From Clostridia bacterium (GTDB taxonomy: Bacteria; Bacillota; Clostridia; Christensenellales; Aristaeellaceae), in contig JAUMVT010000007.1 of the NCBI GenBank assembly GCA_030529995.1, positions 4,170 through 68,169 on the forward strand: a DNA stretch of 64,000 bases. Direction: 5' to 3'. The position numbers and the translations under genes are program-made. The notes under the pieces were generated by a model, which worked only from the letters and a program-made list of their open reading frames with translations, made no database searches and had not been told where the DNA came from. The stretch's first letter is position 1, and every line of letters begins with the position of its first letter. Shown piece after piece: positions 1 to 64,000 of the stretch.

Positions 1-1
1 C

Positions 2-919
2 ATGACCATGAACAACATGAGTCAGGCCATGTTTACGGAAGACACCATTTTGATGCTGAACCCTAATGGCACGGCGCCGGGCGCCATTGTGCCCATGGGT
101 GAGGGCAAGGTGGTGATCCACCTGCCCGGGCCGCCCTATGAGCTGCAGCCTATGTTTATTGATCAGGTAGAGCCTTGGCTTCAGAAGCGGTCGGGACAGG
201 TACTGGTGAGCCGGTACATCCGCATCTTCGGCATGGGGGAAAGCGAAGTGGATCAGCGTCTGCAGGAGCTGGAAATGCAGAGCAATCCCAGCCTGAGCCC
301 CTATTGTTCTCTTGGTGAAGTGCAGCTGCGTGCAACAGCCTGTGCTGCCACCAAAGAGGAAGCCCTTGCGCTGGTGCTGCCCTTGGTGGACAAGGTCAAG
401 AGCATCCTGGGGGATGTGGTCTATGCCGTGAATGAGGATGACCGGGGTTCCCTTGCTATTTCAGCCGTGGAAGCCTTGAAGAAGGCAGGGAAGACGGTGG
501 CCACTGCAGAGAGCCTTACCGGCGGACTGATTTCTTCCACCATGGTGGAGGTACCCGGTGCGTCCCAAGTAGTGCGTGGCGGCTTCGTTACCTATCAAAC
601 CGATACCAAGACGATTCTGCTGGGTGTGCCGGCGGAGACTATTGAGCGCTGCAATGTGGTCAGCGCAGAGGTGGCCATGGCCATGGCTAAGGGTGCCCGG
701 GAAAAGCTGGGGACGGATATTGCTGTCAGCGCAACAGGCCTTGCAGGCCCTGACGGCGGCACACCGGAAATTCCTGTGGGCACGGTGTATCTGGGTCTGG
801 CTACTCAGAAGGGTGTGCAGGCCATTCGGCTGGACTTGGCAGGGAATCGGGATCGTATCCGTACCCTGACGGTAAAGCATGCGCTGGATGCTGTCCGCAA
901 GGCTTGCCTCGACAACTGA
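2..919 (+). CDS. cinA: CinA-family protein, C-terminal nicotinamide-nucleotide amidohydrolase (PncC-like) part. The 5' end lies outside the window.
   Basis: The ORF is open to the left edge. CinA C-terminal pattern is present: TAESLTGGL, VVRGGFVTY, ATGLAGPDGG, GTVYLG. Confidence 0.85.
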   Translation: MTMNNMSQAMFTEDTILMLNPNGTAPGAIVPMGEGKVVIHLPGPPYELQPMFIDQVEPWLQKRSGQVLVSRYIRIFGMGESEVDQRLQELEMQSNPSLSPYCSLGEVQLRATACAATKEEALALVLPLVDKVKSILGDVVYAVNEDDRGSLAISAVEALKKAGKTVATAESLTGGLISSTMVEVPGASQVVRGGFVTYQTDTKTILLGVPAETIERCNVVSAEVAMAMAKGAREKLGTDIAVSATGLAGPDGGTPEIPVGTVYLGLATQKGVQAIRLDLAGNRDRIRTLTVKHALDAVRKACLDN

Positions 920-927
920 AAATGATG

Positions 928-964
928 AAAAGGTCGGCGTATCGAAAGGATGCGCTGACCTTTT
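928..964 (+). terminator. Stem-loop after cinA, a weak intrinsic terminator candidate
   Basis: AAAAGGTCGGCG / CGCTGACCTTTT arms with one G-T wobble and a 13-nt loop. The T run is short and lies partly inside the stem. Confidence 0.4.
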
Positions 965-1068
965 GCTAAGCAGGAAAATCCATTTACAAAGCTCATGGAC
1001 TATGGTAAACTGTGGGGGATTTGGTTGACAGAACACAGTGCGTTCTTTCATGGAAGGTAGGGATTCGG

Positions 1069-2463
1069 GTGGTATTCAGTTCGGCTGTTTTTCTGTGGGT
1101 TTTTCTGCCGGTAGTGTTTTTGCTGAATTACTTCATACAGAAAAAATACTCCAATATTTTGCTGCTGGCGGCAAGCTTGATTTTCTATGCCTGGGGCGAG
1201 CCTTATTTGGTGCTGCTGATGATGGCCTCCGTGGTGCTCAACTGGTTGGTGGGCAGGGGAATCGCCAAATGCAGCGGAAACGGAAAAAAAGCGGTGCTGA
1301 CCCTTGGCGTGGTGTGCGATCTGGCTATGCTGGGGTACTACAAGTATGCCGGCTTCTTTGTATCCGTGCTGAACAGGGTCTGCGGCAGCGAGGTGCTGCC
1401 TGTGCCTCAAATTGCGCTGCCTATCGGCATTTCTTTCTTTACCTTTCAGGCGATCTCCTACATTGTGGATGTATACCGTGGGGATACGGACGCATCCCCG
1501 AAGCTGGTAAACGTAGCACTCTACATTTCCTTCTTTCCTCAGCTGATTGCAGGCCCCATTGTCAAGTATAAGGACATCAATCAGCAGATTGAAGATCGCA
1601 GCATTACGTGGGACGGAGTTACCATGGGGTTCCGCCGCTTCATCATCGGCCTTGCCAAGAAGGTGCTGATTTCCAACGTCATGGGTGCCTGCGTGGATAC
1701 CATCTTCAGCCATGATGTGTCTGTGGTGGGCGGCGGTGCGGCCTGGGTGGCGGCACTGACCTATACTTTCCAGATTTATTATGATTTCTCCGGTTACTCG
1801 GATATGGCCATAGGCCTTGGAAAAATGTTCGGCTTTGACATCATGGAGAACTTTCAGTACCCCTATCTGTCTTCCTCCATTACGGAATTCTGGCGCAGAT
1901 GGCACATTTCCCTGGGCTCCTGGTTTCGGGAATATGTGTACATTCCGCTGGGCGGCAACAGGAAAGGCACGGTAAGAACCTATGTGAATCTGTGCATCGT
2001 GTTCTTCCTGACGGGACTGTGGCACGGTGCGGATATGTCCTTCGTGCTGTGGGGGCTGTACCATGGATTCTTCTCCATCCTTGAGCGGCTGGGGTTGAAA
2101 AAATGGCTGGATCGGCACAAGGCCGTGGGCGTCGTGTATTGCATGCTGGTGGTGATCTTCGGCTGGATGCTGTTTCGAGCACCCGGTACCGGCGTTGCCG
2201 TTCGCTATATGCTGCATATGCTCCTGCCTTGGCGGTATTCGGAGGCCGCCCTGCCCTGGACGGAATACATGGATCTGAAAACCGTGGTCGTGGGCATTGC
2301 GGCGTTCTTGGGCATGGGCTTTTCCAAGTGGATTCCGGAGAAGTTCATGAACAAGTGGCGGTATTCCCTGCCGGAAGCCATCTGCTGCGTGTTGCTGCTG
2401 CTGCTTTGCATGGCTTCCATTGCAGGCAGCAACTACAATCCGTTTATCTATTTCCAGTTCTGA
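1069..2463 (+). CDS. MBOAT-family membrane O-acyltransferase (AlgI/DltB/PatA-like)
   Basis: Polytopic membrane protein with MBOAT hallmarks: FYDFSGYSDMAIG, FWRRWHISL and WHG. Start moved to GTG 1069 (VFSSAVFLWVFLP, the typical family N-terminus) behind AAGGTAGG. Confidence 0.85.
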   Translation: MVFSSAVFLWVFLPVVFLLNYFIQKKYSNILLLAASLIFYAWGEPYLVLLMMASVVLNWLVGRGIAKCSGNGKKAVLTLGVVCDLAMLGYYKYAGFFVSVLNRVCGSEVLPVPQIALPIGISFFTFQAISYIVDVYRGDTDASPKLVNVALYISFFPQLIAGPIVKYKDINQQIEDRSITWDGVTMGFRRFIIGLAKKVLISNVMGACVDTIFSHDVSVVGGGAAWVAALTYTFQIYYDFSGYSDMAIGLGKMFGFDIMENFQYPYLSSSITEFWRRWHISLGSWFREYVYIPLGGNRKGTVRTYVNLCIVFFLTGLWHGADMSFVLWGLYHGFFSILERLGLKKWLDRHKAVGVVYCMLVVIFGWMLFRAPGTGVAVRYMLHMLLPWRYSEAALPWTEYMDLKTVVVGIAAFLGMGFSKWIPEKFMNKWRYSLPEAICCVLLLLLCMASIAGSNYNPFIYFQF

Positions 2464-2475
2464 GGAGGAAAGACG

Positions 2476-3588
2476 ATGAAGAAGCGCATCGGTTCATGGA
2501 TACTCATGATTGCCTTTGTGGCCATTCTTTGCTTGTCCTGGGTGAGCTGGTTCATCTTGCAGCCCTGGGCGGATAATACCAACTACGAGAACCGGCAGAA
2601 GGCGGCTATGCCGGAGCTGAGCCAGGCAACCTACAGCAGCTTTCCCACCGCCTTTGCCGAGTATCTGGAGGATCGGCTTCCCTTCCGCAATGAGCTGATG
2701 ACGCTCAATTCAGCGGTGGAATACTATCTTTTCCACCGCTCCACCAGTGACAACGTGATCATTGGCAAAGAAGGCTGGCTCTTTTATGTGAACAAGGGTG
2801 ATGGGGATCCCATTGCTTGCTATCAGGGAACCAATCTGCTGTCCGACGATGAACTGGCAGTGCTGGCGGAAAACTTAGTTTTCTGGCGGGACTATCTGGA
2901 AGAAAGAGGCATGGAGTTTGTGCTCTTCATTGCGCCGAACAAGGAACGGGTGTACAGCGAGTACATGCCGGAGGAGTACGGCGATCCTGCCGAGGAATAT
3001 AAAGTCAAGCAAATTGTAGATTATCTTCGGGCAAACACGGACTTGCGGGTTGTCTATCCTTATGAAGAACTGATGCAGGCCAAGGAAGCTGTCGATGAAC
3101 CTATTTATTACAAGACGGATTCCCACTGGAATGAGATTGGCGCCTATGTGGGTGCTTCTGCCCTGCTGAAGGAACTGGGCATTGATATGCCCGATATTAC
3201 GGATGAATGCATCACCATCGAAGATCCGGGAAAGGCTGAGGGAGATTTGGCAAAGATGCTGTATCTGTCCCGGCCTATGAAAAACGTAGACAGCAATTAT
3301 CATGTGACCGGCTATGACGGGCATGGCGTAACCAATGACGCCTACGATTTCTATGGGATGATTTCCTTTTCAACCACCGATGCACCGGATGATCGGTCGC
3401 TCTACATGATTCGGGACTCCTTTACCAGTGCTATGGCATTAGTCCTGGGATCCCAGTTTGATACAGCCGACATGCGGCATTTGGATTACTATACCAATGA
3501 CGACCTTTGGCAGTGCGCCCCGGATGTGGTGGTACTGGAAGTTGTGGAACGCAATGTAGATAAGCTGATGTCATTCGAAATTGAATAA
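2476..3588 (+). CDS. DHHW / AlgX-AlgJ-like SGNH-type acyltransferase partner, N-terminal membrane anchor
   Basis: GAGGAGG SD upstream, one N-terminal TM helix and the YYKTDSHWN motif (DxHW signature). Sits 13 nt after the MBOAT gene. Confidence 0.7.
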   Translation: MKKRIGSWILMIAFVAILCLSWVSWFILQPWADNTNYENRQKAAMPELSQATYSSFPTAFAEYLEDRLPFRNELMTLNSAVEYYLFHRSTSDNVIIGKEGWLFYVNKGDGDPIACYQGTNLLSDDELAVLAENLVFWRDYLEERGMEFVLFIAPNKERVYSEYMPEEYGDPAEEYKVKQIVDYLRANTDLRVVYPYEELMQAKEAVDEPIYYKTDSHWNEIGAYVGASALLKELGIDMPDITDECITIEDPGKAEGDLAKMLYLSRPMKNVDSNYHVTGYDGHGVTNDAYDFYGMISFSTTDAPDDRSLYMIRDSFTSAMALVLGSQFDTADMRHLDYYTNDDLWQCAPDVVVLEVVERNVDKLMSFEIE

Positions 3589-3595
3589 ACAAAGA

Positions 3596-3626
3596 CGGAC
3601 AGCAAAAAAATGCTGTCCGCTTTTTT
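3596..3626. terminator. Bidirectional intrinsic terminator between convergent genes
   Basis: CGGACAGCA-aaaaaa-TGCTGTCCG perfect 9-bp stem, flanked by an A run and a T run. The T run overlaps the stop codon of the minus-strand kinase gene. Confidence 0.75.
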
Positions 3627-4206
3627 ACGCCTCCAGGAACTGAAGAATCTTCTCCAAATCTACGCCTTCATCCTCGTCTACAATGAGCATCTGATCCTTG
3701 GGAAGGGTCTCTGCCCAGGCGTCGTAGAGTGCCTTTTGCTTGGTGGCGTAGGCTAGCCCCAAGTCGCTTTCATAGCTGCGATCCCGCTCCCGCAGTCGCT
3801 TCACCAGCAGATCAGCAGAACAGCGGAGATAAACATATTTCTCAATCGGGGGCATAAGCTTCTCAATGCCTTTGGCCATTTTTTCAATAATATCGTATTC
3901 GGCCTGGGTTAAGTCACCTTCCTCCAGCCGATACCGGGCAATGACCAGATTCTCAATCAGGCAGCGGTCGTAGAAGTAGAAGTCCTTCGCTTCCTTCGGC
4001 CGATCATCGTCGAAGTACAGGGAAAGGAAAGCAATTTGGCTGTGGAAGGACCAGCGAGGCGGATCTTCGTAATAGGGGAGAATAAAGGGATTATTCTCCG
4101 GGCATTCCTTGTGAGCGGCAGCACGGTCACCCAGACAGGCCATCAGCCTTGCCAACAACGTACTCTTTCCTGCCGCTACGGCACCGCTGATCGAAACATA
4201 CTTCAT
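3625..4206 (-). CDS. Deoxynucleoside kinase (dAK/dGK/dCK family)
   Basis: N-terminal P-loop ISGAVAAGKST. Length and ERS/DR motifs fit the dNK family. Confidence 0.8.
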   Translation of the reverse strand: MKYVSISGAVAAGKSTLLARLMACLGDRAAAHKECPENNPFILPYYEDPPRWSFHSQIAFLSLYFDDDRPKEAKDFYFYDRCLIENLVIARYRLEEGDLTQAEYDIIEKMAKGIEKLMPPIEKYVYLRCSADLLVKRLRERDRSYESDLGLAYATKQKALYDAWAETLPKDQMLIVDEDEGVDLEKILQFLEA

Positions 4207-4306
4207 CAGATCGCTCCCTCTGCTTCAAACGAATAAGCTCCTGCTCATTATAGCGACTTCCGCCCTGATGTCAAGGCGAACAAGGAACCTAATATTTGGC
4301 ATAGCA

Positions 4307-4342
4307 AAGGGCACTGCCTTCATGGAATCAGGCAGTGCCCTT
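4307..4342 (-). terminator. Perfect 12-bp GC-rich hairpin downstream of the isomerase-family gene, with no clear U tract
   Basis: AAGGGCACTGCC ... GGCAGTGCCCTT. It lies 20 nt past the stop at 4362. Confidence 0.45.
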
Positions 4343-4361
4343 GATGGACGAGGTTATGTCC

Positions 4362-5849
4362 TTATGCCCAAGGGTTTTCCGTGGGATAGGGCAGAGACTT
4401 GGGCTGATTGTAGGCGATGTCCTTCACGCCGAGGAACTTGAACACCTCAAACAGCTGCTTGGCACAATGAGCAAAGGCCACGGCACCGTGATGGGGATAC
4501 CGCTTCTGTACCAGAACATGGCGGTAGAAACGTCCCATCTCGGGGATGGCGAACACGCCGATGCCGCCGAAGGAACGGGTAGGCACATCCAGCACCTCGC
4601 CCTGGGCAATGTAGCTGCGCAGGTCGCCGTTGGAGTCGCACTGCAGGCGGTAGAAGGTGATTTCACTGGGAGCAATGTCGCCTTCCAGCGTGCCGCGGGT
4701 GAAGTCAGGATCGCTTCCGGCAGGCTCCAGCAGACGATGCTGAATCAGCTGGTACTTTACGGAACGGCTGTCGCACATCTTGCAGGAAGGCGTATTGCCG
4801 CAGTGGAAGCCCATGAAGGTATCCGTCAGCTTGTAATCATACCGGCCGCGGATATCTTCATCATAGATGTACTGAGGAACAGAGTTGTTGATGTCCAGCA
4901 GGGTTACGGCATCACCGGTGACGCAGGCACCGATGTACTCGCTCAGGGCACCGTAAATATCCACTTCGCAGGATACGGGAATGCCCCGGGCGGCCAGGCG
5001 GCTGTTCACATAGCAGGGCTCAAAGCCAAACTGGCTGGGGAAGGCGGGCCAGCACTTATCGGCAAAGGCTACATACTTCCGTGCGCCCTTGTGATTCTCT
5101 GCCCAGTCCAGCAGGGTCAGCTCGAACTGCGCCATCCGCTCGCTCAGCTCCGGATAATAGCGACCTTCGCCCATTTCCTTGGCCATGTCGGCGCAAACAT
5201 CGGGAATGCGGGGATCATTGGCATGCTCCTTATAGCTGACCAGCAGATCCAGCTCGCTGTTTTCCTCGATTTCAACGCCCAGCTCATAGAGTCCCTTAAT
5301 GGGGGCGTTGCAGGCGAAGAAGTCCTGCGGACGGGGTCCGAAGGTGATAATCTTCAGATTCTTCACGCCGATGACGGCACGAGCCACAGGAATAAAGTCG
5401 GCAATCATCTCGGCAATGTCATCTGCCGTGCCCACGGGATATTCCGGAATGTAGCCGTTCAGGTGACGCATGCCCAGGTTATAGGAGCAGTTCAGCATGC
5501 CGCAGTAAGCATCGCCCCGGCCGTTGATCATGTCGCCGTCGCCCTCGGCAGCAGCAACAAACATGCAGGGACCGTCAAAATTCTTGGCAATCAGGGTTTC
5601 GGGGGTTTCAGGGCCGAAGTTGCCAAGGAAAACAACGGCAGCATTGCACTCGGCGGCCTTCAGCTCTGCTACAGCCTTCAGCATGTCCTTTTCGTTTTCC
5701 ACCGTGGTCTTGATTTCCACCACTTCGAGCTGCTTCTGGCCGCACTTTTCGGCAATGGCAGCACGGCGCTTTTCACTCAGCACAATGGGGAAGCAGTCCC
5801 GGGATACGGCTACCAAGCCGAGCTTTACAACAGGAATATTGGTCATCAT
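4362..5849 (-). CDS. L-fucose/L-arabinose isomerase family protein
   Basis: 495 aa. The N-terminal Rossmann-like VAVSRDCFP..VVFLGNFGPE, the central GPRPQDFF and the C-terminal CEVDIYGA..GFHCGN patterns are typical of the FucI/AraA-like family. Confidence 0.7.
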   Translation of the reverse strand: MMTNIPVVKLGLVAVSRDCFPIVLSEKRRAAIAEKCGQKQLEVVEIKTTVENEKDMLKAVAELKAAECNAAVVFLGNFGPETPETLIAKNFDGPCMFVAAAEGDGDMINGRGDAYCGMLNCSYNLGMRHLNGYIPEYPVGTADDIAEMIADFIPVARAVIGVKNLKIITFGPRPQDFFACNAPIKGLYELGVEIEENSELDLLVSYKEHANDPRIPDVCADMAKEMGEGRYYPELSERMAQFELTLLDWAENHKGARKYVAFADKCWPAFPSQFGFEPCYVNSRLAARGIPVSCEVDIYGALSEYIGACVTGDAVTLLDINNSVPQYIYDEDIRGRYDYKLTDTFMGFHCGNTPSCKMCDSRSVKYQLIQHRLLEPAGSDPDFTRGTLEGDIAPSEITFYRLQCDSNGDLRSYIAQGEVLDVPTRSFGGIGVFAIPEMGRFYRHVLVQKRYPHHGAVAFAHCAKQLFEVFKFLGVKDIAYNQPKSLPYPTENPWA

Positions 5850-6043
5850 GATAAGATCCTCCTAGCGCGTTTCAAAGGATGTTTTACCTATTGGGTAGCA
5901 TAGCACGAACGGCGGAAATCGTCAAGAGAATGGAAAAGATTTGTCATTTCTGACTGGAAATGAACATGGAAATTACATGCAAAAACGGCTGGAATACATG
6001 CCGATAAAGCAAAGGGGAGGCCATGCTGATTCGTCGTCGATGG

Positions 6044-6622
6044 TTAGGCCTGTGCTTCCTTTGTGTGCGCTAAAAAGCACCCGTGCTCATGAGTATAGAT
6101 CACACCTACAGCCTGCAAATAGGCATAGATAACCGTCGTTCCCACAAACTTCATGCCCCGCTTTTTCAAATCCTTGGAGATGCTATCGGACAGTTCCGAG
6201 CTTGTGCGTCCGATTTCATAAACCACCTTGCCGTCTGTCCAATGCCAAAGGTAATTGGAGAAGCTTCCGTATTGCTGCTGAATCTCTCGGAATACTTTTG
6301 CATTGGCAACAGCAGCCTGTATCTTCAGGCGGTTGCGGATGATACCGGGATTGTTCCGCAGTGCCTCCAGCTTGTCCTCATCATAGGCGCAGACCTTCTC
6401 CAAATCAAAGCCATCAAAGGCCTCTCGGAACGCTTCTCGTTTATTCAAAACACATTCCCAGGACAGTCCTGCCTGAAAGCACTCCAATATGAGCATCTCG
6501 AAGAGCTTCCGGTCATCGTATACTGGAACGCCCCATTCCTCATCGTGATAACGGATGTATCGCTCATTCTTCGGATTTGCCCAACGGCAGCGTATTTTCC
6601 CGTCTGCCCATTCCATCCGCAT
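6044..6622 (-). CDS. tag: DNA-3-methyladenine glycosylase I
   Basis: RCRWA..YHDEEWGVP..LFEMLILECFQAGLSW is the Tag signature. Confidence 0.9.
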   Translation of the reverse strand: MRMEWADGKIRCRWANPKNERYIRYHDEEWGVPVYDDRKLFEMLILECFQAGLSWECVLNKREAFREAFDGFDLEKVCAYDEDKLEALRNNPGIIRNRLKIQAAVANAKVFREIQQQYGSFSNYLWHWTDGKVVYEIGRTSSELSDSISKDLKKRGMKFVGTTVIYAYLQAVGVIYTHEHGCFLAHTKEAQA

Positions 6623-6636
6623 CCCGCCTTTCTATT

Positions 6637-6840
6637 TTAAGAGGTTGATCTCCGTATCAATCCTGCATAGTCCTGCTTCCTGCAAAAATCAAGCACATCA
6701 AACATGCTCAGACTTTCAATAGTCAGCTTTGGGAAAAAGCTGCGGCCAGACTTTTGCTGCACGCCGTATACAATGCCCTTGTAATACGCAATCGTGGATT
6801 TCGGACCAGTACCGCCGATTAACCCGATTTTGTCTCACAT
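6637..6840 (-). pseudogene. N-terminal remnant of an Asp/Glu-racemase-family gene
   Basis: The minus-strand frame reads ATG-TGA(stop)-DKIGLIGGTGPKSTIAYYKGIVYGVQQKSGRSFFPKLTIESLSMFDVLDF.. and ends after about 65 codons. IGLIGG(T/M)GP.ST..YY is the racemase N-terminal motif, and full-length members are about 230 aa. Confidence 0.5.
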
Positions 6841-6865
6841 TTATTGATCGTGATGATCATGGCTT

Positions 6866-7387
6866 TTAATCCTGTGTAAAATCAAGCACTTGCCGGCTGT
6901 CATACCCCTGCTTCTTGAAGTCGGAGAACAGTACGTCCATCCTTTCCGGCGCAACGCAGATGAGGTGCATGGGATGCCCTTGATCTGCCAGCTTCTGCAG
7001 TGCCGCAACCGGAATCTTCTTGTATTCCGCATGGGCAACATAGGATGCCGACATAGGCTCAATGAGCACTGCCGTGCCCATTACCTGCACGCTTTTCAGT
7101 GCGCCGAAGCTGGGGTTCTTTTCAAAAACGGCCAAGCTGACGTGCTTGTTCTTTTCAAGACCGATGAACTTCTCACCGCCCTCGGTGAAAATCCAGAACT
7201 TGCCGTCATGGTAGCTGTACTCCAGCGGCGTGCAGCGCACGTAATCGCCGGTTCCGGTGGCCAGTGCGCAGACAGTACTGCTGCGCAGGAACTCCTCCAC
7301 AACCGGCGTCAACTGTTCAGCCGGCATTTCCTTGCCGACTTTCTCTTTCCAGAAATTTGCTGCTTTCCTGTACGCTTCTGTTGTCAT
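6866..7387 (-). CDS. Pyridoxamine 5'-phosphate oxidase-family (split-barrel flavin-binding) protein
   Basis: Start trimmed to ATG 7387 (MTTEAYRK) behind GGAAGG. The core VCALATGTGDYVRCTPLEYSYHDGKFWIFTEGG fits the PNPOx-like fold. Confidence 0.7.
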   Translation of the reverse strand: MTTEAYRKAANFWKEKVGKEMPAEQLTPVVEEFLRSSTVCALATGTGDYVRCTPLEYSYHDGKFWIFTEGGEKFIGLEKNKHVSLAVFEKNPSFGALKSVQVMGTAVLIEPMSASYVAHAEYKKIPVAALQKLADQGHPMHLICVAPERMDVLFSDFKKQGYDSRQVLDFTQD

Positions 7388-7561
7388 CTTTCTGCCTTCC
7401 TTTACGTTTCGCTCATCATGTTCATGGGACGCTTCTATACACCCATGCTTGCTGCTTCCATTCAGTCGGATATGCATTTGCTCCGGTTGGATTCACTGGC
7501 ATGATACAACGATTTTGCTTTTCCGGCAAGACGAATAAGTCCGAAAAGAATCGGCGGTACC

Positions 7562-7603
7562 GAAAAACTCCCCTCTCAAGCGATGCTTCGCCTGAAAGGG
7601 GAG
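7562..7603 (-). terminator. Intrinsic terminator ending the metQNI-M20 operon
   Basis: On the minus strand: CTCCCCT..(inner GCGA/TCGC stem)..AGGGGAG followed by TTTTTC. It lies 13 nt after the stop at 7616. Confidence 0.7.
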
Positions 7604-7615
7604 ACTGCAATCCGG

Positions 7616-8806
7616 TTACTGTGCCTTCACAGCTTCAGCATGTTCCTTTTTGATCTTCGCCAGTAGCTCCGGGTCTTCCAGCAGATCCAGCGCTGTCAGT
7701 GCCATGACCTTTGCGCCAAGGCCGATGGAAGCAAGCCCCAGAGGAGACTTGGCTGCCGCCTTGAACTCCTCACTGTGGGCAGGCACCACCTGCTCGGAAA
7801 TGGTAATATGGGGCTGAATGGTAGGCACCACCTGAGAAATGTTGCCCACGTCGCTGGAGCCCATTTCATCCTGGGGCTCGATGGGACGCACATGCTCCCC
7901 AAACTCCTCCAGATGCTTCTGATACACCGCATCAAAGGAGGGGGTGACCACCGTGTTTTCCACAATGTTCTGGTAGGGCTGCATCCGTCCCTTTGCTCCG
8001 GTCATCAGAGCCGCGCCTTCCACAATGTGCTCAACCTGCTCGTAAATCTTTTTCATCATGGGCGCTGTGGCCGCACGGAGGTAGAACTTTCCCTTGGCGT
8101 ACTCGGGCACAATGTTCGGTGCCGTGCCGCCATTGACGATAATACCATGGATACGCACATCATCCGTGCAGTGCTGCCGCAGGGCATCAATACCACGATA
8201 GGTCATGAGCAGGGCATTCAGTGCGTTGATGCCGTTTTCCGGGCAGCTGGCCGCATGGGCTGCCTTGCCCCAGAACTCAATGTCCACCGGAGCGCAGCCC
8301 AGGGTCTTGGTGGTCAGCGTGTGCACACCGGCACCGGGATGAACGCACAGCGCCGCATCCACGTCCTTCAGGAAACCTTCCCGAACAAAGCTGCCCTTGG
8401 CGCTGCCGTTTTCGCCGCCCTCTTCGCCGGGAGTGCCGTAGACACGAACCTCGCCGCCTACCTGGTCAATCACCTGCTTCAGGCAGGCCGCTGCCAGGGA
8501 AGAGGTTGCGCCGAACAGGTTGTGGCCGCATCCGTGACCCAAGCCTGCCAGCGCGTCAAACTCTGCCAGGAACACAATCACCGGGCCGGGTTTGCCGGAA
8601 GCATAGCGGGCGTCGAAGCCTGTCCGATGCCCCGCCACGTCCGTCTTCACGTCAAAGCCTTCCTTGCGGAGCATGTCGCTCAGGTGCTCGCAGGCAAAGA
8701 ACTCGTAATTGCTCACCTCGGGATGTGCATGAATATCCAGCGCCAGCTGCTGATAGTCCTTCAGCCTTTCATCAGCATAGGCAACGATCGTATCACGACG
8801 ACTCAT
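7616..8806 (-). CDS. M20-family amidohydrolase/peptidase
   Basis: M20 metal-binding patterns are present: FLAEFDAL..GHGCGHNL and GTPGEEGG, plus a dimerisation insert. There is a 4-nt overlap with metI. Confidence 0.85.
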   Translation of the reverse strand: MSRRDTIVAYADERLKDYQQLALDIHAHPEVSNYEFFACEHLSDMLRKEGFDVKTDVAGHRTGFDARYASGKPGPVIVFLAEFDALAGLGHGCGHNLFGATSSLAAACLKQVIDQVGGEVRVYGTPGEEGGENGSAKGSFVREGFLKDVDAALCVHPGAGVHTLTTKTLGCAPVDIEFWGKAAHAASCPENGINALNALLMTYRGIDALRQHCTDDVRIHGIIVNGGTAPNIVPEYAKGKFYLRAATAPMMKKIYEQVEHIVEGAALMTGAKGRMQPYQNIVENTVVTPSFDAVYQKHLEEFGEHVRPIEPQDEMGSSDVGNISQVVPTIQPHITISEQVVPAHSEEFKAAAKSPLGLASIGLGAKVMALTALDLLEDPELLAKIKKEHAEAVKAQ

Positions 8807-9528
8807 AGGGTTTCCTTCTCTCCTTTATCATGACGATGGGCGAACAGCGACCGATTGGTGGTGCGCCGTGCCAGCAGGTTGCCAAGGCTCTGCAGGGCGA
8901 ATACCACCAGCAGCAGCACCACTACGCACACATTCACAATGTCCGGGTGATTCTGGTTCTGGCCATAGTTGATGGCAAAGCTGCCGATGCCGCCTGCGCC
9001 TACTGCGCCGGCCATGGTGGTCAGACCGATCAGACTGATGGCCGTCACCGTGGTAACACGAATCAGCTCCGGCACCGCCTCATGGAGATACACCCGGAAG
9101 ATCAGCCCCAGCACGCTGCTGCCCATGCTCCGGGCAGCCTCCACCTTGCCGGCATCCACCCCGGACAGGGCAACCTCCACCTGACGGGTGTAGAAAGGCA
9201 CTGCGCCGAACACCAGCGGAAGGATGGCACCCTTGACGCCGATGGCCGTGCCTACGACAGCTCTGGTCAGGGGAATGAGGAAGATCAGCAGGATCAGGAA
9301 GGGGATGGAGCGGAAAATGTTCACGATGATGTTGGTCAGCTGGTAGACCAGCGCATTCGGTGCAATACCGCCCTTCTTGGTTACCACCAGCAGAATGCCC
9401 AGCAGAAGACCTACCGCAAAGGCGATGACGCCGGCCTTCAGGAACATTTCCACCGTGGCCTGGCAGCTGCTGACAAACTTATCGAAGTAATTATACAGGT
9501 TTGGGGCAAACTGTTCAATGAGTTCCAT
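8803..9528 (-). CDS. metI: Methionine ABC transporter permease
   Basis: Start trimmed to MELIEQFAPNLY. Carries the MetI-type EAA loop region (EAARSMGSS) and five TM segments. Overlaps metN by 14 nt. Confidence 0.9.
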   Translation of the reverse strand: MELIEQFAPNLYNYFDKFVSSCQATVEMFLKAGVIAFAVGLLLGILLVVTKKGGIAPNALVYQLTNIIVNIFRSIPFLILLIFLIPLTRAVVGTAIGVKGAILPLVFGAVPFYTRQVEVALSGVDAGKVEAARSMGSSVLGLIFRVYLHEAVPELIRVTTVTAISLIGLTTMAGAVGAGGIGSFAINYGQNQNHPDIVNVCVVVLLLVVFALQSLGNLLARRTTNRSLFAHRHDKGEKETL

Positions 9529-10591
9529 CAGCCAGCACCTCCATCTGAATATGATTCTCTGCCAGGTAGGCCATGCCCTTGGCAATGCCATCGGCATCGC
9601 CGCCCAGCACCACAATCATGCTGCCAAGGGGATTGCCCTGCAGCAGATCCACATTGGCCAGCACAATGTTCACATCCATGCCGAACTGCTTGGTGGCGGA
9701 AGAAATAATGTGCTCGCCCACGCAGTCCTTCTGGAAGGTCAGCTTCACCAGCTTTTCTCCCTGCTTCAGCCGCACCAGAGGATCATTGCCCCCCATGAGC
9801 CGGTCAATCTTGCTCAGGGGCGTGGAGGAGGCCACAAACCGGCGGGTAATTTCCGCCTGAGGATGAGCGAATACGTCGTACACGCTGCCTTCCTCCACTA
9901 CCCGGCCATTTTCCATCACTGCCAGGCGGCCGCACACGGCCTTGATCACGGCCATTTCATGGGTGATCAGCACAATGGTCAGGCCAAGCTTCCGGTTCAG
10001 GTCTTGCAGCAAGTTCAGGATCGATTCCGTGGCATCCGGGTCAAGGGCACTGGTGGCCTCATCGGAAAGCAGCACCTTAGGGTTGTTGGCCAGGGCGCGG
10101 GCAATGGCAACACGCTGCTTTTGTCCGCCGGAAAGCTGGGAGGGATACACGTCAATCTTGTCCCTTAAGCCCACCATGTCCAGCAGTTCGCATACCCGAT
10201 GATGAATGTCCTTCTCCTTCATGCCGGTATAGCGGAGGGGATAGGCGATGTTTTCAAACACCGTGGAACGATCCAGCAGGTTGAAGTGCTGAAAAATCAT
10301 GCCGATGCCCCGGCGCATGGTATTCAGCTCCTTGGCGGTCATGGCCTTGCTGCCCCGGTAGATCTTCCCGTTCCGTGGGGTCAGCACGCCGGAGTCGCCC
10401 ACTTCCAGGGTGCCTTCATCCGGAGTTTCCAGCAGGTTGAGGCAGCGCACCAGGGTGGACTTGCCGCCGCCGGAGTAGCCGATGATGCCGTAAATTTCGC
10501 CGTCATGAATGGTCAGGGACACGTCCTGCACAGCGTGCACGTCTCCGGTCTTTAAGTGGAAGGTTTTGCTTAAATGCTTGATCTCGATCAT
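9515..10591 (-). CDS. metN: Methionine ABC transporter ATP-binding protein with C-terminal NIL domain
   Basis: Start at MIEIKHL behind AAGGAAAGG. Walker A GYSGGGKST, signature LSGGQKQR and Walker B LLSDEATSALD are present, with a NIL-like C-terminus. Confidence 0.9.
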   Translation of the reverse strand: MIEIKHLSKTFHLKTGDVHAVQDVSLTIHDGEIYGIIGYSGGGKSTLVRCLNLLETPDEGTLEVGDSGVLTPRNGKIYRGSKAMTAKELNTMRRGIGMIFQHFNLLDRSTVFENIAYPLRYTGMKEKDIHHRVCELLDMVGLRDKIDVYPSQLSGGQKQRVAIARALANNPKVLLSDEATSALDPDATESILNLLQDLNRKLGLTIVLITHEMAVIKAVCGRLAVMENGRVVEEGSVYDVFAHPQAEITRRFVASSTPLSKIDRLMGGNDPLVRLKQGEKLVKLTFQKDCVGEHIISSATKQFGMDVNIVLANVDLLQGNPLGSMIVVLGGDADGIAKGMAYLAENHIQMEVLADGTH

Positions 10592-10696
10592 GCCATTGAT
10601 CCTTTCCTTGCGAATAACTAGGAAAACCGCACGTGGCGGCAGGGCAACCATTGTACGTCGCCATGCCGCCGAAGACGTGCGGTGCAGGGTATGAAA

Positions 10697-11611
10697 TTAC
10701 TTGACTTCGCCGGCAGCTGCCTTCAGCTCGTCCAGAGAAGCATACTTCAGGGAGTACAGGGTCAGGGGAGCAATCAAGGTGTCAGCGATGGCGGTCAGGT
10801 CATAACCGTTGGCAGCAGCATCGTTGTTCAGGTAAGCCTTGTGCTGGAAAGCGTTCAGGTCGATTTCACCGGAGTTCAGTGCTTCGTTGGGCAGGTTGTA
10901 AGCGTCGAACTCTACCAGCTCGATGTAGATGTTGGCGCCTTCGTCGTCCAGCACCTTCTGCACAACCTTCCAGTGGTCGTTGTTGGCACCGCACACGCCA
11001 ACCTTCACAACGGTCTTGCCTTCCTTGTCGGAGGTGTAGCGGATGTAGTCGGTCACATTGTCCTCGGTGATGGTGAAGTCAGCAGAGGCATCATAGTCGA
11101 AGGCAGGGAAGAAAGCTTCCTTATAATTCACCAGCAGGAATTCGGCTACCAGCTGGGTGTGGAAAGCATCCACGATGGTCTTGTAGGTCTCGTTCTCGGC
11201 ATCAGCAGTACGGGCAACGATGATGTTCACATAAGGGTTGTCGCCCTCTTCGCTCTGCTGCTCAATGATCAGGCCGTCCTTGGAAGGAACCAGGCCGAAG
11301 GGAATAGCATAAGTGCCGTTGATGGTGGAAGCGGCGAAGTCGCCCAGGGTGGAGGGCAGGGTGTTGGCCTGTACCGGCACTACTTCTACATTATATAGGT
11401 AACCGGTGATGTCAGCGATTTCGGGAGTATAACCAGCTTCGGGATCCACGGTCAGCAGGCCGGCAGCCTCCAGCAGCTTAATGCCGCGGGAAAGGTTGGT
11501 GCCGTCGTCCGGGATGCCGATCTGAAGGGTTTCAGCGGAAGCAAATGCCGTGCAGGAGAAAACAATCAACAGGCTGAGAATCAGGGATACAATCTTCTTC
11601 GTAGCTTTCAT
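10697..11611 (-). CDS. metQ: Methionine-binding protein, MetQ/NlpA family (secreted, possibly a lipoprotein)
   Basis: Signal peptide with a Cys (LLIVFSCTAFASA), NlpA-family body, AAGGAG SD. Confidence 0.9.
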   Translation of the reverse strand: MKATKKIVSLILSLLIVFSCTAFASAETLQIGIPDDGTNLSRGIKLLEAAGLLTVDPEAGYTPEIADITGYLYNVEVVPVQANTLPSTLGDFAASTINGTYAIPFGLVPSKDGLIIEQQSEEGDNPYVNIIVARTADAENETYKTIVDAFHTQLVAEFLLVNYKEAFFPAFDYDASADFTITEDNVTDYIRYTSDKEGKTVVKVGVCGANNDHWKVVQKVLDDEGANIYIELVEFDAYNLPNEALNSGEIDLNAFQHKAYLNNDAAANGYDLTAIADTLIAPLTLYSLKYASLDELKAAAGEVK

Positions 11612-11728
11612 GGTAACAATCTCCTTATCCGTTTTTCTTTTTCGTTGGTGGGATTAACGTGCATCACAGGATCTGGCATTCGATCCCTCACGCCGCCGAA
11701 ATGGTTCATCGGATCCATCCTCCTGACA

Positions 11729-11761
11729 TAAAAAATGAAGGGCAGCCATGCGCTGTCCTTC
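11729..11761 (-). terminator. Intrinsic terminator inside the met operon leader (attenuator)
   Basis: Minus strand: GAAGGACAGC-gcatg-GCTGCCCTTC (9 of 10 bp) followed by ATTTTTTAT. It lies between the promoter and metQ. Confidence 0.75.
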
Positions 11762-11785
11762 ACGGTACATCATGAAAGATCCGAA

Positions 11786-11866
11786 TTACATTCGGCAAGC
11801 GGCGCATGGGAAAACAAAGCACATGCCCATACGCATCATCATGGTGTTCATAGCGGTGCGTTCCAT
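11786..11866 (-). CDS. Candidate regulatory leader peptide MERTAMNTMMMRMGMCFVFPCAACRM (26 aa, 8 Met and 3 Cys)
   Basis: Hand-translated. AAGGAGG lies 8 nt upstream of the ATG. The stop lies in a small CCGAAT-gta-ATTCGG hairpin, and the terminator starts about 25 nt downstream. Confidence 0.55.
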   Translation of the reverse strand: MERTAMNTMMMRMGMCFVFPCAACRM

Positions 11867-11898
11867 GCGTCCTTCCTCCTTCGAATCGGAATGGTGCA

Positions 11899-11927
11899 AT
11901 CATAGCACAGGGCAAGGGGATTGTCAA
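11899..11927 (-). promoter_or_regulatory. Sigma70-type promoter of the met leader and operon
   Basis: Minus strand: TTGACA, 17 nt, TATGAT. Confidence 0.65.
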
Positions 11928-12001
11928 CAGGGAATCCTTGTTTTTCTGTTGTTTTTCATGAACGATTTTTGCTTTCTTTTGTTTTTCGTTTGCCTTTTTC
12001 A

Positions 12002-12030
12002 TTGCTTTCCGATAGAAAAAGTGATATAGT
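12002..12030 (+). promoter_or_regulatory. Candidate promoter of the BMP-family gene
   Basis: TTGCTT, 17 nt, TATAGT. It lies 43 nt upstream of the start. Confidence 0.4.
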
Positions 12031-12072
12031 CATATCAGTTACAAACCCCATTTGAAAGGAGTCTTCTCTCCC

Positions 12073-13194
12073 ATGAAAAAGCTGATGTCCCTGCTTCTTG
12101 TCCTTGCCATGGCTCTGTGCTCCCTGACCTTCGCCTCCGCTGAAGACGGACTGAACGTGCTGCTGCTGGTTCCCAGCACGGAGGGTAGCTACTTCTCTGC
12201 CTCCGTTCTTGCCGTGAAGGATTTGGAGACCAAGTACCCCGGCACTACCACGGAAACCATCGCCATGGGTGCCATCCCCATGGATAAGGCAAGCGCAGAA
12301 TACGAGCTGGAAACCTACATGCCCTTCTTAGAAGATGCCTGCGCCTCCGGCAAGTATGATCTGATCATCACCATGGGCGCCGAGTGCAACGCGGCACTCA
12401 TTGCCGCCGCCCAGAAGTATCCTGAGCAGAAGTTCTTCAGCGCTGACTTGCAGGGCATTGAAGGCTCCGCACTGGAGACCGATCCCCTGAGCAACGTGTA
12501 CGGCCTGATGTACAAGAGCCAGGACATCGGCTATCTGGCCGGTTATGTAGCTTGCCTGGTCACCACCAGCGACATGCCCAAGGCCAATGCGGATAAGAAG
12601 GTCGGCGTTATCGTCGGCATCGACGCTCCCGGCCTGAACGAGTACATCGGCAGCTTCTGCCAGGTGTGCGAGGAGCAGGGCGTCACGGTGTACATTGACT
12701 ACGCCGGCGACTTCATTGCGGATATTGCTCCCCAGGTGGCCGAAAAGGCAGCCGCCATGTATGCCGAAGGTGTTGACGTGATCTGGCAGGTGGCAGGCAG
12801 TGCCGGCTCCGGCGTATTCACCGCCGCAAAGGAAGCAGGCCGCTATGCCTTTGGTGTGGACTGCGACCAGACCCTGACCGTTTCCGATCCGGATGAAGCG
12901 GCCACCATTGTGACTTCCTTCTATGCGGACTACGGCGCTGCCATTGATTCCGTGTTTGCCTCTGTGCTGGACGGCACCTTCGTCGGCGGCACTTATCCGC
13001 TGGTCGGCCTGAACGAGGGCTTCATCGGCTATGCTCACAACGATCAGTTCATGGCCATGACCACTCAGGACATTCAGGACAAGATCGCTGCCCTGTATGA
13101 CAGCGTGAAGACCAATCCTGTGGAAATCTTCAGCGTCACCGCCGATCCCGAAGGTTGGGAAACCCTGAAGCTGGCTGTTTCTCCCAAGGACTGA
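12073..13194 (+). CDS. BMP-family (Med/PnrA-like) ABC-transporter substrate-binding protein, secreted or lipoprotein
   Basis: Start at MKKLMSLLLVLAMALCS behind GAAAGGA. The periplasmic-binding fold pattern resembles basic membrane protein family members. Confidence 0.8.
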   Translation: MKKLMSLLLVLAMALCSLTFASAEDGLNVLLLVPSTEGSYFSASVLAVKDLETKYPGTTTETIAMGAIPMDKASAEYELETYMPFLEDACASGKYDLIITMGAECNAALIAAAQKYPEQKFFSADLQGIEGSALETDPLSNVYGLMYKSQDIGYLAGYVACLVTTSDMPKANADKKVGVIVGIDAPGLNEYIGSFCQVCEEQGVTVYIDYAGDFIADIAPQVAEKAAAMYAEGVDVIWQVAGSAGSGVFTAAKEAGRYAFGVDCDQTLTVSDPDEAATIVTSFYADYGAAIDSVFASVLDGTFVGGTYPLVGLNEGFIGYAHNDQFMAMTTQDIQDKIAALYDSVKTNPVEIFSVTADPEGWETLKLAVSPKD

Positions 13195-13221
13195 TCAGCG
13201 ATAAACGTTGGTACATCAAGG

Positions 13222-13259
13222 CTTCGAAGGAGCGGATTTCGCTCTTTCGAAGTTTTTTT
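13222..13259 (+). terminator. Intrinsic terminator
   Basis: CTTCGAAGGAGCG-gattt-CGCTCTTTCGAAG followed by TTTTTTT. Confidence 0.85.
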
Positions 13260-13300
13260 CTTGTGGAACTACTTTCTTTTGGAAGATGGGGAAGAAAACG

Positions 13301-13328
13301 TTGCGTGCTTACGTTTTCATGGTATACT
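13301..13328 (+). promoter_or_regulatory. Candidate promoter with extended -10
   Basis: TTGCGT, 16 nt, (TGg)TATACT. Confidence 0.45.
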
Positions 13329-13347
13329 ACCTAGTGAGGTGATTGAC

Positions 13348-14301
13348 ATGACCATGAAACGCATTCTTTCCCTGTTACTTCTCCTGACGCTTTGCTTCAC
13401 CTGCTGCGGGTCTGCGTTTGCTTCTACCGTCACGCCATCGTTTACGGTAGATAACGGCACCACCTACACAGCCAAGGCAGAAGAGTGGCCGGACGGCAAG
13501 GTTTACCCTGTCTACTCCGCCCCCAGCACGTCTGCCCTCCGTGGTGCCAACGGCAAGGCCGTGGTATCCACCAACGATACCATCAAGGTCTTCGGCAAGG
13601 TTGGCAACTGGGTGCTGATTCAGTACAACATCAGCAGCGGCCGGAACCGGATCGGCTATATCCAGCTGCCCAGCTACACCAAGCGTTCCTCCTGCCGAGA
13701 GCTGCTCTTCGACATGAAGCAGGCAGTGACCACCTGCGCAGTCTCTGTAACGGATGACCCCTATGCTTCCCAGTCCGCCTTGGCCACCCTGCCTGCCGGC
13801 TGCACCGTGTATGTGCTGGCGACCGACAGCCTGTGGAGCTACATTGCAAGCAATAACTTCTGCGGCTTTGTGCCCAGCAGCACCCTGTCCATCTCTGGCA
13901 CGGCAACCCACCACTTTGCTTCCTTCACCGCCAGCAACGGTCAGGTGTACGATCAGTTCTGCATCCACCGCCTGGAGTATGATGCCAGCCAGCACGTCTA
14001 CGCTGTCACCGGCACCTATGAGCGCACCAATGCCAGCGGCGTGCAGGAAGCCGCTCCCGATGTTGGAGAAATCACCTACTCCCTGTCTGAGGACTTCCTG
14101 GCCTCCATGCCGGAGAGCATGGGCAGCAACACCACCCTGCATCCCACCTGGGATCTGTATCAGTGGTACGTGCAGGCTTCCCTCAACGGCTTTGCTTCCT
14201 CCAACATCAACCTGAACTTTGCGTCCGTCACCGTTCAGTATGAGCTGAACGAAGCAAACGAAATCTGCTACATGGAGTATGCGGCTGTACCTTGGGGCTG
14301 A
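13348..14301 (+). CDS. Secreted protein with two bacterial SH3-like domains
   Basis: Start at MTMKRILSLLLLL behind GAGGTG, with a signal peptide. Two SH3b-like segments are present (VYSAPSTSA..KVFGKVGNWVLIQY and DDPYASQSA..VYVLATDSLWSYI). Confidence 0.6.
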   Translation: MTMKRILSLLLLLTLCFTCCGSAFASTVTPSFTVDNGTTYTAKAEEWPDGKVYPVYSAPSTSALRGANGKAVVSTNDTIKVFGKVGNWVLIQYNISSGRNRIGYIQLPSYTKRSSCRELLFDMKQAVTTCAVSVTDDPYASQSALATLPAGCTVYVLATDSLWSYIASNNFCGFVPSSTLSISGTATHHFASFTASNGQVYDQFCIHRLEYDASQHVYAVTGTYERTNASGVQEAAPDVGEITYSLSEDFLASMPESMGSNTTLHPTWDLYQWYVQASLNGFASSNINLNFASVTVQYELNEANEICYMEYAAVPWG

Positions 14302-14334
14302 TTTCAAACCCATGCATAAAGCGAGGCTTTCCCC

Positions 14335-15669
14335 ATGATTCAGCTGCCCCCTAACGTGGAGCGCATCCTGACCCTGCTGAACCGGGCCGGTTACAAGGCC
14401 TATGTGGTAGGCGGATGCGTACGGGATGCGCTCCTTTCCAAAGCCCCCAAGGATTGGGATATTTGCACCTCTGCCCTGCCGGATGAGATGGAGCGTGTGT
14501 TTCAGGACTTCCGTGTTGTTGAAACTGGACTGAAGCACGGCACCCTGACGGTGGTGTTGGACGGTGTTCCCTACGAAATTACCACCTTCCGGGTGGATGG
14601 TGCCTATACGGATCACCGCCACCCGGATGGGGTCACCTTTGTGACAGACGTCCGGGAGGATCTGGCTCGGCGTGACTTCACCGTTAACGCCATGGCCTAT
14701 CATCCGGCAGAAGGCCTCATTGATGCCTTTGGCGGACGAGAGGATCTGCGGCGCAAGGTGATTCGCTGCGTGGGACAGCCGGAGGAACGCTTCCGGGAGG
14801 ATGCCCTGCGTATCTTGCGTGCCCTGCGCTTTGCCTCTGTTTACGGCTTCACCATTGATGAGGAAACCGCCGAGGCTGCTCATGCATTGAAAGAAACTTT
14901 GAGCCTGGTAGCGGCGGAGCGTATTCGGGCAGAGCTTGGCAAGATGCTGTGCGGCCAAGGCTGCGGTGATATACTGCGTACTGATCGGGACATTCTTGGG
15001 CAGATTCTTCCCCAGCTGACCCCCATGTTTGACTTTCCTCAATGCTCTCCGTATCATCGCTTTGATGTGTGGGAGCACACTGTCCGCAGCGTGGAGAACG
15101 TTCCGGCCACCGAGGTGCTGCGCTTTACCATGCTGCTCCATGATGCAGGGAAGCCGGCCACTTTCACCTGGGACGAAACCGGTGTCGGCCACTTCTATGG
15201 CCATGCTGCCTGCTCCGAAAAGATAGCGGAAGCGGTGATGACCCGGCTGCGGATGGATAAAGCCACTGCCCAGCGGGTGATGCTGCTGGTGAAGCACCAT
15301 GATATCAACTTAACGACTGACAGTCGTTTGCTGAAACGCCGCCTGAACCAGTTCGGTGAGGAAGCTCTTCGACAGCTGATCGATGTGCAGGAGGCTGATC
15401 AGCTTGCCAAAGGCACCTGCGATCCGGCGGAAATTCGTGCTTCCGCCGCTGCCCTTCGTCAGGCACTGGATGAGCTTCTGGCATCCGCTCCCTGCTTCAC
15501 CCTGAAGGATCTGGCTGTCAATGGCCGGGACATTGCTGCTCTCGGGGCGAAAGGTTCCGCTATTGGCGACGTTCTTCAGCACCTGCTTTCCTGCGTGATG
15601 GATGATATCCTGCCTAACGAAAAAGACCCGCTGCTGCAGGAAGCAAAGAGAATGGTTGACCGGTTGTAA
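14335..15669 (+). CDS. cca: CCA-adding tRNA nucleotidyltransferase with HD domain
   Basis: GGCVRDALL, RDFTVNAMA and ED.LR.LRA.RF motifs, followed by the HD motif LLHDAGKP. Confidence 0.85.
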   Translation: MIQLPPNVERILTLLNRAGYKAYVVGGCVRDALLSKAPKDWDICTSALPDEMERVFQDFRVVETGLKHGTLTVVLDGVPYEITTFRVDGAYTDHRHPDGVTFVTDVREDLARRDFTVNAMAYHPAEGLIDAFGGREDLRRKVIRCVGQPEERFREDALRILRALRFASVYGFTIDEETAEAAHALKETLSLVAAERIRAELGKMLCGQGCGDILRTDRDILGQILPQLTPMFDFPQCSPYHRFDVWEHTVRSVENVPATEVLRFTMLLHDAGKPATFTWDETGVGHFYGHAACSEKIAEAVMTRLRMDKATAQRVMLLVKHHDINLTTDSRLLKRRLNQFGEEALRQLIDVQEADQLAKGTCDPAEIRASAAALRQALDELLASAPCFTLKDLAVNGRDIAALGAKGSAIGDVLQHLLSCVMDDILPNEKDPLLQEAKRMVDRL

Positions 15670-15908
15670 TTGTTCATCATTTCGGATCACGTTCTGAAAA
15701 GAATGTGGTCTGTTTTTTTATGCCTGCAAATTGTATGCGATGGTAGACAGCGACCGGATGTTCCGTTCTGTATAATCGCATGGGCTGTTTCTATAAAGAG
15801 CTGAGCATAGTCATGCATCTCCGCTCTTTGTTTGCTTTCTATTTTTGCACATTCGCAACTTCATTTAGATAAAGTGCCTTCAAGATTGCATCCTGCTTTC
15901 GCGAAATA

Positions 15909-15957
15909 AACAAGCCCTTCTCTGAAAGCGATCAACTGCATCAGAAAGGGGCTTGTT
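15909..15957 (+). promoter_or_regulatory. Imperfect 17-nt inverted repeat overlapping the SD of the XRE gene
   Basis: AACAAGCCCTTCTCTGA, 15 nt, TCAGAAAGGGGCTTGTT, with 15 of 17 positions complementary. The 3' arm contains AAAGGGG, and the ATG is at 15960. Confidence 0.4.
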
Positions 15958-15959
15958 GC

Positions 15960-16193
15960 ATGAATTACGACAGCAAAATTACGGGACGGATCATCAGCCA
16001 AATGCGAATGGAGCGGAATCTTTCTCAGGAAGTGCTCTCCGGCTTGGCCGGCATTGCACGCAGCCATCTGGCCATGATTGAAACCGGCAGGAAGAACGCC
16101 AATGTGGACACCCTTTGGCGCATCGCCAATGCCTTGGGCGTTCCCCTTAGTCAGCTTATTCGTCAGGTCGAGGACGCTATGGAAAACAAGTGA
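15960..16193 (+). CDS. XRE-family helix-turn-helix transcriptional regulator (77 aa)
   Basis: LSQEVLSGLAGIARSHLAMIETGRKNANVDTLWRIANALGV is a typical HTH_3 domain. Confidence 0.8.
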   Translation: MNYDSKITGRIISQMRMERNLSQEVLSGLAGIARSHLAMIETGRKNANVDTLWRIANALGVPLSQLIRQVEDAMENK

Positions 16194-16238
16194 AAAAGAG
16201 GAGGGAGTCCCTTATACAGGGATGTTCCCTCCTCTTTT
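16194..16238. terminator. Bidirectional terminator hairpin between convergent genes
   Basis: Perfect 13-bp stem AAAAGAGGAGGGA / TCCCTCCTCTTTT with A and T runs at both ends. Confidence 0.8.
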
Positions 16239-16248
16239 TGTTCATGTG

Positions 16249-16896
16249 TCACGCAGCCAGCAGTATGCCCGTGCCCAGGCACAGCTGGGCGGTGTAATAC
16301 AGCACCATGGCCGTCCAGTCAAAGGCAGCGGAGGTGGAACGCAGGGTTTCCCAGCAAACCATCATGTCGCTGATGACAAACAGCACGACGCCAACCGTCG
16401 TAAAGATGCCTGCCGTGCCGCCGGTTACGCAGCCTACGCCGCAGGCGCACATGGTAATCAGCACCCCTGCATAGGCGGAATAGGGCGCCAGCTTCCCTTT
16501 CAGCAAGGGACGCAGCCTCAGAATTAAGCAGACCGCTGCCGCAAGCAGTACCACAAAGACGATACATTGGATGCTGCCTAATTTCTGCCGCTGTAGGAAC
16601 CAGGCAATGTAGCACAAGTGGCCGCCCATGAAGAAGCCCATGCCTACATGGAACTTTCGTTCCAGCATAACGTCTGCGATGGTGCACAGTGCCAATGCCC
16701 CTGCACCCAGCCACCGACTGCCCCCAAGCGGTATGGCGCCGCCTAAGGCCAGTGCCAAGGCGCAAAGGGTGCCCAGGGCTTTCCAACACTGACTCTGCAC
16801 GGCCAGTTTCCTTGCCTTGCACCGCATAAACATGGGCAGACACAATCCCAGCGAAAGGATTGCTGCCGGTACCATCCACCAAGCCTTCATGGTCAT
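16249..16896 (-). CDS. YhhN-family (lysoplasmalogenase-like) integral membrane protein
   Basis: About 7 TM segments. YhhN-like motifs are present: LCTIADVML, GFFMGGHLCYIAWF and VLFVISDMMV. Confidence 0.6.
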   Translation of the reverse strand: MTMKAWWMVPAAILSLGLCLPMFMRCKARKLAVQSQCWKALGTLCALALALGGAIPLGGSRWLGAGALALCTIADVMLERKFHVGMGFFMGGHLCYIAWFLQRQKLGSIQCIVFVVLLAAAVCLILRLRPLLKGKLAPYSAYAGVLITMCACGVGCVTGGTAGIFTTVGVVLFVISDMMVCWETLRSTSAAFDWTAMVLYYTAQLCLGTGILLAA

Positions 16897-16923
16897 CCTC
16901 TCCTCCCTTGTCTTCCTGCCCTG

Positions 16924-18384
16924 TCAGGGCAAATCCGTTGACGTTGCAGCGTTTGCCGTCTGCATGGTTTTGATGTAGCGGAAAATATCCCCTGCGATGG
17001 GTGCCGCCGTGCTGCCGCCGCCGTCGCCGTCGTTGACGGACTCCACCAAGACCGCCACCGCATAGGGCATGTCCTCGCTGTCGATAAAGCCGATGAACCA
17101 GCCGTGGGTAACGCTTTCCCCATTCATGGAAGATTCTGCAGAGCCGGTTTTGCCGCAGATGGTCAGCCCCTCCACTGCCGCTCTGCTGCCTGTGCCGGAG
17201 GTGACCACGGCTCGCATAAAGCCCTTGATGATGTCCGCATCTTCGCTGCTCAGCGCATTGCGGTACACCTTGGAGGAGAACTTCATGCGATTGATGCCGC
17301 CGTAGCTGTCCACGGATTGCAAAAGCCGGGGCTCCATCATGACACCGCCGTTGGCAATGGATGCCGCCACCATGCACATATGCATGGGCGATGCCACAAT
17401 GGCGGACTGGCCTGCGCCGGACCAGGCAATTTCGAAATTGCTTCGATTGGTGGTGGGGTACACACTGTTTTCCACCACCAGGTCACGGAAAAGGAAATTA
17501 TCGTTGAAGCCGAAGCTTTCCGCCGTTTGCCGCAGCTTTTCATCCCCCATGTCCAGTGCCATCAGGGCGAAAGCATTGTTGCAGGATTTGGTGAATGCCT
17601 GCTTCAGTGTCAGATTACCGTGGATGGCGTTGCCCCAGTCCCGTATGGCATGACCGTCCACATCCAGGCCGCCGGTGCAGAGAATGTCCAGGTTCAGGAT
17701 GTCGTCAATCCCCGTCAGCGCCGCTTCCGTGGTGATCACCTTGAAGGAGCTGCCCGGGGCGTACACGGATTGAGTCACCCGATTCCAGAAGGGCTGACCG
17801 GCATCGTTCAGGGTGTCTTCCGTAATGTTCTGCGGATCAAAGCTGGGCAGGCTGGTCAGGGCGAGCACGGCGCCGGACTTGTAGTTCATCACCACGGCAG
17901 CGCCGTTTTTGCCTGCCGTTTTTTCGTAGCTGTTGAAGGAGTCCACAATGGCTGCACACAGCTTGCTGTCTACCGTCAGGGTTACGTTATCTCCACGACG
18001 GGTTTCTCCCTTAAACAGGGAAGCGATCATTTCCGGCAGAGAGGTTTGGAAGCCATACAGGTAGCTGGTCTGGAAAGTTTCCACGCCGTTGGAGACCTGC
18101 CCCTGATTGTCTCCCACTAAATGCACCACTGCCCGGCGAATGGCCTCGTTCTCCTGATAAACACGCTCCCCGTCCACCGTGGTGGCCAAGGTGACACCAT
18201 TGACATCCAGAATGTCCCCGGCGATCACCGTCTCTTTCTGCGATCTCACCCGGGGATTCCACTTGGAGGAAAACCATCGGTTGCCGTAGGTCAGCACACT
18301 GTATCCGCCGTAGGCCGCCAGAAGGAAGAACATGCCGAAGAGAATCAGAGCCAGTATTTTGAACCTGTGTCGCTGCTGCTTCAT
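16924..18384 (-). CDS. Class B penicillin-binding protein (PbpA/FtsI-type transpeptidase)
   Basis: N-terminal TM anchor. Transpeptidase motifs are APGSSFK (SxxK), a candidate SxN at KSCN, and KTGS (KTG). Overlaps the upstream RodA-like gene by 4 nt. Confidence 0.85.
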   Translation of the reverse strand: MKQQRHRFKILALILFGMFFLLAAYGGYSVLTYGNRWFSSKWNPRVRSQKETVIAGDILDVNGVTLATTVDGERVYQENEAIRRAVVHLVGDNQGQVSNGVETFQTSYLYGFQTSLPEMIASLFKGETRRGDNVTLTVDSKLCAAIVDSFNSYEKTAGKNGAAVVMNYKSGAVLALTSLPSFDPQNITEDTLNDAGQPFWNRVTQSVYAPGSSFKVITTEAALTGIDDILNLDILCTGGLDVDGHAIRDWGNAIHGNLTLKQAFTKSCNNAFALMALDMGDEKLRQTAESFGFNDNFLFRDLVVENSVYPTTNRSNFEIAWSGAGQSAIVASPMHMCMVAASIANGGVMMEPRLLQSVDSYGGINRMKFSSKVYRNALSSEDADIIKGFMRAVVTSGTGSRAAVEGLTICGKTGSAESSMNGESVTHGWFIGFIDSEDMPYAVAVLVESVNDGDGGGSTAAPIAGDIFRYIKTMQTANAATSTDLP

Positions 18385-19634
18385 GGCATGTCCTCCGTGT
18401 CGCCCATCATGGCCAGCTCCGTATCCTCATCCAGATCATCATCGTTTAGGCTGGCTACCCCCTGCAGCAGACCGATCAGGCACATGCTGGATACAAGGGA
18501 AGTGCCGCCGTAGCTGACAAAAGGCATGGTAACGCCGGTGAGGGGGATCAGCTTGATCACACCGCCGATAATGGTGAAGGTCTGCAGGGCGATCAGCACG
18601 GTGCAGCCCATGGCCAGCAGACCGTGAAAGCTCCGCCGAGCTGCCATGGCAATGGTAGCTCCCCGCCAAATCAGCGCCACATACATGGCCAGCACGCACA
18701 AGCCGAAGATCAGGCCGAACTGCTCGCAGATGACCGCAAAGATGAAGTCCGTGTGATACACCGGAATGGTGGTGGGGGTACCCAGCCCCAGGCCGCAGCC
18801 CAGCATGCCGCCGCTGGCCAGAGCCATCAAGCCCTGCACAATCTGGTAGCCGGCATTTTCGTAGTCGCTCCAGGGATTCAGCCAAATGGCTACCCGCTTT
18901 TTCACATGGGCAAACATTTTGTAGCCCATCACTGCCGCACCGCCGCCGCCGGCAAGACCCAGACCTGTCAGTGCCAGGTTGCCGGAAGATGCGTAGAACA
19001 GCATAAGGGTGGTGCCGTAGTACATGAGTGCCGTGCCCAAGTCCTTCTGCAGCATCAGCAGACCCAGACAGCATACGGCGAAAAACAGCCAGGGGATCAT
19101 TTTGTGCCGGCTCATGTAGAAGCTGATAATCACCAGCAGGCTCAGCTTCACAATCTCGCTGGGCTGCACGGACAGGCTGCCGATGTAGAACCAGTTCTTT
19201 GCACCGTTGGTTTCCTTGCCGATGACAAGGGGAAGCGCCAGCATGGCCAGGGATACGGGAATCATCAGCAGCACGGGAATGTGCCAGTTCCGGATGATCC
19301 GCACCAGATAGATGCACACCACCATCGTGCCCAGCCCCACGCCATAGTACATGGTCTGCTGATAAGCGTAGTTGGGATTGGTGGCATAGAGCACCAGCAC
19401 GCCCAATGCGCAAAGGAAATTCGTCAGAGAAAGCAGCAGCTTATCCGTTGGGAACAAGCGGCTCAGCAGGTTCGTCCCCACGGAAATCATGGCCGGTACA
19501 CCAAGGGCAAGGGCAAAGGCCTGCCAGGCAAAGTCCTTCAGCCCCAGCAGAATAAAGGCGCTGAAGAAGAAAAGCATGACCACCTGCGCCAGCCGCTGCC
19601 CCGGGTCACGATGAAGAGAGATACGGTTACGCAT
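18381..19634 (-). CDS. FtsW/RodA/SpoVE-family peptidoglycan polymerase
   Basis: 10-TM SEDS pattern with QPSEIVKL, LQKDLGTAL and TDFIFAVICEQFG motifs. Confidence 0.9.
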   Translation of the reverse strand: MRNRISLHRDPGQRLAQVVMLFFFSAFILLGLKDFAWQAFALALGVPAMISVGTNLLSRLFPTDKLLLSLTNFLCALGVLVLYATNPNYAYQQTMYYGVGLGTMVVCIYLVRIIRNWHIPVLLMIPVSLAMLALPLVIGKETNGAKNWFYIGSLSVQPSEIVKLSLLVIISFYMSRHKMIPWLFFAVCCLGLLMLQKDLGTALMYYGTTLMLFYASSGNLALTGLGLAGGGGAAVMGYKMFAHVKKRVAIWLNPWSDYENAGYQIVQGLMALASGGMLGCGLGLGTPTTIPVYHTDFIFAVICEQFGLIFGLCVLAMYVALIWRGATIAMAARRSFHGLLAMGCTVLIALQTFTIIGGVIKLIPLTGVTMPFVSYGGTSLVSSMCLIGLLQGVASLNDDDLDEDTELAMMGDTEDMP

Positions 19635-20397
19635 GCCGATCCCTCCTTCTGATCCAATGACGTTTGCCGGTTTCAGGCCCCTCCGGCACAGAAGAGATTA
19701 CCTGCTCTTGAGGCTGCATGTTTTCAGAATAAGGATAGGGCGGATACGCAGGCATCTGGGTTTCAACGGGATCCGGCTGCTGCATCGGCTGCCAATTGGC
19801 GTTCCCGTCATATGGCTGCTCCCAGGAGGCAGGCACCTGATGATAAATCACGTTCGTTGGCTGAGCATCTGCCTGCTGCGGCAGCTCATCATCGTCCGCC
19901 TGCATGGTGGCTGGACGATCCGTTTCCAAGCCCATAAAGACCCGCAGACGCAGGGTTGCCTCCCCGATTTTCAGGATGGAGCCATGATGCATGGGATGCT
20001 CCGTGCCGCTTCGGCGGTTTGTCACAAGTTCCCCGTCCACTTCTGCCGTGCATCCCCGATAGGGGAAGATCATCAAGCCCACACCATTCTTGAAGGATAC
20101 GTCGCAATGCTTCGGGGCAACGCCGTTCACCGGCACAATCAAGTCACAGCCCCGGACAAACCCCATGACGCCTTCCCAAGGCACGGGAATGGCTTCTCCC
20201 TCCGGCAGCTCTTCGCTGCCCTCCAGCACCACCATTTCACCAATGGTGCCTGCATCCGGCAATTGGCGGAGCCGCCGATGCTTCTCCCGCCTGTCCTTGT
20301 GCAGCCACAGAAAGGCACGCAGGACAATCATCACGCCCAGCAGCACAAACCAATACCGTGCGCCCAGGGCAAGGATTTCATAATATGCTTCGGGCAT
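19627..20397 (-). CDS. Membrane-anchored FHA-domain protein with Q/P-rich tail
   Basis: N-terminal TM helix, then an FHA-like core (GFVRGCDLIVP..APKHCDV..GSILKIGEATLRL). Overlaps the RodA-like gene by 8 nt. Confidence 0.7.
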   Translation of the reverse strand: MPEAYYEILALGARYWFVLLGVMIVLRAFLWLHKDRREKHRRLRQLPDAGTIGEMVVLEGSEELPEGEAIPVPWEGVMGFVRGCDLIVPVNGVAPKHCDVSFKNGVGLMIFPYRGCTAEVDGELVTNRRSGTEHPMHHGSILKIGEATLRLRVFMGLETDRPATMQADDDELPQQADAQPTNVIYHQVPASWEQPYDGNANWQPMQQPDPVETQMPAYPPYPYSENMQPQEQVISSVPEGPETGKRHWIRRRDRHA

Positions 20398-20417
20398 TTC
20401 CTGTTCCTTTCAAAATA

Positions 20418-21704
20418 TTACGCCAGCATGCCGCGCAGTTCCGCCAGCAGCGGCTTCAGGTTCCGGGGCGTTAGCTCCGGGTCACGCTGGATGGAAATCA
20501 CCAGATTTTCCGGCCGGAACACGGACTGAGCCGCATCCAGCAAATCTTCACAGGTCAGGTCATCGTACATTTTGGCGGACGCATCCAGATCACAGCGGGA
20601 CAAATCCTCTGCCAGGCAGCTCCATCCCATCAGGTCGTTCATGCCTTCCACTTCATCTTGATAGAAGACAAGGTTCTGGGTAAACTGCATCCTTGTCTCA
20701 TCCAGCCGGGCAGGCTTCACGTACATGCGCAGCCGCTTCAGGAGGGTAAACACCTTCCGAAGACTTTCTGCCAGCAGCTCCTGCCGCACATCATAGCGAA
20801 TCACCAGCCGCCGGAACATGCCCAGTTCCTCAATGGAAGAATCAATCTCCGCCACCAGCGCTTCTTCTTCCCGCAGGGTTTGGAAGAGGAGAGAATCATT
20901 GTCCGCCCCGGTGATGGCATTCAGCACTTCACCGGCCAAGGGGAAAACACGATCATCATCCAGGTCAAAAGCCAAATGTACCTTGGCCTGACCGCCGACT
21001 TCGTCCATCACCAGGTCAGAGGTGGAATCCCGCATGCACATGTTCAGGGGCGTAGGCTGGCAGAAAGGATCCTCTTCCGTCAGGTTCTTCAGTTCTTCAA
21101 AGGACTGAACCACAGCATCCTCCATGGCGGGAGAAAAATTTCCCGTCAGGCAGAGGCACGCATTCCGAGGCTGAAATACCATCCGCTGCCAGCGACGAAT
21201 GGTGGCTTCGCTCATGCCGTCGATGCCTTCCGCCGTGCCCATCAGGGGATAAACCCCGGAAGAGGTTCTACGCCAGCGGCGGTTAACCTCCTCCTCAAAG
21301 TCGCAGTCCTCCTGCTCAATCTGCCGAATGACCACCTGCTTTTCCCGGCTGATCTGCTCCGCTGTCCACGGCACATCCGCAAAAAAACGGAGGAACATAT
21401 CCAGCCCATCGTCAAAAAAACGTGGCAGGGTCTTCATACGGAAGACAATCGCCTCCGGATAGGTGGCGCCGTCCATTTCCGTGCCCATCCGATCCCACAG
21501 GCTGTTCATGGCAGAGGCCTCCATACCGCCCAAAGAGCGGAAGCACAAATGCTCCAACAGGTGGCTGATGCCCTGATTCTGCCTGTTTTCATACAAGGCA
21601 CCGCCCCGCAGGTACAGCCCGAACTCCATGGCATGCAGGTGGCTCTGGGGGCAGCAAAGGACATTCATCCCGTTGGTCAGCAAATGTTCATGGACGGCAG
21701 ACAT
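20418..21704 (-). CDS. M16 (pitrilysin/insulinase) family peptidase
   Basis: Inverted zinc motif HLLEH (HxxEH) in GISHLLEHLCF. Start trimmed to MSAVHEHLL behind GAGGAGG. Confidence 0.8.
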   Translation of the reverse strand: MSAVHEHLLTNGMNVLCCPQSHLHAMEFGLYLRGGALYENRQNQGISHLLEHLCFRSLGGMEASAMNSLWDRMGTEMDGATYPEAIVFRMKTLPRFFDDGLDMFLRFFADVPWTAEQISREKQVVIRQIEQEDCDFEEEVNRRWRRTSSGVYPLMGTAEGIDGMSEATIRRWQRMVFQPRNACLCLTGNFSPAMEDAVVQSFEELKNLTEEDPFCQPTPLNMCMRDSTSDLVMDEVGGQAKVHLAFDLDDDRVFPLAGEVLNAITGADNDSLLFQTLREEEALVAEIDSSIEELGMFRRLVIRYDVRQELLAESLRKVFTLLKRLRMYVKPARLDETRMQFTQNLVFYQDEVEGMNDLMGWSCLAEDLSRCDLDASAKMYDDLTCEDLLDAAQSVFRPENLVISIQRDPELTPRNLKPLLAELRGMLA

Positions 21705-21828
21705 AGGTCGTTCCTCCTCGGTTGTTGTCATGCCAACATTATAGAGGAAAAAGCAGCAGAACGCAACCTGGGGGAGAAAAGCAGCAGGAAAAAATTTAAT
21801 TTTCGCTGTTTGAACCCTTGCTTTCCGC

Positions 21829-21857
21829 TTGACAACGGTCTCTTTTTCTCGTATACT
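21829..21857 (+). promoter_or_regulatory. Sigma70-type promoter of rplM-rpsI
   Basis: TTGACA, 17 nt, TATACT. Confidence 0.6.
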
Positions 21858-21971
21858 AGCAGATGGCTTCAATAGCTCCGCTAGCCCCGGAAACTATTGA
21901 CTCGCGGAAAATGTGCGACCATCACATCAGTACGCATTCTCTTTTTGACCACCATCCGAGGAGGAATACCT

Positions 21972-22403
21972 TTGAAGACGTTTATGCCGAAAGCAGCGGA
22001 CATCACCCGCAAGTGGTATGTTGTTGACGCTGAGGGTCAGGTATTTGGCCGCGTGGCAAGCCAGGTTGCTTCCATCCTGCGCGGTAAGAATAAGCCCATC
22101 TACACCCCTAATGTAGATACCGGTGACTATGTCATCATTATCAATGCAGATAAGATCGTTATGACCGGCAAGAAGCTGGATCAGAAGATCTACTATCATC
22201 ACAGCGGCTATACCGGCGGTCTGAAGGAGACCAAGTACCGCAAGCTGCTGGCTGAAAAGCCCGAGTTTGCTATCCGCCGTGCGGTTGTGGGCATGCTGCC
22301 CAAGGGACCTCTGGGCCGTCAGATGGCCAAGAAGCTCAAGGTGTACAGCGGTGCTGAGCACGAGCATGCCGCACAGAACCCCGAAAAGTACGAACTGATC
22401 TAA
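21972..22403 (+). CDS. rplM: 50S ribosomal protein L13
   Basis: TTG start behind GGAGGA gives (M)[19 protein letters not shown], the canonical L13 N-terminus. Confidence 0.9.
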
Positions 22404-22426
22404 GGCGGAAAGGAGACGTTTGAATC

Positions 22427-22816
22427 ATGGCAAAGGTAGATTACAGCGCTGTTGGCCGCCGGAAGAAGGCAGTTGCCCGCGTTCGTCTGGTTCCCGGTGA
22501 CGGCAAGATCGTCATCAACAAGCGTGACATTGACGCTTACTTTGGTCTGGAGACCCTGAAGATGACCGTTCGTCAGCCCCTGACCCTCACCAACGTCGGC
22601 AACTTCGACGTGATGGTGAATGTGAACGGCGGCGGCTTGACCGGTCAGGCCGGTGCCATCCGTCACGGCATCAGCCGTGCTCTGTGCAAGGCTGATCCTG
22701 AGCTGCGCGGTGCCCTGAAGAAGGCTGGTTTCCTCACTCGCGATCCTCGTATGAAGGAACGTAAGAAGTACGGCCTCAAGGCTGCCCGTCGTGCTCCTCA
22801 GTTCAGCAAGCGCTGA
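22427..22816 (+). CDS. rpsI: 30S ribosomal protein S9
   Basis: [10 protein letters not shown]...[19 protein letters not shown]...[17 protein letters not shown]. Confidence 0.95.
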
Positions 22817-22846
22817 TCAGGCACGATTCTCAATCGAAGCATCAAA

Positions 22847-22882
22847 GTCTCGGAAGGGAAATTCCTTTCCGGGACTTTTTTA
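22847..22882 (+). terminator. Intrinsic terminator after rpsI
   Basis: GTCTCGGAAGGGAA / TTCCTTTCCGGGAC stem followed by TTTTTT. Confidence 0.8.
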
Positions 22883-22958
22883 TATCCGAATGGAAGTGAG
22901 AAAGTGCCCGCACCAAAATATTTTCATCCTCGATTGCCATGCTTTTTTCCCCATGCGA

Positions 22959-22987
22959 TTGATTTTATCTTCTCCCTTCACTATAAT
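22959..22987 (+). promoter_or_regulatory. Candidate purB promoter
   Basis: TTGATT, 17 nt, TATAAT. Confidence 0.5.
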
Positions 22988-23060
22988 GGATAGTGAAGAG
23001 GACTCTTCCGGCGACGGGTCTCCTGCGCCGATTACGCAAGATAAATCGGAGGAACGCTTT

Positions 23061-24494
23061 ATGCCTCATGACAGCTACATCAGCCCTTTTTCCACCCGCT
23101 ATGCAAGCCGTGAAATGCAGTACGTCTTCTCGGAGGACAACAAGTTCCGCACTTGGCGGAAGCTGTGGATCGCTCTGGCACGGGCGGAGAAGAATCAGGG
23201 ACTGGACATTACCGACGACCAGATCGCCGAGCTGGAAGCCCACCGGGAGGACATCAACTATGAAGATGCCCAGCGCCGGGAGAAGGAATGCCGCCATGAC
23301 GTGATGAGCCACGTGTATGCCTACGGGCTTCAGTGCCCCGGGGCGGCAGGCATTATCCACCTGGGAGCGACCTCCTGCTACGTGGGAGATAACACGGACA
23401 TTATCATCATGCGGGAAGGCATGAACATCCTGCGGCGGAAGCTGCTGAATGTGATGAGCCTGCTGGCAGACTTTGCGGAAAAGTACAAGGCTCTGCCCTG
23501 CCTGGCCTATACCCATCTGCAGCCGGCTCAGCTGACCACGGTTGGCAAGCGTGCCTCTTTGTGGCTGAATGAATTGACCATGGACTATCAGGAGCTGGAG
23601 CACCGCCTGTCTACCCTAGCCATGCTGGGCAGCAAGGGAACCACCGGCACCCAGGCTTCCTTTATGGAGCTGTTCAACGGGGACACCGCAAAGATTGATG
23701 CGGTGGAGCAGGACATTGCCAAGGCCATGGGCTTTGATAAAATTGTGCCGGTATCCGGTCAGACCTATTCACGGAAGGTGGACTATCAGGTGCTGTCCGT
23801 GCTCAGCGGCATCGCCCAGTCTGCCAGCAAGTTCGCCTACGATATGCGGCTGCTGGCCAGCTTCAAGGAAATGGAGGAGCCCTTCGAGAAGCATCAAATC
23901 GGTTCCTCTGCCATGCCCTACAAGCGGAACCCCATGCGGTGCGAGCGGATTGACGCCCTTGCCCGGTACGTCATGGTGGACGTGCTGAATCCGGCCATTA
24001 CCACCAGTGTACAGTTCTTTGAGCGCACCCTGGACGACTCTGCCAACAAGCGGATCGCCGTGGCGGAAGCCTTCCTGGGGGTGGATGCCATCCTGAACAT
24101 TATGATGAACGTGTGCGACGGCCTTGTGGTGTATGACAAAGTGATCCGTGCACGGGTGATGAATGAGCTGCCTTTCATGGCCACGGAAAACATCATGATG
24201 GATGCGGTGAAGAAGGGGGGCAACCGGCAGGAACTGCATGAGAAGCTGCGGGTGCATTCTCAGGCCGCCGCACGGGTAGTAAAGGAAGAAGGCGGTACCA
24301 ATGACTTGGTGGATCGTATTGCCGCAGACCATGCCTTCATGATCACCAAGGAGGAGATTCAGGCCATCCTGAAGCCGGAGGAATTTACCGGCAGGAGCAG
24401 CCAGCAGGTGGACGCCTTCCTGCAGGAAGTGGTTCGCCCCATTCTGGATGCCAACAAGGAAGTCCTGGGCGAAAAGCAGGAACTGAGCGTCTGA
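23061..24494 (+). CDS. purB: Adenylosuccinate lyase
   Basis: Start at MPHDSYISPFSTRYAS behind GGAGGA. The fumarate-lyase signature GSSAMPYKRNP is present. Confidence 0.9.
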   Translation: MPHDSYISPFSTRYASREMQYVFSEDNKFRTWRKLWIALARAEKNQGLDITDDQIAELEAHREDINYEDAQRREKECRHDVMSHVYAYGLQCPGAAGIIHLGATSCYVGDNTDIIIMREGMNILRRKLLNVMSLLADFAEKYKALPCLAYTHLQPAQLTTVGKRASLWLNELTMDYQELEHRLSTLAMLGSKGTTGTQASFMELFNGDTAKIDAVEQDIAKAMGFDKIVPVSGQTYSRKVDYQVLSVLSGIAQSASKFAYDMRLLASFKEMEEPFEKHQIGSSAMPYKRNPMRCERIDALARYVMVDVLNPAITTSVQFFERTLDDSANKRIAVAEAFLGVDAILNIMMNVCDGLVVYDKVIRARVMNELPFMATENIMMDAVKKGGNRQELHEKLRVHSQAAARVVKEEGGTNDLVDRIAADHAFMITKEEIQAILKPEEFTGRSSQQVDAFLQEVVRPILDANKEVLGEKQELSV

Positions 24495-24644
24495 TCTGCA
24501 ACGTATGAATTTTTTGTAACCTTGGAATTTTTTCTGCCGCTGGATCGTTAAATAGCGGTATGATAGAGACAGACCCTGGCGTTGATCTCCGCCGGCAACA
24601 GCGGTTCACCGGGCGTGCGTAGTTAGAAAGTGGGGAGAGGCTCC

Positions 24645-25502
24645 GTGACATCACTATGGAATACGATCCAGACCACCCTGTGGAACGTGTTTCACCGACC
24701 CAGCTTGACGGACATTGTGGACATTTTGGTGGTTGCCGTCATCATTTACGAGCTGCTGATGCTCACCAGGCAGACCAGGGGCAGCGCCGTATTAAAGGGA
24801 TTGGTGCTGCTTCTCCTTGCTACCTGGTGCAGCCAGCTGCTTGGGCTTACAGCCCTGAACTGGATGCTGATGAGCGTCATCAACAATGGTGCACTGGTGC
24901 TGGTGATTCTGTTCCAGCCGGAATTGCGAAAGGCACTGGAGCAAATCGGCCGCGGTGCTCTCATTGAGCATCGGGATGAAGACGGGGATGATCGGCGGCG
25001 AATTGTGGACGAAATCATTCAGTGCATGCTGGATCTGAGCCGCCGCCGGGTAGGTGCCCTGATCGTCTTCGAGCAGAAGACCGGCCTGAAGGATGTGAGC
25101 GAAACCGGCACCGCCGTGGATGCTCTCATTTCTGCTCCTTTGCTGGAGAATATTTTTGAGCCCAACACCCCCCTGCATGACGGGGCTGTGGTGATTCGGG
25201 GAACACGGGTTATGGCGGCTGCCTGCATCCTGACCCTGACGGAAGGCCGAGGGGTCAGCCGGGATCTGGGCACGCGGCACCGGGCGGCACTGGGCATCAG
25301 CGAAACCACGGATGCTACGGTGCTCATCGTTTCCGAGGAAACGGGTATCATCTCCATGGCTAAGGGTGGCAAGCTGACCCGGCATCTGGACGCCAACTCT
25401 CTTCGGGATATTCTGGAAGGCATGTATACCCAGCCCAAGCACGACCTTCGCAGCATGCTGAGCCGCCTGAAGCAGGCCAAGAAAAAGGAGGCCGCAAAAT
25501 GA
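24645..25502 (+). CDS. cdaA: Diadenylate cyclase CdaA (DAC domain, 3 N-terminal TM helices)
   Basis: DAC motifs are present: GALIV, PLHDGAVVIRG and TRHRAALGISE.TDA. GTG start at 24645 behind GGGGAGAGG, with GTG 24630 as an alternative. Confidence 0.88.
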   Translation: MTSLWNTIQTTLWNVFHRPSLTDIVDILVVAVIIYELLMLTRQTRGSAVLKGLVLLLLATWCSQLLGLTALNWMLMSVINNGALVLVILFQPELRKALEQIGRGALIEHRDEDGDDRRRIVDEIIQCMLDLSRRRVGALIVFEQKTGLKDVSETGTAVDALISAPLLENIFEPNTPLHDGAVVIRGTRVMAAACILTLTEGRGVSRDLGTRHRAALGISETTDATVLIVSEETGIISMAKGGKLTRHLDANSLRDILEGMYTQPKHDLRSMLSRLKQAKKKEAAK

Positions 25503-26836
25503 GCCAGCAATCTCCTTCCGAAAAAAAGCAGGATCGGGTCACGGTGGGGGAGATCCTGAACCACCTGTGGCATGTGACGAAAAAGAACTGGGGCTTTAAG
25601 CTGCTGGCACTGCTGATTGCCATTGGGCTGTGGGCAGGACTGATTACCCAAGACCCTACGCTGACAAGAGAAAAAATCTTCACCGGCGTGTCCGTTACCG
25701 TATCCGGGGCGGATACCCTGAAGCGGAACGGCTATATTGTTACTTCTGACTTGGAGGATGTGCTTTCCGGCGTGCAGATGAAGGCAGACGTGCCTCAGAT
25801 GCAGTATCAGGATGCATCCGCCACCAACTATAATGTGCGTATCGACCTGAGCCGCATCCGGGAAACCGGTACCCAGCGGCTGCGGCTGACGGCCACCAAC
25901 TCCAGCACCTATGGCACGGTGACGGAAATCGTACCCGAAAGTGTGGAAGTTACGGTGGAGGAGTACGTGACACGGTACCGCATTCCCGTGGCACTGCAGG
26001 TGATCGGTGAAGCTCCGGAAGGCTACTATGCCGCTACCCCTAATCTGGATCCGCCCCTGGTGGCGGTCTCCGGCCCCAAGTCTCTGGTGGATCAAATCGC
26101 CCGTGCGGAGGCGGTGCTTGACCTTTCTACCCTGCCTGCACGGGAAGGGCTGATCCGCACCACGGTGCCCTTTACCCTGCTGGATAGCGAGGGCAATGTG
26201 GTGGAGAGCAGCCTGCTGGAGGTAACCAGCGAGTCTGTGCTGCTGGACTCCGTGGTAGTGGAGCAGCAGCTGTATCCCAAGCGTACCCTGAGCCTTTCCG
26301 GTACGGGAATTATCACCGGTACCCCGGCGGATGGGTATGAAGTGAAGTCTGTGACCATTACGCCTTCGGTGATTACCGTGGCCGGGTCTTCCGCCAGTTT
26401 GGATCTGGTAGATACCATCTACCCGGATGGCTCGGTAAGCGTGGCAGGTGCATCGGCCTCCTTTACCCAGCAGGTGAAAGTACGGAAGACTTCCGAAATG
26501 TCCTACATCAGCAATGACTCGGTGACGGTGGAGGTGGAAATCGGCCCTGCCATTACCAGCCGAACACTGAAGAACGTTCGTGTGTCCCTGACCAACGTAG
26601 GCAGCGGGCTGAATGCCGTGCTCTCTACGGCGCAGGCCAATGTAACCATTACCGGCCCTCAGCTGGTGGTAGAAAATTTGTGGAACAGCAGCGTTACCTT
26701 GACCTGTGATGTTTCCGGCCTGACTGCCGGAGCGTATGAGCTGCCTGTCAGCTATACCCTTTCCGGGGATGAGGAGGGGGCGTGCACCGTGGAAACAGAT
26801 CCGGCAAAGATTACGGTGACGCTGACCCAGCGGTAA
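25499..26836 (+). CDS. cdaR: CdaR (YbbR-repeat) regulator of CdaA
   Basis: 4-nt overlap with cdaA. One N-terminal TM helix, then repeated beta-rich YbbR-like modules. Confidence 0.8.
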   Translation: MSQQSPSEKKQDRVTVGEILNHLWHVTKKNWGFKLLALLIAIGLWAGLITQDPTLTREKIFTGVSVTVSGADTLKRNGYIVTSDLEDVLSGVQMKADVPQMQYQDASATNYNVRIDLSRIRETGTQRLRLTATNSSTYGTVTEIVPESVEVTVEEYVTRYRIPVALQVIGEAPEGYYAATPNLDPPLVAVSGPKSLVDQIARAEAVLDLSTLPAREGLIRTTVPFTLLDSEGNVVESSLLEVTSESVLLDSVVVEQQLYPKRTLSLSGTGIITGTPADGYEVKSVTITPSVITVAGSSASLDLVDTIYPDGSVSVAGASASFTQQVKVRKTSEMSYISNDSVTVEVEIGPAITSRTLKNVRVSLTNVGSGLNAVLSTAQANVTITGPQLVVENLWNSSVTLTCDVSGLTAGAYELPVSYTLSGDEEGACTVETDPAKITVTLTQR

Positions 26837-26896
26837 GCGGGCATTTTATTACCAAGCAAACCTAAAGAATACGATTTTCATGAAAGGAGGCTTGGC

Positions 26897-27640
26897 ATGG
26901 GCAACTTTGCCAATACCGTTTTCAGCATGATGCTGGGGTGGTTTCGCACCGCTGTATCTGATCTATGGAATCTTTTCACTGCATCCGACGGCAACAGCCT
27001 CCTTGCATGGATCGGAAACCACTGGATTCATCTGGTGATCATCCTGTGCGTTGCAGGCACGGCGATTGATATTGTGGTGCATCTGTTTCGCTGGCGTCCG
27101 CTTACCGTGTGGGCAAGCTTTTTCCGCCGCCTTCGCCGCCATGGCCGGGATGAAGAAGAGCCGGAACATCCTCACCGTCGCAAACAGCAGCAATGGATTT
27201 ATGCTGACGGCAGCACGGCGCCGACACCTGATCAGGACTGGCAGGATGACATGCCGGAGGATGAGGATTTCGCCCAGGACTATGATCAGCCGGCACCTAT
27301 GGTGGCCAGTATGTCCCACACCCAGTATCGGCGGAATACCTACGCCAATCAGGTGCCCCCGGGCATGGAGGATTATCCTCATCCCACTCCTGTGCAGGAG
27401 GAAACCCTGCCTCCTGAGCCCATTAGCCGGGAGGCAGCTGTACCTCAGCAGGACAGCGAAAGCCGCTCCCGCCGGGTACTGCGTCGGGTAGCGGAAATTC
27501 CCAAGTCTATTTGGCAAGACGAGGACAACGATGAGCTGCAGCTCCGCTATCAGCCTGCCAAGCCTGCGGTGGATAAAGAGGACGCCTACCATGCGCCGGT
27601 GTATCCGCCTACGTGGAGGAAACCTACACAGCAATCTTAA
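26897..27640 (+). CDS. Hypothetical membrane protein with a disordered acidic/Pro-rich C-terminal half
   Basis: AAAGGAGG SD and two N-terminal TM segments. No family recognised. Confidence 0.55.
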   Translation: MGNFANTVFSMMLGWFRTAVSDLWNLFTASDGNSLLAWIGNHWIHLVIILCVAGTAIDIVVHLFRWRPLTVWASFFRRLRRHGRDEEEPEHPHRRKQQQWIYADGSTAPTPDQDWQDDMPEDEDFAQDYDQPAPMVASMSHTQYRRNTYANQVPPGMEDYPHPTPVQEETLPPEPISREAAVPQQDSESRSRRVLRRVAEIPKSIWQDEDNDELQLRYQPAKPAVDKEDAYHAPVYPPTWRKPTQQS

Positions 27641-27711
27641 TTTTTCGGCAAGGGGCATGAAACGATTTCCCCTTGCCCATTCTTTTAGGGAAAAACGGAG
27701 GAAACTTGACC

Positions 27712-28341
27712 ATGAGTAAGTGCGTGATCATTGCGCCCCTGTACGCCGGGGAGGAACCGGCATGGACGGAAAGACAGGAAGGAGATTGCATCCTCTGCGC
27801 CGATGGGGGCTATGATGCCGCCAAACGCTTCGGCATCACCCCGGATCTGGTGATTGGGGACTTTGACTCCATGCCTGTGGATCACGTGCAGGGCGTTCCC
27901 ATCCGCCGCCTGCCCGTCCACAAAGATGACACGGATATGGAAGTTTGCCTGGCGGAAGGCAGAAGCCGGGGCTATCGGGAATTTTACCTGCTGGGCTGCA
28001 TCGGGGGCAGGCTGGATCACACCATCAGTAACCTGCAGTGCCTGTACGATTGCGCCCTTCGCGGGGAAACCGTATGGATGGCGGACGGCCAAAACCGGGT
28101 GACGATGCTGCTGCCCGGGGCGTATACTCTGACGCCCGTGCCCGGCAGGCATGTGTCCCTGCTGGCCTTTACCCCGGAGGTTACGGGGATTGACCTGACC
28201 GGCACGGAATGGGAGTTGCATCAGGCGACACTAACCCAGCGGGATCCCATCGGGGTGAGCAATGAGGCGCTGCAGGCACAGGTGCAGCTGAAATTTGAGC
28301 AGGGAGCACTGCTGGTGCTGTATACGGAGGATAAAAAGTAA
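27712..28341 (+). CDS. Thiamine pyrophosphokinase
   Basis: Start at MSKCVIIAP behind GGAGGA. The patterns CADGG..P.L.IGDFDS, KD.TD.E and GG.GGR.DH are typical of TPK. Confidence 0.8.
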   Translation: MSKCVIIAPLYAGEEPAWTERQEGDCILCADGGYDAAKRFGITPDLVIGDFDSMPVDHVQGVPIRRLPVHKDDTDMEVCLAEGRSRGYREFYLLGCIGGRLDHTISNLQCLYDCALRGETVWMADGQNRVTMLLPGAYTLTPVPGRHVSLLAFTPEVTGIDLTGTEWELHQATLTQRDPIGVSNEALQAQVQLKFEQGALLVLYTEDKK

Positions 28342-28544
28342 ATCTCGGCAGAATCTGAGCTTTTACAGGGACTTCAGAGCGAAACGATGAACATGGGCAC
28401 GAATGAACGGGCTGAACATTCATTATACAAAATTAACCTGTTTATGTACTTTCCATTCCCTTGCTCATCCGCTCCATCTGTGGTATCATGCCTGTCGATG
28501 CCAAAGGCATCCATCAAGTAAAGGTAAACCGGGAGGCGGAAGGT

Positions 28545-29027
28545 ATGGCCAAGGCCATCAAAACCAATGTGCTGCGTCATCTGGATGCGCTGCACATCCC
28601 CTATGAAACGAAAGAATATCCCGTGGATGATGAAAATTTCGACGGCAAGCTGGTTGCCGGAAAGACGGGACTGGATCCGCAAATGATTTATAAGACCCTT
28701 GTGCTTTGCGGCGATAAGCAAAGCCACCTGGTCTGCGTGCTGCCGGTGGAGAAGGAACTGGATCTGAAGGCTGTGGCACGAGCCTCCGGCAACAAAAGCG
28801 TGTCCATGCTGCCGCAGAAGGAACTGCTGCCCCTGACAGGCTACCTGCGGGGCGGATGCAGCCCCATCGGTATGAAGAAGGCTTTTCCTACCTATGTGGA
28901 CGAAAGCTGCCGCAACCAGCCGAAACTCAGCGTCAGTGCCGGCGTAAGAGGATGTCAGGTCATTTTGGCCACGGAAGCGCTGCTGGACTGCACCAAGGCA
29001 ACCGTGGCAGACCTGTGCCGTGGGTAA
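28545..29027 (+). CDS. ybaK: Cys-tRNA(Pro)/Cys-tRNA(Cys) deacylase YbaK
   Basis: MAKAIKTNVLRHLD.., KTLV and TGY.RGG.SP.G motifs. Confidence 0.85.
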   Translation: MAKAIKTNVLRHLDALHIPYETKEYPVDDENFDGKLVAGKTGLDPQMIYKTLVLCGDKQSHLVCVLPVEKELDLKAVARASGNKSVSMLPQKELLPLTGYLRGGCSPIGMKKAFPTYVDESCRNQPKLSVSAGVRGCQVILATEALLDCTKATVADLCRG

Positions 29028-29098
29028 AGTGTTGGCAGAATCATGAAAATGATGTATAATGAACGGGATTGTTTTTCCGGTGGCAGAAAGGAGCATGC

Positions 29099-30640
29099 AT
29101 GAAGGAAAAACTAACCCGTGAGGAAAGGCGGCATGCCCTGCTGATTGCCATCCTCATTGTGGCAGGCATGTTGGCGCTGGCCGGCCTCATTTGGTGGGCT
29201 TCCGGATGGGAAGTGTGGGAAGACAAGGGCTCCATGCCTGAGGAGAGTGCCACACTGCTGGATGCTGCCCAAGGCATGGACAGTATTTCCGTCCGTGCAA
29301 AGCTGAATGAGGACCAGCAGATGCTGTCTGCCTCTCAGGTGATGACCTTGACCAACCGAACGGGGGAGGAGCTGGATCGGATTGTGCTGCGGAGCTATTC
29401 CGGCGCATTTCTGACGGAAGATACGTCTCCTGCCGCCACGGACGAGCTGTACGACGCCTGCTATCCGGATGGGTTTTCAGCCGGGGGACTCATCATGGAA
29501 AAGACCTATGTGCAGGGTGAAAGCCTGACCTACATCTGGTCCGATGATGCGAAAACCGTGCTGACCCTTATGCTGGATACGGCGTGGAAGCCGGGCGAAA
29601 CCATCACGGTGGAGCTCCAATATCATGTGAATGTGCCCGCATGCGCCGGACGGTTCGGCGTGTATGACGGCATTTGGTCTCTGGGTAATGTATTCCCCAC
29701 TTTGGCTGTTCGGGAAGATGGAGAATGGCGCACCGACAGCTACTGTTCCATCGGTGATCCCTTCCTGAGCGAATGCACCAACTGGGACGTGACCCTGACC
29801 CTGCCGGAAGGCTATACGCTGGTCGGTACCGACTATGCCGAAGGCATTGCCGCCGGTCAGCAGAAGGAATACACCCTGACTGCCCATGCCGTGCGTGATT
29901 TCGCTCTTGTTTTCGGCAAGGGGCTGCAATGCGTCACCGGCATGGAAGGGGATACCTTGGTCATTGCCTGTGCCAAGGATCGCTCCCGTGCCAGGGAAAT
30001 GCTGAAGTACGCCAAGCAGGCACTTCGCTGCTATGAAAAGCGATACGGCGACTATGTCTATCCTTCCTTCACCGTAACGGAAAGCGCTTATGCCCTGAAC
30101 ACGGCGGAGTATCCCCGTATGGCGATGATTGGCCAAAGCAAGGCAGAAGCCGGAGGACAGTCGCTGGAGTTTGCCGTCGCTTATGCGGCGGCGCATCAGT
30201 GGTGGTATGCCATGGTGGGGTCGGACAGCATCAATCAGGCTTGGCAGGATGAAAGCCTGTGCGAATATGCCCTGATGGATTATATCGGTGATTACTACAG
30301 CGCCGATGATCGGGACAGCGCCATCTATCAGCAGATTGAAACGGCACTGCGCATTACCATTTCCCGGGATATTACCCCCGGCAGCCCCATTACCTACTTT
30401 AATGATGTAACGGAATATACCCAGGTGGTCTGCCGCCGAGGCGCAGCCCTGTGGATCGCGCTGGAAAATTATTTCGGCTGTGATGAACTGGATGATCTGC
30501 TCCGGGACTATGCGGAAACCTACCGCTTCGCCATTGCCTCCCGTGATGACCTGACGGAGGTCATCAGCAATCATGCAGGCGTGGATTTAAGCGAACTGAT
30601 GGCAGATTATCTGGATACCCATATTGACACACTCCCGTAA
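29099..30640 (+). CDS. Membrane-anchored M1-peptidase-like protein with a degenerate HExxH motif
   Basis: N-terminal TM helix. An M1-like catalytic region is present, but the motif reads YAAAH-QWWY..(18)..WQDESLCEY instead of HExxH..(18)..E. Confidence 0.65.
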   Translation: MKEKLTREERRHALLIAILIVAGMLALAGLIWWASGWEVWEDKGSMPEESATLLDAAQGMDSISVRAKLNEDQQMLSASQVMTLTNRTGEELDRIVLRSYSGAFLTEDTSPAATDELYDACYPDGFSAGGLIMEKTYVQGESLTYIWSDDAKTVLTLMLDTAWKPGETITVELQYHVNVPACAGRFGVYDGIWSLGNVFPTLAVREDGEWRTDSYCSIGDPFLSECTNWDVTLTLPEGYTLVGTDYAEGIAAGQQKEYTLTAHAVRDFALVFGKGLQCVTGMEGDTLVIACAKDRSRAREMLKYAKQALRCYEKRYGDYVYPSFTVTESAYALNTAEYPRMAMIGQSKAEAGGQSLEFAVAYAAAHQWWYAMVGSDSINQAWQDESLCEYALMDYIGDYYSADDRDSAIYQQIETALRITISRDITPGSPITYFNDVTEYTQVVCRRGAALWIALENYFGCDELDDLLRDYAETYRFAIASRDDLTEVISNHAGVDLSELMADYLDTHIDTLP

Positions 30641-30661
30641 TATACGGAAAGGATGAATGTG

Positions 30662-31756
30662 ATGGCAACCCTGACCCCTGAAGAGGCTGTGATTTTAATC
30701 CCATCGCTGGAACCGGATGATCGTCTGCCTGCCTATGTGGGCAAGCTGCTGGAAAAAGGGTTTCGGCAAGTGGTGGTGGTGGATGACGGCTCCTCTCAAG
30801 CAACGCAGCCCATCTTCGACCATTTGTCCGGCATACCCGGCTGTCAGGTGCTTCACCACGATGTGAACCATGGCAAGGGTGTGGCACTGAAAACGGGATA
30901 CCGCTGGATTCAGGACAATTGTCCGGACTGCTGCGGCGTGATTACCGCCGACTCGGATGGTCAGCACACGGTGGATGACTGCTGGAAGCTGGCTGTGAAG
31001 CTGTGCGAAGGAGATCGCCGGGCACTGTATCTGGGCAGCCGGGATTTTTCCTTGCCCAATGTGCCGCCCCGTTCCCGGTACGGCAACCGCACCACCAGCG
31101 TGATTTTCCGCCTGCTGTACGGTCAGTGGCTGCCGGATACCCAAACCGGGCTCCGTGCCTTCCCTCGGGAAGATCTTCCCTTCATGCTGAATGTGGAAGG
31201 GGAGCGGTATGAGTACGAGATGAAGGTGCTCATCGCCTGTGCCCGGGAAGGCATTCCCATGATTCCCGTCACCATTGAAACCATTTATGAAAACGACAAT
31301 GCCGGCTCCCATTTTCATCCCATTCGGGACAGTTATCGGATCTACAAGGTGATTCTGGGCAGCTTTGTCAAGTTCATGGGCACCAGCCTGCTGTGCGTGC
31401 TGATTGATCAGGGGCTGGCATGGCTGTTCCGGGATGTGATTCTGCAGGGCATCGCCGGCATCGACCATGACGGCATTATCTGGGGAAGCGGCCTGATTGC
31501 CCGGCTGATTTCCTCGGTGGTGAATTTTTCCCTGAACCGTTCCTTTGTTTTCAAGTTGAAGGGCAGCACCAAAACCGCCGTGTGGCGGTATGCGCTGCTG
31601 TGTGTGGCAGTGATCTGCGTCAGCAACCTGTGCGTTATCCTGCTGGAAAAGATCGGCTGGAACGCCGGCATTGCCAAGGTGGTCTGCGATACGCTGCTGT
31701 ACTTTGTGAATTATCAGATTCAGAATCGCTGGGTTTTCAAGGAGGAAGAAGCATGA
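30662..31756 (+). CDS. Glycosyltransferase family 2 fused to a GtrA-like membrane domain
   Basis: GT2 pattern (ILIPSLEPDD, VVVDDGS, ADSDGQH), then 4 TM helices with a GtrA-like end (FVNYQIQNRWVF). ATG 30653 is an alternative start. Confidence 0.85.
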   Translation: MATLTPEEAVILIPSLEPDDRLPAYVGKLLEKGFRQVVVVDDGSSQATQPIFDHLSGIPGCQVLHHDVNHGKGVALKTGYRWIQDNCPDCCGVITADSDGQHTVDDCWKLAVKLCEGDRRALYLGSRDFSLPNVPPRSRYGNRTTSVIFRLLYGQWLPDTQTGLRAFPREDLPFMLNVEGERYEYEMKVLIACAREGIPMIPVTIETIYENDNAGSHFHPIRDSYRIYKVILGSFVKFMGTSLLCVLIDQGLAWLFRDVILQGIAGIDHDGIIWGSGLIARLISSVVNFSLNRSFVFKLKGSTKTAVWRYALLCVAVICVSNLCVILLEKIGWNAGIAKVVCDTLLYFVNYQIQNRWVFKEEEA

Positions 31757-31923
31757 CCTGTTCGGTCAAGAATGTTCTGCTGACGCTGCTGGCCTTGATC
31801 CTGCTTGGAGCAATGACCTTGGCTGTGCCTCTGGGCAGCCTTACGGAGGATGCGCAGCGTGCCTATTTGAATGAAGCCCCTGCCAACGAGGAAGACGAGT
31901 ACGCCTTCCTCTTCGGCGACTGA
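31753..31923 (+). CDS. Small single-pass membrane protein (56 aa)
   Basis: ATGA start/stop overlap with the GT2 gene, behind GGAGGA. Sequence MTCSVKNVLLTLLALILLGAMTLAV.. with an acidic tail. Confidence 0.5.
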   Translation: MTCSVKNVLLTLLALILLGAMTLAVPLGSLTEDAQRAYLNEAPANEEDEYAFLFGD

Positions 31924-31942
31924 GAAACAGGAGGAATAATCA

Positions 31943-32833
31943 ATGCGTAAGTGGATTGCACTGCTGTGCGCCGCCATGATGATGGTTCCTGCCGCCCTGG
32001 CGGAGGAAACGGAAACCACCACCACCGCTTTGCCCATGGATTTTTCTGCCGGTCACGTAGCTGATTCGGCCAACTACACGGAAAGCGGCTATGAGGATGA
32101 GACTCTGAGCGTGACCATGGAGCATGTGTGGGTAGGGGATGCCCAGTATAACGTGGCACACGTGAAAATCTCCGACCCCAGCCAGCTGCGTATCGGCTTG
32201 GCAGCTCCCTTCGGAAAGAAGAAGACGAACAAGATCTCTACCATTGCCAGAGACAACAACGCCGTTGTGGCCATCGGCGGCGATTACTTCGCCAATGAAG
32301 AGGGCGGCTATGTGGTGCGCATGGGGGAAGTCTATCGCAAGAAGCCCCTGAAGAGCCGGGATATGCTGGTAACGGACAGCAAGGGAAATTTTCATATTCT
32401 GAAAAATTCCAATGCTGAAGAGCTGAAGGTGCTTACCGAGGCGGAGGACAGCATTGTCAACGTCTTCAACTTCGGCCCTGCTCTGGTCATTGACGGTGAA
32501 CTGCAGGAAATGCCGGAAAAGTACAACTACAACATTACCGGTCATGAGCCCCGCTGCGCCATCGGCCAGATTGGCGAATTGGAATACCTGCTGGTGGTGG
32601 TAGACGGACGGAATCAGGGCGGTTCCAAGGGCTGCACCTGTGCAGAACTGGCACAGTTCATGTACGACCGGGGCTGCACCCAGGCCTATAATTTGGATGG
32701 CGGCAACAGTGCCCTGATGTACTTCAACGGTGAAAACTATTCCACCAAGAGCGTGGCGGCAGAACGCTCCGTATCCGATATTATCTACTTCTCCACGGCC
32801 ATTGACTTTGGCCTGGACGGAGCGGAGGAGTAA
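31943..32833 (+). CDS. Phosphodiester glycosidase family (DUF2233/NAGPA-like) secreted protein
   Basis: Signal peptide, then AVVAIGGDYF, GPALV.DG and AYNLDGGNSA motifs. Confidence 0.8.
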   Translation: MRKWIALLCAAMMMVPAALAEETETTTTALPMDFSAGHVADSANYTESGYEDETLSVTMEHVWVGDAQYNVAHVKISDPSQLRIGLAAPFGKKKTNKISTIARDNNAVVAIGGDYFANEEGGYVVRMGEVYRKKPLKSRDMLVTDSKGNFHILKNSNAEELKVLTEAEDSIVNVFNFGPALVIDGELQEMPEKYNYNITGHEPRCAIGQIGELEYLLVVVDGRNQGGSKGCTCAELAQFMYDRGCTQAYNLDGGNSALMYFNGENYSTKSVAAERSVSDIIYFSTAIDFGLDGAEE

Positions 32834-32835
32834 GC

Positions 32836-33810
32836 ATGAGCGATACGCTGATTCTACTCGGTTCAGTGCCGCTGACCCGGTTTGGCTGCATGATGGGTCT
32901 TGCCCTGCTGGCGGTGCTGCTGTGCGCTGCGCCCATTGCCCGGCTGCGGCGCATGAGCTACGGTGCGTTCATCCGCTTGGTGGTGGTGTGCATTCCCATG
33001 GGGTGGCTCGTTTCCCGGCTTGTGTACGTGCTGGCCAACTGCACCTATTACCTGACGACCCTGTCCAATCCTGTGCTGGCCCTTCGCTTCTGGGACGGCG
33101 GGTATTCCATTGCCGGCGCCATGCTGGGTCTGTGGCTGGGTGCTGTCATCGCTGCCAAATGGGCGCATGTGGACACTGCCGGTATGCTGGACGCCATCAG
33201 CTACGGCATGCCCTTGGGGCTTGTTATTGAGCGGCTCAGCGAAAGCGGCACCGGCATGGGGCTGGGACGCGCCATCAGCTATGATTGGCTGACCTTCCTC
33301 GGCATTGATGACGGCATGGGCGATTTGGTGCACCCGGTGTACTGCTACGAGGCTGTCGTTGCGGCCGTTCTCTTTCTGGTGCTGACGGTGATGATTCTCC
33401 GCCGCCGTGATCGGCTGCCCAAGGGGGATCTTGCCCTTGTGTTCATGACCCTGTACGGAACGACTCAGGCGCTGCTGGAAAGCCTGCGGAACGATGGGCA
33501 CATGGTTGTCCACTTCGTGCGCATCCAGCAATGCCTGTTCCTGATTTTTGCGTTGGTTGCCTTTGGCGTGTACCTGCATCGAGCCGTGCAAAAAGGCTGC
33601 ATGCAAAAGAGCCAGCAGATTCTGTGCTGGCTGATTGCTGTCGCTTGCGTCGGCGTTTGCGCCGTGATGGAATTCCGGGTAGACCGGGGCACACTGAAGT
33701 GGCTGTATTATACAGTCATGCTCCTGTGCCTTGGCGTTATTGCCGGCATGACCTTTTACTTTCGGAGCCTGTCTCAGCAATGGCGGGGCGGCTCTGTCAA
33801 GCGTGCTTAA
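32836..33810 (+). CDS. lgt: Prolipoprotein diacylglyceryl transferase (Lgt) family membrane protein
   Basis: Polytopic. Shows WDGGYSIAGAMLG (compare W.GG.S.HGG.IG) and the HP..LYE-like VHPVYCYEA. Starts 3 nt after the upstream gene. Confidence 0.65.
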   Translation: MSDTLILLGSVPLTRFGCMMGLALLAVLLCAAPIARLRRMSYGAFIRLVVVCIPMGWLVSRLVYVLANCTYYLTTLSNPVLALRFWDGGYSIAGAMLGLWLGAVIAAKWAHVDTAGMLDAISYGMPLGLVIERLSESGTGMGLGRAISYDWLTFLGIDDGMGDLVHPVYCYEAVVAAVLFLVLTVMILRRRDRLPKGDLALVFMTLYGTTQALLESLRNDGHMVVHFVRIQQCLFLIFALVAFGVYLHRAVQKGCMQKSQQILCWLIAVACVGVCAVMEFRVDRGTLKWLYYTVMLLCLGVIAGMTFYFRSLSQQWRGGSVKRA

Positions 33811-34246
33811 GGGTTGAGCAACCGTCGCACCCTTGGCAGTGGTCAAGGCGGAGGGATTCTCCCCGAAGCAGCAATTGCTGCAGGCCTTGCGAGCTGGTGC
33901 CTTCCTTCTGAAAGCCGAGACGCATAAAGAAGCCTGCCGTTTCATCGGGTGCTTCCGTGCGGATGAGCCGCGCGGCGTGGGTCTCCGCCTTAAACAGGAT
34001 CAGTCGCAGGGTTAAATCTCCCAGCCCTTTTCCGCGAAGGGCGGGCAGCACGGCCACATCTCCCAGCCAGAAAGCCCCGTCCTGCCACCACAGCCGGCCG
34101 GTGGCCGCAGGCTGCTGCTCGTGCCACACCAGCACATTCCAACTGATTGCATCCAAGGCATCTGCGCCCCGGTGGAAAACCGCTTTGCGGATGGCCTCCG
34201 CCTCCGGAAAGGGGACGCCCGGAGGAAACCACTTACCTTCAACCAT
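33797..34246 (-). CDS. GNAT-family N-acetyltransferase
   Basis: Start trimmed to MVEGKWF. The acetyl-CoA motif is VAVLPALRGKGLGDLTL. Confidence 0.8.
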   Translation of the reverse strand: MVEGKWFPPGVPFPEAEAIRKAVFHRGADALDAISWNVLVWHEQQPAATGRLWWQDGAFWLGDVAVLPALRGKGLGDLTLRLILFKAETHAARLIRTEAPDETAGFFMRLGFQKEGTSSQGLQQLLLRGESLRLDHCQGCDGCSTLKHA

Positions 34247-34276
34247 TACGTACACCTCGCTGCAAAGGAGACTACC

Positions 34277-34501
34277 ATGGAACACGAAAAAATCTTGCGC
34301 ATTAACGAGCTTGCTGCAAAAAAGAAAACTCCGGAAGGATTGACGCCGGAAGAACTGGCCGAACAGGCACAGCTCCGGCAGGAATATCTGCAGGACTTCC
34401 GCAAAGGCATGGAAGCCATGCTGCAGGGCGTCAAGCTGAAGCGCCCCGACGGCACGCTGGAACCTCTGCACAAGAAGGACGAAACAAACCCCATTAACTA
34501 A
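34277..34501 (+). CDS. DUF896 (UPF0291/YnzC-like) small protein
   Basis: MEHEKILRINELAAKKKTPEGLTPEELAEQAQLRQEYLQDFR is the typical family sequence. AAAGGAG SD. Confidence 0.8.
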   Translation: MEHEKILRINELAAKKKTPEGLTPEELAEQAQLRQEYLQDFRKGMEAMLQGVKLKRPDGTLEPLHKKDETNPIN

Positions 34502-34554
34502 TAGTATACCTTGTCTTGCGGCGAAAGTCAAAGAAAAAACTTTGGCCAAAAACC

Positions 34555-34583
34555 TTGCCAAATTGGCTATCTTTATGTATAAT
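34555..34583 (+). promoter_or_regulatory. Sigma70-type promoter
   Basis: TTGCCA, 17 nt, (TG)TATAAT. Confidence 0.55.
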
Positions 34584-34762
34584 AAAGACGGGCAAAGGGA
34601 AGAAAAGAAACGAAGTAAGCGACAAAGGCAGCCACGACCCAGACCGGGATCCTTCCCCCTCGGATCGTAGGATCATTCCCTCGCCAGTGCACCGTCGGCT
34701 TTCAGGTCTGCGCCGTGCCAATAGGTCTGCCGGATGGATCGCGAAAAGAAAGGGTGATTCCG

Positions 34763-35146
34763 TTGTACGAAGATGAAGAGCAGGATGATCTGATCACCGG
34801 CGTTGATGAGGACGGTAATGAGGTCGCACTCCAGGTTCTGGATTATTTCTTCTACAATGGCGAAGAATATGCCGTATTGACGGACGTTATGGAAGATGAT
34901 TGCGACTGCGCCGAGTGTGAGGATGAACACGAACACGAGCATGGTTGTGCATGCGGCTGCGGATGCGACGACGAAGAGCAGGAAGGCATTGACTGCTACA
35001 TCGCCAAGGTTGTGACTTCCAAGGATGAAAACGGCGAAGAGTACGATGAGTTCCTGCCCGTCGAGGATGAGGCGCTGGCTGCCAAGCTGATTGAGGTCGC
35101 CACCACCAAGCTCAATGAGGATGAAGAAGCGGACGACGAGGAGTAA
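34763..35146 (+). CDS. DUF1292 family protein with a Cys/His-rich acidic insert
   Basis: TTG start 8 nt after GAAAGGG, with GTG 34715 in the track as an alternative. DUF1292 pattern: DEDGNEVALQVLDYFFYNGEEYAVL ... EEYDEFLPVEDE. Confidence 0.7.
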   Translation: MYEDEEQDDLITGVDEDGNEVALQVLDYFFYNGEEYAVLTDVMEDDCDCAECEDEHEHEHGCACGCGCDDEEQEGIDCYIAKVVTSKDENGEEYDEFLPVEDEALAAKLIEVATTKLNEDEEADDEE

Positions 35147-35182
35147 TTGACTCCCTGACCTTATCTCACAAGTGAATACCCG

Positions 35183-35214
35183 CCGTGGCTGTGGATTGCA
35201 GCCACGGTTTTTTA
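35183..35214 (+). terminator. Intrinsic terminator
   Basis: CCGTGGCTG / CAGCCACGG perfect stem followed by TTTTTT. Confidence 0.85.
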
Positions 35215-35271
35215 TGGCCGGCAGGAATGGCAGCGGTTCGCAGCAGATTCACCTGCCTGCTTCCGAAAACC

Positions 35272-35301
35272 TTGACAATACCCGGCAAAGCAAGGTATAA
35301 T
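35272..35301 (+). promoter_or_regulatory. Sigma70-type promoter of the metG leader
   Basis: TTGACA, 18 nt, TATAAT. Confidence 0.6.
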
Positions 35302-35304
35302 GCC

Positions 35305-35527
35305 ATGTACAGGCAATGAAGGAATGAGTACCGGGCAGGATGCGCCAAGAGAGCTGCAGCAGGTGGAAAGCAGCCGCAGAGTGTTTGGGAACATGGCTCC
35401 GGAGCTTTGAGGCTGAAGACAGTAGGCTGCAACGGGTCGCGCCGTTATCCGCAGGAAAAGTGATAAATCAGGGTGGCAACGCGGATTCAGTCCGCCCCTC
35501 GGAACAACCGATGGGGTGGACTTTTTA
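35305..35527 (+). promoter_or_regulatory. T-box leader (tRNA-sensing riboswitch), probable Met specifier, with terminator
   Basis: AAGAGAG bulge motif at about 35347. Candidate specifier GGAAC-AUG-G at 35393-35395. Conserved T-box sequence AATCAGGGTGGCAACGCGG at 35466-35484. Terminator GTCCGCCCC..TGGGGTGGAC plus TTTTT at 35489-35526. Confidence 0.8.
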
Positions 35528-35550
35528 CATGCAAGGAGGAGACAAACATC

Positions 35551-37539
35551 ATGTGTGAACATTGCGGTGAAAAGAAGACCTTTTACATCACCACACCCAT
35601 CTATTACCCCAGCGACAATCTGCATATCGGTCATGCGTACTGCTCCACGGCAGCTGACTCCATGGCTCGCTTCAAGCGGATGACCGGCTATGATACGTAT
35701 TTCCTGACGGGCACGGACGAGCACGGCCAGAAGATTGAGCGCAAGGCCAAGGATAAGGGTGTTACCCCTCAGGCGTATGTGGATAACATCGTCTCCGGCA
35801 TCAAGGATTTGTGGAAGCTGATGGACATCAGCTATGACGACTTTATTCGTACCACGGATGAGCGCCATGTGAAGAGCGTGCAGAAGATCTTCAAGCAGCT
35901 GTACGATCAGGGGGACATTTACAAGGGCGAGTATGAAGGCTGGTACTGCACGCCCTGCGAATCCTTCTGGACGGAGCTGCAGCTCAAGGACGGAAAATGC
36001 CCGGACTGCGGCCGCCCTGTGGAGAAGACCCGGGAGGAAAGCTACTTCTTTAAGCTAAACAAGTATCAGGATTGGCTGATTCAGTATATCAATGACCATC
36101 CAGAGTTCATTCAGCCTGCCAGCCGCGCCAATGAAATGATCAACAACTTCCTGAAGCCTGGCCTGAATGACCTGTGCGTCAGCCGTACGTCCATCAAGTG
36201 GGGCATCCCGGTGGATTTTGACCCCAAGCATACGGTGTACGTGTGGCTGGACGCACTGACCAACTACATTACGGCGCTGGGCTACGGCAGCGGGGATCAG
36301 CATCTGTTTGATAAGTATTGGCCGGCAGACGTGCACCTGGTGGGCAAGGAGATTGTCCGCTTCCACACCATCATTTGGCCGATTATGCTTCACGCTCTGG
36401 GGCTGCCCCTGCCCAAGCAGGTATTCGGCCATGGCTGGCTTGTCATCGACGGCAAGAAGATGGGCAAGTCTGTGGGCAATGTGGTGGATCCCGTGGTGCT
36501 GTGCGATCGGTATTCCTCCGATGCGGTGCGGTATTTCCTCATGCGGGAAATGCCCTTCGGCTCTGACGGGGAATTCACCCTGAAGTCCATGCTCATGCGG
36601 ATCAACGCCGACCTGGCCAATGACCTGGGCAACCTGGTCAGCCGCACGGTGGCCATGATTGAAAAGTACTTCGATGGCAAGGTGCCTGCCTATACGACAC
36701 TGGAGGACGTGGATCGTGCCCTGTGGACGCTGGCGGAGGAAACCCCGGAAGCGGTGGAAAAGCAGGTGAACGCCTTCCAGTTCTCTAACGGGCTGCAGGA
36801 GATTTGGAAGCTGGTAGGGGAGTGCAACAAGTACATCGACACCACCCAACCTTGGGTGCTGGGACGCAGTGAGGAAACCAAGCCTCGCCTGCAGACGGTG
36901 CTGTATACCCTGGCGGAGTGCGTCCGCCGGGTGGCTGTGATGATCGGCTTCGTGATGCCCCGCACGCCGGAGAGAATCTTTGCTCAGCTGGGCGTAGAAG
37001 ATGAAGCACTGAAGACCTGGCAGTCTCTGATCGGCAAGTTTGCCGTGCTGCCTGCAGGCATTACTGTGCACAAGGGAGAAGCCCTCTTCCCTCGTCTGGA
37101 TGTACAGAAGGAACTGGAGCGGGACGCAAAGCAGGCTGAAGAAAAGAAGCCGGAAGCGCCCAAGCAGGAGAAGAAGGCGGAAAAGAAGCACGAGGAGCCG
37201 GAATTCCCGGAGGAGATCACCATTGATACCTTCTGTCAGAGCAAGATGCAGGTAGGTCGGGTGTTGGAGTGCTTCAAGGTGGAAAAGAGCAAGAAGCTGC
37301 TGCAGTTCCGCCTGTCCTTCGGCAAGGATGGAGAACGTACCATCCTCAGCGGCATTGCCCAGTGGTACAAGCCGGAAGACTTGGTGGGCAAGCAGATTGT
37401 GGCGGTGACCAACCTGAAGCCCCGCAGCATTGCCGGCGAGGAGAGCCACGGCATGATTCTTTCCGCCTTAGATGACAGCGGCAACCTACGCCTGATGAGC
37501 GTGGGCGAAGGTGTGGAGGACGGCGCAATCATAGGATGA
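35551..37539 (+). CDS. metG: Methionyl-tRNA synthetase with C-terminal tRNA-binding (Trbp111/EMAP-like) domain
   Basis: The HIGH motif reads HIGHAY and the KMSKS motif reads KMGKS. Zn knuckle CTPC..CPDC and a C-terminal OB-fold domain (VGRVLECFKVEKSKKLL) are present. Start at MCEHCGEKK behind AAGGAGGAG. Confidence 0.95.
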   Translation: MCEHCGEKKTFYITTPIYYPSDNLHIGHAYCSTAADSMARFKRMTGYDTYFLTGTDEHGQKIERKAKDKGVTPQAYVDNIVSGIKDLWKLMDISYDDFIRTTDERHVKSVQKIFKQLYDQGDIYKGEYEGWYCTPCESFWTELQLKDGKCPDCGRPVEKTREESYFFKLNKYQDWLIQYINDHPEFIQPASRANEMINNFLKPGLNDLCVSRTSIKWGIPVDFDPKHTVYVWLDALTNYITALGYGSGDQHLFDKYWPADVHLVGKEIVRFHTIIWPIMLHALGLPLPKQVFGHGWLVIDGKKMGKSVGNVVDPVVLCDRYSSDAVRYFLMREMPFGSDGEFTLKSMLMRINADLANDLGNLVSRTVAMIEKYFDGKVPAYTTLEDVDRALWTLAEETPEAVEKQVNAFQFSNGLQEIWKLVGECNKYIDTTQPWVLGRSEETKPRLQTVLYTLAECVRRVAVMIGFVMPRTPERIFAQLGVEDEALKTWQSLIGKFAVLPAGITVHKGEALFPRLDVQKELERDAKQAEEKKPEAPKQEKKAEKKHEEPEFPEEITIDTFCQSKMQVGRVLECFKVEKSKKLLQFRLSFGKDGERTILSGIAQWYKPEDLVGKQIVAVTNLKPRSIAGEESHGMILSALDDSGNLRLMSVGEGVEDGAIIG

Positions 37540-38312
37540 TGGAGCTGTTTGATTCCCACTGCCATGTGGATGAACCGAAGTTCGACGAGGATCGGGATGC
37601 GGTGCTCCTTCGCATGAAGGAGAAAGGCGTCACCCGGTATGCCGTCATCGGCTCGGACATGGCAACCTCCCGCCACAGTGCGGACTTTGCAGCTGCCCAT
37701 GAGGGATGCTATGCCGCTGTAGGCATTCATCCCCATGAGGCAAAAGGTTACCGGGACGGCGACCTGGAACAGCTGGCGGAATGGCTGAAGGAAGAAAAGG
37801 TCTGCGCCATTGGAGAAATCGGGCTGGACTACTATTATGATTTGTCTCCCAGAGATGTGCAGATGCAGGTTTGCCTGAAGCAGATGGAACTGGCGCATCA
37901 GCTGAACGTGCCCGTAGCGTACCACATCCGGGATGCTCATCAGGATATGCTGGAGCTGATGAAGGCCAACAAGAAGCTGTTGACAGGTGGTATCATTCAT
38001 TGCTTTTCCGGCAGCTGGGAAATTGCCAAGGAGTACCTGAAGCTGGGCTATTACATTTCCTTCGCTGGGCCGGTTACATTCAAGAAGGCGCCTAAGCTGG
38101 CGGAAGCGGCAGTACATGTGCCTCAAGATCGGCTGCTGATTGAGACGGATAGTCCCTATTTGGCACCGGAGCCTGTTCGAGGCCACCGGAACGAGCCTAC
38201 GAACGTGGCCTATGTGTGCGAGAAGATTGCGCTGCTCCGGGGCGAAAGCCCGGAAGAAGTGGCAGCCTACACCATGGAAAACGCCATGCGGGTGTACGGC
38301 ATTGATCACTAA
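37536..38312 (+). CDS. tatD: TatD-family metal-dependent hydrolase
   Basis: DSHCH, GEIGLDY, HIRDA, HCFSG and ETDSPYL motifs. 4-nt overlap with metG. Confidence 0.9.
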   Translation: MMELFDSHCHVDEPKFDEDRDAVLLRMKEKGVTRYAVIGSDMATSRHSADFAAAHEGCYAAVGIHPHEAKGYRDGDLEQLAEWLKEEKVCAIGEIGLDYYYDLSPRDVQMQVCLKQMELAHQLNVPVAYHIRDAHQDMLELMKANKKLLTGGIIHCFSGSWEIAKEYLKLGYYISFAGPVTFKKAPKLAEAAVHVPQDRLLIETDSPYLAPEPVRGHRNEPTNVAYVCEKIALLRGESPEEVAAYTMENAMRVYGIDH

Positions 38313-38324
38313 GGGGTGAGGCAG

Positions 38325-38927
38325 ATGCAGGAAGGATTTGTGGATGTTCAGGAGCTGATTCCTGATGCGGAGACGGAAATCCGCTACGCAACGGCACATA
38401 ACCTGACGGGACATCCACTGGCAGGCTATAAGGCCGGCAGGGCACTGATGACTGTGGAGGCTGCTAAGGCGCTGGCTAAGGCAGCGGAAAAGCTGCGCAC
38501 CATGGGCTACGGTATTCGCATTTATGATGCCTACCGTCCCCAAAAGGCCGTAACGGATTTTGTCACCTGGAGCAGCGAGGCTGAAAACGGGGAAACGAAA
38601 GCGGAGTTTTATCCGGAGCTTGAAAAGGCCGACCTGTTTCCCATGGGCTACATTGCGAGAAAATCCGGACACTCCCGGGGCTCCACGGTGGATCTGACCC
38701 TGACGAAAAACGGCTGTCCTGTTGATATGGGCACCACCTTCGACCGAATGAGCGACTTGTCTCACCACGGTGCAGCTGGCTTGACGGAAGCACAGGAGGC
38801 CAACCGTGCCCTGCTTCGGGGCGTCATGGCTTGGGCAGGCTTTGCACCTTATGAAAATGAGTGGTGGCATTACCGACTGATGAACGAACCCTATCCGGAA
38901 ACCTATTTTGATTTTGACATCGAGTAA
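38325..38927 (+). CDS. D-alanyl-D-alanine dipeptidase (M15D, VanX/DdpX-like)
   Basis: YDAYRP, SGHSRGSTVDLTL and EWWHY motifs. GTG 38316 is an alternative start. Confidence 0.85.
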   Translation: MQEGFVDVQELIPDAETEIRYATAHNLTGHPLAGYKAGRALMTVEAAKALAKAAEKLRTMGYGIRIYDAYRPQKAVTDFVTWSSEAENGETKAEFYPELEKADLFPMGYIARKSGHSRGSTVDLTLTKNGCPVDMGTTFDRMSDLSHHGAAGLTEAQEANRALLRGVMAWAGFAPYENEWWHYRLMNEPYPETYFDFDIE

Positions 38928-38932
38928 CAGAG

Positions 38933-38966
38933 AACCGTCGTGTGCAAATGCATGCGGCGGTTTTTA
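38933..38966 (+). terminator. Intrinsic terminator candidate
   Basis: AACCGTCG / CGGCGGTT stem (one wobble) followed by TTTTT. Confidence 0.55.
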
Positions 38967-39077
38967 TGCCTTCGGTTACCGATGACACCTGCATTTCTGC
39001 CGAATACCGATTTTCTGTGACAGAACTTTAATCGGGATGTATGATGGGATTGTCCGATGGGGGAGGAGGTGAGGAAA

Positions 39078-39518
39078 GTGATTTTCAGGTTGATCATTGA
39101 CAGGGATAAGCCGGAGGAAATCACGGCAACTGTCCATGAACGGACGGCACTGATTGATGAAATTGAAGGGCTTGTCCTTCGTGACAGCGTGGCTGACCAG
39201 GTGCCCGGCTATGCCGAGGATGAAATTCTGATGCTGAACATAGCGCAGGTGGAATGCTTTCTGGTGGAGGGAGAAAAAACCTACGCCGTTTACAGCGACG
39301 GAAAACGGTACCTTGTCCGAAGAAGACTGTACGAATTGGAAAAGACGCTGCCGGGAAACTTCGAGCGAATCGGCAAGTCGGCACTGGCTAATTGGAAGAT
39401 GATTACCAAATTCAAGGTGCAGCTTTCCGGGGCGGTGGATGCGGTTTTCCGAAGCGGCCATGTGGAGTGCATATCCAGACGATGCTTTGCGGAATTGAAA
39501 CGGAGGTACGGATTATGA
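39078..39518 (+). CDS. LytTR-family DNA-binding protein
   Basis: GTG start behind GGAGGAGGTGAGG, with ATG 39057 as an alternative. LytTR pattern: I.YFE-like QVECFLVEGEKTYAVYSDGKRYLVRRRLYELEKTLP..FERIGKSALAN. Confidence 0.8.
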   Translation: MIFRLIIDRDKPEEITATVHERTALIDEIEGLVLRDSVADQVPGYAEDEILMLNIAQVECFLVEGEKTYAVYSDGKRYLVRRRLYELEKTLPGNFERIGKSALANWKMITKFKVQLSGAVDAVFRSGHVECISRRCFAELKRRYGL

Positions 39519-39931
39519 GGAAATTTTTGAAAGGGTTCTGTGATCGGGGCGTAAAGTTTGCCTGGGGCGGGCCAGTGGTGATGGCGATTGTGCTGTTGTG
39601 CATACAGGCTGCCGGAACGGATGTGGATCTGACGGTTGATCAGGCGGCGCTGGGTATCATGACCACCACGGTCATGGCCTTTATTGCAGCAGGAATCTCG
39701 GTTGTGTATCAGATGGAGAATCTGCCCAAGGCTTTTGCGGGGCTGATTCAGGCAGCGGTGCTGTACATCGATTACCTGGGCTTTTACCTGCTGAACGGCT
39801 GGATTTCCGTGAGCAAGGTCGGCGTGTTTACCCTAATCTTTGTAGCTGGGTTTGCGATTATTTGGTTCAGCATTTACATTCCGACCAAGAGGAAAGTGGA
39901 AAAAATGAATCGGCTGCTGAAGCAGCAATGA
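39515..39931 (+). CDS. DUF3021-like small membrane protein, the usual LytTR partner
   Basis: 4-nt overlap with the LytTR gene behind GGAGG, and four TM segments. Confidence 0.65.
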   Translation: MRKFLKGFCDRGVKFAWGGPVVMAIVLLCIQAAGTDVDLTVDQAALGIMTTTVMAFIAAGISVVYQMENLPKAFAGLIQAAVLYIDYLGFYLLNGWISVSKVGVFTLIFVAGFAIIWFSIYIPTKRKVEKMNRLLKQQ

Positions 39932-39936
39932 AGAAG

Positions 39937-39975
39937 GCCGGGGCGGAACATGGATCCGCCTCGGCTTTTGTTTTA
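39937..39975 (+). terminator. Intrinsic terminator
   Basis: GCCGGGGCGGA / TCCGCCTCGGC stem followed by TTTTGTTTT. Confidence 0.85.
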
Positions 39976-40012
39976 TCTGGCAAAAAAACAACAGAAAAAT
40001 ACCAAAATACTA

Positions 40013-40041
40013 TTGACAAGCCCTATTGACCGTGGTATCCT
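40013..40041 (+). promoter_or_regulatory. Sigma70-type promoter of the LacI-family regulator and mal operon
   Basis: TTGACA, 17 nt, (TGg)TATCCT. Confidence 0.55.
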
Positions 40042-40051
40042 GTACTTGTGA

Positions 40052-40078
40052 TGAAATCGTTACCGAAAACGTTACCGA
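40052..40078 (+). promoter_or_regulatory. Tandem cre/LacI-type operator half-repeats just downstream of the promoter
   Basis: TGAAATCGTTACCGA followed by AAACGTTACCGA. The same unit recurs at 46375-46402. Confidence 0.5.
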
Positions 40079-40101
40079 CACTGGCGCATAGGGAGGCGGC
40101 C

Positions 40102-41121
40102 ATGAAGATATACACCATCAGGGATATTGCGGAGAAGGCAGGCGTGAGTGTCACGACGGTCTCACGTGTGCTGAACCATCGGCCTGATGTGAATCCTGCC
40201 ACCCGTGCGAAAGTGGAAAAAATCATTGCAGAGTGTCATTTCGTAGGTAACGCCAATGCACGAAGCCTGAAGCAGACAGATTCCGACTTGGCTGCGGTCA
40301 TTCTGAGGGGACATCAGAATCCCTTTTTGAACGCACTGGCAGAGGAAATGCTTCAGCAAGCGGCGGACAGCAAGACGTCCTTCATGCTGGAGTTCATTGA
40401 TGAGAAGGAAGATGAGTTTCGCACGGCACTCCGGCTGAGCCATGAAAAGCATGACAAAGGATTCATCTTTGTAGGCGGACGACCGGATGAGCGGATTAAG
40501 GTGCTCAGCGGCATGAACGTGCCCATGGTATTTTCTACCGTGACGGTGGAAAAGCTGCCCATTGAACGGGCTTCTTCCGTGGCTGTGGATGACCGGGCAC
40601 TGGGCTATCAGGCGGTGAAAACTCTGCTGGATCAGGGGCATCGGAACATTGCCATTTTCGGCGCCGCACGGAGCGAAGGCGATAATCTTTCCATGCGCTA
40701 CCTGGGTGCACTGGATGCTTTCCATGATGCAGGGCTGGTGTTCGATGAAAGCCGATACATGGAGAGCCGCTTCTCCCTGAAGGGCGGCTATGACAGTGCA
40801 CGGGCGTTCTTCCCGGTGAAGAGCGATACTACAGCCGTTTTCGCCATGAGCGATGTGATGGCCATGGGTGTGATTCGGGCACTGAAGGACATGGGCAAGC
40901 GAGTGCCGGAGGACGTTAGTGTCTTCGGCTTTGACGGGATTGAAATGGGCAAGTACTTTGCACCTCGGCTGACCACCATTGAACAGCCGGTGGAAAACCT
41001 TGCCCGGGAAAGCGTGGCGGTGCTGCTGGACATGCTGGAAAACGGCAGTCAGCCCCGCCATGTAACGGTGGATGCGGTACTCCGTATGCGGGAGTCTGTG
41101 GCATCTGCCCCTGAAAGTTGA
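40102..41121 (+). CDS. LacI-family transcriptional regulator (MalR-like)
   Basis: Start at MKIYTIRDIAEKAGVSVTTVSRVLN behind GGGAGG, with a periplasmic-binding-type effector domain. Confidence 0.9.
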   Translation: MKIYTIRDIAEKAGVSVTTVSRVLNHRPDVNPATRAKVEKIIAECHFVGNANARSLKQTDSDLAAVILRGHQNPFLNALAEEMLQQAADSKTSFMLEFIDEKEDEFRTALRLSHEKHDKGFIFVGGRPDERIKVLSGMNVPMVFSTVTVEKLPIERASSVAVDDRALGYQAVKTLLDQGHRNIAIFGAARSEGDNLSMRYLGALDAFHDAGLVFDESRYMESRFSLKGGYDSARAFFPVKSDTTAVFAMSDVMAMGVIRALKDMGKRVPEDVSVFGFDGIEMGKYFAPRLTTIEQPVENLARESVAVLLDMLENGSQPRHVTVDAVLRMRESVASAPES

Positions 41122-41172
41122 TCATCCGCACAGGGCGAAACCTGTGGGAGAGATAAAAAGGAGGAAACCAGA

Positions 41173-42393
41173 ATGAAAAAGGTCGTTTCTGTAGTGTTGG
41201 CACTGTGCATGGCACTGTCACTGTGCTCCTTCGCACTGGCAGAGGATGTGACCCTCACCGTGTGGGTGGGCGACAATCAGGACATAGAATGGATCAATGG
41301 CGTGATTGACAACTTCAAGGCTGCTCATCCTGAAAATAACTACACCATCAACGTGGGTGTGCAGACCGAGGGCGACTGCTCCAAGGTCGTGCTGAATGAC
41401 CCCACTGCCGCAGCTGACGTGTTCACCTTTGCTGATGACCAGTTCAACAGCCTGATGAACGGCGGTGCTCTGCAGCAGGTGGTTGACGGTGCTGATGATA
41501 TCATCGCTGCCAACGGCGGTGCTGATGCTCCCGTGGTGAAGGCTGCCAGCCAGGATGGCGTGCTGTATGCCTATCCTGCTACCGCTTCCAACGGCTACTT
41601 CATGTTCTACAACAAGGAGTACTTCACCGAGGAAGACGTGCAGACCCTGGACGGCATGATGGCCAAGGCTGCCGCTGCCGGCAAGTATGTGGGCTTCCCC
41701 ATGAGCGACGGCTGGTATTTCTACAGCTGGTTCAAGGGCGCAGGCCTGACCATGACCGTGAATGAAGACAGCGTGACCAATTCCTGCAACTGGAACGCTA
41801 CCGATACCCCTATCACCGGCGTGCAGGTGCTGGAAGCACTGCTGGAGATCGCTAAGAACCCCGGCTTCAAGGAAGCTAACTCCGATCCCTTCGTGGCTGG
41901 CGTGAAGGACGGCTCCATCATCGCTGGTGTGTCCGGTACCTGGAATGCCAACACTGCTCAGGAAGCATGGGGCGACAACTATGCTGCCACCAAGCTGCCC
42001 ACCTACACCGTAAACGGTGAACAGGTGCAGATGTCTTCCTTCGCCGGCTTCAAGCTGGTGGGCGTGAACCCCTACTCCGAGAACGTGGGCGCAGCCATGG
42101 ACTTCGCCGCTTACATGACCAACGAAGAGAGCCAGATGAGCCGGTTTGAAATCCGCTCCGAGGGTCCCTCCAATGTGAACGCCGCTTCTTCCGAAGCCGT
42201 GCAGTCCAACCCCGCCATCGCCGCTCTGGCCGCTCAGGCTGCCTATGCTGATGTGCAGCGTGTGGGCAACAAGTACTGGGATCCCGCTGCCGCTCTGGGC
42301 AAGATCATCATGAACGGCAATCCCGACGGCACCGATCTGCAGACCCTGCTGGACAACTGCGTTGCCGGCATCACCGCTCCTGCGGATCAATAA
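41173..42393 (+). CDS. Extracellular solute-binding protein, maltodextrin/oligosaccharide type (MalE-like)
   Basis: Signal peptide and family-1 SBP pattern, upstream of MalF/MalG-like permeases and alpha-glucan enzymes. Confidence 0.85.
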   Translation: MKKVVSVVLALCMALSLCSFALAEDVTLTVWVGDNQDIEWINGVIDNFKAAHPENNYTINVGVQTEGDCSKVVLNDPTAAADVFTFADDQFNSLMNGGALQQVVDGADDIIAANGGADAPVVKAASQDGVLYAYPATASNGYFMFYNKEYFTEEDVQTLDGMMAKAAAAGKYVGFPMSDGWYFYSWFKGAGLTMTVNEDSVTNSCNWNATDTPITGVQVLEALLEIAKNPGFKEANSDPFVAGVKDGSIIAGVSGTWNANTAQEAWGDNYAATKLPTYTVNGEQVQMSSFAGFKLVGVNPYSENVGAAMDFAAYMTNEESQMSRFEIRSEGPSNVNAASSEAVQSNPAIAALAAQAAYADVQRVGNKYWDPAAALGKIIMNGNPDGTDLQTLLDNCVAGITAPADQ

Positions 42394-42415
42394 TGAAACC
42401 TCAGTAAAACCTTCC

Positions 42416-42453
42416 GCCGCCCTGCCTGCCGGACTAACCAGCGGCAGGGCGGC
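42416..42453 (+). other. GC-rich intercistronic stem-loop after the binding-protein gene
   Basis: GCCGCCCTGCC / GGCAGGGCGGC perfect 11-bp stem followed by TTCTCTT. May act as a partial terminator or mRNA stabiliser. Confidence 0.5.
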
Positions 42454-42495
42454 TTCTCTTGCAGGGAAAACCAACCACGAGGGAGCGGGTATACA

Positions 42496-43965
42496 ATGGA
42501 GAAAAGCAAAACGATGAAAAAGGCTCCGAAGCAGTCGGGGCTGGGCAAAGGTCTTGCGTCCATTGGCGGCTATTTTGCCGGCTTTGCAAGGGACTTTGCA
42601 AAAGGGGACATTTGGGTCAAGCTGTCGGCACTGGTGTGGGGCGCAGGAAGCTTTGCACGGAAGCAGTATATCAAGGGCATCTTGCTGACGGTACTGGAAG
42701 CACTGTTCGCATACCTGCTGCCGGTTACCTTCTGGCCCTACATGAGCAAACTGGGAACCCTTGGCACGGTGCAGCAGCAGCGTGTGTATAATCCTGAAAC
42801 TAGAAAAAATGAATTCAACGACTACGATAATTCCTTCCTGATTCTCCTGTTTGGTGTCATCGGCTGCATTCTGCTGCTGGTGGCTGTGATCCTGCTGATT
42901 CAGGCTGTGCGGAATGCACGGCGTGTGCAGGAGCTTTCCGAAAGCGGCAAGCACGTAAATTCCTTCAAGGAAGACCTTGCGGATCTTCTTGGGGTCAAGT
43001 TCCACCGGACGCTGCTGAGCCTGCCGGTGCTGGGGGTGGTGTGCTTTACCATCATTCCCCTGATTGTGATGATTCTCATCGCCTTTACCAATTACGACCG
43101 AAATCACCTTGTGCCGGCTAAGCTGTTCACCTGGGTGGGCATGTCAAACTTCAATACGCTGTTTAACATGACCGCAGACAGTACCTTTGCCTATGCCTTC
43201 GGCAGGGTACTGGTGTGGACGCTGGTGTGGGCCGTTGTGGCTACCTTTACCTGCTACATCGGCGGCATTTTGCTGGCCATGTTCATCAACAATAAAAATA
43301 CCAAGGGAAAGAAGTTCTGGCGAACCTGCTTCATGATCACCATTGCGGTGCCCCAGTTCGTCAGCCTGCTGCTGGTGCGCAACTTCTTCGCGGATGCGGG
43401 CATCGTGAATACCATCTGCAAGAATGTGGGCCTGACCGATTGGCTGTACAACATCGGCGCCATTCCGACGGCCAACTTCATTCCCTTCCTGACCCATCCC
43501 ACTTGGGCACGGATTACGATCATCATGATCAACATCTGGGTCGGCGTGCCGTATCAGATGCTGATTGCCACCGGCATTCTGATGAACATTCCCAACGAGC
43601 TGCTGGAGAGCGCAAAGATTGACGGTGCCAACGCCTGGCAGTCCTTCCGCTCCATCACCATGCCGTATATCCTGTTCGTGACCGGACCTTCGCTGGTCAA
43701 CTCCGTGGTGGCGAACATCAACAACTTCAACGTGATTTACCTGCTGAGCAAGGACGTGTACACCACTTCTGACCAGCTCATGGCCAATGCCAACGCCAAC
43801 GAGGTTGACCTGCTGGTAACCTGGCTGTACCGCCTGACCCAGGATCAGAGCAACTACAAGATGGCTTCCGTCATCGGCATTCTGGTGTTCATTGTCTGCG
43901 CTGTGCTGACGATTCTGGCCTTCAATCGCATGATTGCCGGCGATAAGGAGGAGAATTTCCAATGA
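42496..43965 (+). CDS. Sugar ABC transporter permease (MalF-like, with extended N-terminal region)
   Basis: Multiple TM segments and the EAA-type loop ESAKIDGANAWQSFRSITMP. Confidence 0.85.
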   Translation: MEKSKTMKKAPKQSGLGKGLASIGGYFAGFARDFAKGDIWVKLSALVWGAGSFARKQYIKGILLTVLEALFAYLLPVTFWPYMSKLGTLGTVQQQRVYNPETRKNEFNDYDNSFLILLFGVIGCILLLVAVILLIQAVRNARRVQELSESGKHVNSFKEDLADLLGVKFHRTLLSLPVLGVVCFTIIPLIVMILIAFTNYDRNHLVPAKLFTWVGMSNFNTLFNMTADSTFAYAFGRVLVWTLVWAVVATFTCYIGGILLAMFINNKNTKGKKFWRTCFMITIAVPQFVSLLLVRNFFADAGIVNTICKNVGLTDWLYNIGAIPTANFIPFLTHPTWARITIIMINIWVGVPYQMLIATGILMNIPNELLESAKIDGANAWQSFRSITMPYILFVTGPSLVNSVVANINNFNVIYLLSKDVYTTSDQLMANANANEVDLLVTWLYRLTQDQSNYKMASVIGILVFIVCAVLTILAFNRMIAGDKEENFQ

Positions 43966-44807
43966 AGAAAGCATTGAGGCAAACGGGACGGCATCTGGTA
44001 TTGACGCTGCTGGCTGTTTTCTGGCTGATTCCCATTGTGTGGCTGGTTGTTACCTCCTTCGGCACGGACAAGGGGCCCAACCTGTCCACCTTCTTTCCCA
44101 AGGCCTATACGCTGGATAACTACAAGGCAATTCTTTTCCCCGGCAGTGACACGGTGAACCAGTTCCCGCAATGGTTCATGAATACCTTTACCATTGCCAT
44201 TTTCACCTGCATCATTTCCAGTCTGTTTGTGCTGATGGTGGCCTACGCCATGAGCTGCATGCGCTTTAAGGCACGGAAAGGCCTGATGCGGGCATCTGTC
44301 ATCATGAACCTGTTCCCCGGTTTCCTGTCCATGATCGCTGTGTACTTCATTATGAAGAACCTGAACCTGACCAACTCCATGACCGGCATGGTGATTGTGT
44401 ACTCGGCAGGCAGCGGCTTGGGCTACCTGATTGCCAAGGGATTCTTTGACACCATCTCCAAGTCCCTCCGTGAGGCGGCCTATTTGGAGGGAGCCAATGA
44501 ATTCACTGTGTTCTGGAAGATCATCATTCCTCTGTCCAAGCCCATCATTGTGTACACGGTGATCAATTCCTTCCTGGCACCCTGGATGGACTTCATCTTC
44601 GCTTCCATCATGCTGAACTCCGGCATCAGCAGCCAGAAGACCGTGGCATTGGGCTTGTTCGCCATGGTGGACAAGGTGAACAGAAACAACTACTTCGCCC
44701 AGTTCTGCGCAGGCGGCGTGGTGGTTTCCATTCCGATTTCCGTGCTGTTTATCATCATGCAGAAGTTCTATGTGGAAGGTATTACCGGAGGTTCCGTCAA
44801 GGGCTGA
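43962..44807 (+). CDS. Sugar ABC transporter permease (MalG-like)
   Basis: 4-nt overlap with the upstream permease. EAA loop EAAYLEGANEFTVFWKIIIP. Confidence 0.9.
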   Translation: MKKALRQTGRHLVLTLLAVFWLIPIVWLVVTSFGTDKGPNLSTFFPKAYTLDNYKAILFPGSDTVNQFPQWFMNTFTIAIFTCIISSLFVLMVAYAMSCMRFKARKGLMRASVIMNLFPGFLSMIAVYFIMKNLNLTNSMTGMVIVYSAGSGLGYLIAKGFFDTISKSLREAAYLEGANEFTVFWKIIIPLSKPIIVYTVINSFLAPWMDFIFASIMLNSGISSQKTVALGLFAMVDKVNRNNYFAQFCAGGVVVSIPISVLFIIMQKFYVEGITGGSVKG

Positions 44808-44839
44808 TCGGTTGACGCAACAAGAAGGAGGCGGGTGCT

Positions 44840-46345
44840 GTGCAATGGCTGAAGAAAATGGCTGCGCTGGTGTGCGCTCTGCTGCTGGTGGCTGCTTCGG
44901 CTTCGGCAGCGCCTGCCTCCCTAGGCGTGACCTACGAAATCTTTGTAGCTTCCTTTCAGGACAGCAACGGGGATGGAGTAGGAGATTTGCAGGGCATCAT
45001 CAGCCGGATGGACTATCTAGCCAGCCTAGGCGTCAAGCAGCTGTGGCTCATGCCCATTCATCCGTCTCCCAGCTATCACAAGTATGATGTAACGGACTAT
45101 GAAGGAATCGACCCGGCTTACGGCACCTTGGAGGACTTTGAGCAGCTGGTTGCATCATGCGATGCCCATGGCATGAAGGTGATGCTGGATCTTGTGGTGA
45201 ACCATACCAGCAGTCAGCATCCTTGGTTCACGGAGGCGTGTCAGGCATTGGCGGCAGGGACGGACAGCCCCTATCTTCAGTGGTACAACTTTGCCCAAAG
45301 CAGCGGAGACGGCTATCACGCCGTGCCGGGTGCGGACGGCTGGTGGTACGAAGGACGCTTCGGCGACCATATGCCGGATTTGAATCTGGACAATGAGGAC
45401 GTTCGGGCGGAGATTGCCCGCATCATCACCCTGTGGCAAAACCGTGGGGTGAAGGGCTTTCGGCTGGATGCAGTCACCAGCTATTACACGGGAGCAACGG
45501 GGAAGAATGCAGATTTTCTGCGCTTCGTGAATGAAACAGCCAAGGCGAACGACCCGGAGTGCTACATAGTCGCTGAAGCATGGACGGATGAAACCACCAT
45601 GCTGAACCTGTATGCCAGCGGCATTGACAGCCTGTTTAATTTCCCGGCGGCGGACAGTACCGGCACCCTCTTGAAGGCTGCTCTGAAGGGGAATGGTGCG
45701 GTGGCAGCAAAGCGGCTTGCGGCGTGGAATGAGCAGCTCCGTGCAGCCAACCCTGACGGGCTTGATGCGCCTTTCCTGACCAACCATGATATGGGACGTG
45801 CGGCAGGTGTGCTGCGCCTGGGCAAGGATCAGGAGAAGGCAGCGGCCATGCTGTATCTGCTGCTGCCCGGCGTGCCTACGGTGTACTATGGGGAGGAACT
45901 GGGCATGACCGGCTCCGGCAGGGACGAAAACAAGCGCCTGCCCATGCTGTGGAGTGCTGCAGATGAGGCTTTGCTTTGCAATCCGCCGGCGGATGCGGAT
46001 CAGCATCAGCGGCTGAAGGAAGGTGCGGATGTTCAGGACGACGATCCTGACAGCCTGCTGAACTGCTATCGTCAGCTGATTGCCATGCGGAATCAGGCAC
46101 CGGAGCTGCTCCGGGGCGTCATGACCTGCCTGGATGCAGGCAGCGACAGCGTTGCTTTCTTTACCGTTCAGGATGGGGAAAGCAGCGTGGCCGTGCTGGT
46201 GAACGCTTCCGCAGAGGAAGAAATTACGGTAGACATTCCTCAGCTGATGGGTTATACTGTGCTGGGCAGCTACGGCAAGGTGCAGTGCGGAGACAAGGCC
46301 GTCACCCTTGCCCCGATCAGCTGCGCACTTTTGCGGGTGGAGTAA
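44840..46345 (+). CDS. Secreted GH13 alpha-amylase-family glycosidase
   Basis: GTG start behind AAGGAGG, with a signal peptide. GH13 regions are present: DLVVNHTS, GFRLDAV, VAEAW and FLTNHD. Confidence 0.85.
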   Translation: MQWLKKMAALVCALLLVAASASAAPASLGVTYEIFVASFQDSNGDGVGDLQGIISRMDYLASLGVKQLWLMPIHPSPSYHKYDVTDYEGIDPAYGTLEDFEQLVASCDAHGMKVMLDLVVNHTSSQHPWFTEACQALAAGTDSPYLQWYNFAQSSGDGYHAVPGADGWWYEGRFGDHMPDLNLDNEDVRAEIARIITLWQNRGVKGFRLDAVTSYYTGATGKNADFLRFVNETAKANDPECYIVAEAWTDETTMLNLYASGIDSLFNFPAADSTGTLLKAALKGNGAVAAKRLAAWNEQLRAANPDGLDAPFLTNHDMGRAAGVLRLGKDQEKAAAMLYLLLPGVPTVYYGEELGMTGSGRDENKRLPMLWSAADEALLCNPPADADQHQRLKEGADVQDDDPDSLLNCYRQLIAMRNQAPELLRGVMTCLDAGSDSVAFFTVQDGESSVAVLVNASAEEEITVDIPQLMGYTVLGSYGKVQCGDKAVTLAPISCALLRVE

Positions 46346-46374
46346 CATCCCCCCGCCATTCTTTGAGACATGAA

Positions 46375-46402
46375 TGAAAACGTTACCGATAACGATACCG
46401 AT
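46375..46402 (+). promoter_or_regulatory. Second copy of the tandem operator-like repeat, upstream of malQ-glgP
   Basis: TGAAAACGTTACCGA followed by TAACGATACCGAT. Confidence 0.5.
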
Positions 46403-46434
46403 TAAGGAAAGTCATGATGAAAGGAGAAATGCTT

Positions 46435-47913
46435 ATGCGACAGAGCGGCATTCTGATGCACATTACCTCCCTGCCCGGGAAGGACGGCATCGGCAGCCTT
46501 GGGCAGGAAGCCCGGGACTTTGCGGATTTCCTGCATGCGTCCGGGATGAAGCTGTGGCAGGTACTGCCGGTAGGACCGGTAGGTTACGGGGAGTCGCCCT
46601 ATCAATCCTCCAGCTTCTTTGCAGGAAATCCGCTGATGATTTCTCTGGAGGAGCTGCGGCGGGAAGGACTGCTGGATGACAGCGGTCTGCCGGCCTACGT
46701 GGATGAAGATCCGGCGCATGTGGACTATGACAAGGTGCGCATGCATAAGGAAGGACGGCTTCGGCTGTGCTTCCGGCAGTCCGGGAAGAAAATGCAGGGC
46801 AAGGTGGAGGAGTTTGCCCGCAGTCATCCCTGGGCGGAAGATGTGGCGCTGTTCACGGCGGTGAAGCATTACTTCGGGGATGCCATGTGGACAAAGTGGC
46901 CGGAAAAGGACATTCGCCTGCATAAAGAAGAAGCGGTGCTTCGCTATAAGAGCAAGCTGTCGGAGGATGTGCAGTATCATCTTTTTGTGCAGATGCTCTT
47001 CTTCCGCCAGTGGATGGCATTAAAGAAGTACTGCAACGATTTGGGTCTGCTGCTGTTTGGCGATATGCCCATTTATGTGGCGGAGGACAGTGCGGACACA
47101 TGGACGCACCCTGAGGTTTTCCAGCTGGATCGCAACCGAATCCCCAAGCGTGTGGCAGGCGTTCCACCGGACTATTTTTCCGAGGATGGCCAGCTGTGGG
47201 GCAATCCCCTGTATCGGTGGCATTATCTTCGCCTGACCGGCTACCGCTGGTGGGTGGAGCGGATGAAAGCCATGAGTACCATGTATGATATGATCCGCAT
47301 TGACCATTTCATCGGCTTTGCTAATTACTATTCCATCCCTTACGGTGCCCCGAATGCCCGGAACGGCAAGTGGGTTATCGGCCCTGGGAAAAGCCTGTTC
47401 AAGACTTTCCGAAAGAAGCTGCCGGGCATCCGCATTGTGGCGGAGGATCTGGGCTGCGTCAATGACCGGGTACGGGCTTTGCTGAAGTTCGTGGGCTATC
47501 CGGGCATGCGGGTACTGTGCTTCGGCTTCGGCGGCGGGGATGATAACATGCATCTGCCCCAGCACTATGCGGAAAATTCCGTGGTGTATACCGGCACCCA
47601 CGATAACGATACTGTCCGGGGCTGGGTGGATGCTGCAGACGAAAAGTCTCTGATGCAGGCGCAGCAAATGCTGGGCTTTGAAAAGAAAGAAGACGCACCG
47701 GAAGCCTTCATCCGCTGCCTGCTGGCATCTCGGGCAGATACGGCGGTGATTCCCATGCAGGATGTGCTGGGGCTGGATACCAGTGCCAGAATGAATCTTC
47801 CGGGCACCATCGGCGGCAACTGGCGGTGGCGTATGCTGCCCGGCGCTGCAACGGATGAGGTTGCAAAGCACTTGAAGGAACTGAACCAACAGACGAACAG
47901 GGAGGCTAAATGA
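46435..47913 (+). CDS. malQ: 4-alpha-glucanotransferase (amylomaltase, GH77)
   Basis: Start at MRQSGILMHITSLPG behind AAAGGAGAA. IRIDHF, GDMPIYV and YTGTHDN motifs. Confidence 0.9.
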   Translation: MRQSGILMHITSLPGKDGIGSLGQEARDFADFLHASGMKLWQVLPVGPVGYGESPYQSSSFFAGNPLMISLEELRREGLLDDSGLPAYVDEDPAHVDYDKVRMHKEGRLRLCFRQSGKKMQGKVEEFARSHPWAEDVALFTAVKHYFGDAMWTKWPEKDIRLHKEEAVLRYKSKLSEDVQYHLFVQMLFFRQWMALKKYCNDLGLLLFGDMPIYVAEDSADTWTHPEVFQLDRNRIPKRVAGVPPDYFSEDGQLWGNPLYRWHYLRLTGYRWWVERMKAMSTMYDMIRIDHFIGFANYYSIPYGAPNARNGKWVIGPGKSLFKTFRKKLPGIRIVAEDLGCVNDRVRALLKFVGYPGMRVLCFGFGGGDDNMHLPQHYAENSVVYTGTHDNDTVRGWVDAADEKSLMQAQQMLGFEKKEDAPEAFIRCLLASRADTAVIPMQDVLGLDTSARMNLPGTIGGNWRWRMLPGAATDEVAKHLKELNQQTNREAK

Positions 47914-50276
47914 TGATGAACGCCAAGGAACTGATCCGCCGGGGAGAAACCCTGCTGATGACCCGTGACCATGTGATGCTGGAGCAGGCAACGGCCGTGC
48001 AGCTTCATGACGCTCTGGCTTCTGCTGCCATGGAGGCATTAACGCCTACTTGGGTGAAGTGTGAGCAGAAGCGGCAGGGAAAGCGGCAGGCCTATTATCT
48101 GTCTGCCGAATATCTGGTGGGTCGCATGGTGTACAACAATCTGTTCTGCCTGGGTCTGCTGGAGGATACGAAAAAGCTGCTGGCAGAGCGGCATGTGGAT
48201 CTTGCCTGCCTTGAGGATATAGAGGACGACGCTTTCGGCAACGGCGGCCTGGGACGGCTGGCAGCCTGCTTCCTGGACAGTGCGGTAACCCATCAGGTGC
48301 CCCTGACCGGCTACGGCCTTCGATATCGTTACGGCCTGTTTAAGCAAAGCTTTGTGAACGGCAGGCAGCATGAAGAACCGGATGACTGGGCCAAGTGGGG
48401 AGATCCGTGGAGCATTCGCCGAGACGATCTTGCCGTAACGGTGGAAATGAAGACAGGCAATGTGCTGGCTGTGCCCTATGATATGCCCATCATCGGCTAT
48501 GGCGCAAAGAACATCGGCACCCTGCGCCTGTGGCAGTGCGAAAGCCTTCACGAAATTGATTTCCCTCTGTTTAATCAGCAGGAGTATGCCAAAGCTGCCG
48601 GGGACAAGAACAGGGCTGAGGACATTACCAAGTTCCTGTACCCCAATGATTCGAAGAAGGAAGGCAAGCAGCTGCGGGTGAAGCAGCAGTATGTGCTGGT
48701 GTCTGCCTCTCTGCAGGACTTGCTGCGCAGCTACAAGGCACGCCACGGCAGTGACTACGCTTTCTTCGCCAAGGAGCATGCGGCACAGCTGAACGATACC
48801 CATCCCGTGATGGCGATTCCCGAGCTGATTCGCCTGCTGGGGAAAGACGGCGTGGACTTTGAGACTGCCTTCGCCATTGCCCGGGAAACCTTTGCCTACA
48901 CCAATCATACGGTGATGCAGGAAGCACTGGAAAAGTGGGACTTGCCCCTGCTGGCCTCCGTTTGCCCGGAATTGGTGAAGGTCATCCGGCAGATTGATGT
49001 CCGCTTCCGCAAGGAAATGAAGGCAGGCGGTCATGAAGTGAAGGCGACCCGCTGTATCCTGTGGCCGAACCCGTGGAATACCAAGGTGACCCAGGTACAT
49101 ATGGCGCAGCTGGCCGTGTATGCCACCCATGCAACCAACGGTGTGGCGGCGATTCATTCCAAAATTCTGAAGAAGGACGTATTTGCGGACTGGTATGCCC
49201 TGTATCCGGAACGGTTCCAAAACAAGACCAACGGCATTACCCAGCGCCGCTGGCTGGGACTGTGCAATCCTGAACTGACCGCTCTGCTGAAGGAGAAGCT
49301 GGGCAACGAGGAATTCCTGACGGATCTGGACGAGCTGGCCAAGCTGAAGCCCATGATCGATGATGACCTGTGCAAAGCCTTTATGCAGGTGAAGCAGGAG
49401 AAGAAGCGTCAGCTGGCGGAGGAGATTCAGCGGAAAGAGGGCGTGACCCTGGATCCTGGCATGATCTTTGACGTGCAGGTGAAGCGGCTCCATGAATACA
49501 AGCGGCAGCTGATGAACGCTTTGTCCATTCTGGCAATCTACTACCAGCTGAAGGATGGCACGCTGAAGGATTTTACGCCCACCGCCTTCATCTTCGGTGC
49601 AAAGGCAGCCCCCGGATATGACCGGGCGAAGGCCATCATTCACCTGATCAACATGATTGCGGACAAGGTGAATGCCGATCCGGAAACCAATCAGAAGCTT
49701 CGTGCCGTGTTTGTGCAGAATTACAACTGCTCCTATGCGGAGAAGATCATCCCTGCTGCGGACATCAGCGAACAGATTTCTCCCGCCGGCACGGAGGCCA
49801 GCGGCACCGGCAACATGAAGCTGATGCTGAACGGTGCTGTGACCCTGGGCACCTTTGACGGCGCCAACATTGAAATTGTTGAGCAGGCAGGGGAAGAGAA
49901 TAACTACATCTTCGGCGCAACGGTGGACGAAATCAACGCCATGAAGGCAACCTATGACCCGAAGAAGCTCTATCAAGCGGATCCTCTGCTGCGCAAGGCG
50001 GTGGACAGCCTGATTGACGGCACCTTCCCCGATGACGACGGTATGCTGAAGGAACTGCACACCGCTCTGCTGGAAGGCGCAAGCTGGCACAAGCCGGATC
50101 ATTACTTCCTGCTGAAGGATTTCCGCAGTTATCTGGATGCGAAGCTGCGGGCTAACCGGGATTACCGTGACCACATGGCCTTTGCAAGAAAGTGCCTGAT
50201 GAACGTGGCCGGTGCAGGAAAGTTCTCTTCCGACAGAACCATCAAGGAATATGCAAAGGAGATTTGGAAGGTCTGA
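47910..50276 (+). CDS. glgP: Alpha-glucan (glycogen/maltodextrin) phosphorylase
   Basis: 4-nt overlap with malQ. PLP-lysine motif EASGTGNMKLMLNGA and the GNGGLGRLAACFLDS motif. Confidence 0.95.
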   Translation: MMMNAKELIRRGETLLMTRDHVMLEQATAVQLHDALASAAMEALTPTWVKCEQKRQGKRQAYYLSAEYLVGRMVYNNLFCLGLLEDTKKLLAERHVDLACLEDIEDDAFGNGGLGRLAACFLDSAVTHQVPLTGYGLRYRYGLFKQSFVNGRQHEEPDDWAKWGDPWSIRRDDLAVTVEMKTGNVLAVPYDMPIIGYGAKNIGTLRLWQCESLHEIDFPLFNQQEYAKAAGDKNRAEDITKFLYPNDSKKEGKQLRVKQQYVLVSASLQDLLRSYKARHGSDYAFFAKEHAAQLNDTHPVMAIPELIRLLGKDGVDFETAFAIARETFAYTNHTVMQEALEKWDLPLLASVCPELVKVIRQIDVRFRKEMKAGGHEVKATRCILWPNPWNTKVTQVHMAQLAVYATHATNGVAAIHSKILKKDVFADWYALYPERFQNKTNGITQRRWLGLCNPELTALLKEKLGNEEFLTDLDELAKLKPMIDDDLCKAFMQVKQEKKRQLAEEIQRKEGVTLDPGMIFDVQVKRLHEYKRQLMNALSILAIYYQLKDGTLKDFTPTAFIFGAKAAPGYDRAKAIIHLINMIADKVNADPETNQKLRAVFVQNYNCSYAEKIIPAADISEQISPAGTEASGTGNMKLMLNGAVTLGTFDGANIEIVEQAGEENNYIFGATVDEINAMKATYDPKKLYQADPLLRKAVDSLIDGTFPDDDGMLKELHTALLEGASWHKPDHYFLLKDFRSYLDAKLRANRDYRDHMAFARKCLMNVAGAGKFSSDRTIKEYAKEIWKV

Positions 50277-50328
50277 ACCTTACGCGGCTCGGAACCTTTA
50301 TCCAATCCTATCTTTACATGAAATGCAA

Positions 50329-50380
50329 GACCCGGCGGTTGAACGTGCTTGTATGCCGTTCCATCGCCGGGTCGTTTTCT
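50329..50380. terminator. Stem-loop between convergent glgP and ogt
   Basis: GACCCGGCG ... CGCCGGGTC 9-bp stem with a 27-nt structured loop, followed by GTTTTCT. Confidence 0.45.
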
Positions 50381-50391
50381 GTGAATGAGGG

Positions 50392-50928
50392 TCATGGTTC
50401 ACGCTTCTGCTTGGGCAAGCGCAGCCTACTGACATCGATGCCTTCCAGCTTCAGCAAGGCTATTTTTCGCTCAATACCGCCTGCATAGCCGGTGAGATTG
50501 CCTCCTGCACCCATGACACGGTGGCAGGGAATGATCAGGGAAATGGGATTATGCCCAACGGCGCCGCCAACTGCCTGCGCAGACATGGGGGAGCTGCTCA
50601 TTCGCCTGGACACTTCCACGGCAATCGCCCCATAGGTCATGGTTTGCCCGTAAGGAATGGCCGACATGATATCACATACCATCCGGCGAAAAGGAGAACC
50701 CGTAACCTGCAGCGGGGGAGTAAAGTCGGGCACGCTACCGGAAAAGTAGCCATCCAACCAACGCTTGGTTTCGGAGAAAATAGGAGTGTCAGCCGTCCGG
50801 CATGTGCCCGTAAATCCTTCCATGAAATGCGTTTGGCCGGAGAACCAAAGCCCCAGCAGTGCATGCTCGTTGCAGATCATGGTGATGAGGCCGAGAGGGG
50901 ATTCGTAAGAAGCGGTGAAGCAGGGCAT
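50392..50928 (-). CDS. ogt: Methylated-DNA--protein-cysteine methyltransferase
   Basis: Active site IPCHRV. Start trimmed to MPCFTASYESPLG behind GAAAGGAG. Confidence 0.9.
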   Translation of the reverse strand: MPCFTASYESPLGLITMICNEHALLGLWFSGQTHFMEGFTGTCRTADTPIFSETKRWLDGYFSGSVPDFTPPLQVTGSPFRRMVCDIMSAIPYGQTMTYGAIAVEVSRRMSSSPMSAQAVGGAVGHNPISLIIPCHRVMGAGGNLTGYAGGIERKIALLKLEGIDVSRLRLPKQKREP

Positions 50929-51028
50929 GGAAGCACTCCTTTCAGGGGGATAAGGGGAGTATAGCACAAAAAAGAGAAGCAGAAGAGGCATTCTGCAAGC
51001 AAATGTTGTAAAAGGTTACGTGTATGTG

Positions 51029-51168
51029 ACATGAACGACGAGCAAACGCATCAAGCTAAGTTATTGTCGAAAACTGATTTTGCGAGTGTTCGTATTCGTA
51101 ACAATGGCGAAAAAACAAGCAAAATGCTAGATTTATCGATGCAGATGAGAGGATTACATGAACGATGA
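51029..51168 (+). repeat. Two copies of the 13-mer ACATGAACGAYGA, 127 nt apart, in an AT-rich intergenic region
   Basis: Copies lie at 51029-51041 and 51156-51168. Each contains an ATG opening a short ORF that begins MNDE (45 and 35 codons). Confidence 0.8.
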
Positions 51169-51223
51169 AGGAAGGACATGTTCCCATAACGAAAACAGAA
51201 GTGTGACATTTTCGTTACTTTTC

Positions 51224-51237
51224 AAAAAAAAAAAAAA
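51224..51237 (+). repeat. Homopolymeric A14 tract
   Basis: Fourteen consecutive A residues, 20 nt upstream of the predicted -35 of the vWA/tubulin-like cluster. Confidence 0.95.
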
Positions 51238-51256
51238 GATTCATGTAATTTTTCTA

Positions 51257-51285
51257 TTGAACTGACAGCGGTTCTCTGCTATAAT
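51257..51285 (+). promoter_or_regulatory. Candidate sigma70-type promoter of the five-gene cluster
   Basis: TTGAAC, 17 nt, TATAAT. It lies 111 nt upstream of ATG 51396. Confidence 0.5.
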
Positions 51286-51395
51286 CAAAAGGAATGATTT
51301 CCTTTTCTAGTCCAATGTTCTACGGCACGCAAAATGCAGGAGAAACTCCTCAGACGGCAGCGCCGCAAGAAGCACTTGAAGGAGGCAGCCCTGTC

Positions 51396-54300
51396 ATGAA
51401 GAGAATCCTGTCTGCTATGTTGATGCTATGCGTCTTTCTTGCCTGCCTGACGGGAACCGTTGAGGCGGACACCATGGCTGATACATCTGCCACATCCGGC
51501 ATTGATGTTGTGATTGTGCTGGATATGACGGCATCCATGGATGGCAGCAACAACCCGGATGCAAGGACGAAAAATGATGAGTACAATTATCGTCTGGATG
51601 CGGCAGCCATGCTGATCAGCATGCTGGACATGGATTCTTCCCGTGTGGCAGTGGTGCCTTTTGCATGGGAACCTTTTGAAGATCAGATTATTGACCTGAC
51701 GCCTGTGCCGGACAGCACCTCCCGCAACGAGCTTGTGCAGCAGGTGTATGCCCTGAAGGACTACGGCACGAAGCCGAACACCAATATCGGTGCTGCGCTG
51801 ATGCGGGCTAACCAGATCCTTCAGCAGCGGGATGATGTGGGGAATGAGCCCATGATCATGCTGCTGACGGACGGCAACAATGATATGTCCGGCTCAAAAC
51901 AGACAGTGACCAATTCTCTCCGGTGGGATAGCGCTAACCAAACCATCTACAGCGAAGGAACGCAGAAATATACCACGGATACTGCCAATGCTGTGACCAA
52001 AGAGGCCGTGAACTGCGCCTACACTTTGCAGTACCCGATTTATGCCATTGCTTTGAATGAAGATCCTGATACGGCAGCGGCAGGCGGTCTCTCCTTGCGT
52101 GCTATTTCCGAAGGCAGCGGACTGAGAGACGGCTGCCGGATGGTATCGAAAAACGATGCATCCAGCTTGCCTGAGTATTTCGCAGACTTCTTGGCAGCAC
52201 GGATTGGCTCCAGCGTGCAGCTCTCTGCTTCTCCCGAAAAGGTAGAGGGAATGGAGAACACTTATGAGGTTACCATCCCTGTGCTGAATCAGTCGGTGAT
52301 GGAAATCAATATCATCCTTCCTGTTCACTTGGCAAATGCGAAGGAAACCAGCAAGTGGGGTAAGGGCATTGACGCGTCCAGCATCAAAATGTATGATTCC
52401 GATGGTACACTGCTGTCCAACGCATCGGACATTCAGATTCTGCGCAATGACAACGCTCACTTTGCCATGGTGAAGGTACGCAATCCTCAGCCTAACGGAC
52501 TGTGGACCCTTCGATTCACCAGCAATACGGATCCTAATAACATCTCTTTCAACATTCTCTACAACTACAACATCAAGCTTCAGTCTTCCGTGGAGTCCAC
52601 AACCACTCGGGTGGATGGCTTGTATAAGTCTGACAAGCTGGAGATCACTTCCTGGTTTACCAATGCGGACGGATCCAAGGCATCTGACAGCAACCTTTAT
52701 GCGGATCACCGGGGAGAAGCAGGCTTCGAAGATTGGATGACCATTCAGGGCAGCTGGCAGCTGTATCAGGAACTGGATGGAAAGCGTACGCTTCAGCGAG
52801 AAGGCACCTTGCTTTCCGATGAGACGCTTCGCTGCTTCCATGCGGATGTGGATCTGAGCGAAACGATTCTGCAGGATGGCAATTATGTACTGGTGGTAAG
52901 CGCACAGGGCGCTGGCTTGAACCGCAGCGTGGAACAGAACTTTGTTCTTCTGAACCATGCACCGGAGGCCAAGGACTATGATATAACGCTTAACGTGAAT
53001 TCCACAGATGACACGGAAGACGCCGCGGCTACCTGGACGGTGGAAGGCACCTCCGGCGTGCTGCCTGTGAAGGTTCAGGATTTGGTGAAGGATGCTGACG
53101 GGGATCAGCTGAGCTATACCCTGAAGGCGCTGAACAATGCGGGCAGCATTGTTACCCTGGAAATGGATGAGAGCACCGGCACTTTCACATACCATACAGC
53201 CCAGGACGGCGATAAGCTGGCCAGCGGCGATGCAGTGTATACTTTGTACTATGATGACGGCTGCACAAACGGTGCAGGCAGCATGAACATAACGTTCCAT
53301 GTAGTGTCCGGCGTGGATGAAATGCAGAAGGCTTACACTCCTGTTGTGACAGTAAACGGTACGCCCGGCAATACGCCTGATACTTGGCTAAAGAATACGG
53401 ATCTCACCTTGTCTGTTCAGTTGAAGGACGTCAACGGCGGCTACGCTGATGCGGAGGTTCTGAACCGTTTGTCCGTCCGGGTGGATGCGGTGAATACCAC
53501 GGCGGATGAGAAGGTTTCCTTCACGGAAAATTCTCAGCAGGAAGACAGCCGAGACTTTACCATCAATACTGGCAACAAGGCTGCGACCATTGATGTGACG
53601 GTTACGATTGGCCTTTTCGATCCCATGAAGCTGACGGTGAACATCCCCAACCAAGAAGCACCGGTGGCAGCTGCATCCGGGGCGGCAACCATCTATTGCA
53701 ACGGCACTGATGTACCGTCCTTCCTGAAGGGACTCATTGGCGAAGAAACGTCTCAGGATGCGGCTGAGCTCAATGTGGATATCGAAGCGGAAAAGCTGTT
53801 TACGGACGCCGACAATGATGTTTTGACCTATGCGGCACCGACCTTTGCCCTGCCCGAAAGCGGTGCGGCGGCAGATGCGGCCATGATCACGGCTGAGAAG
53901 ACGGGGGAGAATGCCTACCACATCCTTGTGGACAGCAGTTCGACAGGCATATTCCATGACACCTTTACCGTCACCATGAACATTGTGGCCACGGATGGCG
54001 ACGGCGTGACTTCCGCCGTGCCTTATACCAAGACCTTGACCGTGGTGGATCTGCATAACAAGTTCCTGACCCTTGCGGTGATTGTTGGTATTGCACTGGC
54101 GGTACTGATTGTACTGATCCTGATCATCCATCAGCTGCGGAAGCCTCGCTTTGCAAGACTTGCTGTTTCGGTCACGGAAGCACCCAGTATGTATGAAACT
54201 TCTCGTCTGGAATTGCCCAACAGCAAGGCACCTGTGAATGCAATGAGGCTCGGCGTGAGCGGGGAGAATTGCGGCGTAAGCAACACACAGCTCCTGAATG

Positions 54301-54698
54301 TGCTGCTGAAGCCTAACCGTGCTTCGAAGACGATTGATGTGGTTTGCAAGAAGATTGAGCTGGATTACGAAATCACCATGAGTGAGAAAGCTTTGAAGGC
54401 AGGGAAAAAGGTACAGTGGCACTTGGATGGTGAATTGAAGATTCGCCGGATGAACGAGGAAAGTGCCCTTGTCTTGAAACTTTGCGAGAAGCAGGAAGAT
54501 AGTGGCATGACGGCCTTCATGGATAATGCAGGCGGAGCAGATGATTGGACAAGTGATGATCAAGGCTTCGAAAATGCAGCACCGAAGAAGAGCAAGCGTG
54601 TGAGCCGCTCCACGAGGAAGAATGCTAAGCAGGATACGCACGAGAATAATGTTGATGACTGGAACAATGGAGACGACAATGGCGGTTATGCGTTCTAA
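51396..54698 (+). CDS. Single-pass surface protein: signal peptide, vWA domain, Ig/cadherin-like repeats, TM helix and a roughly 190-aa cytoplasmic tail
   Basis: Start at MKRILSAMLMLCVFLACL behind GAAGGAGG. The MIDAS-type motif DMTAS in VVIVLDMTASMDG (51522-51536) and MIMLLTDGNN are present. DADGDQLSY and DADNDVLTY are cadherin-like motifs. TM helix FLTLAVIVGIALAVLIVLILII at about 54063-54131. Confidence 0.8.
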   Translation: MKRILSAMLMLCVFLACLTGTVEADTMADTSATSGIDVVIVLDMTASMDGSNNPDARTKNDEYNYRLDAAAMLISMLDMDSSRVAVVPFAWEPFEDQIIDLTPVPDSTSRNELVQQVYALKDYGTKPNTNIGAALMRANQILQQRDDVGNEPMIMLLTDGNNDMSGSKQTVTNSLRWDSANQTIYSEGTQKYTTDTANAVTKEAVNCAYTLQYPIYAIALNEDPDTAAAGGLSLRAISEGSGLRDGCRMVSKNDASSLPEYFADFLAARIGSSVQLSASPEKVEGMENTYEVTIPVLNQSVMEINIILPVHLANAKETSKWGKGIDASSIKMYDSDGTLLSNASDIQILRNDNAHFAMVKVRNPQPNGLWTLRFTSNTDPNNISFNILYNYNIKLQSSVESTTTRVDGLYKSDKLEITSWFTNADGSKASDSNLYADHRGEAGFEDWMTIQGSWQLYQELDGKRTLQREGTLLSDETLRCFHADVDLSETILQDGNYVLVVSAQGAGLNRSVEQNFVLLNHAPEAKDYDITLNVNSTDDTEDAAATWTVEGTSGVLPVKVQDLVKDADGDQLSYTLKALNNAGSIVTLEMDESTGTFTYHTAQDGDKLASGDAVYTLYYDDGCTNGAGSMNITFHVVSGVDEMQKAYTPVVTVNGTPGNTPDTWLKNTDLTLSVQLKDVNGGYADAEVLNRLSVRVDAVNTTADEKVSFTENSQQEDSRDFTINTGNKAATIDVTVTIGLFDPMKLTVNIPNQEAPVAAASGAATIYCNGTDVPSFLKGLIGEETSQDAAELNVDIEAEKLFTDADNDVLTYAAPTFALPESGAAADAAMITAEKTGENAYHILVDSSSTGIFHDTFTVTMNIVATDGDGVTSAVPYTKTLTVVDLHNKFLTLAVIVGIALAVLIVLILIIHQLRKPRFARLAVSVTEAPSMYETSRLELPNSKAPVNAMRLGVSGENCGVSNTQLLNVLLKPNRASKTIDVVCKKIELDYEITMSEKALKAGKKVQWHLDGELKIRRMNEESALVLKLCEKQEDSGMTAFMDNAGGADDWTSDDQGFENAAPKKSKRVSRSTRKNAKQDTHENNVDDWNNGDDNGGYAF

Positions 54699-54728
54699 AT
54701 AATCTTGAATTGAAAAGGGGATCGTGTC

Positions 54729-57700
54729 ATGGCTGAGCAGAAGTTCGATATTTCCATTGAGCGGGTTGAAAAGATTCCTGTTCCGTTGCTGGTGATTGGA
54801 TTGGGCGGCACAGGCTGCGATGCGCTGAAGGCAGTGAAGCGTACCTTTGCCGAGCGGTATGTGCTGCCGGTGAATGCGGATGGTCAGACCCAGGCAGCAC
54901 CGCCGAAAACGGCCTATCTGGGTTTTGACAGCCTGAGTGAACGACCGGACGGCTTGGAAATCAACGAGTATGTGGATATTTCCATTGCCGGCATGGATAA
55001 GATCCTGACCAATCAGGATACGCTGCTCCAGCCCTATGAGCGGTCATGGGTCAACCGTGACCTTCGCCATGAGGCTGCCGGCCTTGGCATGGGCACTGTC
55101 CGTCAGGCTGCCCGACTGGCTCTGTGCCGAAATTACGACAAGGTAACCAATGCACTGAGAGGCGCATTGAACAATATTGTCTCCGTTGCCGCGGGTGCTC
55201 CCGGCAGCCCGGTGAATCGTATTGAGATCGTGATCCTGACAGGCATCAGCGGCGGTACGGGTTCCGGCACCTTCTTGGACATGGCACAGATTGTGCGCTA
55301 CGTTGGTTCGCAGGTGTCCCAGTTGCCGGTGCGTATTACAGGCTATCTTGTCATGCCTGATGTTTCGCTGGAGAGAGTCAAGGGTGCTTCCGGCATGGAG
55401 GATCCCATCAAGCACAATGCGTATGCTGCCCTGAAGGAACTGGATTTCTGGATGCGCGTGAAGGACCATGAAGTTCCTTACACCATGCAGTACAATGCGA
55501 CAACCAGCATTACCTGGAGCGAGAAGCCTTTTGACAGCTGCCTGCTGATGAGCTCTACCAACACGAAGGGCCTTCCTTATAAGGATGGCTATGAAGCCGT
55601 CATGAATACCATCGCCGAAAACCTGATGCACTACATGGCGCATGAGGATGGCGTTACCACCCAGTATTCCTATCGTCAGTATGAGGACAACCTGGGTGCC
55701 ATCCAAATCAGTAAGCGGTATCCGGCGTTCTATGGCTACCGGGCAATCGGTGCCTTCACCAAGCGGATTCCGAAGAAAGCTTTGCTGTACTACGAAGGAA
55801 AACGCCTGCTGTCTACCTTTATTCCCCTGCGGGACAGCAAGGGCGTTTTACAGCCTGACCGCCGCATGTTCACGGATGGACAGGGAGAACATCGGGCACA
55901 GCAGATTATCGGCTCCGGCGGACAGATGATGCAGGATTTCCGCACTCGCATTTGCCGGTTGCCTTCGTATTGCTCTACCGACTTGTCTGATAAGATTAAG
56001 GTCTCTGAAGTTCAGAATATGAATCCGCCAGCCCATAACCGCTGGCACCAGCAGCGGAATACGGATTGCGCTCCTGCGGCTTTGAAAGCATCGGAAAAGT
56101 ATCTGAACGAGGCATGGAATCGGTTTGTTCAGTTTGCGAATACTGTTATTACGGATCCGGAACAGGGACCCTTTGCACTGCGGCTTTATCTGGATGATGT
56201 ATCCGGCCTGCTTTCCGAAATGAATAAAACCTTGGAAACGTGGACAAGCTATAGAAATAAGTTCCGTAAGGAAATTAGCCAGTGGGAGGAGACTTGCAAG
56301 AGCAGCTTCGGGAATTTCTGCCATCCGCCGCTTCTGGGCAGAAAGACCGCGCTGGAAACCTATGACCATGCTCTTCGTTCTCTTTACACGGCTGTGTGGA
56401 ACAGTGAATTCATGGAGTGCTATGTGCCTGCGCTGGAAAAGCTGATTCTTCGGGTGAAAGAATATCTGGCCGATGGCTTGAAGCCTATGTGCAACACCAT
56501 CGAGAAGCTGGAAGAAGAATTCAACACCATCGAATCCACGGATACTACCCTGGTGCAGGATATCTATCAGCTGGATGATGTGAAGGGAAAGATTGATGAA
56601 GTCTTTACTGATGCAAACGCTAATAACCGGCTGGCCGTTTCCTTCCTGCAGGAAGTAACGACCATCTCCATGCTGAATGCGCCCAATGTGGACAGTAAGT
56701 CCTCCGGCGTTATGTTCCTGTGTCGCAATGCAGGGCTTGAAAAGCTCTGCGGCATGCTGCAGCAAAAATTGACGGAAACCTACGGGGATGTGAACGATCA
56801 GTCTCTGGACTCCATCATGGTAAGCAATGTTGGAGAGGACATCGCCAAGCAGCAGCAGTGGATGAATCGCCTGGCCACCGAGGTACTGGACAGTGCAGTG
56901 CCTATGTTTATGCAGGATGCGGTCTTCCAAAGTGAGGACAAGGCACCCTACAGCTATATGTCCATTCCTTACAATGCGAAAAAGCACATGGAGTACATCA
57001 GCGAGGCGTTTAAGACCCATGATCCTGCGGTAGAGCCGAAGGAAAGCTCCCTGAAGGATCACATTTATTGCTTGAACACCTGGGATAAGCTGCCTCTGTA
57101 TCGCTATGGCAAAATGGAAGAACTGCGGACGACCTATGATGCCGACCTGAATAAAGACGGCGCATCGAAGGGCATGCACTTGGTGTGCAACGGTGATCCT
57201 AACGCCAGCTACCAGTCGGACTGGACAAAGCTTCCTTCGCCCAAGCCTTATTTCCTCTTCCCGGGAACCGGCACGCTCAGCGAGCAAGCCCAGTATGAGC
57301 ACGTGAAAGATCTGGTGCGGGATGGTATGGCATGCGGCATGGTAGAAGTTTCGACGGATAACCCCGTCGTTTCGGTAAAGGTTCACCTGCAGTATGCGCC
57401 GGGTACGAACGCTTTCAAGACCTCTGAAACCATGCGTCAGGATCGGGCGGTGATTGTGGCTGAGAAGAATCCTGCCACAGGGGCACCTTACACGAAGGCG
57501 GAAATCGGAGAAAAGCTGGCGGCTTACCTGAACTCCGGAAAAACAGTCTATTTGGAGGAGAAGGAAGTTCGGCCATCGCAGCTGGCCAATGTACTTGGCT
57601 TAACCAATGAGCCCTGCGATCCCTTTGATGTTACTGTTCAGGCGGATATTGCGGCAATGGCAAAGGCCAAGGAAAACCATGCAAAGCTGTGCGTGGCGAT

Positions 57701-58310
57701 GGCTGAGGCAATTATTTACCGCCGCCCGGACATGATGCGTGCGATTGAAATGCAGCTGCCCGCTGTGAAGGAGATCCGCAAGGAAGCGGAGGAAGCGGCA
57801 AGAATTGCGGCTGCATGGAAAAAACGCAAGGAGTTTGCTCCGGAGGCAGCAGAGCTGTTTATTTTCCTGAACGATGTAATTTCCTTGGGCGGTTCCGGCT
57901 ATCGCTACAAGTACAAGGGCGAAAAGTACGATATGGTGAGTGAAAACCTGCTTGCTGACGACCTGAAGGACGTTTCTGACTATGTGAAGGTCATTGCTTT
58001 CCTGGCCGAAGTTCCTGAAAGCAACAGCACGAAGGCAACCTTGACGCGGATGCTGAAGGATGCCAAGGATGCCTATGACACGGCGGTAGATGGGGAGACT
58101 GTAACGGCTGAAGAAATGCAGGATCTGCTGGATGCTGCCAATGATCTGAAGGACGAAGCGGATGAGGAAGCAGTGAGGTTGGAGCATGAAACGCACAGCA
58201 ACCCCAGCGAGGCAGATGCGCTGACGTATCAGATGGAACTGATGCAGGCATTCAGTAAAGCAATCGAAAAGAACATAAGAAGCTTTAAGAAAATTCAAAA
58301 GGGTCTGTAA
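54729..58310 (+). CDS. Giant tubulin/FtsZ-signature GTPase-like protein (Tubulin_2 / FtsZ-like family candidate), 1193 aa
   Basis: AAGGGG SD. PLLVIGLGGTGCDAL (T1-like, nt 54798-54815) and ILTGISGGTGSGTFLD (T4 tubulin signature, nt 55251-55271) lie about 150 residues apart. The C-terminal region is long and mostly helical. Confidence 0.7.
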   Translation: MAEQKFDISIERVEKIPVPLLVIGLGGTGCDALKAVKRTFAERYVLPVNADGQTQAAPPKTAYLGFDSLSERPDGLEINEYVDISIAGMDKILTNQDTLLQPYERSWVNRDLRHEAAGLGMGTVRQAARLALCRNYDKVTNALRGALNNIVSVAAGAPGSPVNRIEIVILTGISGGTGSGTFLDMAQIVRYVGSQVSQLPVRITGYLVMPDVSLERVKGASGMEDPIKHNAYAALKELDFWMRVKDHEVPYTMQYNATTSITWSEKPFDSCLLMSSTNTKGLPYKDGYEAVMNTIAENLMHYMAHEDGVTTQYSYRQYEDNLGAIQISKRYPAFYGYRAIGAFTKRIPKKALLYYEGKRLLSTFIPLRDSKGVLQPDRRMFTDGQGEHRAQQIIGSGGQMMQDFRTRICRLPSYCSTDLSDKIKVSEVQNMNPPAHNRWHQQRNTDCAPAALKASEKYLNEAWNRFVQFANTVITDPEQGPFALRLYLDDVSGLLSEMNKTLETWTSYRNKFRKEISQWEETCKSSFGNFCHPPLLGRKTALETYDHALRSLYTAVWNSEFMECYVPALEKLILRVKEYLADGLKPMCNTIEKLEEEFNTIESTDTTLVQDIYQLDDVKGKIDEVFTDANANNRLAVSFLQEVTTISMLNAPNVDSKSSGVMFLCRNAGLEKLCGMLQQKLTETYGDVNDQSLDSIMVSNVGEDIAKQQQWMNRLATEVLDSAVPMFMQDAVFQSEDKAPYSYMSIPYNAKKHMEYISEAFKTHDPAVEPKESSLKDHIYCLNTWDKLPLYRYGKMEELRTTYDADLNKDGASKGMHLVCNGDPNASYQSDWTKLPSPKPYFLFPGTGTLSEQAQYEHVKDLVRDGMACGMVEVSTDNPVVSVKVHLQYAPGTNAFKTSETMRQDRAVIVAEKNPATGAPYTKAEIGEKLAAYLNSGKTVYLEEKEVRPSQLANVLGLTNEPCDPFDVTVQADIAAMAKAKENHAKLCVAMAEAIIYRRPDMMRAIEMQLPAVKEIRKEAEEAARIAAAWKKRKEFAPEAAELFIFLNDVISLGGSGYRYKYKGEKYDMVSENLLADDLKDVSDYVKVIAFLAEVPESNSTKATLTRMLKDAKDAYDTAVDGETVTAEEMQDLLDAANDLKDEADEEAVRLEHETHSNPSEADALTYQMELMQAFSKAIEKNIRSFKKIQKGL

Positions 58311-58415
58311 GCCTGCGTAGATTTTTATAGAAAAGCGCAGGGTGGTGCCTTCAGGACAGGTCGCAGGTGCGGTCTGCCCTGAAGGTCTATCACCATATAG
58401 GAGGAACGAGGGACA

Positions 58416-60950
58416 ATGACGATCAGCACAACGGCTGCAAATATTGTTGTTCTTTATGGCGATGAAGCCGCAAAGCATTTTGTGGATTTGGTGAAGCAGT
58501 GGGATAAACTGCTCAATGCAGATGGATGGGCATCCCTGTATTTTTTGATTGTATCCAGCCATGACCAGGAGTACAATCAACTGACCCAAGAGGAATGGAA
58601 TCGTGTTAGTCCGATAACCACCTATCTTAACATTAATGAGCAGCCGCTATCAACAAATGAGTACGCTGAAATTGCGTGGAGGTTGCCGAATGCGGGCAGC
58701 CCTAAGCTCCATCTGATTTGCGCAGCCGGACGTGAGCACTGTACCTATGATTGGCTGGAAAGCTTCACGCAGAATGTGCTGAAGGACGATGTCCATTTCA
58801 CCCAGTTCTTGCTCTATTATGTGCTGGGGAGAGACAGCCTGCCGGATGAAAAGAATGGCATGCATCGTGTGCTGCAAACTATTCAGGGGCAGGGGCATCA
58901 TGACCATGTGTTCCTCATTGGTGATACGGATGACGGCGGACAGAAAGTGAACAGTGATGCCATGTGGAATGCACTGTATCTGTCTGCCGTAATGAACTGT
59001 GCCGATAAATTGCACCTGAGCACAGAAACCTATTCGGTGGGCTATTCCGTGCTGAATGCGAATGGCAGCGAATTGGAAAACCTTCGCTTAGCCGCTTCGT
59101 GCCTTGCCGTGCAGGAACGCTTGCAGGAGGGAGAACTGTCGTCAGCTGAAGCGGTACCTGCTTTGCTGCCATCGGGCGTGGCAAGCGTTTCGGCACTGGA
59201 AGAGTGGCTAAAGAAAACAGTGCGTGAGTCTGTTCGCATTGCGAAAAGCGATTTCGGTAATGCGTGGATCACCATTCGCATGGATGCAGACCTGGATGAA
59301 ACGGAAACGTGCAAGCGCCTGAAACGGTTCGTTGACATGAATTATTGTCAATCGGCAACGATGGCTGAACGGGCGGAAAGCTTTGCACAGCAGGTGAAAA
59401 ACGAAGTTGTGGACCGGTTGTGCCGCACACCGAAAGCGGCGATTATGCCTGCGTCTGCAGCCGGCGACATTGCGTCTGCATTGGAACGCATGAGCAAGGA
59501 CGATGTACCGGCTATTCGGTGCACCTTCGGAAAGAAGCCTTTCCTCAAAACAGCAGGCAGGATGTCTCAATACGTGGAGGAAAACAAAGAAGCGGCTTTT
59601 AAGGCAGCAGGAACGCATGCAATGCAGCTGAATATGCAGACATATGCAAATGCTCTTGCCCAGGCATATCGGTCAATTGAAGAGTGGCTCAACAGAATGC
59701 ATTCCGGGAAAGTACCTGAAATGGACATCGTTGCTTATTTGCAGCGCAGAATGAGAAAGCTTGAAAAACCGGAGTCGGGGAATACGGACTATCTTCGGAC
59801 AAAGAAATATCCCAAGTATTGGAAGGAGCTGACGAATCTCCACCCTGCATTGCAGGAAATTACAGAGAACATGGAAAGCGAAGCCCAATACTTTGATGAA
59901 AACGGAAATTATGTGGAAGCAGGATGGGAAAGCCTGCTTGCCAGCGCACAGCAGGTGCTGAGAGACCAACTGCCGGGACGTATGAGCCTAAGATTCTTCG
60001 ATGTGCTGCACGCGGAGTTTGACGATGAAAAGCTGACGGAGTTCTTTGCGGATTACCTGAAGCCTGGTCGGCGCATGTATTACAATATGAGGGCGATTGT
60101 AGGCAATGCGCAGTCTTTCTATCTGGTGGATGAAGATCTGGCGAGTGCCTGGAAAAATGCGCCGGAAGGCCTTTTTGAAGTGCAGACGGATAACGCTGAG
60201 AATCTGACCCTGTATCCGATTGAGGGAAGCGGGGAGCAATCCTGGATCCTCGACAGCGGAGAAGCCTATTTTCATGGCGCAAGCATGGGCAGACTTTCCA
60301 AGCTGGCAGACCGGGAACAGGGTCAGTCTCCCGTGACAAGCCAGAGGAAAATCAGTAACCTTGCTTCTTCTCAGAAAGCACACTCGGCTCCTGCGGAACG
60401 CCATGAAGAAACGGATACGCATGGACTAAAACTGCAGCCCAATGCTCAGAATCATTACATGCTTTCCTGGGATTGGCAAGGCAATGATCAGCTTGCAAAA
60501 ATTACAATTACCCAGCTTGGTGAGCAAGTGGGATTTGATGTTGTTGATGTGAAGACGTTCAAGAAAAACAACGGGCAATTTGACGTGACGGCAAAAATGA
60601 TGGGTGGGAAGCCGATTCCTTACGGAGAATTGACAGTTACCATTTACTCAGGAGAGGGGAAGACCCCCTACATTGACCGTGCAACAGTGATGGGAAGATG
60701 TGAACAGGTCAACTATAGCATAAAGGGTAGCAAATTAGAAATGAAACAAGCTGCGCCCGGTGTGCTGAATCGTGTTGCATTGCGGATTACCAATAAGGAA
60801 GGCAAGTGGCTGTACTATCCTTTGTATGCAGGCAATGAGGATCATCCGTATACCTTTGAAAGACTGAATTTGGATGATGCTAAAGTTGTTCAGGCACCGA
60901 CAGAGCAAACGGACAGCAAAAAGGTACCGATCTTTATTCAACAAGTTTAA
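58416..60950 (+). CDS. Hypothetical 844-aa protein, possibly a nucleotide-loop-degenerate paralogue of the upstream tubulin-like protein
   Basis: AGGAGG SD. NIVVLYGDEAAKHF and HVFLIGDTDDGGQKV sit at the same positions and spacing as the GGTG loops of the neighbouring gene. The C-terminal domain is beta-rich. Confidence 0.7.
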   Translation: MTISTTAANIVVLYGDEAAKHFVDLVKQWDKLLNADGWASLYFLIVSSHDQEYNQLTQEEWNRVSPITTYLNINEQPLSTNEYAEIAWRLPNAGSPKLHLICAAGREHCTYDWLESFTQNVLKDDVHFTQFLLYYVLGRDSLPDEKNGMHRVLQTIQGQGHHDHVFLIGDTDDGGQKVNSDAMWNALYLSAVMNCADKLHLSTETYSVGYSVLNANGSELENLRLAASCLAVQERLQEGELSSAEAVPALLPSGVASVSALEEWLKKTVRESVRIAKSDFGNAWITIRMDADLDETETCKRLKRFVDMNYCQSATMAERAESFAQQVKNEVVDRLCRTPKAAIMPASAAGDIASALERMSKDDVPAIRCTFGKKPFLKTAGRMSQYVEENKEAAFKAAGTHAMQLNMQTYANALAQAYRSIEEWLNRMHSGKVPEMDIVAYLQRRMRKLEKPESGNTDYLRTKKYPKYWKELTNLHPALQEITENMESEAQYFDENGNYVEAGWESLLASAQQVLRDQLPGRMSLRFFDVLHAEFDDEKLTEFFADYLKPGRRMYYNMRAIVGNAQSFYLVDEDLASAWKNAPEGLFEVQTDNAENLTLYPIEGSGEQSWILDSGEAYFHGASMGRLSKLADREQGQSPVTSQRKISNLASSQKAHSAPAERHEETDTHGLKLQPNAQNHYMLSWDWQGNDQLAKITITQLGEQVGFDVVDVKTFKKNNGQFDVTAKMMGGKPIPYGELTVTIYSGEGKTPYIDRATVMGRCEQVNYSIKGSKLEMKQAAPGVLNRVALRITNKEGKWLYYPLYAGNEDHPYTFERLNLDDAKVVQAPTEQTDSKKVPIFIQQV

Positions 60951-60977
60951 CGGATTGAGATAGGGAGGAATGAAATA

Positions 60978-62471
60978 ATGGAAGTAAGCCATGTATGCCC
61001 TTATTGCGGTAAAGAAATTGACGTTGAAGAGATTCTCTTTTGGACGAAGAGCAAGCAGCAGTTTGATGATCCGCTTCGTGCTGGTTTTTTGCGCAGTCAT
61101 GGTGTGACAACCGGTGAAAAATTTGCCCGAGTGTATTTTAAGCCCTGTTTTGACGGAGAACGTAAAAACGTCATTAAGGTGGACTGCAATGATTATTATC
61201 CCACCATGCTGGAGGATGCGCGCTCCAATGGCCTTTCTCCGAAGCAGCTTGAAGGTAAGGACGATGCCTTTGGCGATGGTGACGATGATACTTATGACGA
61301 TGAATACAGGACGCAGCGATCCAATAGTAAAAAGAAAACAACGGAAGAGAAGTGCAGAATTGTTCAAAGAGCGTGCCCCCATTGCCATTGCGAGCTTCCT
61401 CAGGGATTTGGCGTACTGCCGGTTCATCATGTGGCCATGTTTGGCATTCGTGCCGCAGGAAAGACGGCCTATTTGGTGAACCTGTTTCAGCAGGTGAACG
61501 CCCAATTGAGCAATAATAATTTAGGCTCCGTGATGCTGGCAGAGGACAGCAAGCTTTTTCTGCAGCCGCTGATTGAAACGTACGAGGACAGCGGTAATAC
61601 AAAGGCAACGACGGCGGATAACGGTCTGCTGCCTATTGTGTGTCAGTACAAAAATGGCGGAAAAGAATCTTTTATCGTTTTTTATGACATTGCAGGAGAA
61701 GCTGTAACACAGAGCGATTATATGGCAAACCATAAAGGTATTCAGAACTGTGAAGCGCTTTTGATGATGATTGATCCTAACATGCTTACTTCAGGCGCAT
61801 TTGCAGCTGCATGGGAGAATGCGCATGGAGCTGGCAGCGAAGATATGATATATCCTACGATTGATGCATTCCTGAATGAAGCAGGGGTGATTTGTCAAGA
61901 TTTTGCCGACCATCTGAAGTCCATTGTTTGCGTGATTACCAAAATGGATATGGTACTGGAAAAGGATTCTGACCTGTTTGGCGGAGCAAACAGCAAACTG
62001 GAAATTACGACGGATATCGGCAAAAAGCATCTGAACCATGTTAACCTTCGCGTCCTAGCAGAAGTACGGAATAATTTGAATACTTTCCTGCAAAAGCAGT
62101 ATAGTGTGAACCTGAGCAAGAAGATTCATGATACCTTCGGTCAGGATCGTCAGGTGTATCTGCTGGGTGTTTCTACCTCTACGCGGGTGCCATCAGCCCC
62201 CGGCAATTCGAAAATCTGCTTTGAGCCTAAGAATTCTGCTAACGATCCCAAGCATCGAATCATTGAACCTTTCCTGGTGATTGCAATGACCTTTGGCCTC
62301 GTCAGCGGTGTGGATGATAAAGGCGATGTGAAGTGGTTCACAGGCAATGTGAAGCTGCCTGAGCGTGAATCGACTGCTGAGACCCCGCAGAAGCAGGAAA
62401 AGAAGGAAGCCGGACAAGCAACGAAGAAAAAGAAAGGCTTTTTCAGCAGGCTCTTTGGAGGCAGAAAATGA
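60978..62471 (+). CDS. Zinc-ribbon-containing P-loop GTPase with a C-terminal amphipathic membrane-targeting helix
   Basis: GGGAGG SD. CPYC (C7/C10) and CPHCHC (C133/C136/C138). G1 GIRAAGKT (61443-61466), G3 DIAGE (61686-61700) and G4 TKMD (61938-61949). Tail KKKKGFFSRLFGGRK. Confidence 0.75.
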   Translation: MEVSHVCPYCGKEIDVEEILFWTKSKQQFDDPLRAGFLRSHGVTTGEKFARVYFKPCFDGERKNVIKVDCNDYYPTMLEDARSNGLSPKQLEGKDDAFGDGDDDTYDDEYRTQRSNSKKKTTEEKCRIVQRACPHCHCELPQGFGVLPVHHVAMFGIRAAGKTAYLVNLFQQVNAQLSNNNLGSVMLAEDSKLFLQPLIETYEDSGNTKATTADNGLLPIVCQYKNGGKESFIVFYDIAGEAVTQSDYMANHKGIQNCEALLMMIDPNMLTSGAFAAAWENAHGAGSEDMIYPTIDAFLNEAGVICQDFADHLKSIVCVITKMDMVLEKDSDLFGGANSKLEITTDIGKKHLNHVNLRVLAEVRNNLNTFLQKQYSVNLSKKIHDTFGQDRQVYLLGVSTSTRVPSAPGNSKICFEPKNSANDPKHRIIEPFLVIAMTFGLVSGVDDKGDVKWFTGNVKLPERESTAETPQKQEKKEAGQATKKKKGFFSRLFGGRK

Positions 62472-64000
62472 ATATCGATGTGCAGTATTACATTGGCGGC
62501 GATACGCCAAAGTCAGGCTTCGGTGTCATTGGCAGATCGGATAACTTTCATGAAGACGCTGATACGCTGTGGATCAACCATGGCAGTGAAGTGGAGGATC
62601 GTTCCCGTATTGAACCGACTGATTACAGACAGCCGGATAGCCTTAGCAGACTCTGTCATGTATGGGAGTATCAAACGGATTCCTTTGGCGCGCCTGCCTT
62701 CATCTCTTCTTATGTGGGAATCAGCAATCGAGGCCGATTTCATGGCTTTGCGGAATACATTATGCCGGAGCTGGATCAACCGGTTTCTCAAATTGCCGCG
62801 GCAGGGCAGATGATCGATGCAGCTGCCCGGCTGAATACGCTGGATTTTTACGAGTTCTGGGAAACGGAAAGCACGCCGATTCCGCCTCGGGATTATGTCC
62901 TTGCCATTCGGGATGTGTTGCCTGCTGCCTGGATGAAGAACGGGAAAATCGATGAGACGTGGCTGCTGACGCTGGTGAGCCGGTACTGGGAAAGCGCATC
63001 CCGGCGAGCGTTCTCCCAAGGATCCTTTCGGCCGGTGCTTGTATGCCTGGGAGAATTTGCGGAAGAAAAGCAGGAAGATATCGATTGTACAATTGAAAAG
63101 GCGAGAGCATTCTATGCAACTGAGATTGCGCCCAAACTGCCGGCGCAGGTGCAGAACATTACTTCTTTTGCTGCCGGTGTGGATTGCCGGGATGTAATTG
63201 ATCGCTTGAATTCTGCACTGCTTTTCTGCATTGATGAAAACCTGAACGTCGAAGATGCACTGCAGCTGGATGAACCGAAGGCGTTGGGGCAGTATAAGCT
63301 TTGCCCGGCAGAAATGAACTTCATCCAGGATGTGGCAAACGGGAAAACACCAACGCTGGTAGCTGAGGTGATGAAGCAGTATCAAGCATTGCACCCTGAT
63401 GCAAACTTGGATATGCATCAAATTCCGTTCATGTCGGATTATCGAGTCTGGTATCAATTATATTGTGTAGAACATCTGATCCAAGATGGCTCGGCGTTCT
63501 TGCAGCAAGCAAATCTGGATATAGAAGAAAATGAAGAGGATAAGATTCGCATTCGTCCGGCACGCTCCTACTTTCTGCTGATGAATGAGCTGCGGGACGT
63601 GTTCCTTGATCATAGCAAGGAGGTCAAGAAGGCAGAGGTTGACGTTCTGCTGAAGGGGTGCGAGGAAAAGCTTCTTCAAATGATGCTGGAAAGCATGCAG
63701 GCTCAAGATGCAAAGCCCTTTATTGTGCGCCCTTCGGAAATGCGCATGTGGCATGCGAAGATTCTTGCGACCCCTTATGAGGAATTGGCTTCGCTGATGA
63801 TGCAGCTGCTTACCATGGATCAGAAGCTGCGGGCGGAAATGCTGAGCTTCATTCGGGCTTTGCCAAGCACGAGAATGAGCGAAACCACGGATGAGCGCAA
63901 TGCGGCGCTGATGAGATCTCTGCTGGAAAATTGTATTCGTCCGCTGATTGAGCACGAACTCGGAAAAGAAAAAATTGCCGATGAATCTCCGCTGCGGAAC
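62468..64000 (+). CDS. Hypothetical protein, fifth gene of the cluster, with its 3' end outside the window (more than 511 codons)
   Basis: Not in the supplied ORF track. ATGA start/stop overlap with the GTPase gene, with GGAGG 6 nt upstream. I read the frame stop-free to 64000: MNIDVQYYIGGDTPKSGFGVIGRSDNFHEDADTLWINHG... The composition looks protein-like, unlike the antisense ORFs. Confidence 0.7.
   Translation, partial: MNIDVQYYIGGDTPKSGFGVIGRSDNFHEDADTLWINHGSEVEDRSRIEPTDYRQPDSLSRLCHVWEYQTDSFGAPAFISSYVGISNRGRFHGFAEYIMPELDQPVSQIAAAGQMIDAAARLNTLDFYEFWETESTPIPPRDYVLAIRDVLPAAWMKNGKIDETWLLTLVSRYWESASRRAFSQGSFRPVLVCLGEFAEEKQEDIDCTIEKARAFYATEIAPKLPAQVQNITSFAAGVDCRDVIDRLNSALLFCIDENLNVEDALQLDEPKALGQYKLCPAEMNFIQDVANGKTPTLVAEVMKQYQALHPDANLDMHQIPFMSDYRVWYQLYCVEHLIQDGSAFLQQANLDIEENEEDKIRIRPARSYFLLMNELRDVFLDHSKEVKKAEVDVLLKGCEEKLLQMMLESMQAQDAKPFIVRPSEMRMWHAKILATPYEELASLMMQLLTMDQKLRAEMLSFIRALPSTRMSETTDERNAALMRSLLENCIRPLIEHELGKEKIADESPLRN

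What the first reader, a model, noticed from the sequence alone, without database searches (positions are those of the whole stretch)
60978..62471. Split zinc ribbon fused to a Ras-like G1/G3/G4 GTPase core
CPYC at residues 7-10 and CPHCHC at 133-138 are separated by an acidic low-complexity linker (DDAFGDGDDDTYDDEY). Then come GIRAAGKT (Walker A/G1), a hydrophobic strand plus DIAGE (G3) and VITKMD (a [NT]KxD specificity motif, which implies guanine).

I cannot assign this to a named GTPase family. It sits in the same operon as a tubulin-type GTPase, so the cluster would contain two mechanistically different GTP switches.
Basis: partly seen in the sequence, partly recalled or inferred. Interest (0 to 1): 0.7.

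Follow-up and report, generated by a model that had tools for sequence, protein, structure and literature searches.

The report
Zinc-ribbon DO-GTPase in tubulin/vWA operon
The gene encodes a real zinc-ribbon-plus-GTPase protein, but it belongs to a family (DO-GTPases) that was described computationally in 2020 as the switch of tubulin- and vWA-containing bacterial conflict systems, so it is a new member of a known but experimentally untested kind.

Summary
ORF 60978-62471 (+, 497 aa) carries every motif at the stated residues. C7, C10, C133, C136, H137, the G1 residues G156/G161/K162/T163, the G3 residues D237/G240/E241 and the G4 residues K322/D324 are invariant in relatives down to 17% identity.

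An AlphaFold2 model (pLDDT 88.6) matches only TRAFAC-class GTPases by Foldseek.

The protein passes Pfam's cut-off for DO-GTPase2 (PF19993), as do 32 of 37 relatives at E <= 0.01. It fits the description in Kaur et al. 2020 (eLife): TRAFAC GTPase, Walker-B glutamate, N-terminal zinc ribbon, Firmicutes operon with Tubulin_2 and vWA proteins. Makarova and Koonin (2010) had already noted such GTPases in vWA/FtsZ-like operons.

Points I add:
- There is a single composite Cys4 site split by a 104-177 aa variable insert.
- The C-terminal tail is 8/10 identical to the E. coli MinD membrane-targeting sequence.
- Each operon has one GTPase, not two.
- The translationally coupled downstream partner could not be shown to be GAP1.
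- Some relatives carry TIR or LRR fusions.

Function (a membrane-proximal GTP switch governing tubulin-like assembly in an immunity system) is inferred, not shown. Interest is moderate to low.

The parts
60978..62471 (+). DO-GTPase gene (497 aa): composite zinc ribbon with insert domain, TRAFAC GTPase core and a basic amphipathic tail.
   Evidence: ORF. Pfam DO-GTPase2: 31.4 bits against a cut-off of 27, residues 152-331. AF2 pLDDT 88.6. Foldseek finds TRAFAC GTPases.
60996..61007 (+). Zinc knuckle 1, CPYC (residues 7-10).
   Evidence: C7 and C10 are invariant in A6. Coordinates.
61008..61373 (+). Insert between the two knuckles (residues 11-132). It has a confidently modelled beta-rich subdomain (residues 20-91) and a low-confidence acidic linker (95-110 = nt 61260-61307).
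   Evidence: pLDDT is 92-97 for residues 11-90 and 52-53 for 101-120. Insert length is 104-177 aa and not alignable across the superfamily.
61374..61391 (+). Zinc knuckle 2, CPHCHC (residues 133-138). C133, C136 and H137 are invariant.
61443..61466 (+). G1 / Walker A, GIRAAGKT (residues 156-163).
   Evidence: G156, G161, K162 and T163 are invariant.
61608..61610 (+). T211, candidate G2 / switch I threonine, in the loop before the beta-hairpin 220-237.
   Evidence: Conserved in at least 90% of A2. The assignment is inferred.
61686..61700 (+). G3 / Walker B, DIAGE (residues 237-241). It carries the family-defining glutamate E241.
   Evidence: D237, G240 and E241 are invariant in A6. The Walker-B Glu is given as the family hallmark in PMC7159879.
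61938..61949 (+). G4, TKMD (residues 321-324), of the form [NTS]KxD.
   Evidence: K322 and D324 are invariant.
62166..62186 (+). GVSTSTR (residues 397-403), a G5-like motif after the last core strand.
   Evidence: S399, T400 and T402 are conserved in at least 90% of A2. The strand is 392-397. The assignment is inferred.
62250..62276 (+). KHRIIEPFL (residues 425-433), a conserved C-terminal motif of unknown role.
   Evidence: R427, E430 and P431 are invariant in A2. P431 is invariant and E430 is conserved in at least 90% of A6.
62424..62468 (+). Basic tail KKKKGFFSRLFGGRK (residues 483-497). It resembles the MinD membrane-targeting sequence.
   Evidence: KGFFSRLFGG against the E. coli MinD MTS KGFLKRLFGG is 8/10 identical (PMC5471200). 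69 of 113 relatives have a basic cluster followed by G and two hydrophobic residues, with mean net charge +4.9 over the last 20 aa. pLDDT is below 50.
62468..64000 (+). Downstream partner gene. Its ATG overlaps the GTPase stop codon (ATGA) and it runs off the window. Relatives are 1060-1668 aa. It is a positional equivalent of GAP1, but homology is unproven.
   Evidence: No GAP1 Pfam hit. hhalign against the sister-clade GAP1 family gives prob 56%, E=1.1e-4 full-length but prob 1.2% for the N-terminal domain alone.
58416..60950 (+). Conserved 844-aa protein of unknown family ('p844'), directly upstream of the GTPase.
   Evidence: Present in the 25 fetched loci that span this position. No Pfam or NCBIfam hit. 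Not related to Tubulin_2: hhalign prob 1%.
54729..58310 (+). Tubulin_2 (FtsZl1-type) protein, 1193 aa, with a long C-terminal extension. The T4 signature GGTGSG is at nt 55251-55268.
   Evidence: PF13809, E=1e-46. Motif.
51396..54698 (+). vWA membrane protein: signal peptide, extracellular vWA domain with MIDAS-like DMTAS, long extracellular region, one TM helix (about residues 925-946 of the 1134-aa ORF) and a cytoplasmic tail. The longest ORF starts at 51294, but the RBS-preceded ATG at 51396 is the likelier start.
   Evidence: VWA PF00092, E=1.7e-9. Hydropathy and MIDAS. Internal start and GGAGG. Orthologue gene calls start at the equivalent ATG.

Best explanation
The gene encodes a member of the DO-GTPase family (Pfam DO-GTPase2). 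This is a TRAFAC-class GTPase whose N-terminus forms one Cys4 zinc ribbon from two distant CxxC knuckles, which clamp a variable insert domain. Its C-terminus ends in a flexible basic linker plus a MinD-like amphipathic helix.

It is the single P-loop switch of a Firmicutes-type 'tubulin theme' DO-GTPase system. In the window the gene order is: extracellular-vWA membrane protein, Tubulin_2 protein, p844, GTPase, large partner protein.

The most likely mechanism is as follows. The GTPase binds GTP through G1, G3 and [T]KxD, and E241 serves in hydrolysis. It sits at the inner face of the membrane through its tail and works as a stoichiometric pair with the translationally coupled downstream protein. 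Its nucleotide state gates assembly or activity of the tubulin-like polymer, in response to signals relayed from the surface-exposed vWA components. The system would be a conflict (anti-invader) or envelope-surveillance system.

Shown here: the fold, the motifs, family membership, the conserved gene order and the translational coupling. Inferred: zinc binding, GTP specificity and hydrolysis, membrane binding, partner interaction and the biological role.
For: Family membership:
- DO-GTPase2 scores 31.4 bits against a cut-off of 27.
- 32 of 37 relatives match it at E<=0.01, and distant relatives also hit it.
- DO-GTPase1 scores only 16.6 bits, which is consistent with the N2-type.
- The family features listed in PMC7159879 are all seen: TRAFAC clade, Walker-B Glu (E241 invariant) and an N-terminal ZnR.

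Context:
- The paper's Firmicutes theme is tubulin with a coiled coil, a vWA protein with an extracellular vWA domain and TM, and a partner gene downstream.
- This matches the window and the 27 related loci.
- Makarova and Koonin 2010 describe the same GTPases in vWA/FtsZl1 operons.

Partner:
- There is an ATGA start/stop overlap.
- The pair is retained in the LRR-fused relative L109.
- In a sister clade the downstream gene is a recognisable GAP1-N2 or GAP1-M protein.

Membrane: the tail is 8/10 identical to the MinD MTS and is conserved in character across the family.

Immunity reading:
- TIR_2 is fused to the N-terminus of several relatives.
- One of these sits among mobile-element genes.
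- The cluster has lower G+C (0.47-0.52) than the preceding 50 kb (0.555).
Against: - No experiment exists for any DO-GTPase in the searched literature.
- PADLOC has no model matching any cluster protein.
- The Pfam score is only just above threshold.
- The partner protein shows no GAP1 Pfam hit in 20 family members, and the profile link is unstable.
- The paper says N2-type GTPases usually carry two ZnRs and that Firmicutes systems carry two tubulin genes. Here there is one Cys4 site and one Tubulin_2 gene, and p844 is not a tubulin.
- The flanking genes are housekeeping (maltodextrin and glycogen genes, ogt), not a defence island.
- Proximity of the four cysteines in the model could not be measured.
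Confidence: 0.55

Rival explanations
1. The protein is the same, but the system is a housekeeping membrane-remodelling or cytoskeletal machine, as Makarova and Koonin proposed in 2010 for FtsZl1 operons, rather than an immunity system. In this reading the GTPase regulates where and when the tubulin-like polymer shapes the membrane or cell surface.
For: The membrane-remodelling hypothesis was put forward for vWA/FtsZl1/GTPase operons in PMC2875224. All surface-exposed and membrane features are compatible with it. The MinD-like tail is typical of cell-division and positioning proteins. The genomic neighbours are housekeeping genes. There are no PADLOC hits.
Against: Close and distant relatives carry TIR fusions, and one sits among mobile-element genes. 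G+C is lower than in the flanking sequence. The distribution is patchy: only 21 loci were found among representative genomes of 185,579 species. The partner and accessory proteins diverge fast, at 17-22% identity among distant relatives.
Confidence: 0.25
2. The zinc-ribbon-plus-insert module is itself the sensor, binding for example a nucleic acid or a foreign protein. The GTPase would then act as an autonomous NTP-dependent oligomerising trigger, like STAND or GIMAP/IRG-type immune NTPases, and the tubulin operon would be only one of several interchangeable outputs.
For: The TIR-ZnR-GTPase relative P0075 stands alone without tubulin, vWA or partner genes. That shows the module can be combined directly with an effector. 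The insert between the knuckles is hypervariable, as expected for a recognition surface. LRR fusions also exist.
Against: Within the tubulin operons the partner gene is strictly retained and translationally coupled. The insert domain of the window protein is modelled as packed against the core with high confidence, not as a free module. No nucleic-acid-binding family was detected.
Confidence: 0.12
3. The protein is a degenerate pseudo-GTPase or an ATPase that serves only as a scaffold, and the motifs are relics.
For: The catalytic Gln of Ras is replaced by Glu. No sequence-level match to any solved GTPase was found.
Against: G1, G3 and G4 residues are invariant across 17-48% identity. That is not expected for relics. 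The Glu is itself invariant and is the family hallmark.
Confidence: 0.04

Closest known systems
DO-GTPases of GAP1-N2-type 'GTPase-centric' conflict systems (Kaur, Burroughs, Iyer, Aravind, eLife 2020; Pfam PF19993 DO-GTPase2)
   Same: TRAFAC GTPase with a Walker-B glutamate and an N-terminal zinc ribbon. It sits in a Firmicutes operon with a Tubulin_2/coiled-coil protein and a membrane vWA protein whose vWA domain is extracellular. A large partner gene lies immediately downstream, and the setting is membrane-proximal.
   Different: There is one GTPase per operon, not a paralogous pair. There is one composite Cys4 site rather than 'two ZnRs'. The window has one Tubulin_2 gene, and p844 is not a tubulin. 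The partner is not recognisable as GAP1 by Pfam. The membrane anchor is a MinD-like amphipathic tail rather than TM segments. The Pfam score is only marginally above threshold.
Diverged GTPases of vWA/FtsZl1 operons (Makarova and Koonin, Biol Direct 2010)
   Same: A predicted P-loop GTPase with Walker A, Walker B and TxKD motifs, encoded beside an FtsZ-like-1 (Tubulin_2) gene and a vWA gene.
   Different: That paper gives no zinc ribbon, no partner protein and no family model. It proposes membrane remodelling rather than conflict.
MinD (ParA/MinD family) C-terminal membrane-targeting sequence
   Same: The tail KGFFSRLFGG is 8/10 identical to the E. coli MinD MTS KGFLKRLFGG, preceded by a basic cluster.
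   Different: The similarity covers the tail only. The NTPase domain is a TRAFAC GTPase, not a SIMIBI deviant-Walker-A ATPase, so this is convergence or a shared short motif, not family membership.
MglA/MglB and other prokaryotic Ras-like GTPase plus regulator pairs
   Same: A small-GTPase-fold switch encoded with a dedicated partner gene. Foldseek matches to Ras, Rho and Rab reach TM 0.5-0.65 normalised to the target.
   Different: There is no sequence-level relationship (0 PDB hits at E<=10). The protein is much larger, with a ZnR/insert and a C-terminal extension. It has Glu rather than Gln in G3. The partner is more than 1000 aa, with no longin or roadblock match in Foldseek.

Membership tests
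DO-GTPase (Pfam PF19993 DO-GTPase2; Kaur et al. 2020) | Matches the family HMM above Pfam's curated cut-off | tested here: met
   31.4 bits against a cut-off of 27, E=2e-7, residues 152-331. 32 of 37 relatives match at E<=0.01. The margin is small.
DO-GTPase (Pfam PF19993 DO-GTPase2; Kaur et al. 2020) | TRAFAC-clade P-loop GTPase fold | tested here: met
   AF2 pLDDT 88.6. 101 Foldseek PDB hits at E<=1e-3, and the 50 best listed are almost all TRAFAC GTPases. A beta-hairpin at 220-237 precedes Walker B.
DO-GTPase (Pfam PF19993 DO-GTPase2; Kaur et al. 2020) | Conserved glutamate in the Walker B motif | tested here: met
   DIAGE: E241 is invariant in 32 divergent relatives. The feature is stated in PMC7159879.
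DO-GTPase (Pfam PF19993 DO-GTPase2; Kaur et al. 2020) | One or two N-terminal zinc ribbons (60% of the family; 'usually two' in N2-type systems) | tested here: met
   There is one Cys4 set (C7, C10, C133, C136), invariant, with no additional CxxC in the 104-177 aa insert. So there is one split ribbon, not two. Metal binding and geometry were not testable.
DO-GTPase (Pfam PF19993 DO-GTPase2; Kaur et al. 2020) | GAP1 (N2 type) encoded immediately downstream | tested here: inconclusive
   A large gene overlaps the GTPase stop codon and is conserved in relatives. However, 0 of 20 members hit GAP1-N2, GAP1-M or GAP1-C at E<=1. The sister-clade downstream genes do hit GAP1-N2 (33.5 bits) and GAP1-M. 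hhalign between the two families gives prob 56%, E=1.1e-4 full-length, but prob 1.2% for the N-terminal domain alone.
DO-GTPase (Pfam PF19993 DO-GTPase2; Kaur et al. 2020) | Two paralogous GTPases ('double'; present in 38% of systems, so not obligatory) | tested here: not met
   Only one GTPase-type Walker A per operon in the four complete related operons examined (L001, L003, L005, L016).
Firmicutes tubulin theme of GAP1-N2 systems (Kaur et al. 2020) | Tubulin-domain protein(s) with a C-terminal extension, plus vWA proteins including one with an extracellular vWA domain and TM | tested here: met
   Tubulin_2, E=1e-46, 1193 aa. The vWA protein has a signal peptide, MIDAS-like DMTAS and one TM. 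The window has only one tubulin gene. Relatives such as L005 have two, and a second ~445-aa vWA occurs in most relatives but not the closest ones. The rest of the operon lies beyond the window end.
FtsZl1-operon GTPases (Makarova and Koonin 2010) | P-loop GTPase with Walker A, Walker B and TxKD, encoded in a vWA/FtsZl1 operon | tested here: met
   Motifs. Operon. Description.
Ras superfamily small GTPases | Sequence-level membership (Ras/Rab/Rho/Arf profiles; DxxGQ; G5 SAK) | tested here: not met
   No Ras-family Pfam hit at E<=1. The family profile finds 0 PDB sequences at E<=10. Foldseek identity is 9-15%. G3 has Glu in place of Gln.
   None among the top 50 Foldseek PDB hits. No Pfam hit.

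The most novel reading that the evidence does not exclude
The DO-GTPase is a GTP-dependent, MinD-like peripheral membrane tether. Together with its giant partner it would recruit or nucleate the Tubulin_2 polymer at the membrane when the surface-exposed vWA receptor is engaged. That would make it a complete outside-in signalling route from an extracellular adhesin-like sensor to a tubulin cytoskeleton in a bacterium, used for abortive infection or containment. In this reading the split zinc ribbon holds a hypervariable recognition or adaptor domain.
Probability: 0.15. Interest if true: 0.75.

Novelty: new member of a known kind. Interest (0 to 1): 0.35.

Why it matters
DO-GTPase/tubulin/vWA systems are widespread: 2037 representative clusters at E<=1e-3 for this clade alone, and 904 organisms with GAP1-N2 systems in the 2020 survey. 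None has been studied experimentally.

This gut-Clostridia example gives a compact, confidently modelled GTPase with clear mutational targets:
- K162, E241 and D324 in the GTPase motifs
- the four zinc-ribbon cysteines
- the MinD-like tail

That makes testable the proposal that a P-loop GTPase controls a bacterial tubulin at the membrane. It does not reveal a new kind of protein. Its value is as a well-defined entry point into a family that has so far only been predicted.

Tried and rejected
- NCBIfam and PADLOC scans of the four cluster proteins gave nothing useful.
- A profile of 113 relatives against all PDB sequences gave 0 hits at E<=10. There is no sequence-level affiliation with any solved GTPase.
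- I tested whether p844 is the 'second tubulin' of Firmicutes systems. It is rejected (hhalign prob 1%).
- I tried to prove the downstream gene is GAP1. Pfam on the window fragment, on three full-length orthologues and on 20 family members was negative throughout. The word-indexed searches reached only close relatives without annotation. The paper's supplement holds no sequences. I then fetched a sister clade whose downstream genes are GAP1-N2 or GAP1-M. The profile-profile link is unstable, so this is left inconclusive.
- I tested whether the partner's N-terminus is a longin/roadblock GTPase-regulator fold. Foldseek does not support it: there are no hits at E<=1e-3, and the best is T6SS TagF at E=6e-3. 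I found no literature linking TagF to DENN or longin domains. The idea is dropped.
- I tried to measure Cys-Cys distances in the model.
- I tested whether the TIR-fused relative sits in a disrupted tubulin operon. It is rejected: its 846-aa neighbour is unrelated to p844, and the upstream ORF is not a tubulin.
- Searches for 'DO-GTPase2' and 'FtsZl-1' as literal strings found nothing.
Full report
**Observation**

The window has a 497-aa ORF at 60978-62471 on the + strand. A GGGAGG ribosome-binding site lies about 8 nt upstream of its ATG.

- CPYC 7-10
- acidic stretch DDAFGDGDDDTYDDEY 95-110
- CPHCHC 133-138
- GIRAAGKT 156-163
- DIAGE 237-241
- TKMD 321-324

The gene is the fourth in a tightly spaced, co-directional cluster:
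- a vWA membrane protein (51294/51396-54698)
- a Tubulin_2 protein (54729-58310, gap 30 nt)
- an 844-aa protein of no known family (58416-60950, gap 105 nt)
- the GTPase (gap 27 nt)
- a further large ORF whose ATG overlaps the GTPase stop codon (ATGA) and which runs off the window end

Upstream of the cluster are ordinary genes: a maltodextrin ABC transporter, amylase, 4-alpha-glucanotransferase, glycogen phosphorylase and ogt.

**Is it more than chance?**

A word-indexed search found 141 relatives. An exhaustive HMMER search with a 113-sequence profile found 2037 cluster representatives at E<=1e-3 and 609 at E<=1e-10.

In the 113-sequence alignment, P134, C136, H137, G156, G161, K162, T163 and K322 are invariant. 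C7, C10, C133, C138, D237, G240, E241, T321 and D324 are conserved in at least 90%.

In a deliberately divergent 32-sequence alignment (17-48% identity to the query, mean column identity 21%), C7, C10, C133, C136, H137, G156, G161, K162, T163, D237, G240, E241, K322 and D324 are all invariant.

**Fold**

An AlphaFold2 model built on the 113-sequence alignment has mean pLDDT 88.6 and pTM 0.86. Low confidence is confined to the acidic linker (about 95-120) and the last ~45 residues.

Foldseek against the PDB gives 101 matches at E<=1e-3. The 50 best listed are almost all TRAFAC-class GTPases: Ski7, EF-Tu, EF-2, eRF3, RhoA, Rab7, Rac, MRAS, G-alpha, Roco, Gtr/Rag and YcjX. Sequence identity is only 9-15%, and TM-scores normalised to small GTPases are about 0.5-0.65.

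At the sequence level nothing is close. The family profile finds no PDB chain even at E<=10.

So 'P-loop GTPase core' is confirmed. 'Ras-like' holds only at fold level. The septin and dynamin suggestions are not supported.

**Family assignment**

DO-GTPase1 scores 16.6 bits.

32 of 37 relatives hit DO-GTPase2 at E<=0.01, and much more distant relatives also hit it at 17-31 bits.

The family was defined by Kaur, Burroughs, Iyer and Aravind (eLife 2020, PMC7159879). They describe a previously unrecognised TRAFAC family with a conserved Walker-B glutamate. About 60% of members have one or two N-terminal zinc ribbons. The GTPase is typically followed by a gene for 'GAP1' and works near the membrane.

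Their GAP1-N2 class has a Firmicutes/Actinobacteria 'theme' built on tubulin-domain proteins with C-terminal coiled coils. It also includes vWA proteins, one of which has an extracellular vWA domain.

DIAGE supplies the hallmark glutamate. The window's gene order matches the theme. The thing is therefore known at the computational level.

I found no experimental work on any DO-GTPase, and PADLOC has no model for any cluster protein.

**Conserved context**

Twenty-seven related loci were fetched: L001-L006 by exact-protein look-up and L007-L027 from the genome scan. The genome-scan records are titled as uncultured gut or rumen Clostridia (Christensenellales, Limiplasma, Aristaeellaceae, Oscillospiraceae), apart from one titled only 'bacterium' and one contig probably mislabelled Phocaeicola.

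The complete loci repeat this order:
- vWA (~1100 aa)
- Tubulin_2 (~1200 aa, once or twice)
- p844 (~820-860 aa)
- GTPase (~480-530 aa)
- a large partner (1060-1668 aa)
- a small protein (144-207 aa)
- another large protein (900-1250 aa)
- usually a ~445-aa vWA protein

The window ends inside the partner gene. Its product is 100% identical over the 510 residues in the window to a GenBank record named 'hypothetical protein, partial [Clostridia bacterium]' from a 68-kb MAG contig.

Each of the four complete operons examined (L001, L003, L005, L016) contains a single GTPase-type Walker A, so here the 'double' GTPase is single. p844 is not a degenerate tubulin (hhalign probability 1%).

**The zinc ribbon**

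Only two CxxC dyads exist. Both are invariant across the superfamily, while the sequence between them is 104-177 aa long (median 142) and not alignable between subclades. It contains no further CxxC in any of 32 divergent members.

In the model each dyad sits at the turn of a beta-hairpin (bridges at residues 6 and 13; strands 130-132 and 139-140). Residues 20-91 of the insert form a confidently modelled beta-rich subdomain.

I could not measure Cys-Cys distances because model coordinates are not exposed, so the geometry remains inferred.

This differs from the paper's statement that N2-type GTPases usually have two ribbons.

The invariant H137 that follows the second knuckle has no assigned role.

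**An addition: the tail**

The protein ends KKKKGFFSRLFGGRK. The E. coli MinD membrane-targeting sequence is KGFLKRLFGG (PMC5471200), so 8 of 10 positions are identical.

In the family, 69 of 113 tails have a basic cluster followed by G and two hydrophobic residues. The mean net charge of the last 20 residues is +4.9. The same pattern recurs in distant relatives, for example KKGFWSRLFGR and KRGLFRRLFGRKR. The preceding ~30 residues are low-confidence and polar.

I infer a flexible linker plus an amphipathic membrane anchor. That fits the paper's conclusion that these systems act at the membrane, but through a different device from the TM segments it mentions.

**The partner gene**

Neither the window fragment, three full-length orthologues, nor any of 20 family members hits a GAP1 Pfam model, even at E<=1.

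I therefore fetched 80 loci of a sister GTPase clade. These again carry vWA, Tubulin_2 and a second vWA, plus an FtsK/SpoIIIE-like ATPase. In them the gene right after the GTPase does hit GAP1-N2 (33.5 bits, cut-off 24) or GAP1-M (22.3 bits, cut-off 24) in some members.

Profile-profile comparison of the two downstream families is collinear from the N-terminus over 391 columns, with E=1.1e-4 but probability only 56%. When restricted to the first 260 residues it drops to probability 1.2%.

An AF2 model of the window fragment (pLDDT 73.9) has no PDB match at E<=1e-3. The best is T6SS TagF at E=6e-3.

The partner is therefore a positional equivalent of GAP1, and homology is unresolved. The pair is nonetheless the conserved core: an LRR-fused GTPase relative keeps the partner directly downstream at 41% identity.

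**Function**

Shown: fold, motifs, family, operon and translational coupling. Everything else is inferred.

I think the likeliest mechanism is that of the 2020 proposal, refined as follows:
- The protein is a membrane-tethered GTP switch. G1 and G3 with E241 handle binding and hydrolysis, and [T]KxD gives guanine specificity.
- It works with its coupled partner.
- It gates assembly or action of the tubulin-like polymer in response to surface vWA components.
- The system is a conflict system.

Support for an immunity role:
- TIR_2 is fused to the N-terminus of close and distant relatives.
- One solitary TIR-ZnR-GTPase sits among IS605/TnpB and T4SS-coupling-protein genes.
- The cluster has lower G+C (0.47-0.52 against 0.555).
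- Accessory proteins diverge fast.

Against an immunity role: the flanks are housekeeping genes and no defence-database model matches. The older membrane-remodelling hypothesis therefore remains a serious rival.

**Verdict**

The protein is a new member of a family already described computationally, not a new kind of GTPase.

What remains interesting:
- The family has not been tested experimentally.
- The zinc site is single and split.
- The tail resembles the MinD membrane-targeting sequence.
- The identity of the partner is unresolved.

Noticed in passing
window 62424-62468 (GTPase residues 483-497): The C-terminal tail KGFFSRLFGG is 8/10 identical to the E. coli MinD membrane-targeting sequence KGFLKRLFGG. 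A basic cluster followed by G and two hydrophobic residues recurs across the superfamily.
   Followed up: yes
window 51294-51396: The longest vWA ORF starts at 51294. An internal ATG at 51396 (M35) is preceded by GGAGG and gives a clean signal peptide (MKRILSAMLMLCVFLACLTGTVEA). Gene calls in the orthologue loci use the equivalent start.
   Followed up: partly
window 58416-60950: A conserved ~844-aa protein (p844) sits between the tubulin and the GTPase in the 25 related loci that span this position. It has no Pfam or NCBIfam match and is not related to Tubulin_2 (hhalign prob 1%). Its C-terminal third looks beta-rich.
   Followed up: partly
window 50001-64000 compared with 1-50000: G+C falls from 0.555 in the first 50 kb to 0.47-0.52 in the cluster genes, with the GTPase gene lowest at 0.465. 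This is compatible with horizontal acquisition. A 14-nt A-run and a TTGAAC/TATAAT promoter-like pair lie just upstream of the vWA gene.
   Followed up: no
L108 10001-11878 (protein P0075): A TIR_2-ZnR-GTPase fusion stands alone, without tubulin, vWA or partner genes. Nearby are an IS605 OrfB/TnpB-like gene, an HTH_3 gene, a T4SS coupling protein and a PP2C gene.
   Followed up: partly
L029 13847-17023 and equivalent positions in sister-clade loci: Sister-clade DO-GTPase/tubulin/vWA clusters end with a ~1060-aa FtsK/SpoIIIE-family ATPase (E=4.9e-22). The window's clade has no such gene.
   Followed up: no
L005 111-3722 compared with 3798-7424: Where two Tubulin_2 paralogues are present, the first lacks the GGTGSG nucleotide-binding signature and the second keeps it. 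This suggests an inactive/active tubulin pair.
   Followed up: no
L007 (CAVGBO010000071.1): A contig carrying an 86%-identical GTPase in the same operon is labelled Phocaeicola dorei. Every other relative whose record names a taxon is an uncultured Clostridia MAG, so this is probably a binning error.
   Followed up: no
window 62468-63997 (model mc136f6e297e4): The best structural match for the partner protein's N-terminal 510 aa is the type VI secretion regulator TagF (9t0n, E=6e-3, prob 0.97; P. aeruginosa TagF entries score lower). The match is weak and was not interpreted further.
   Followed up: partly
window 41173-50991: Directly upstream of the cluster lie a maltodextrin/glycogen utilisation block (solute-binding protein, two ABC permeases, alpha-amylase, 4-alpha-glucanotransferase, glycogen phosphorylase) and a minus-strand ogt gene. 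These are ordinary housekeeping genes.
   Followed up: no
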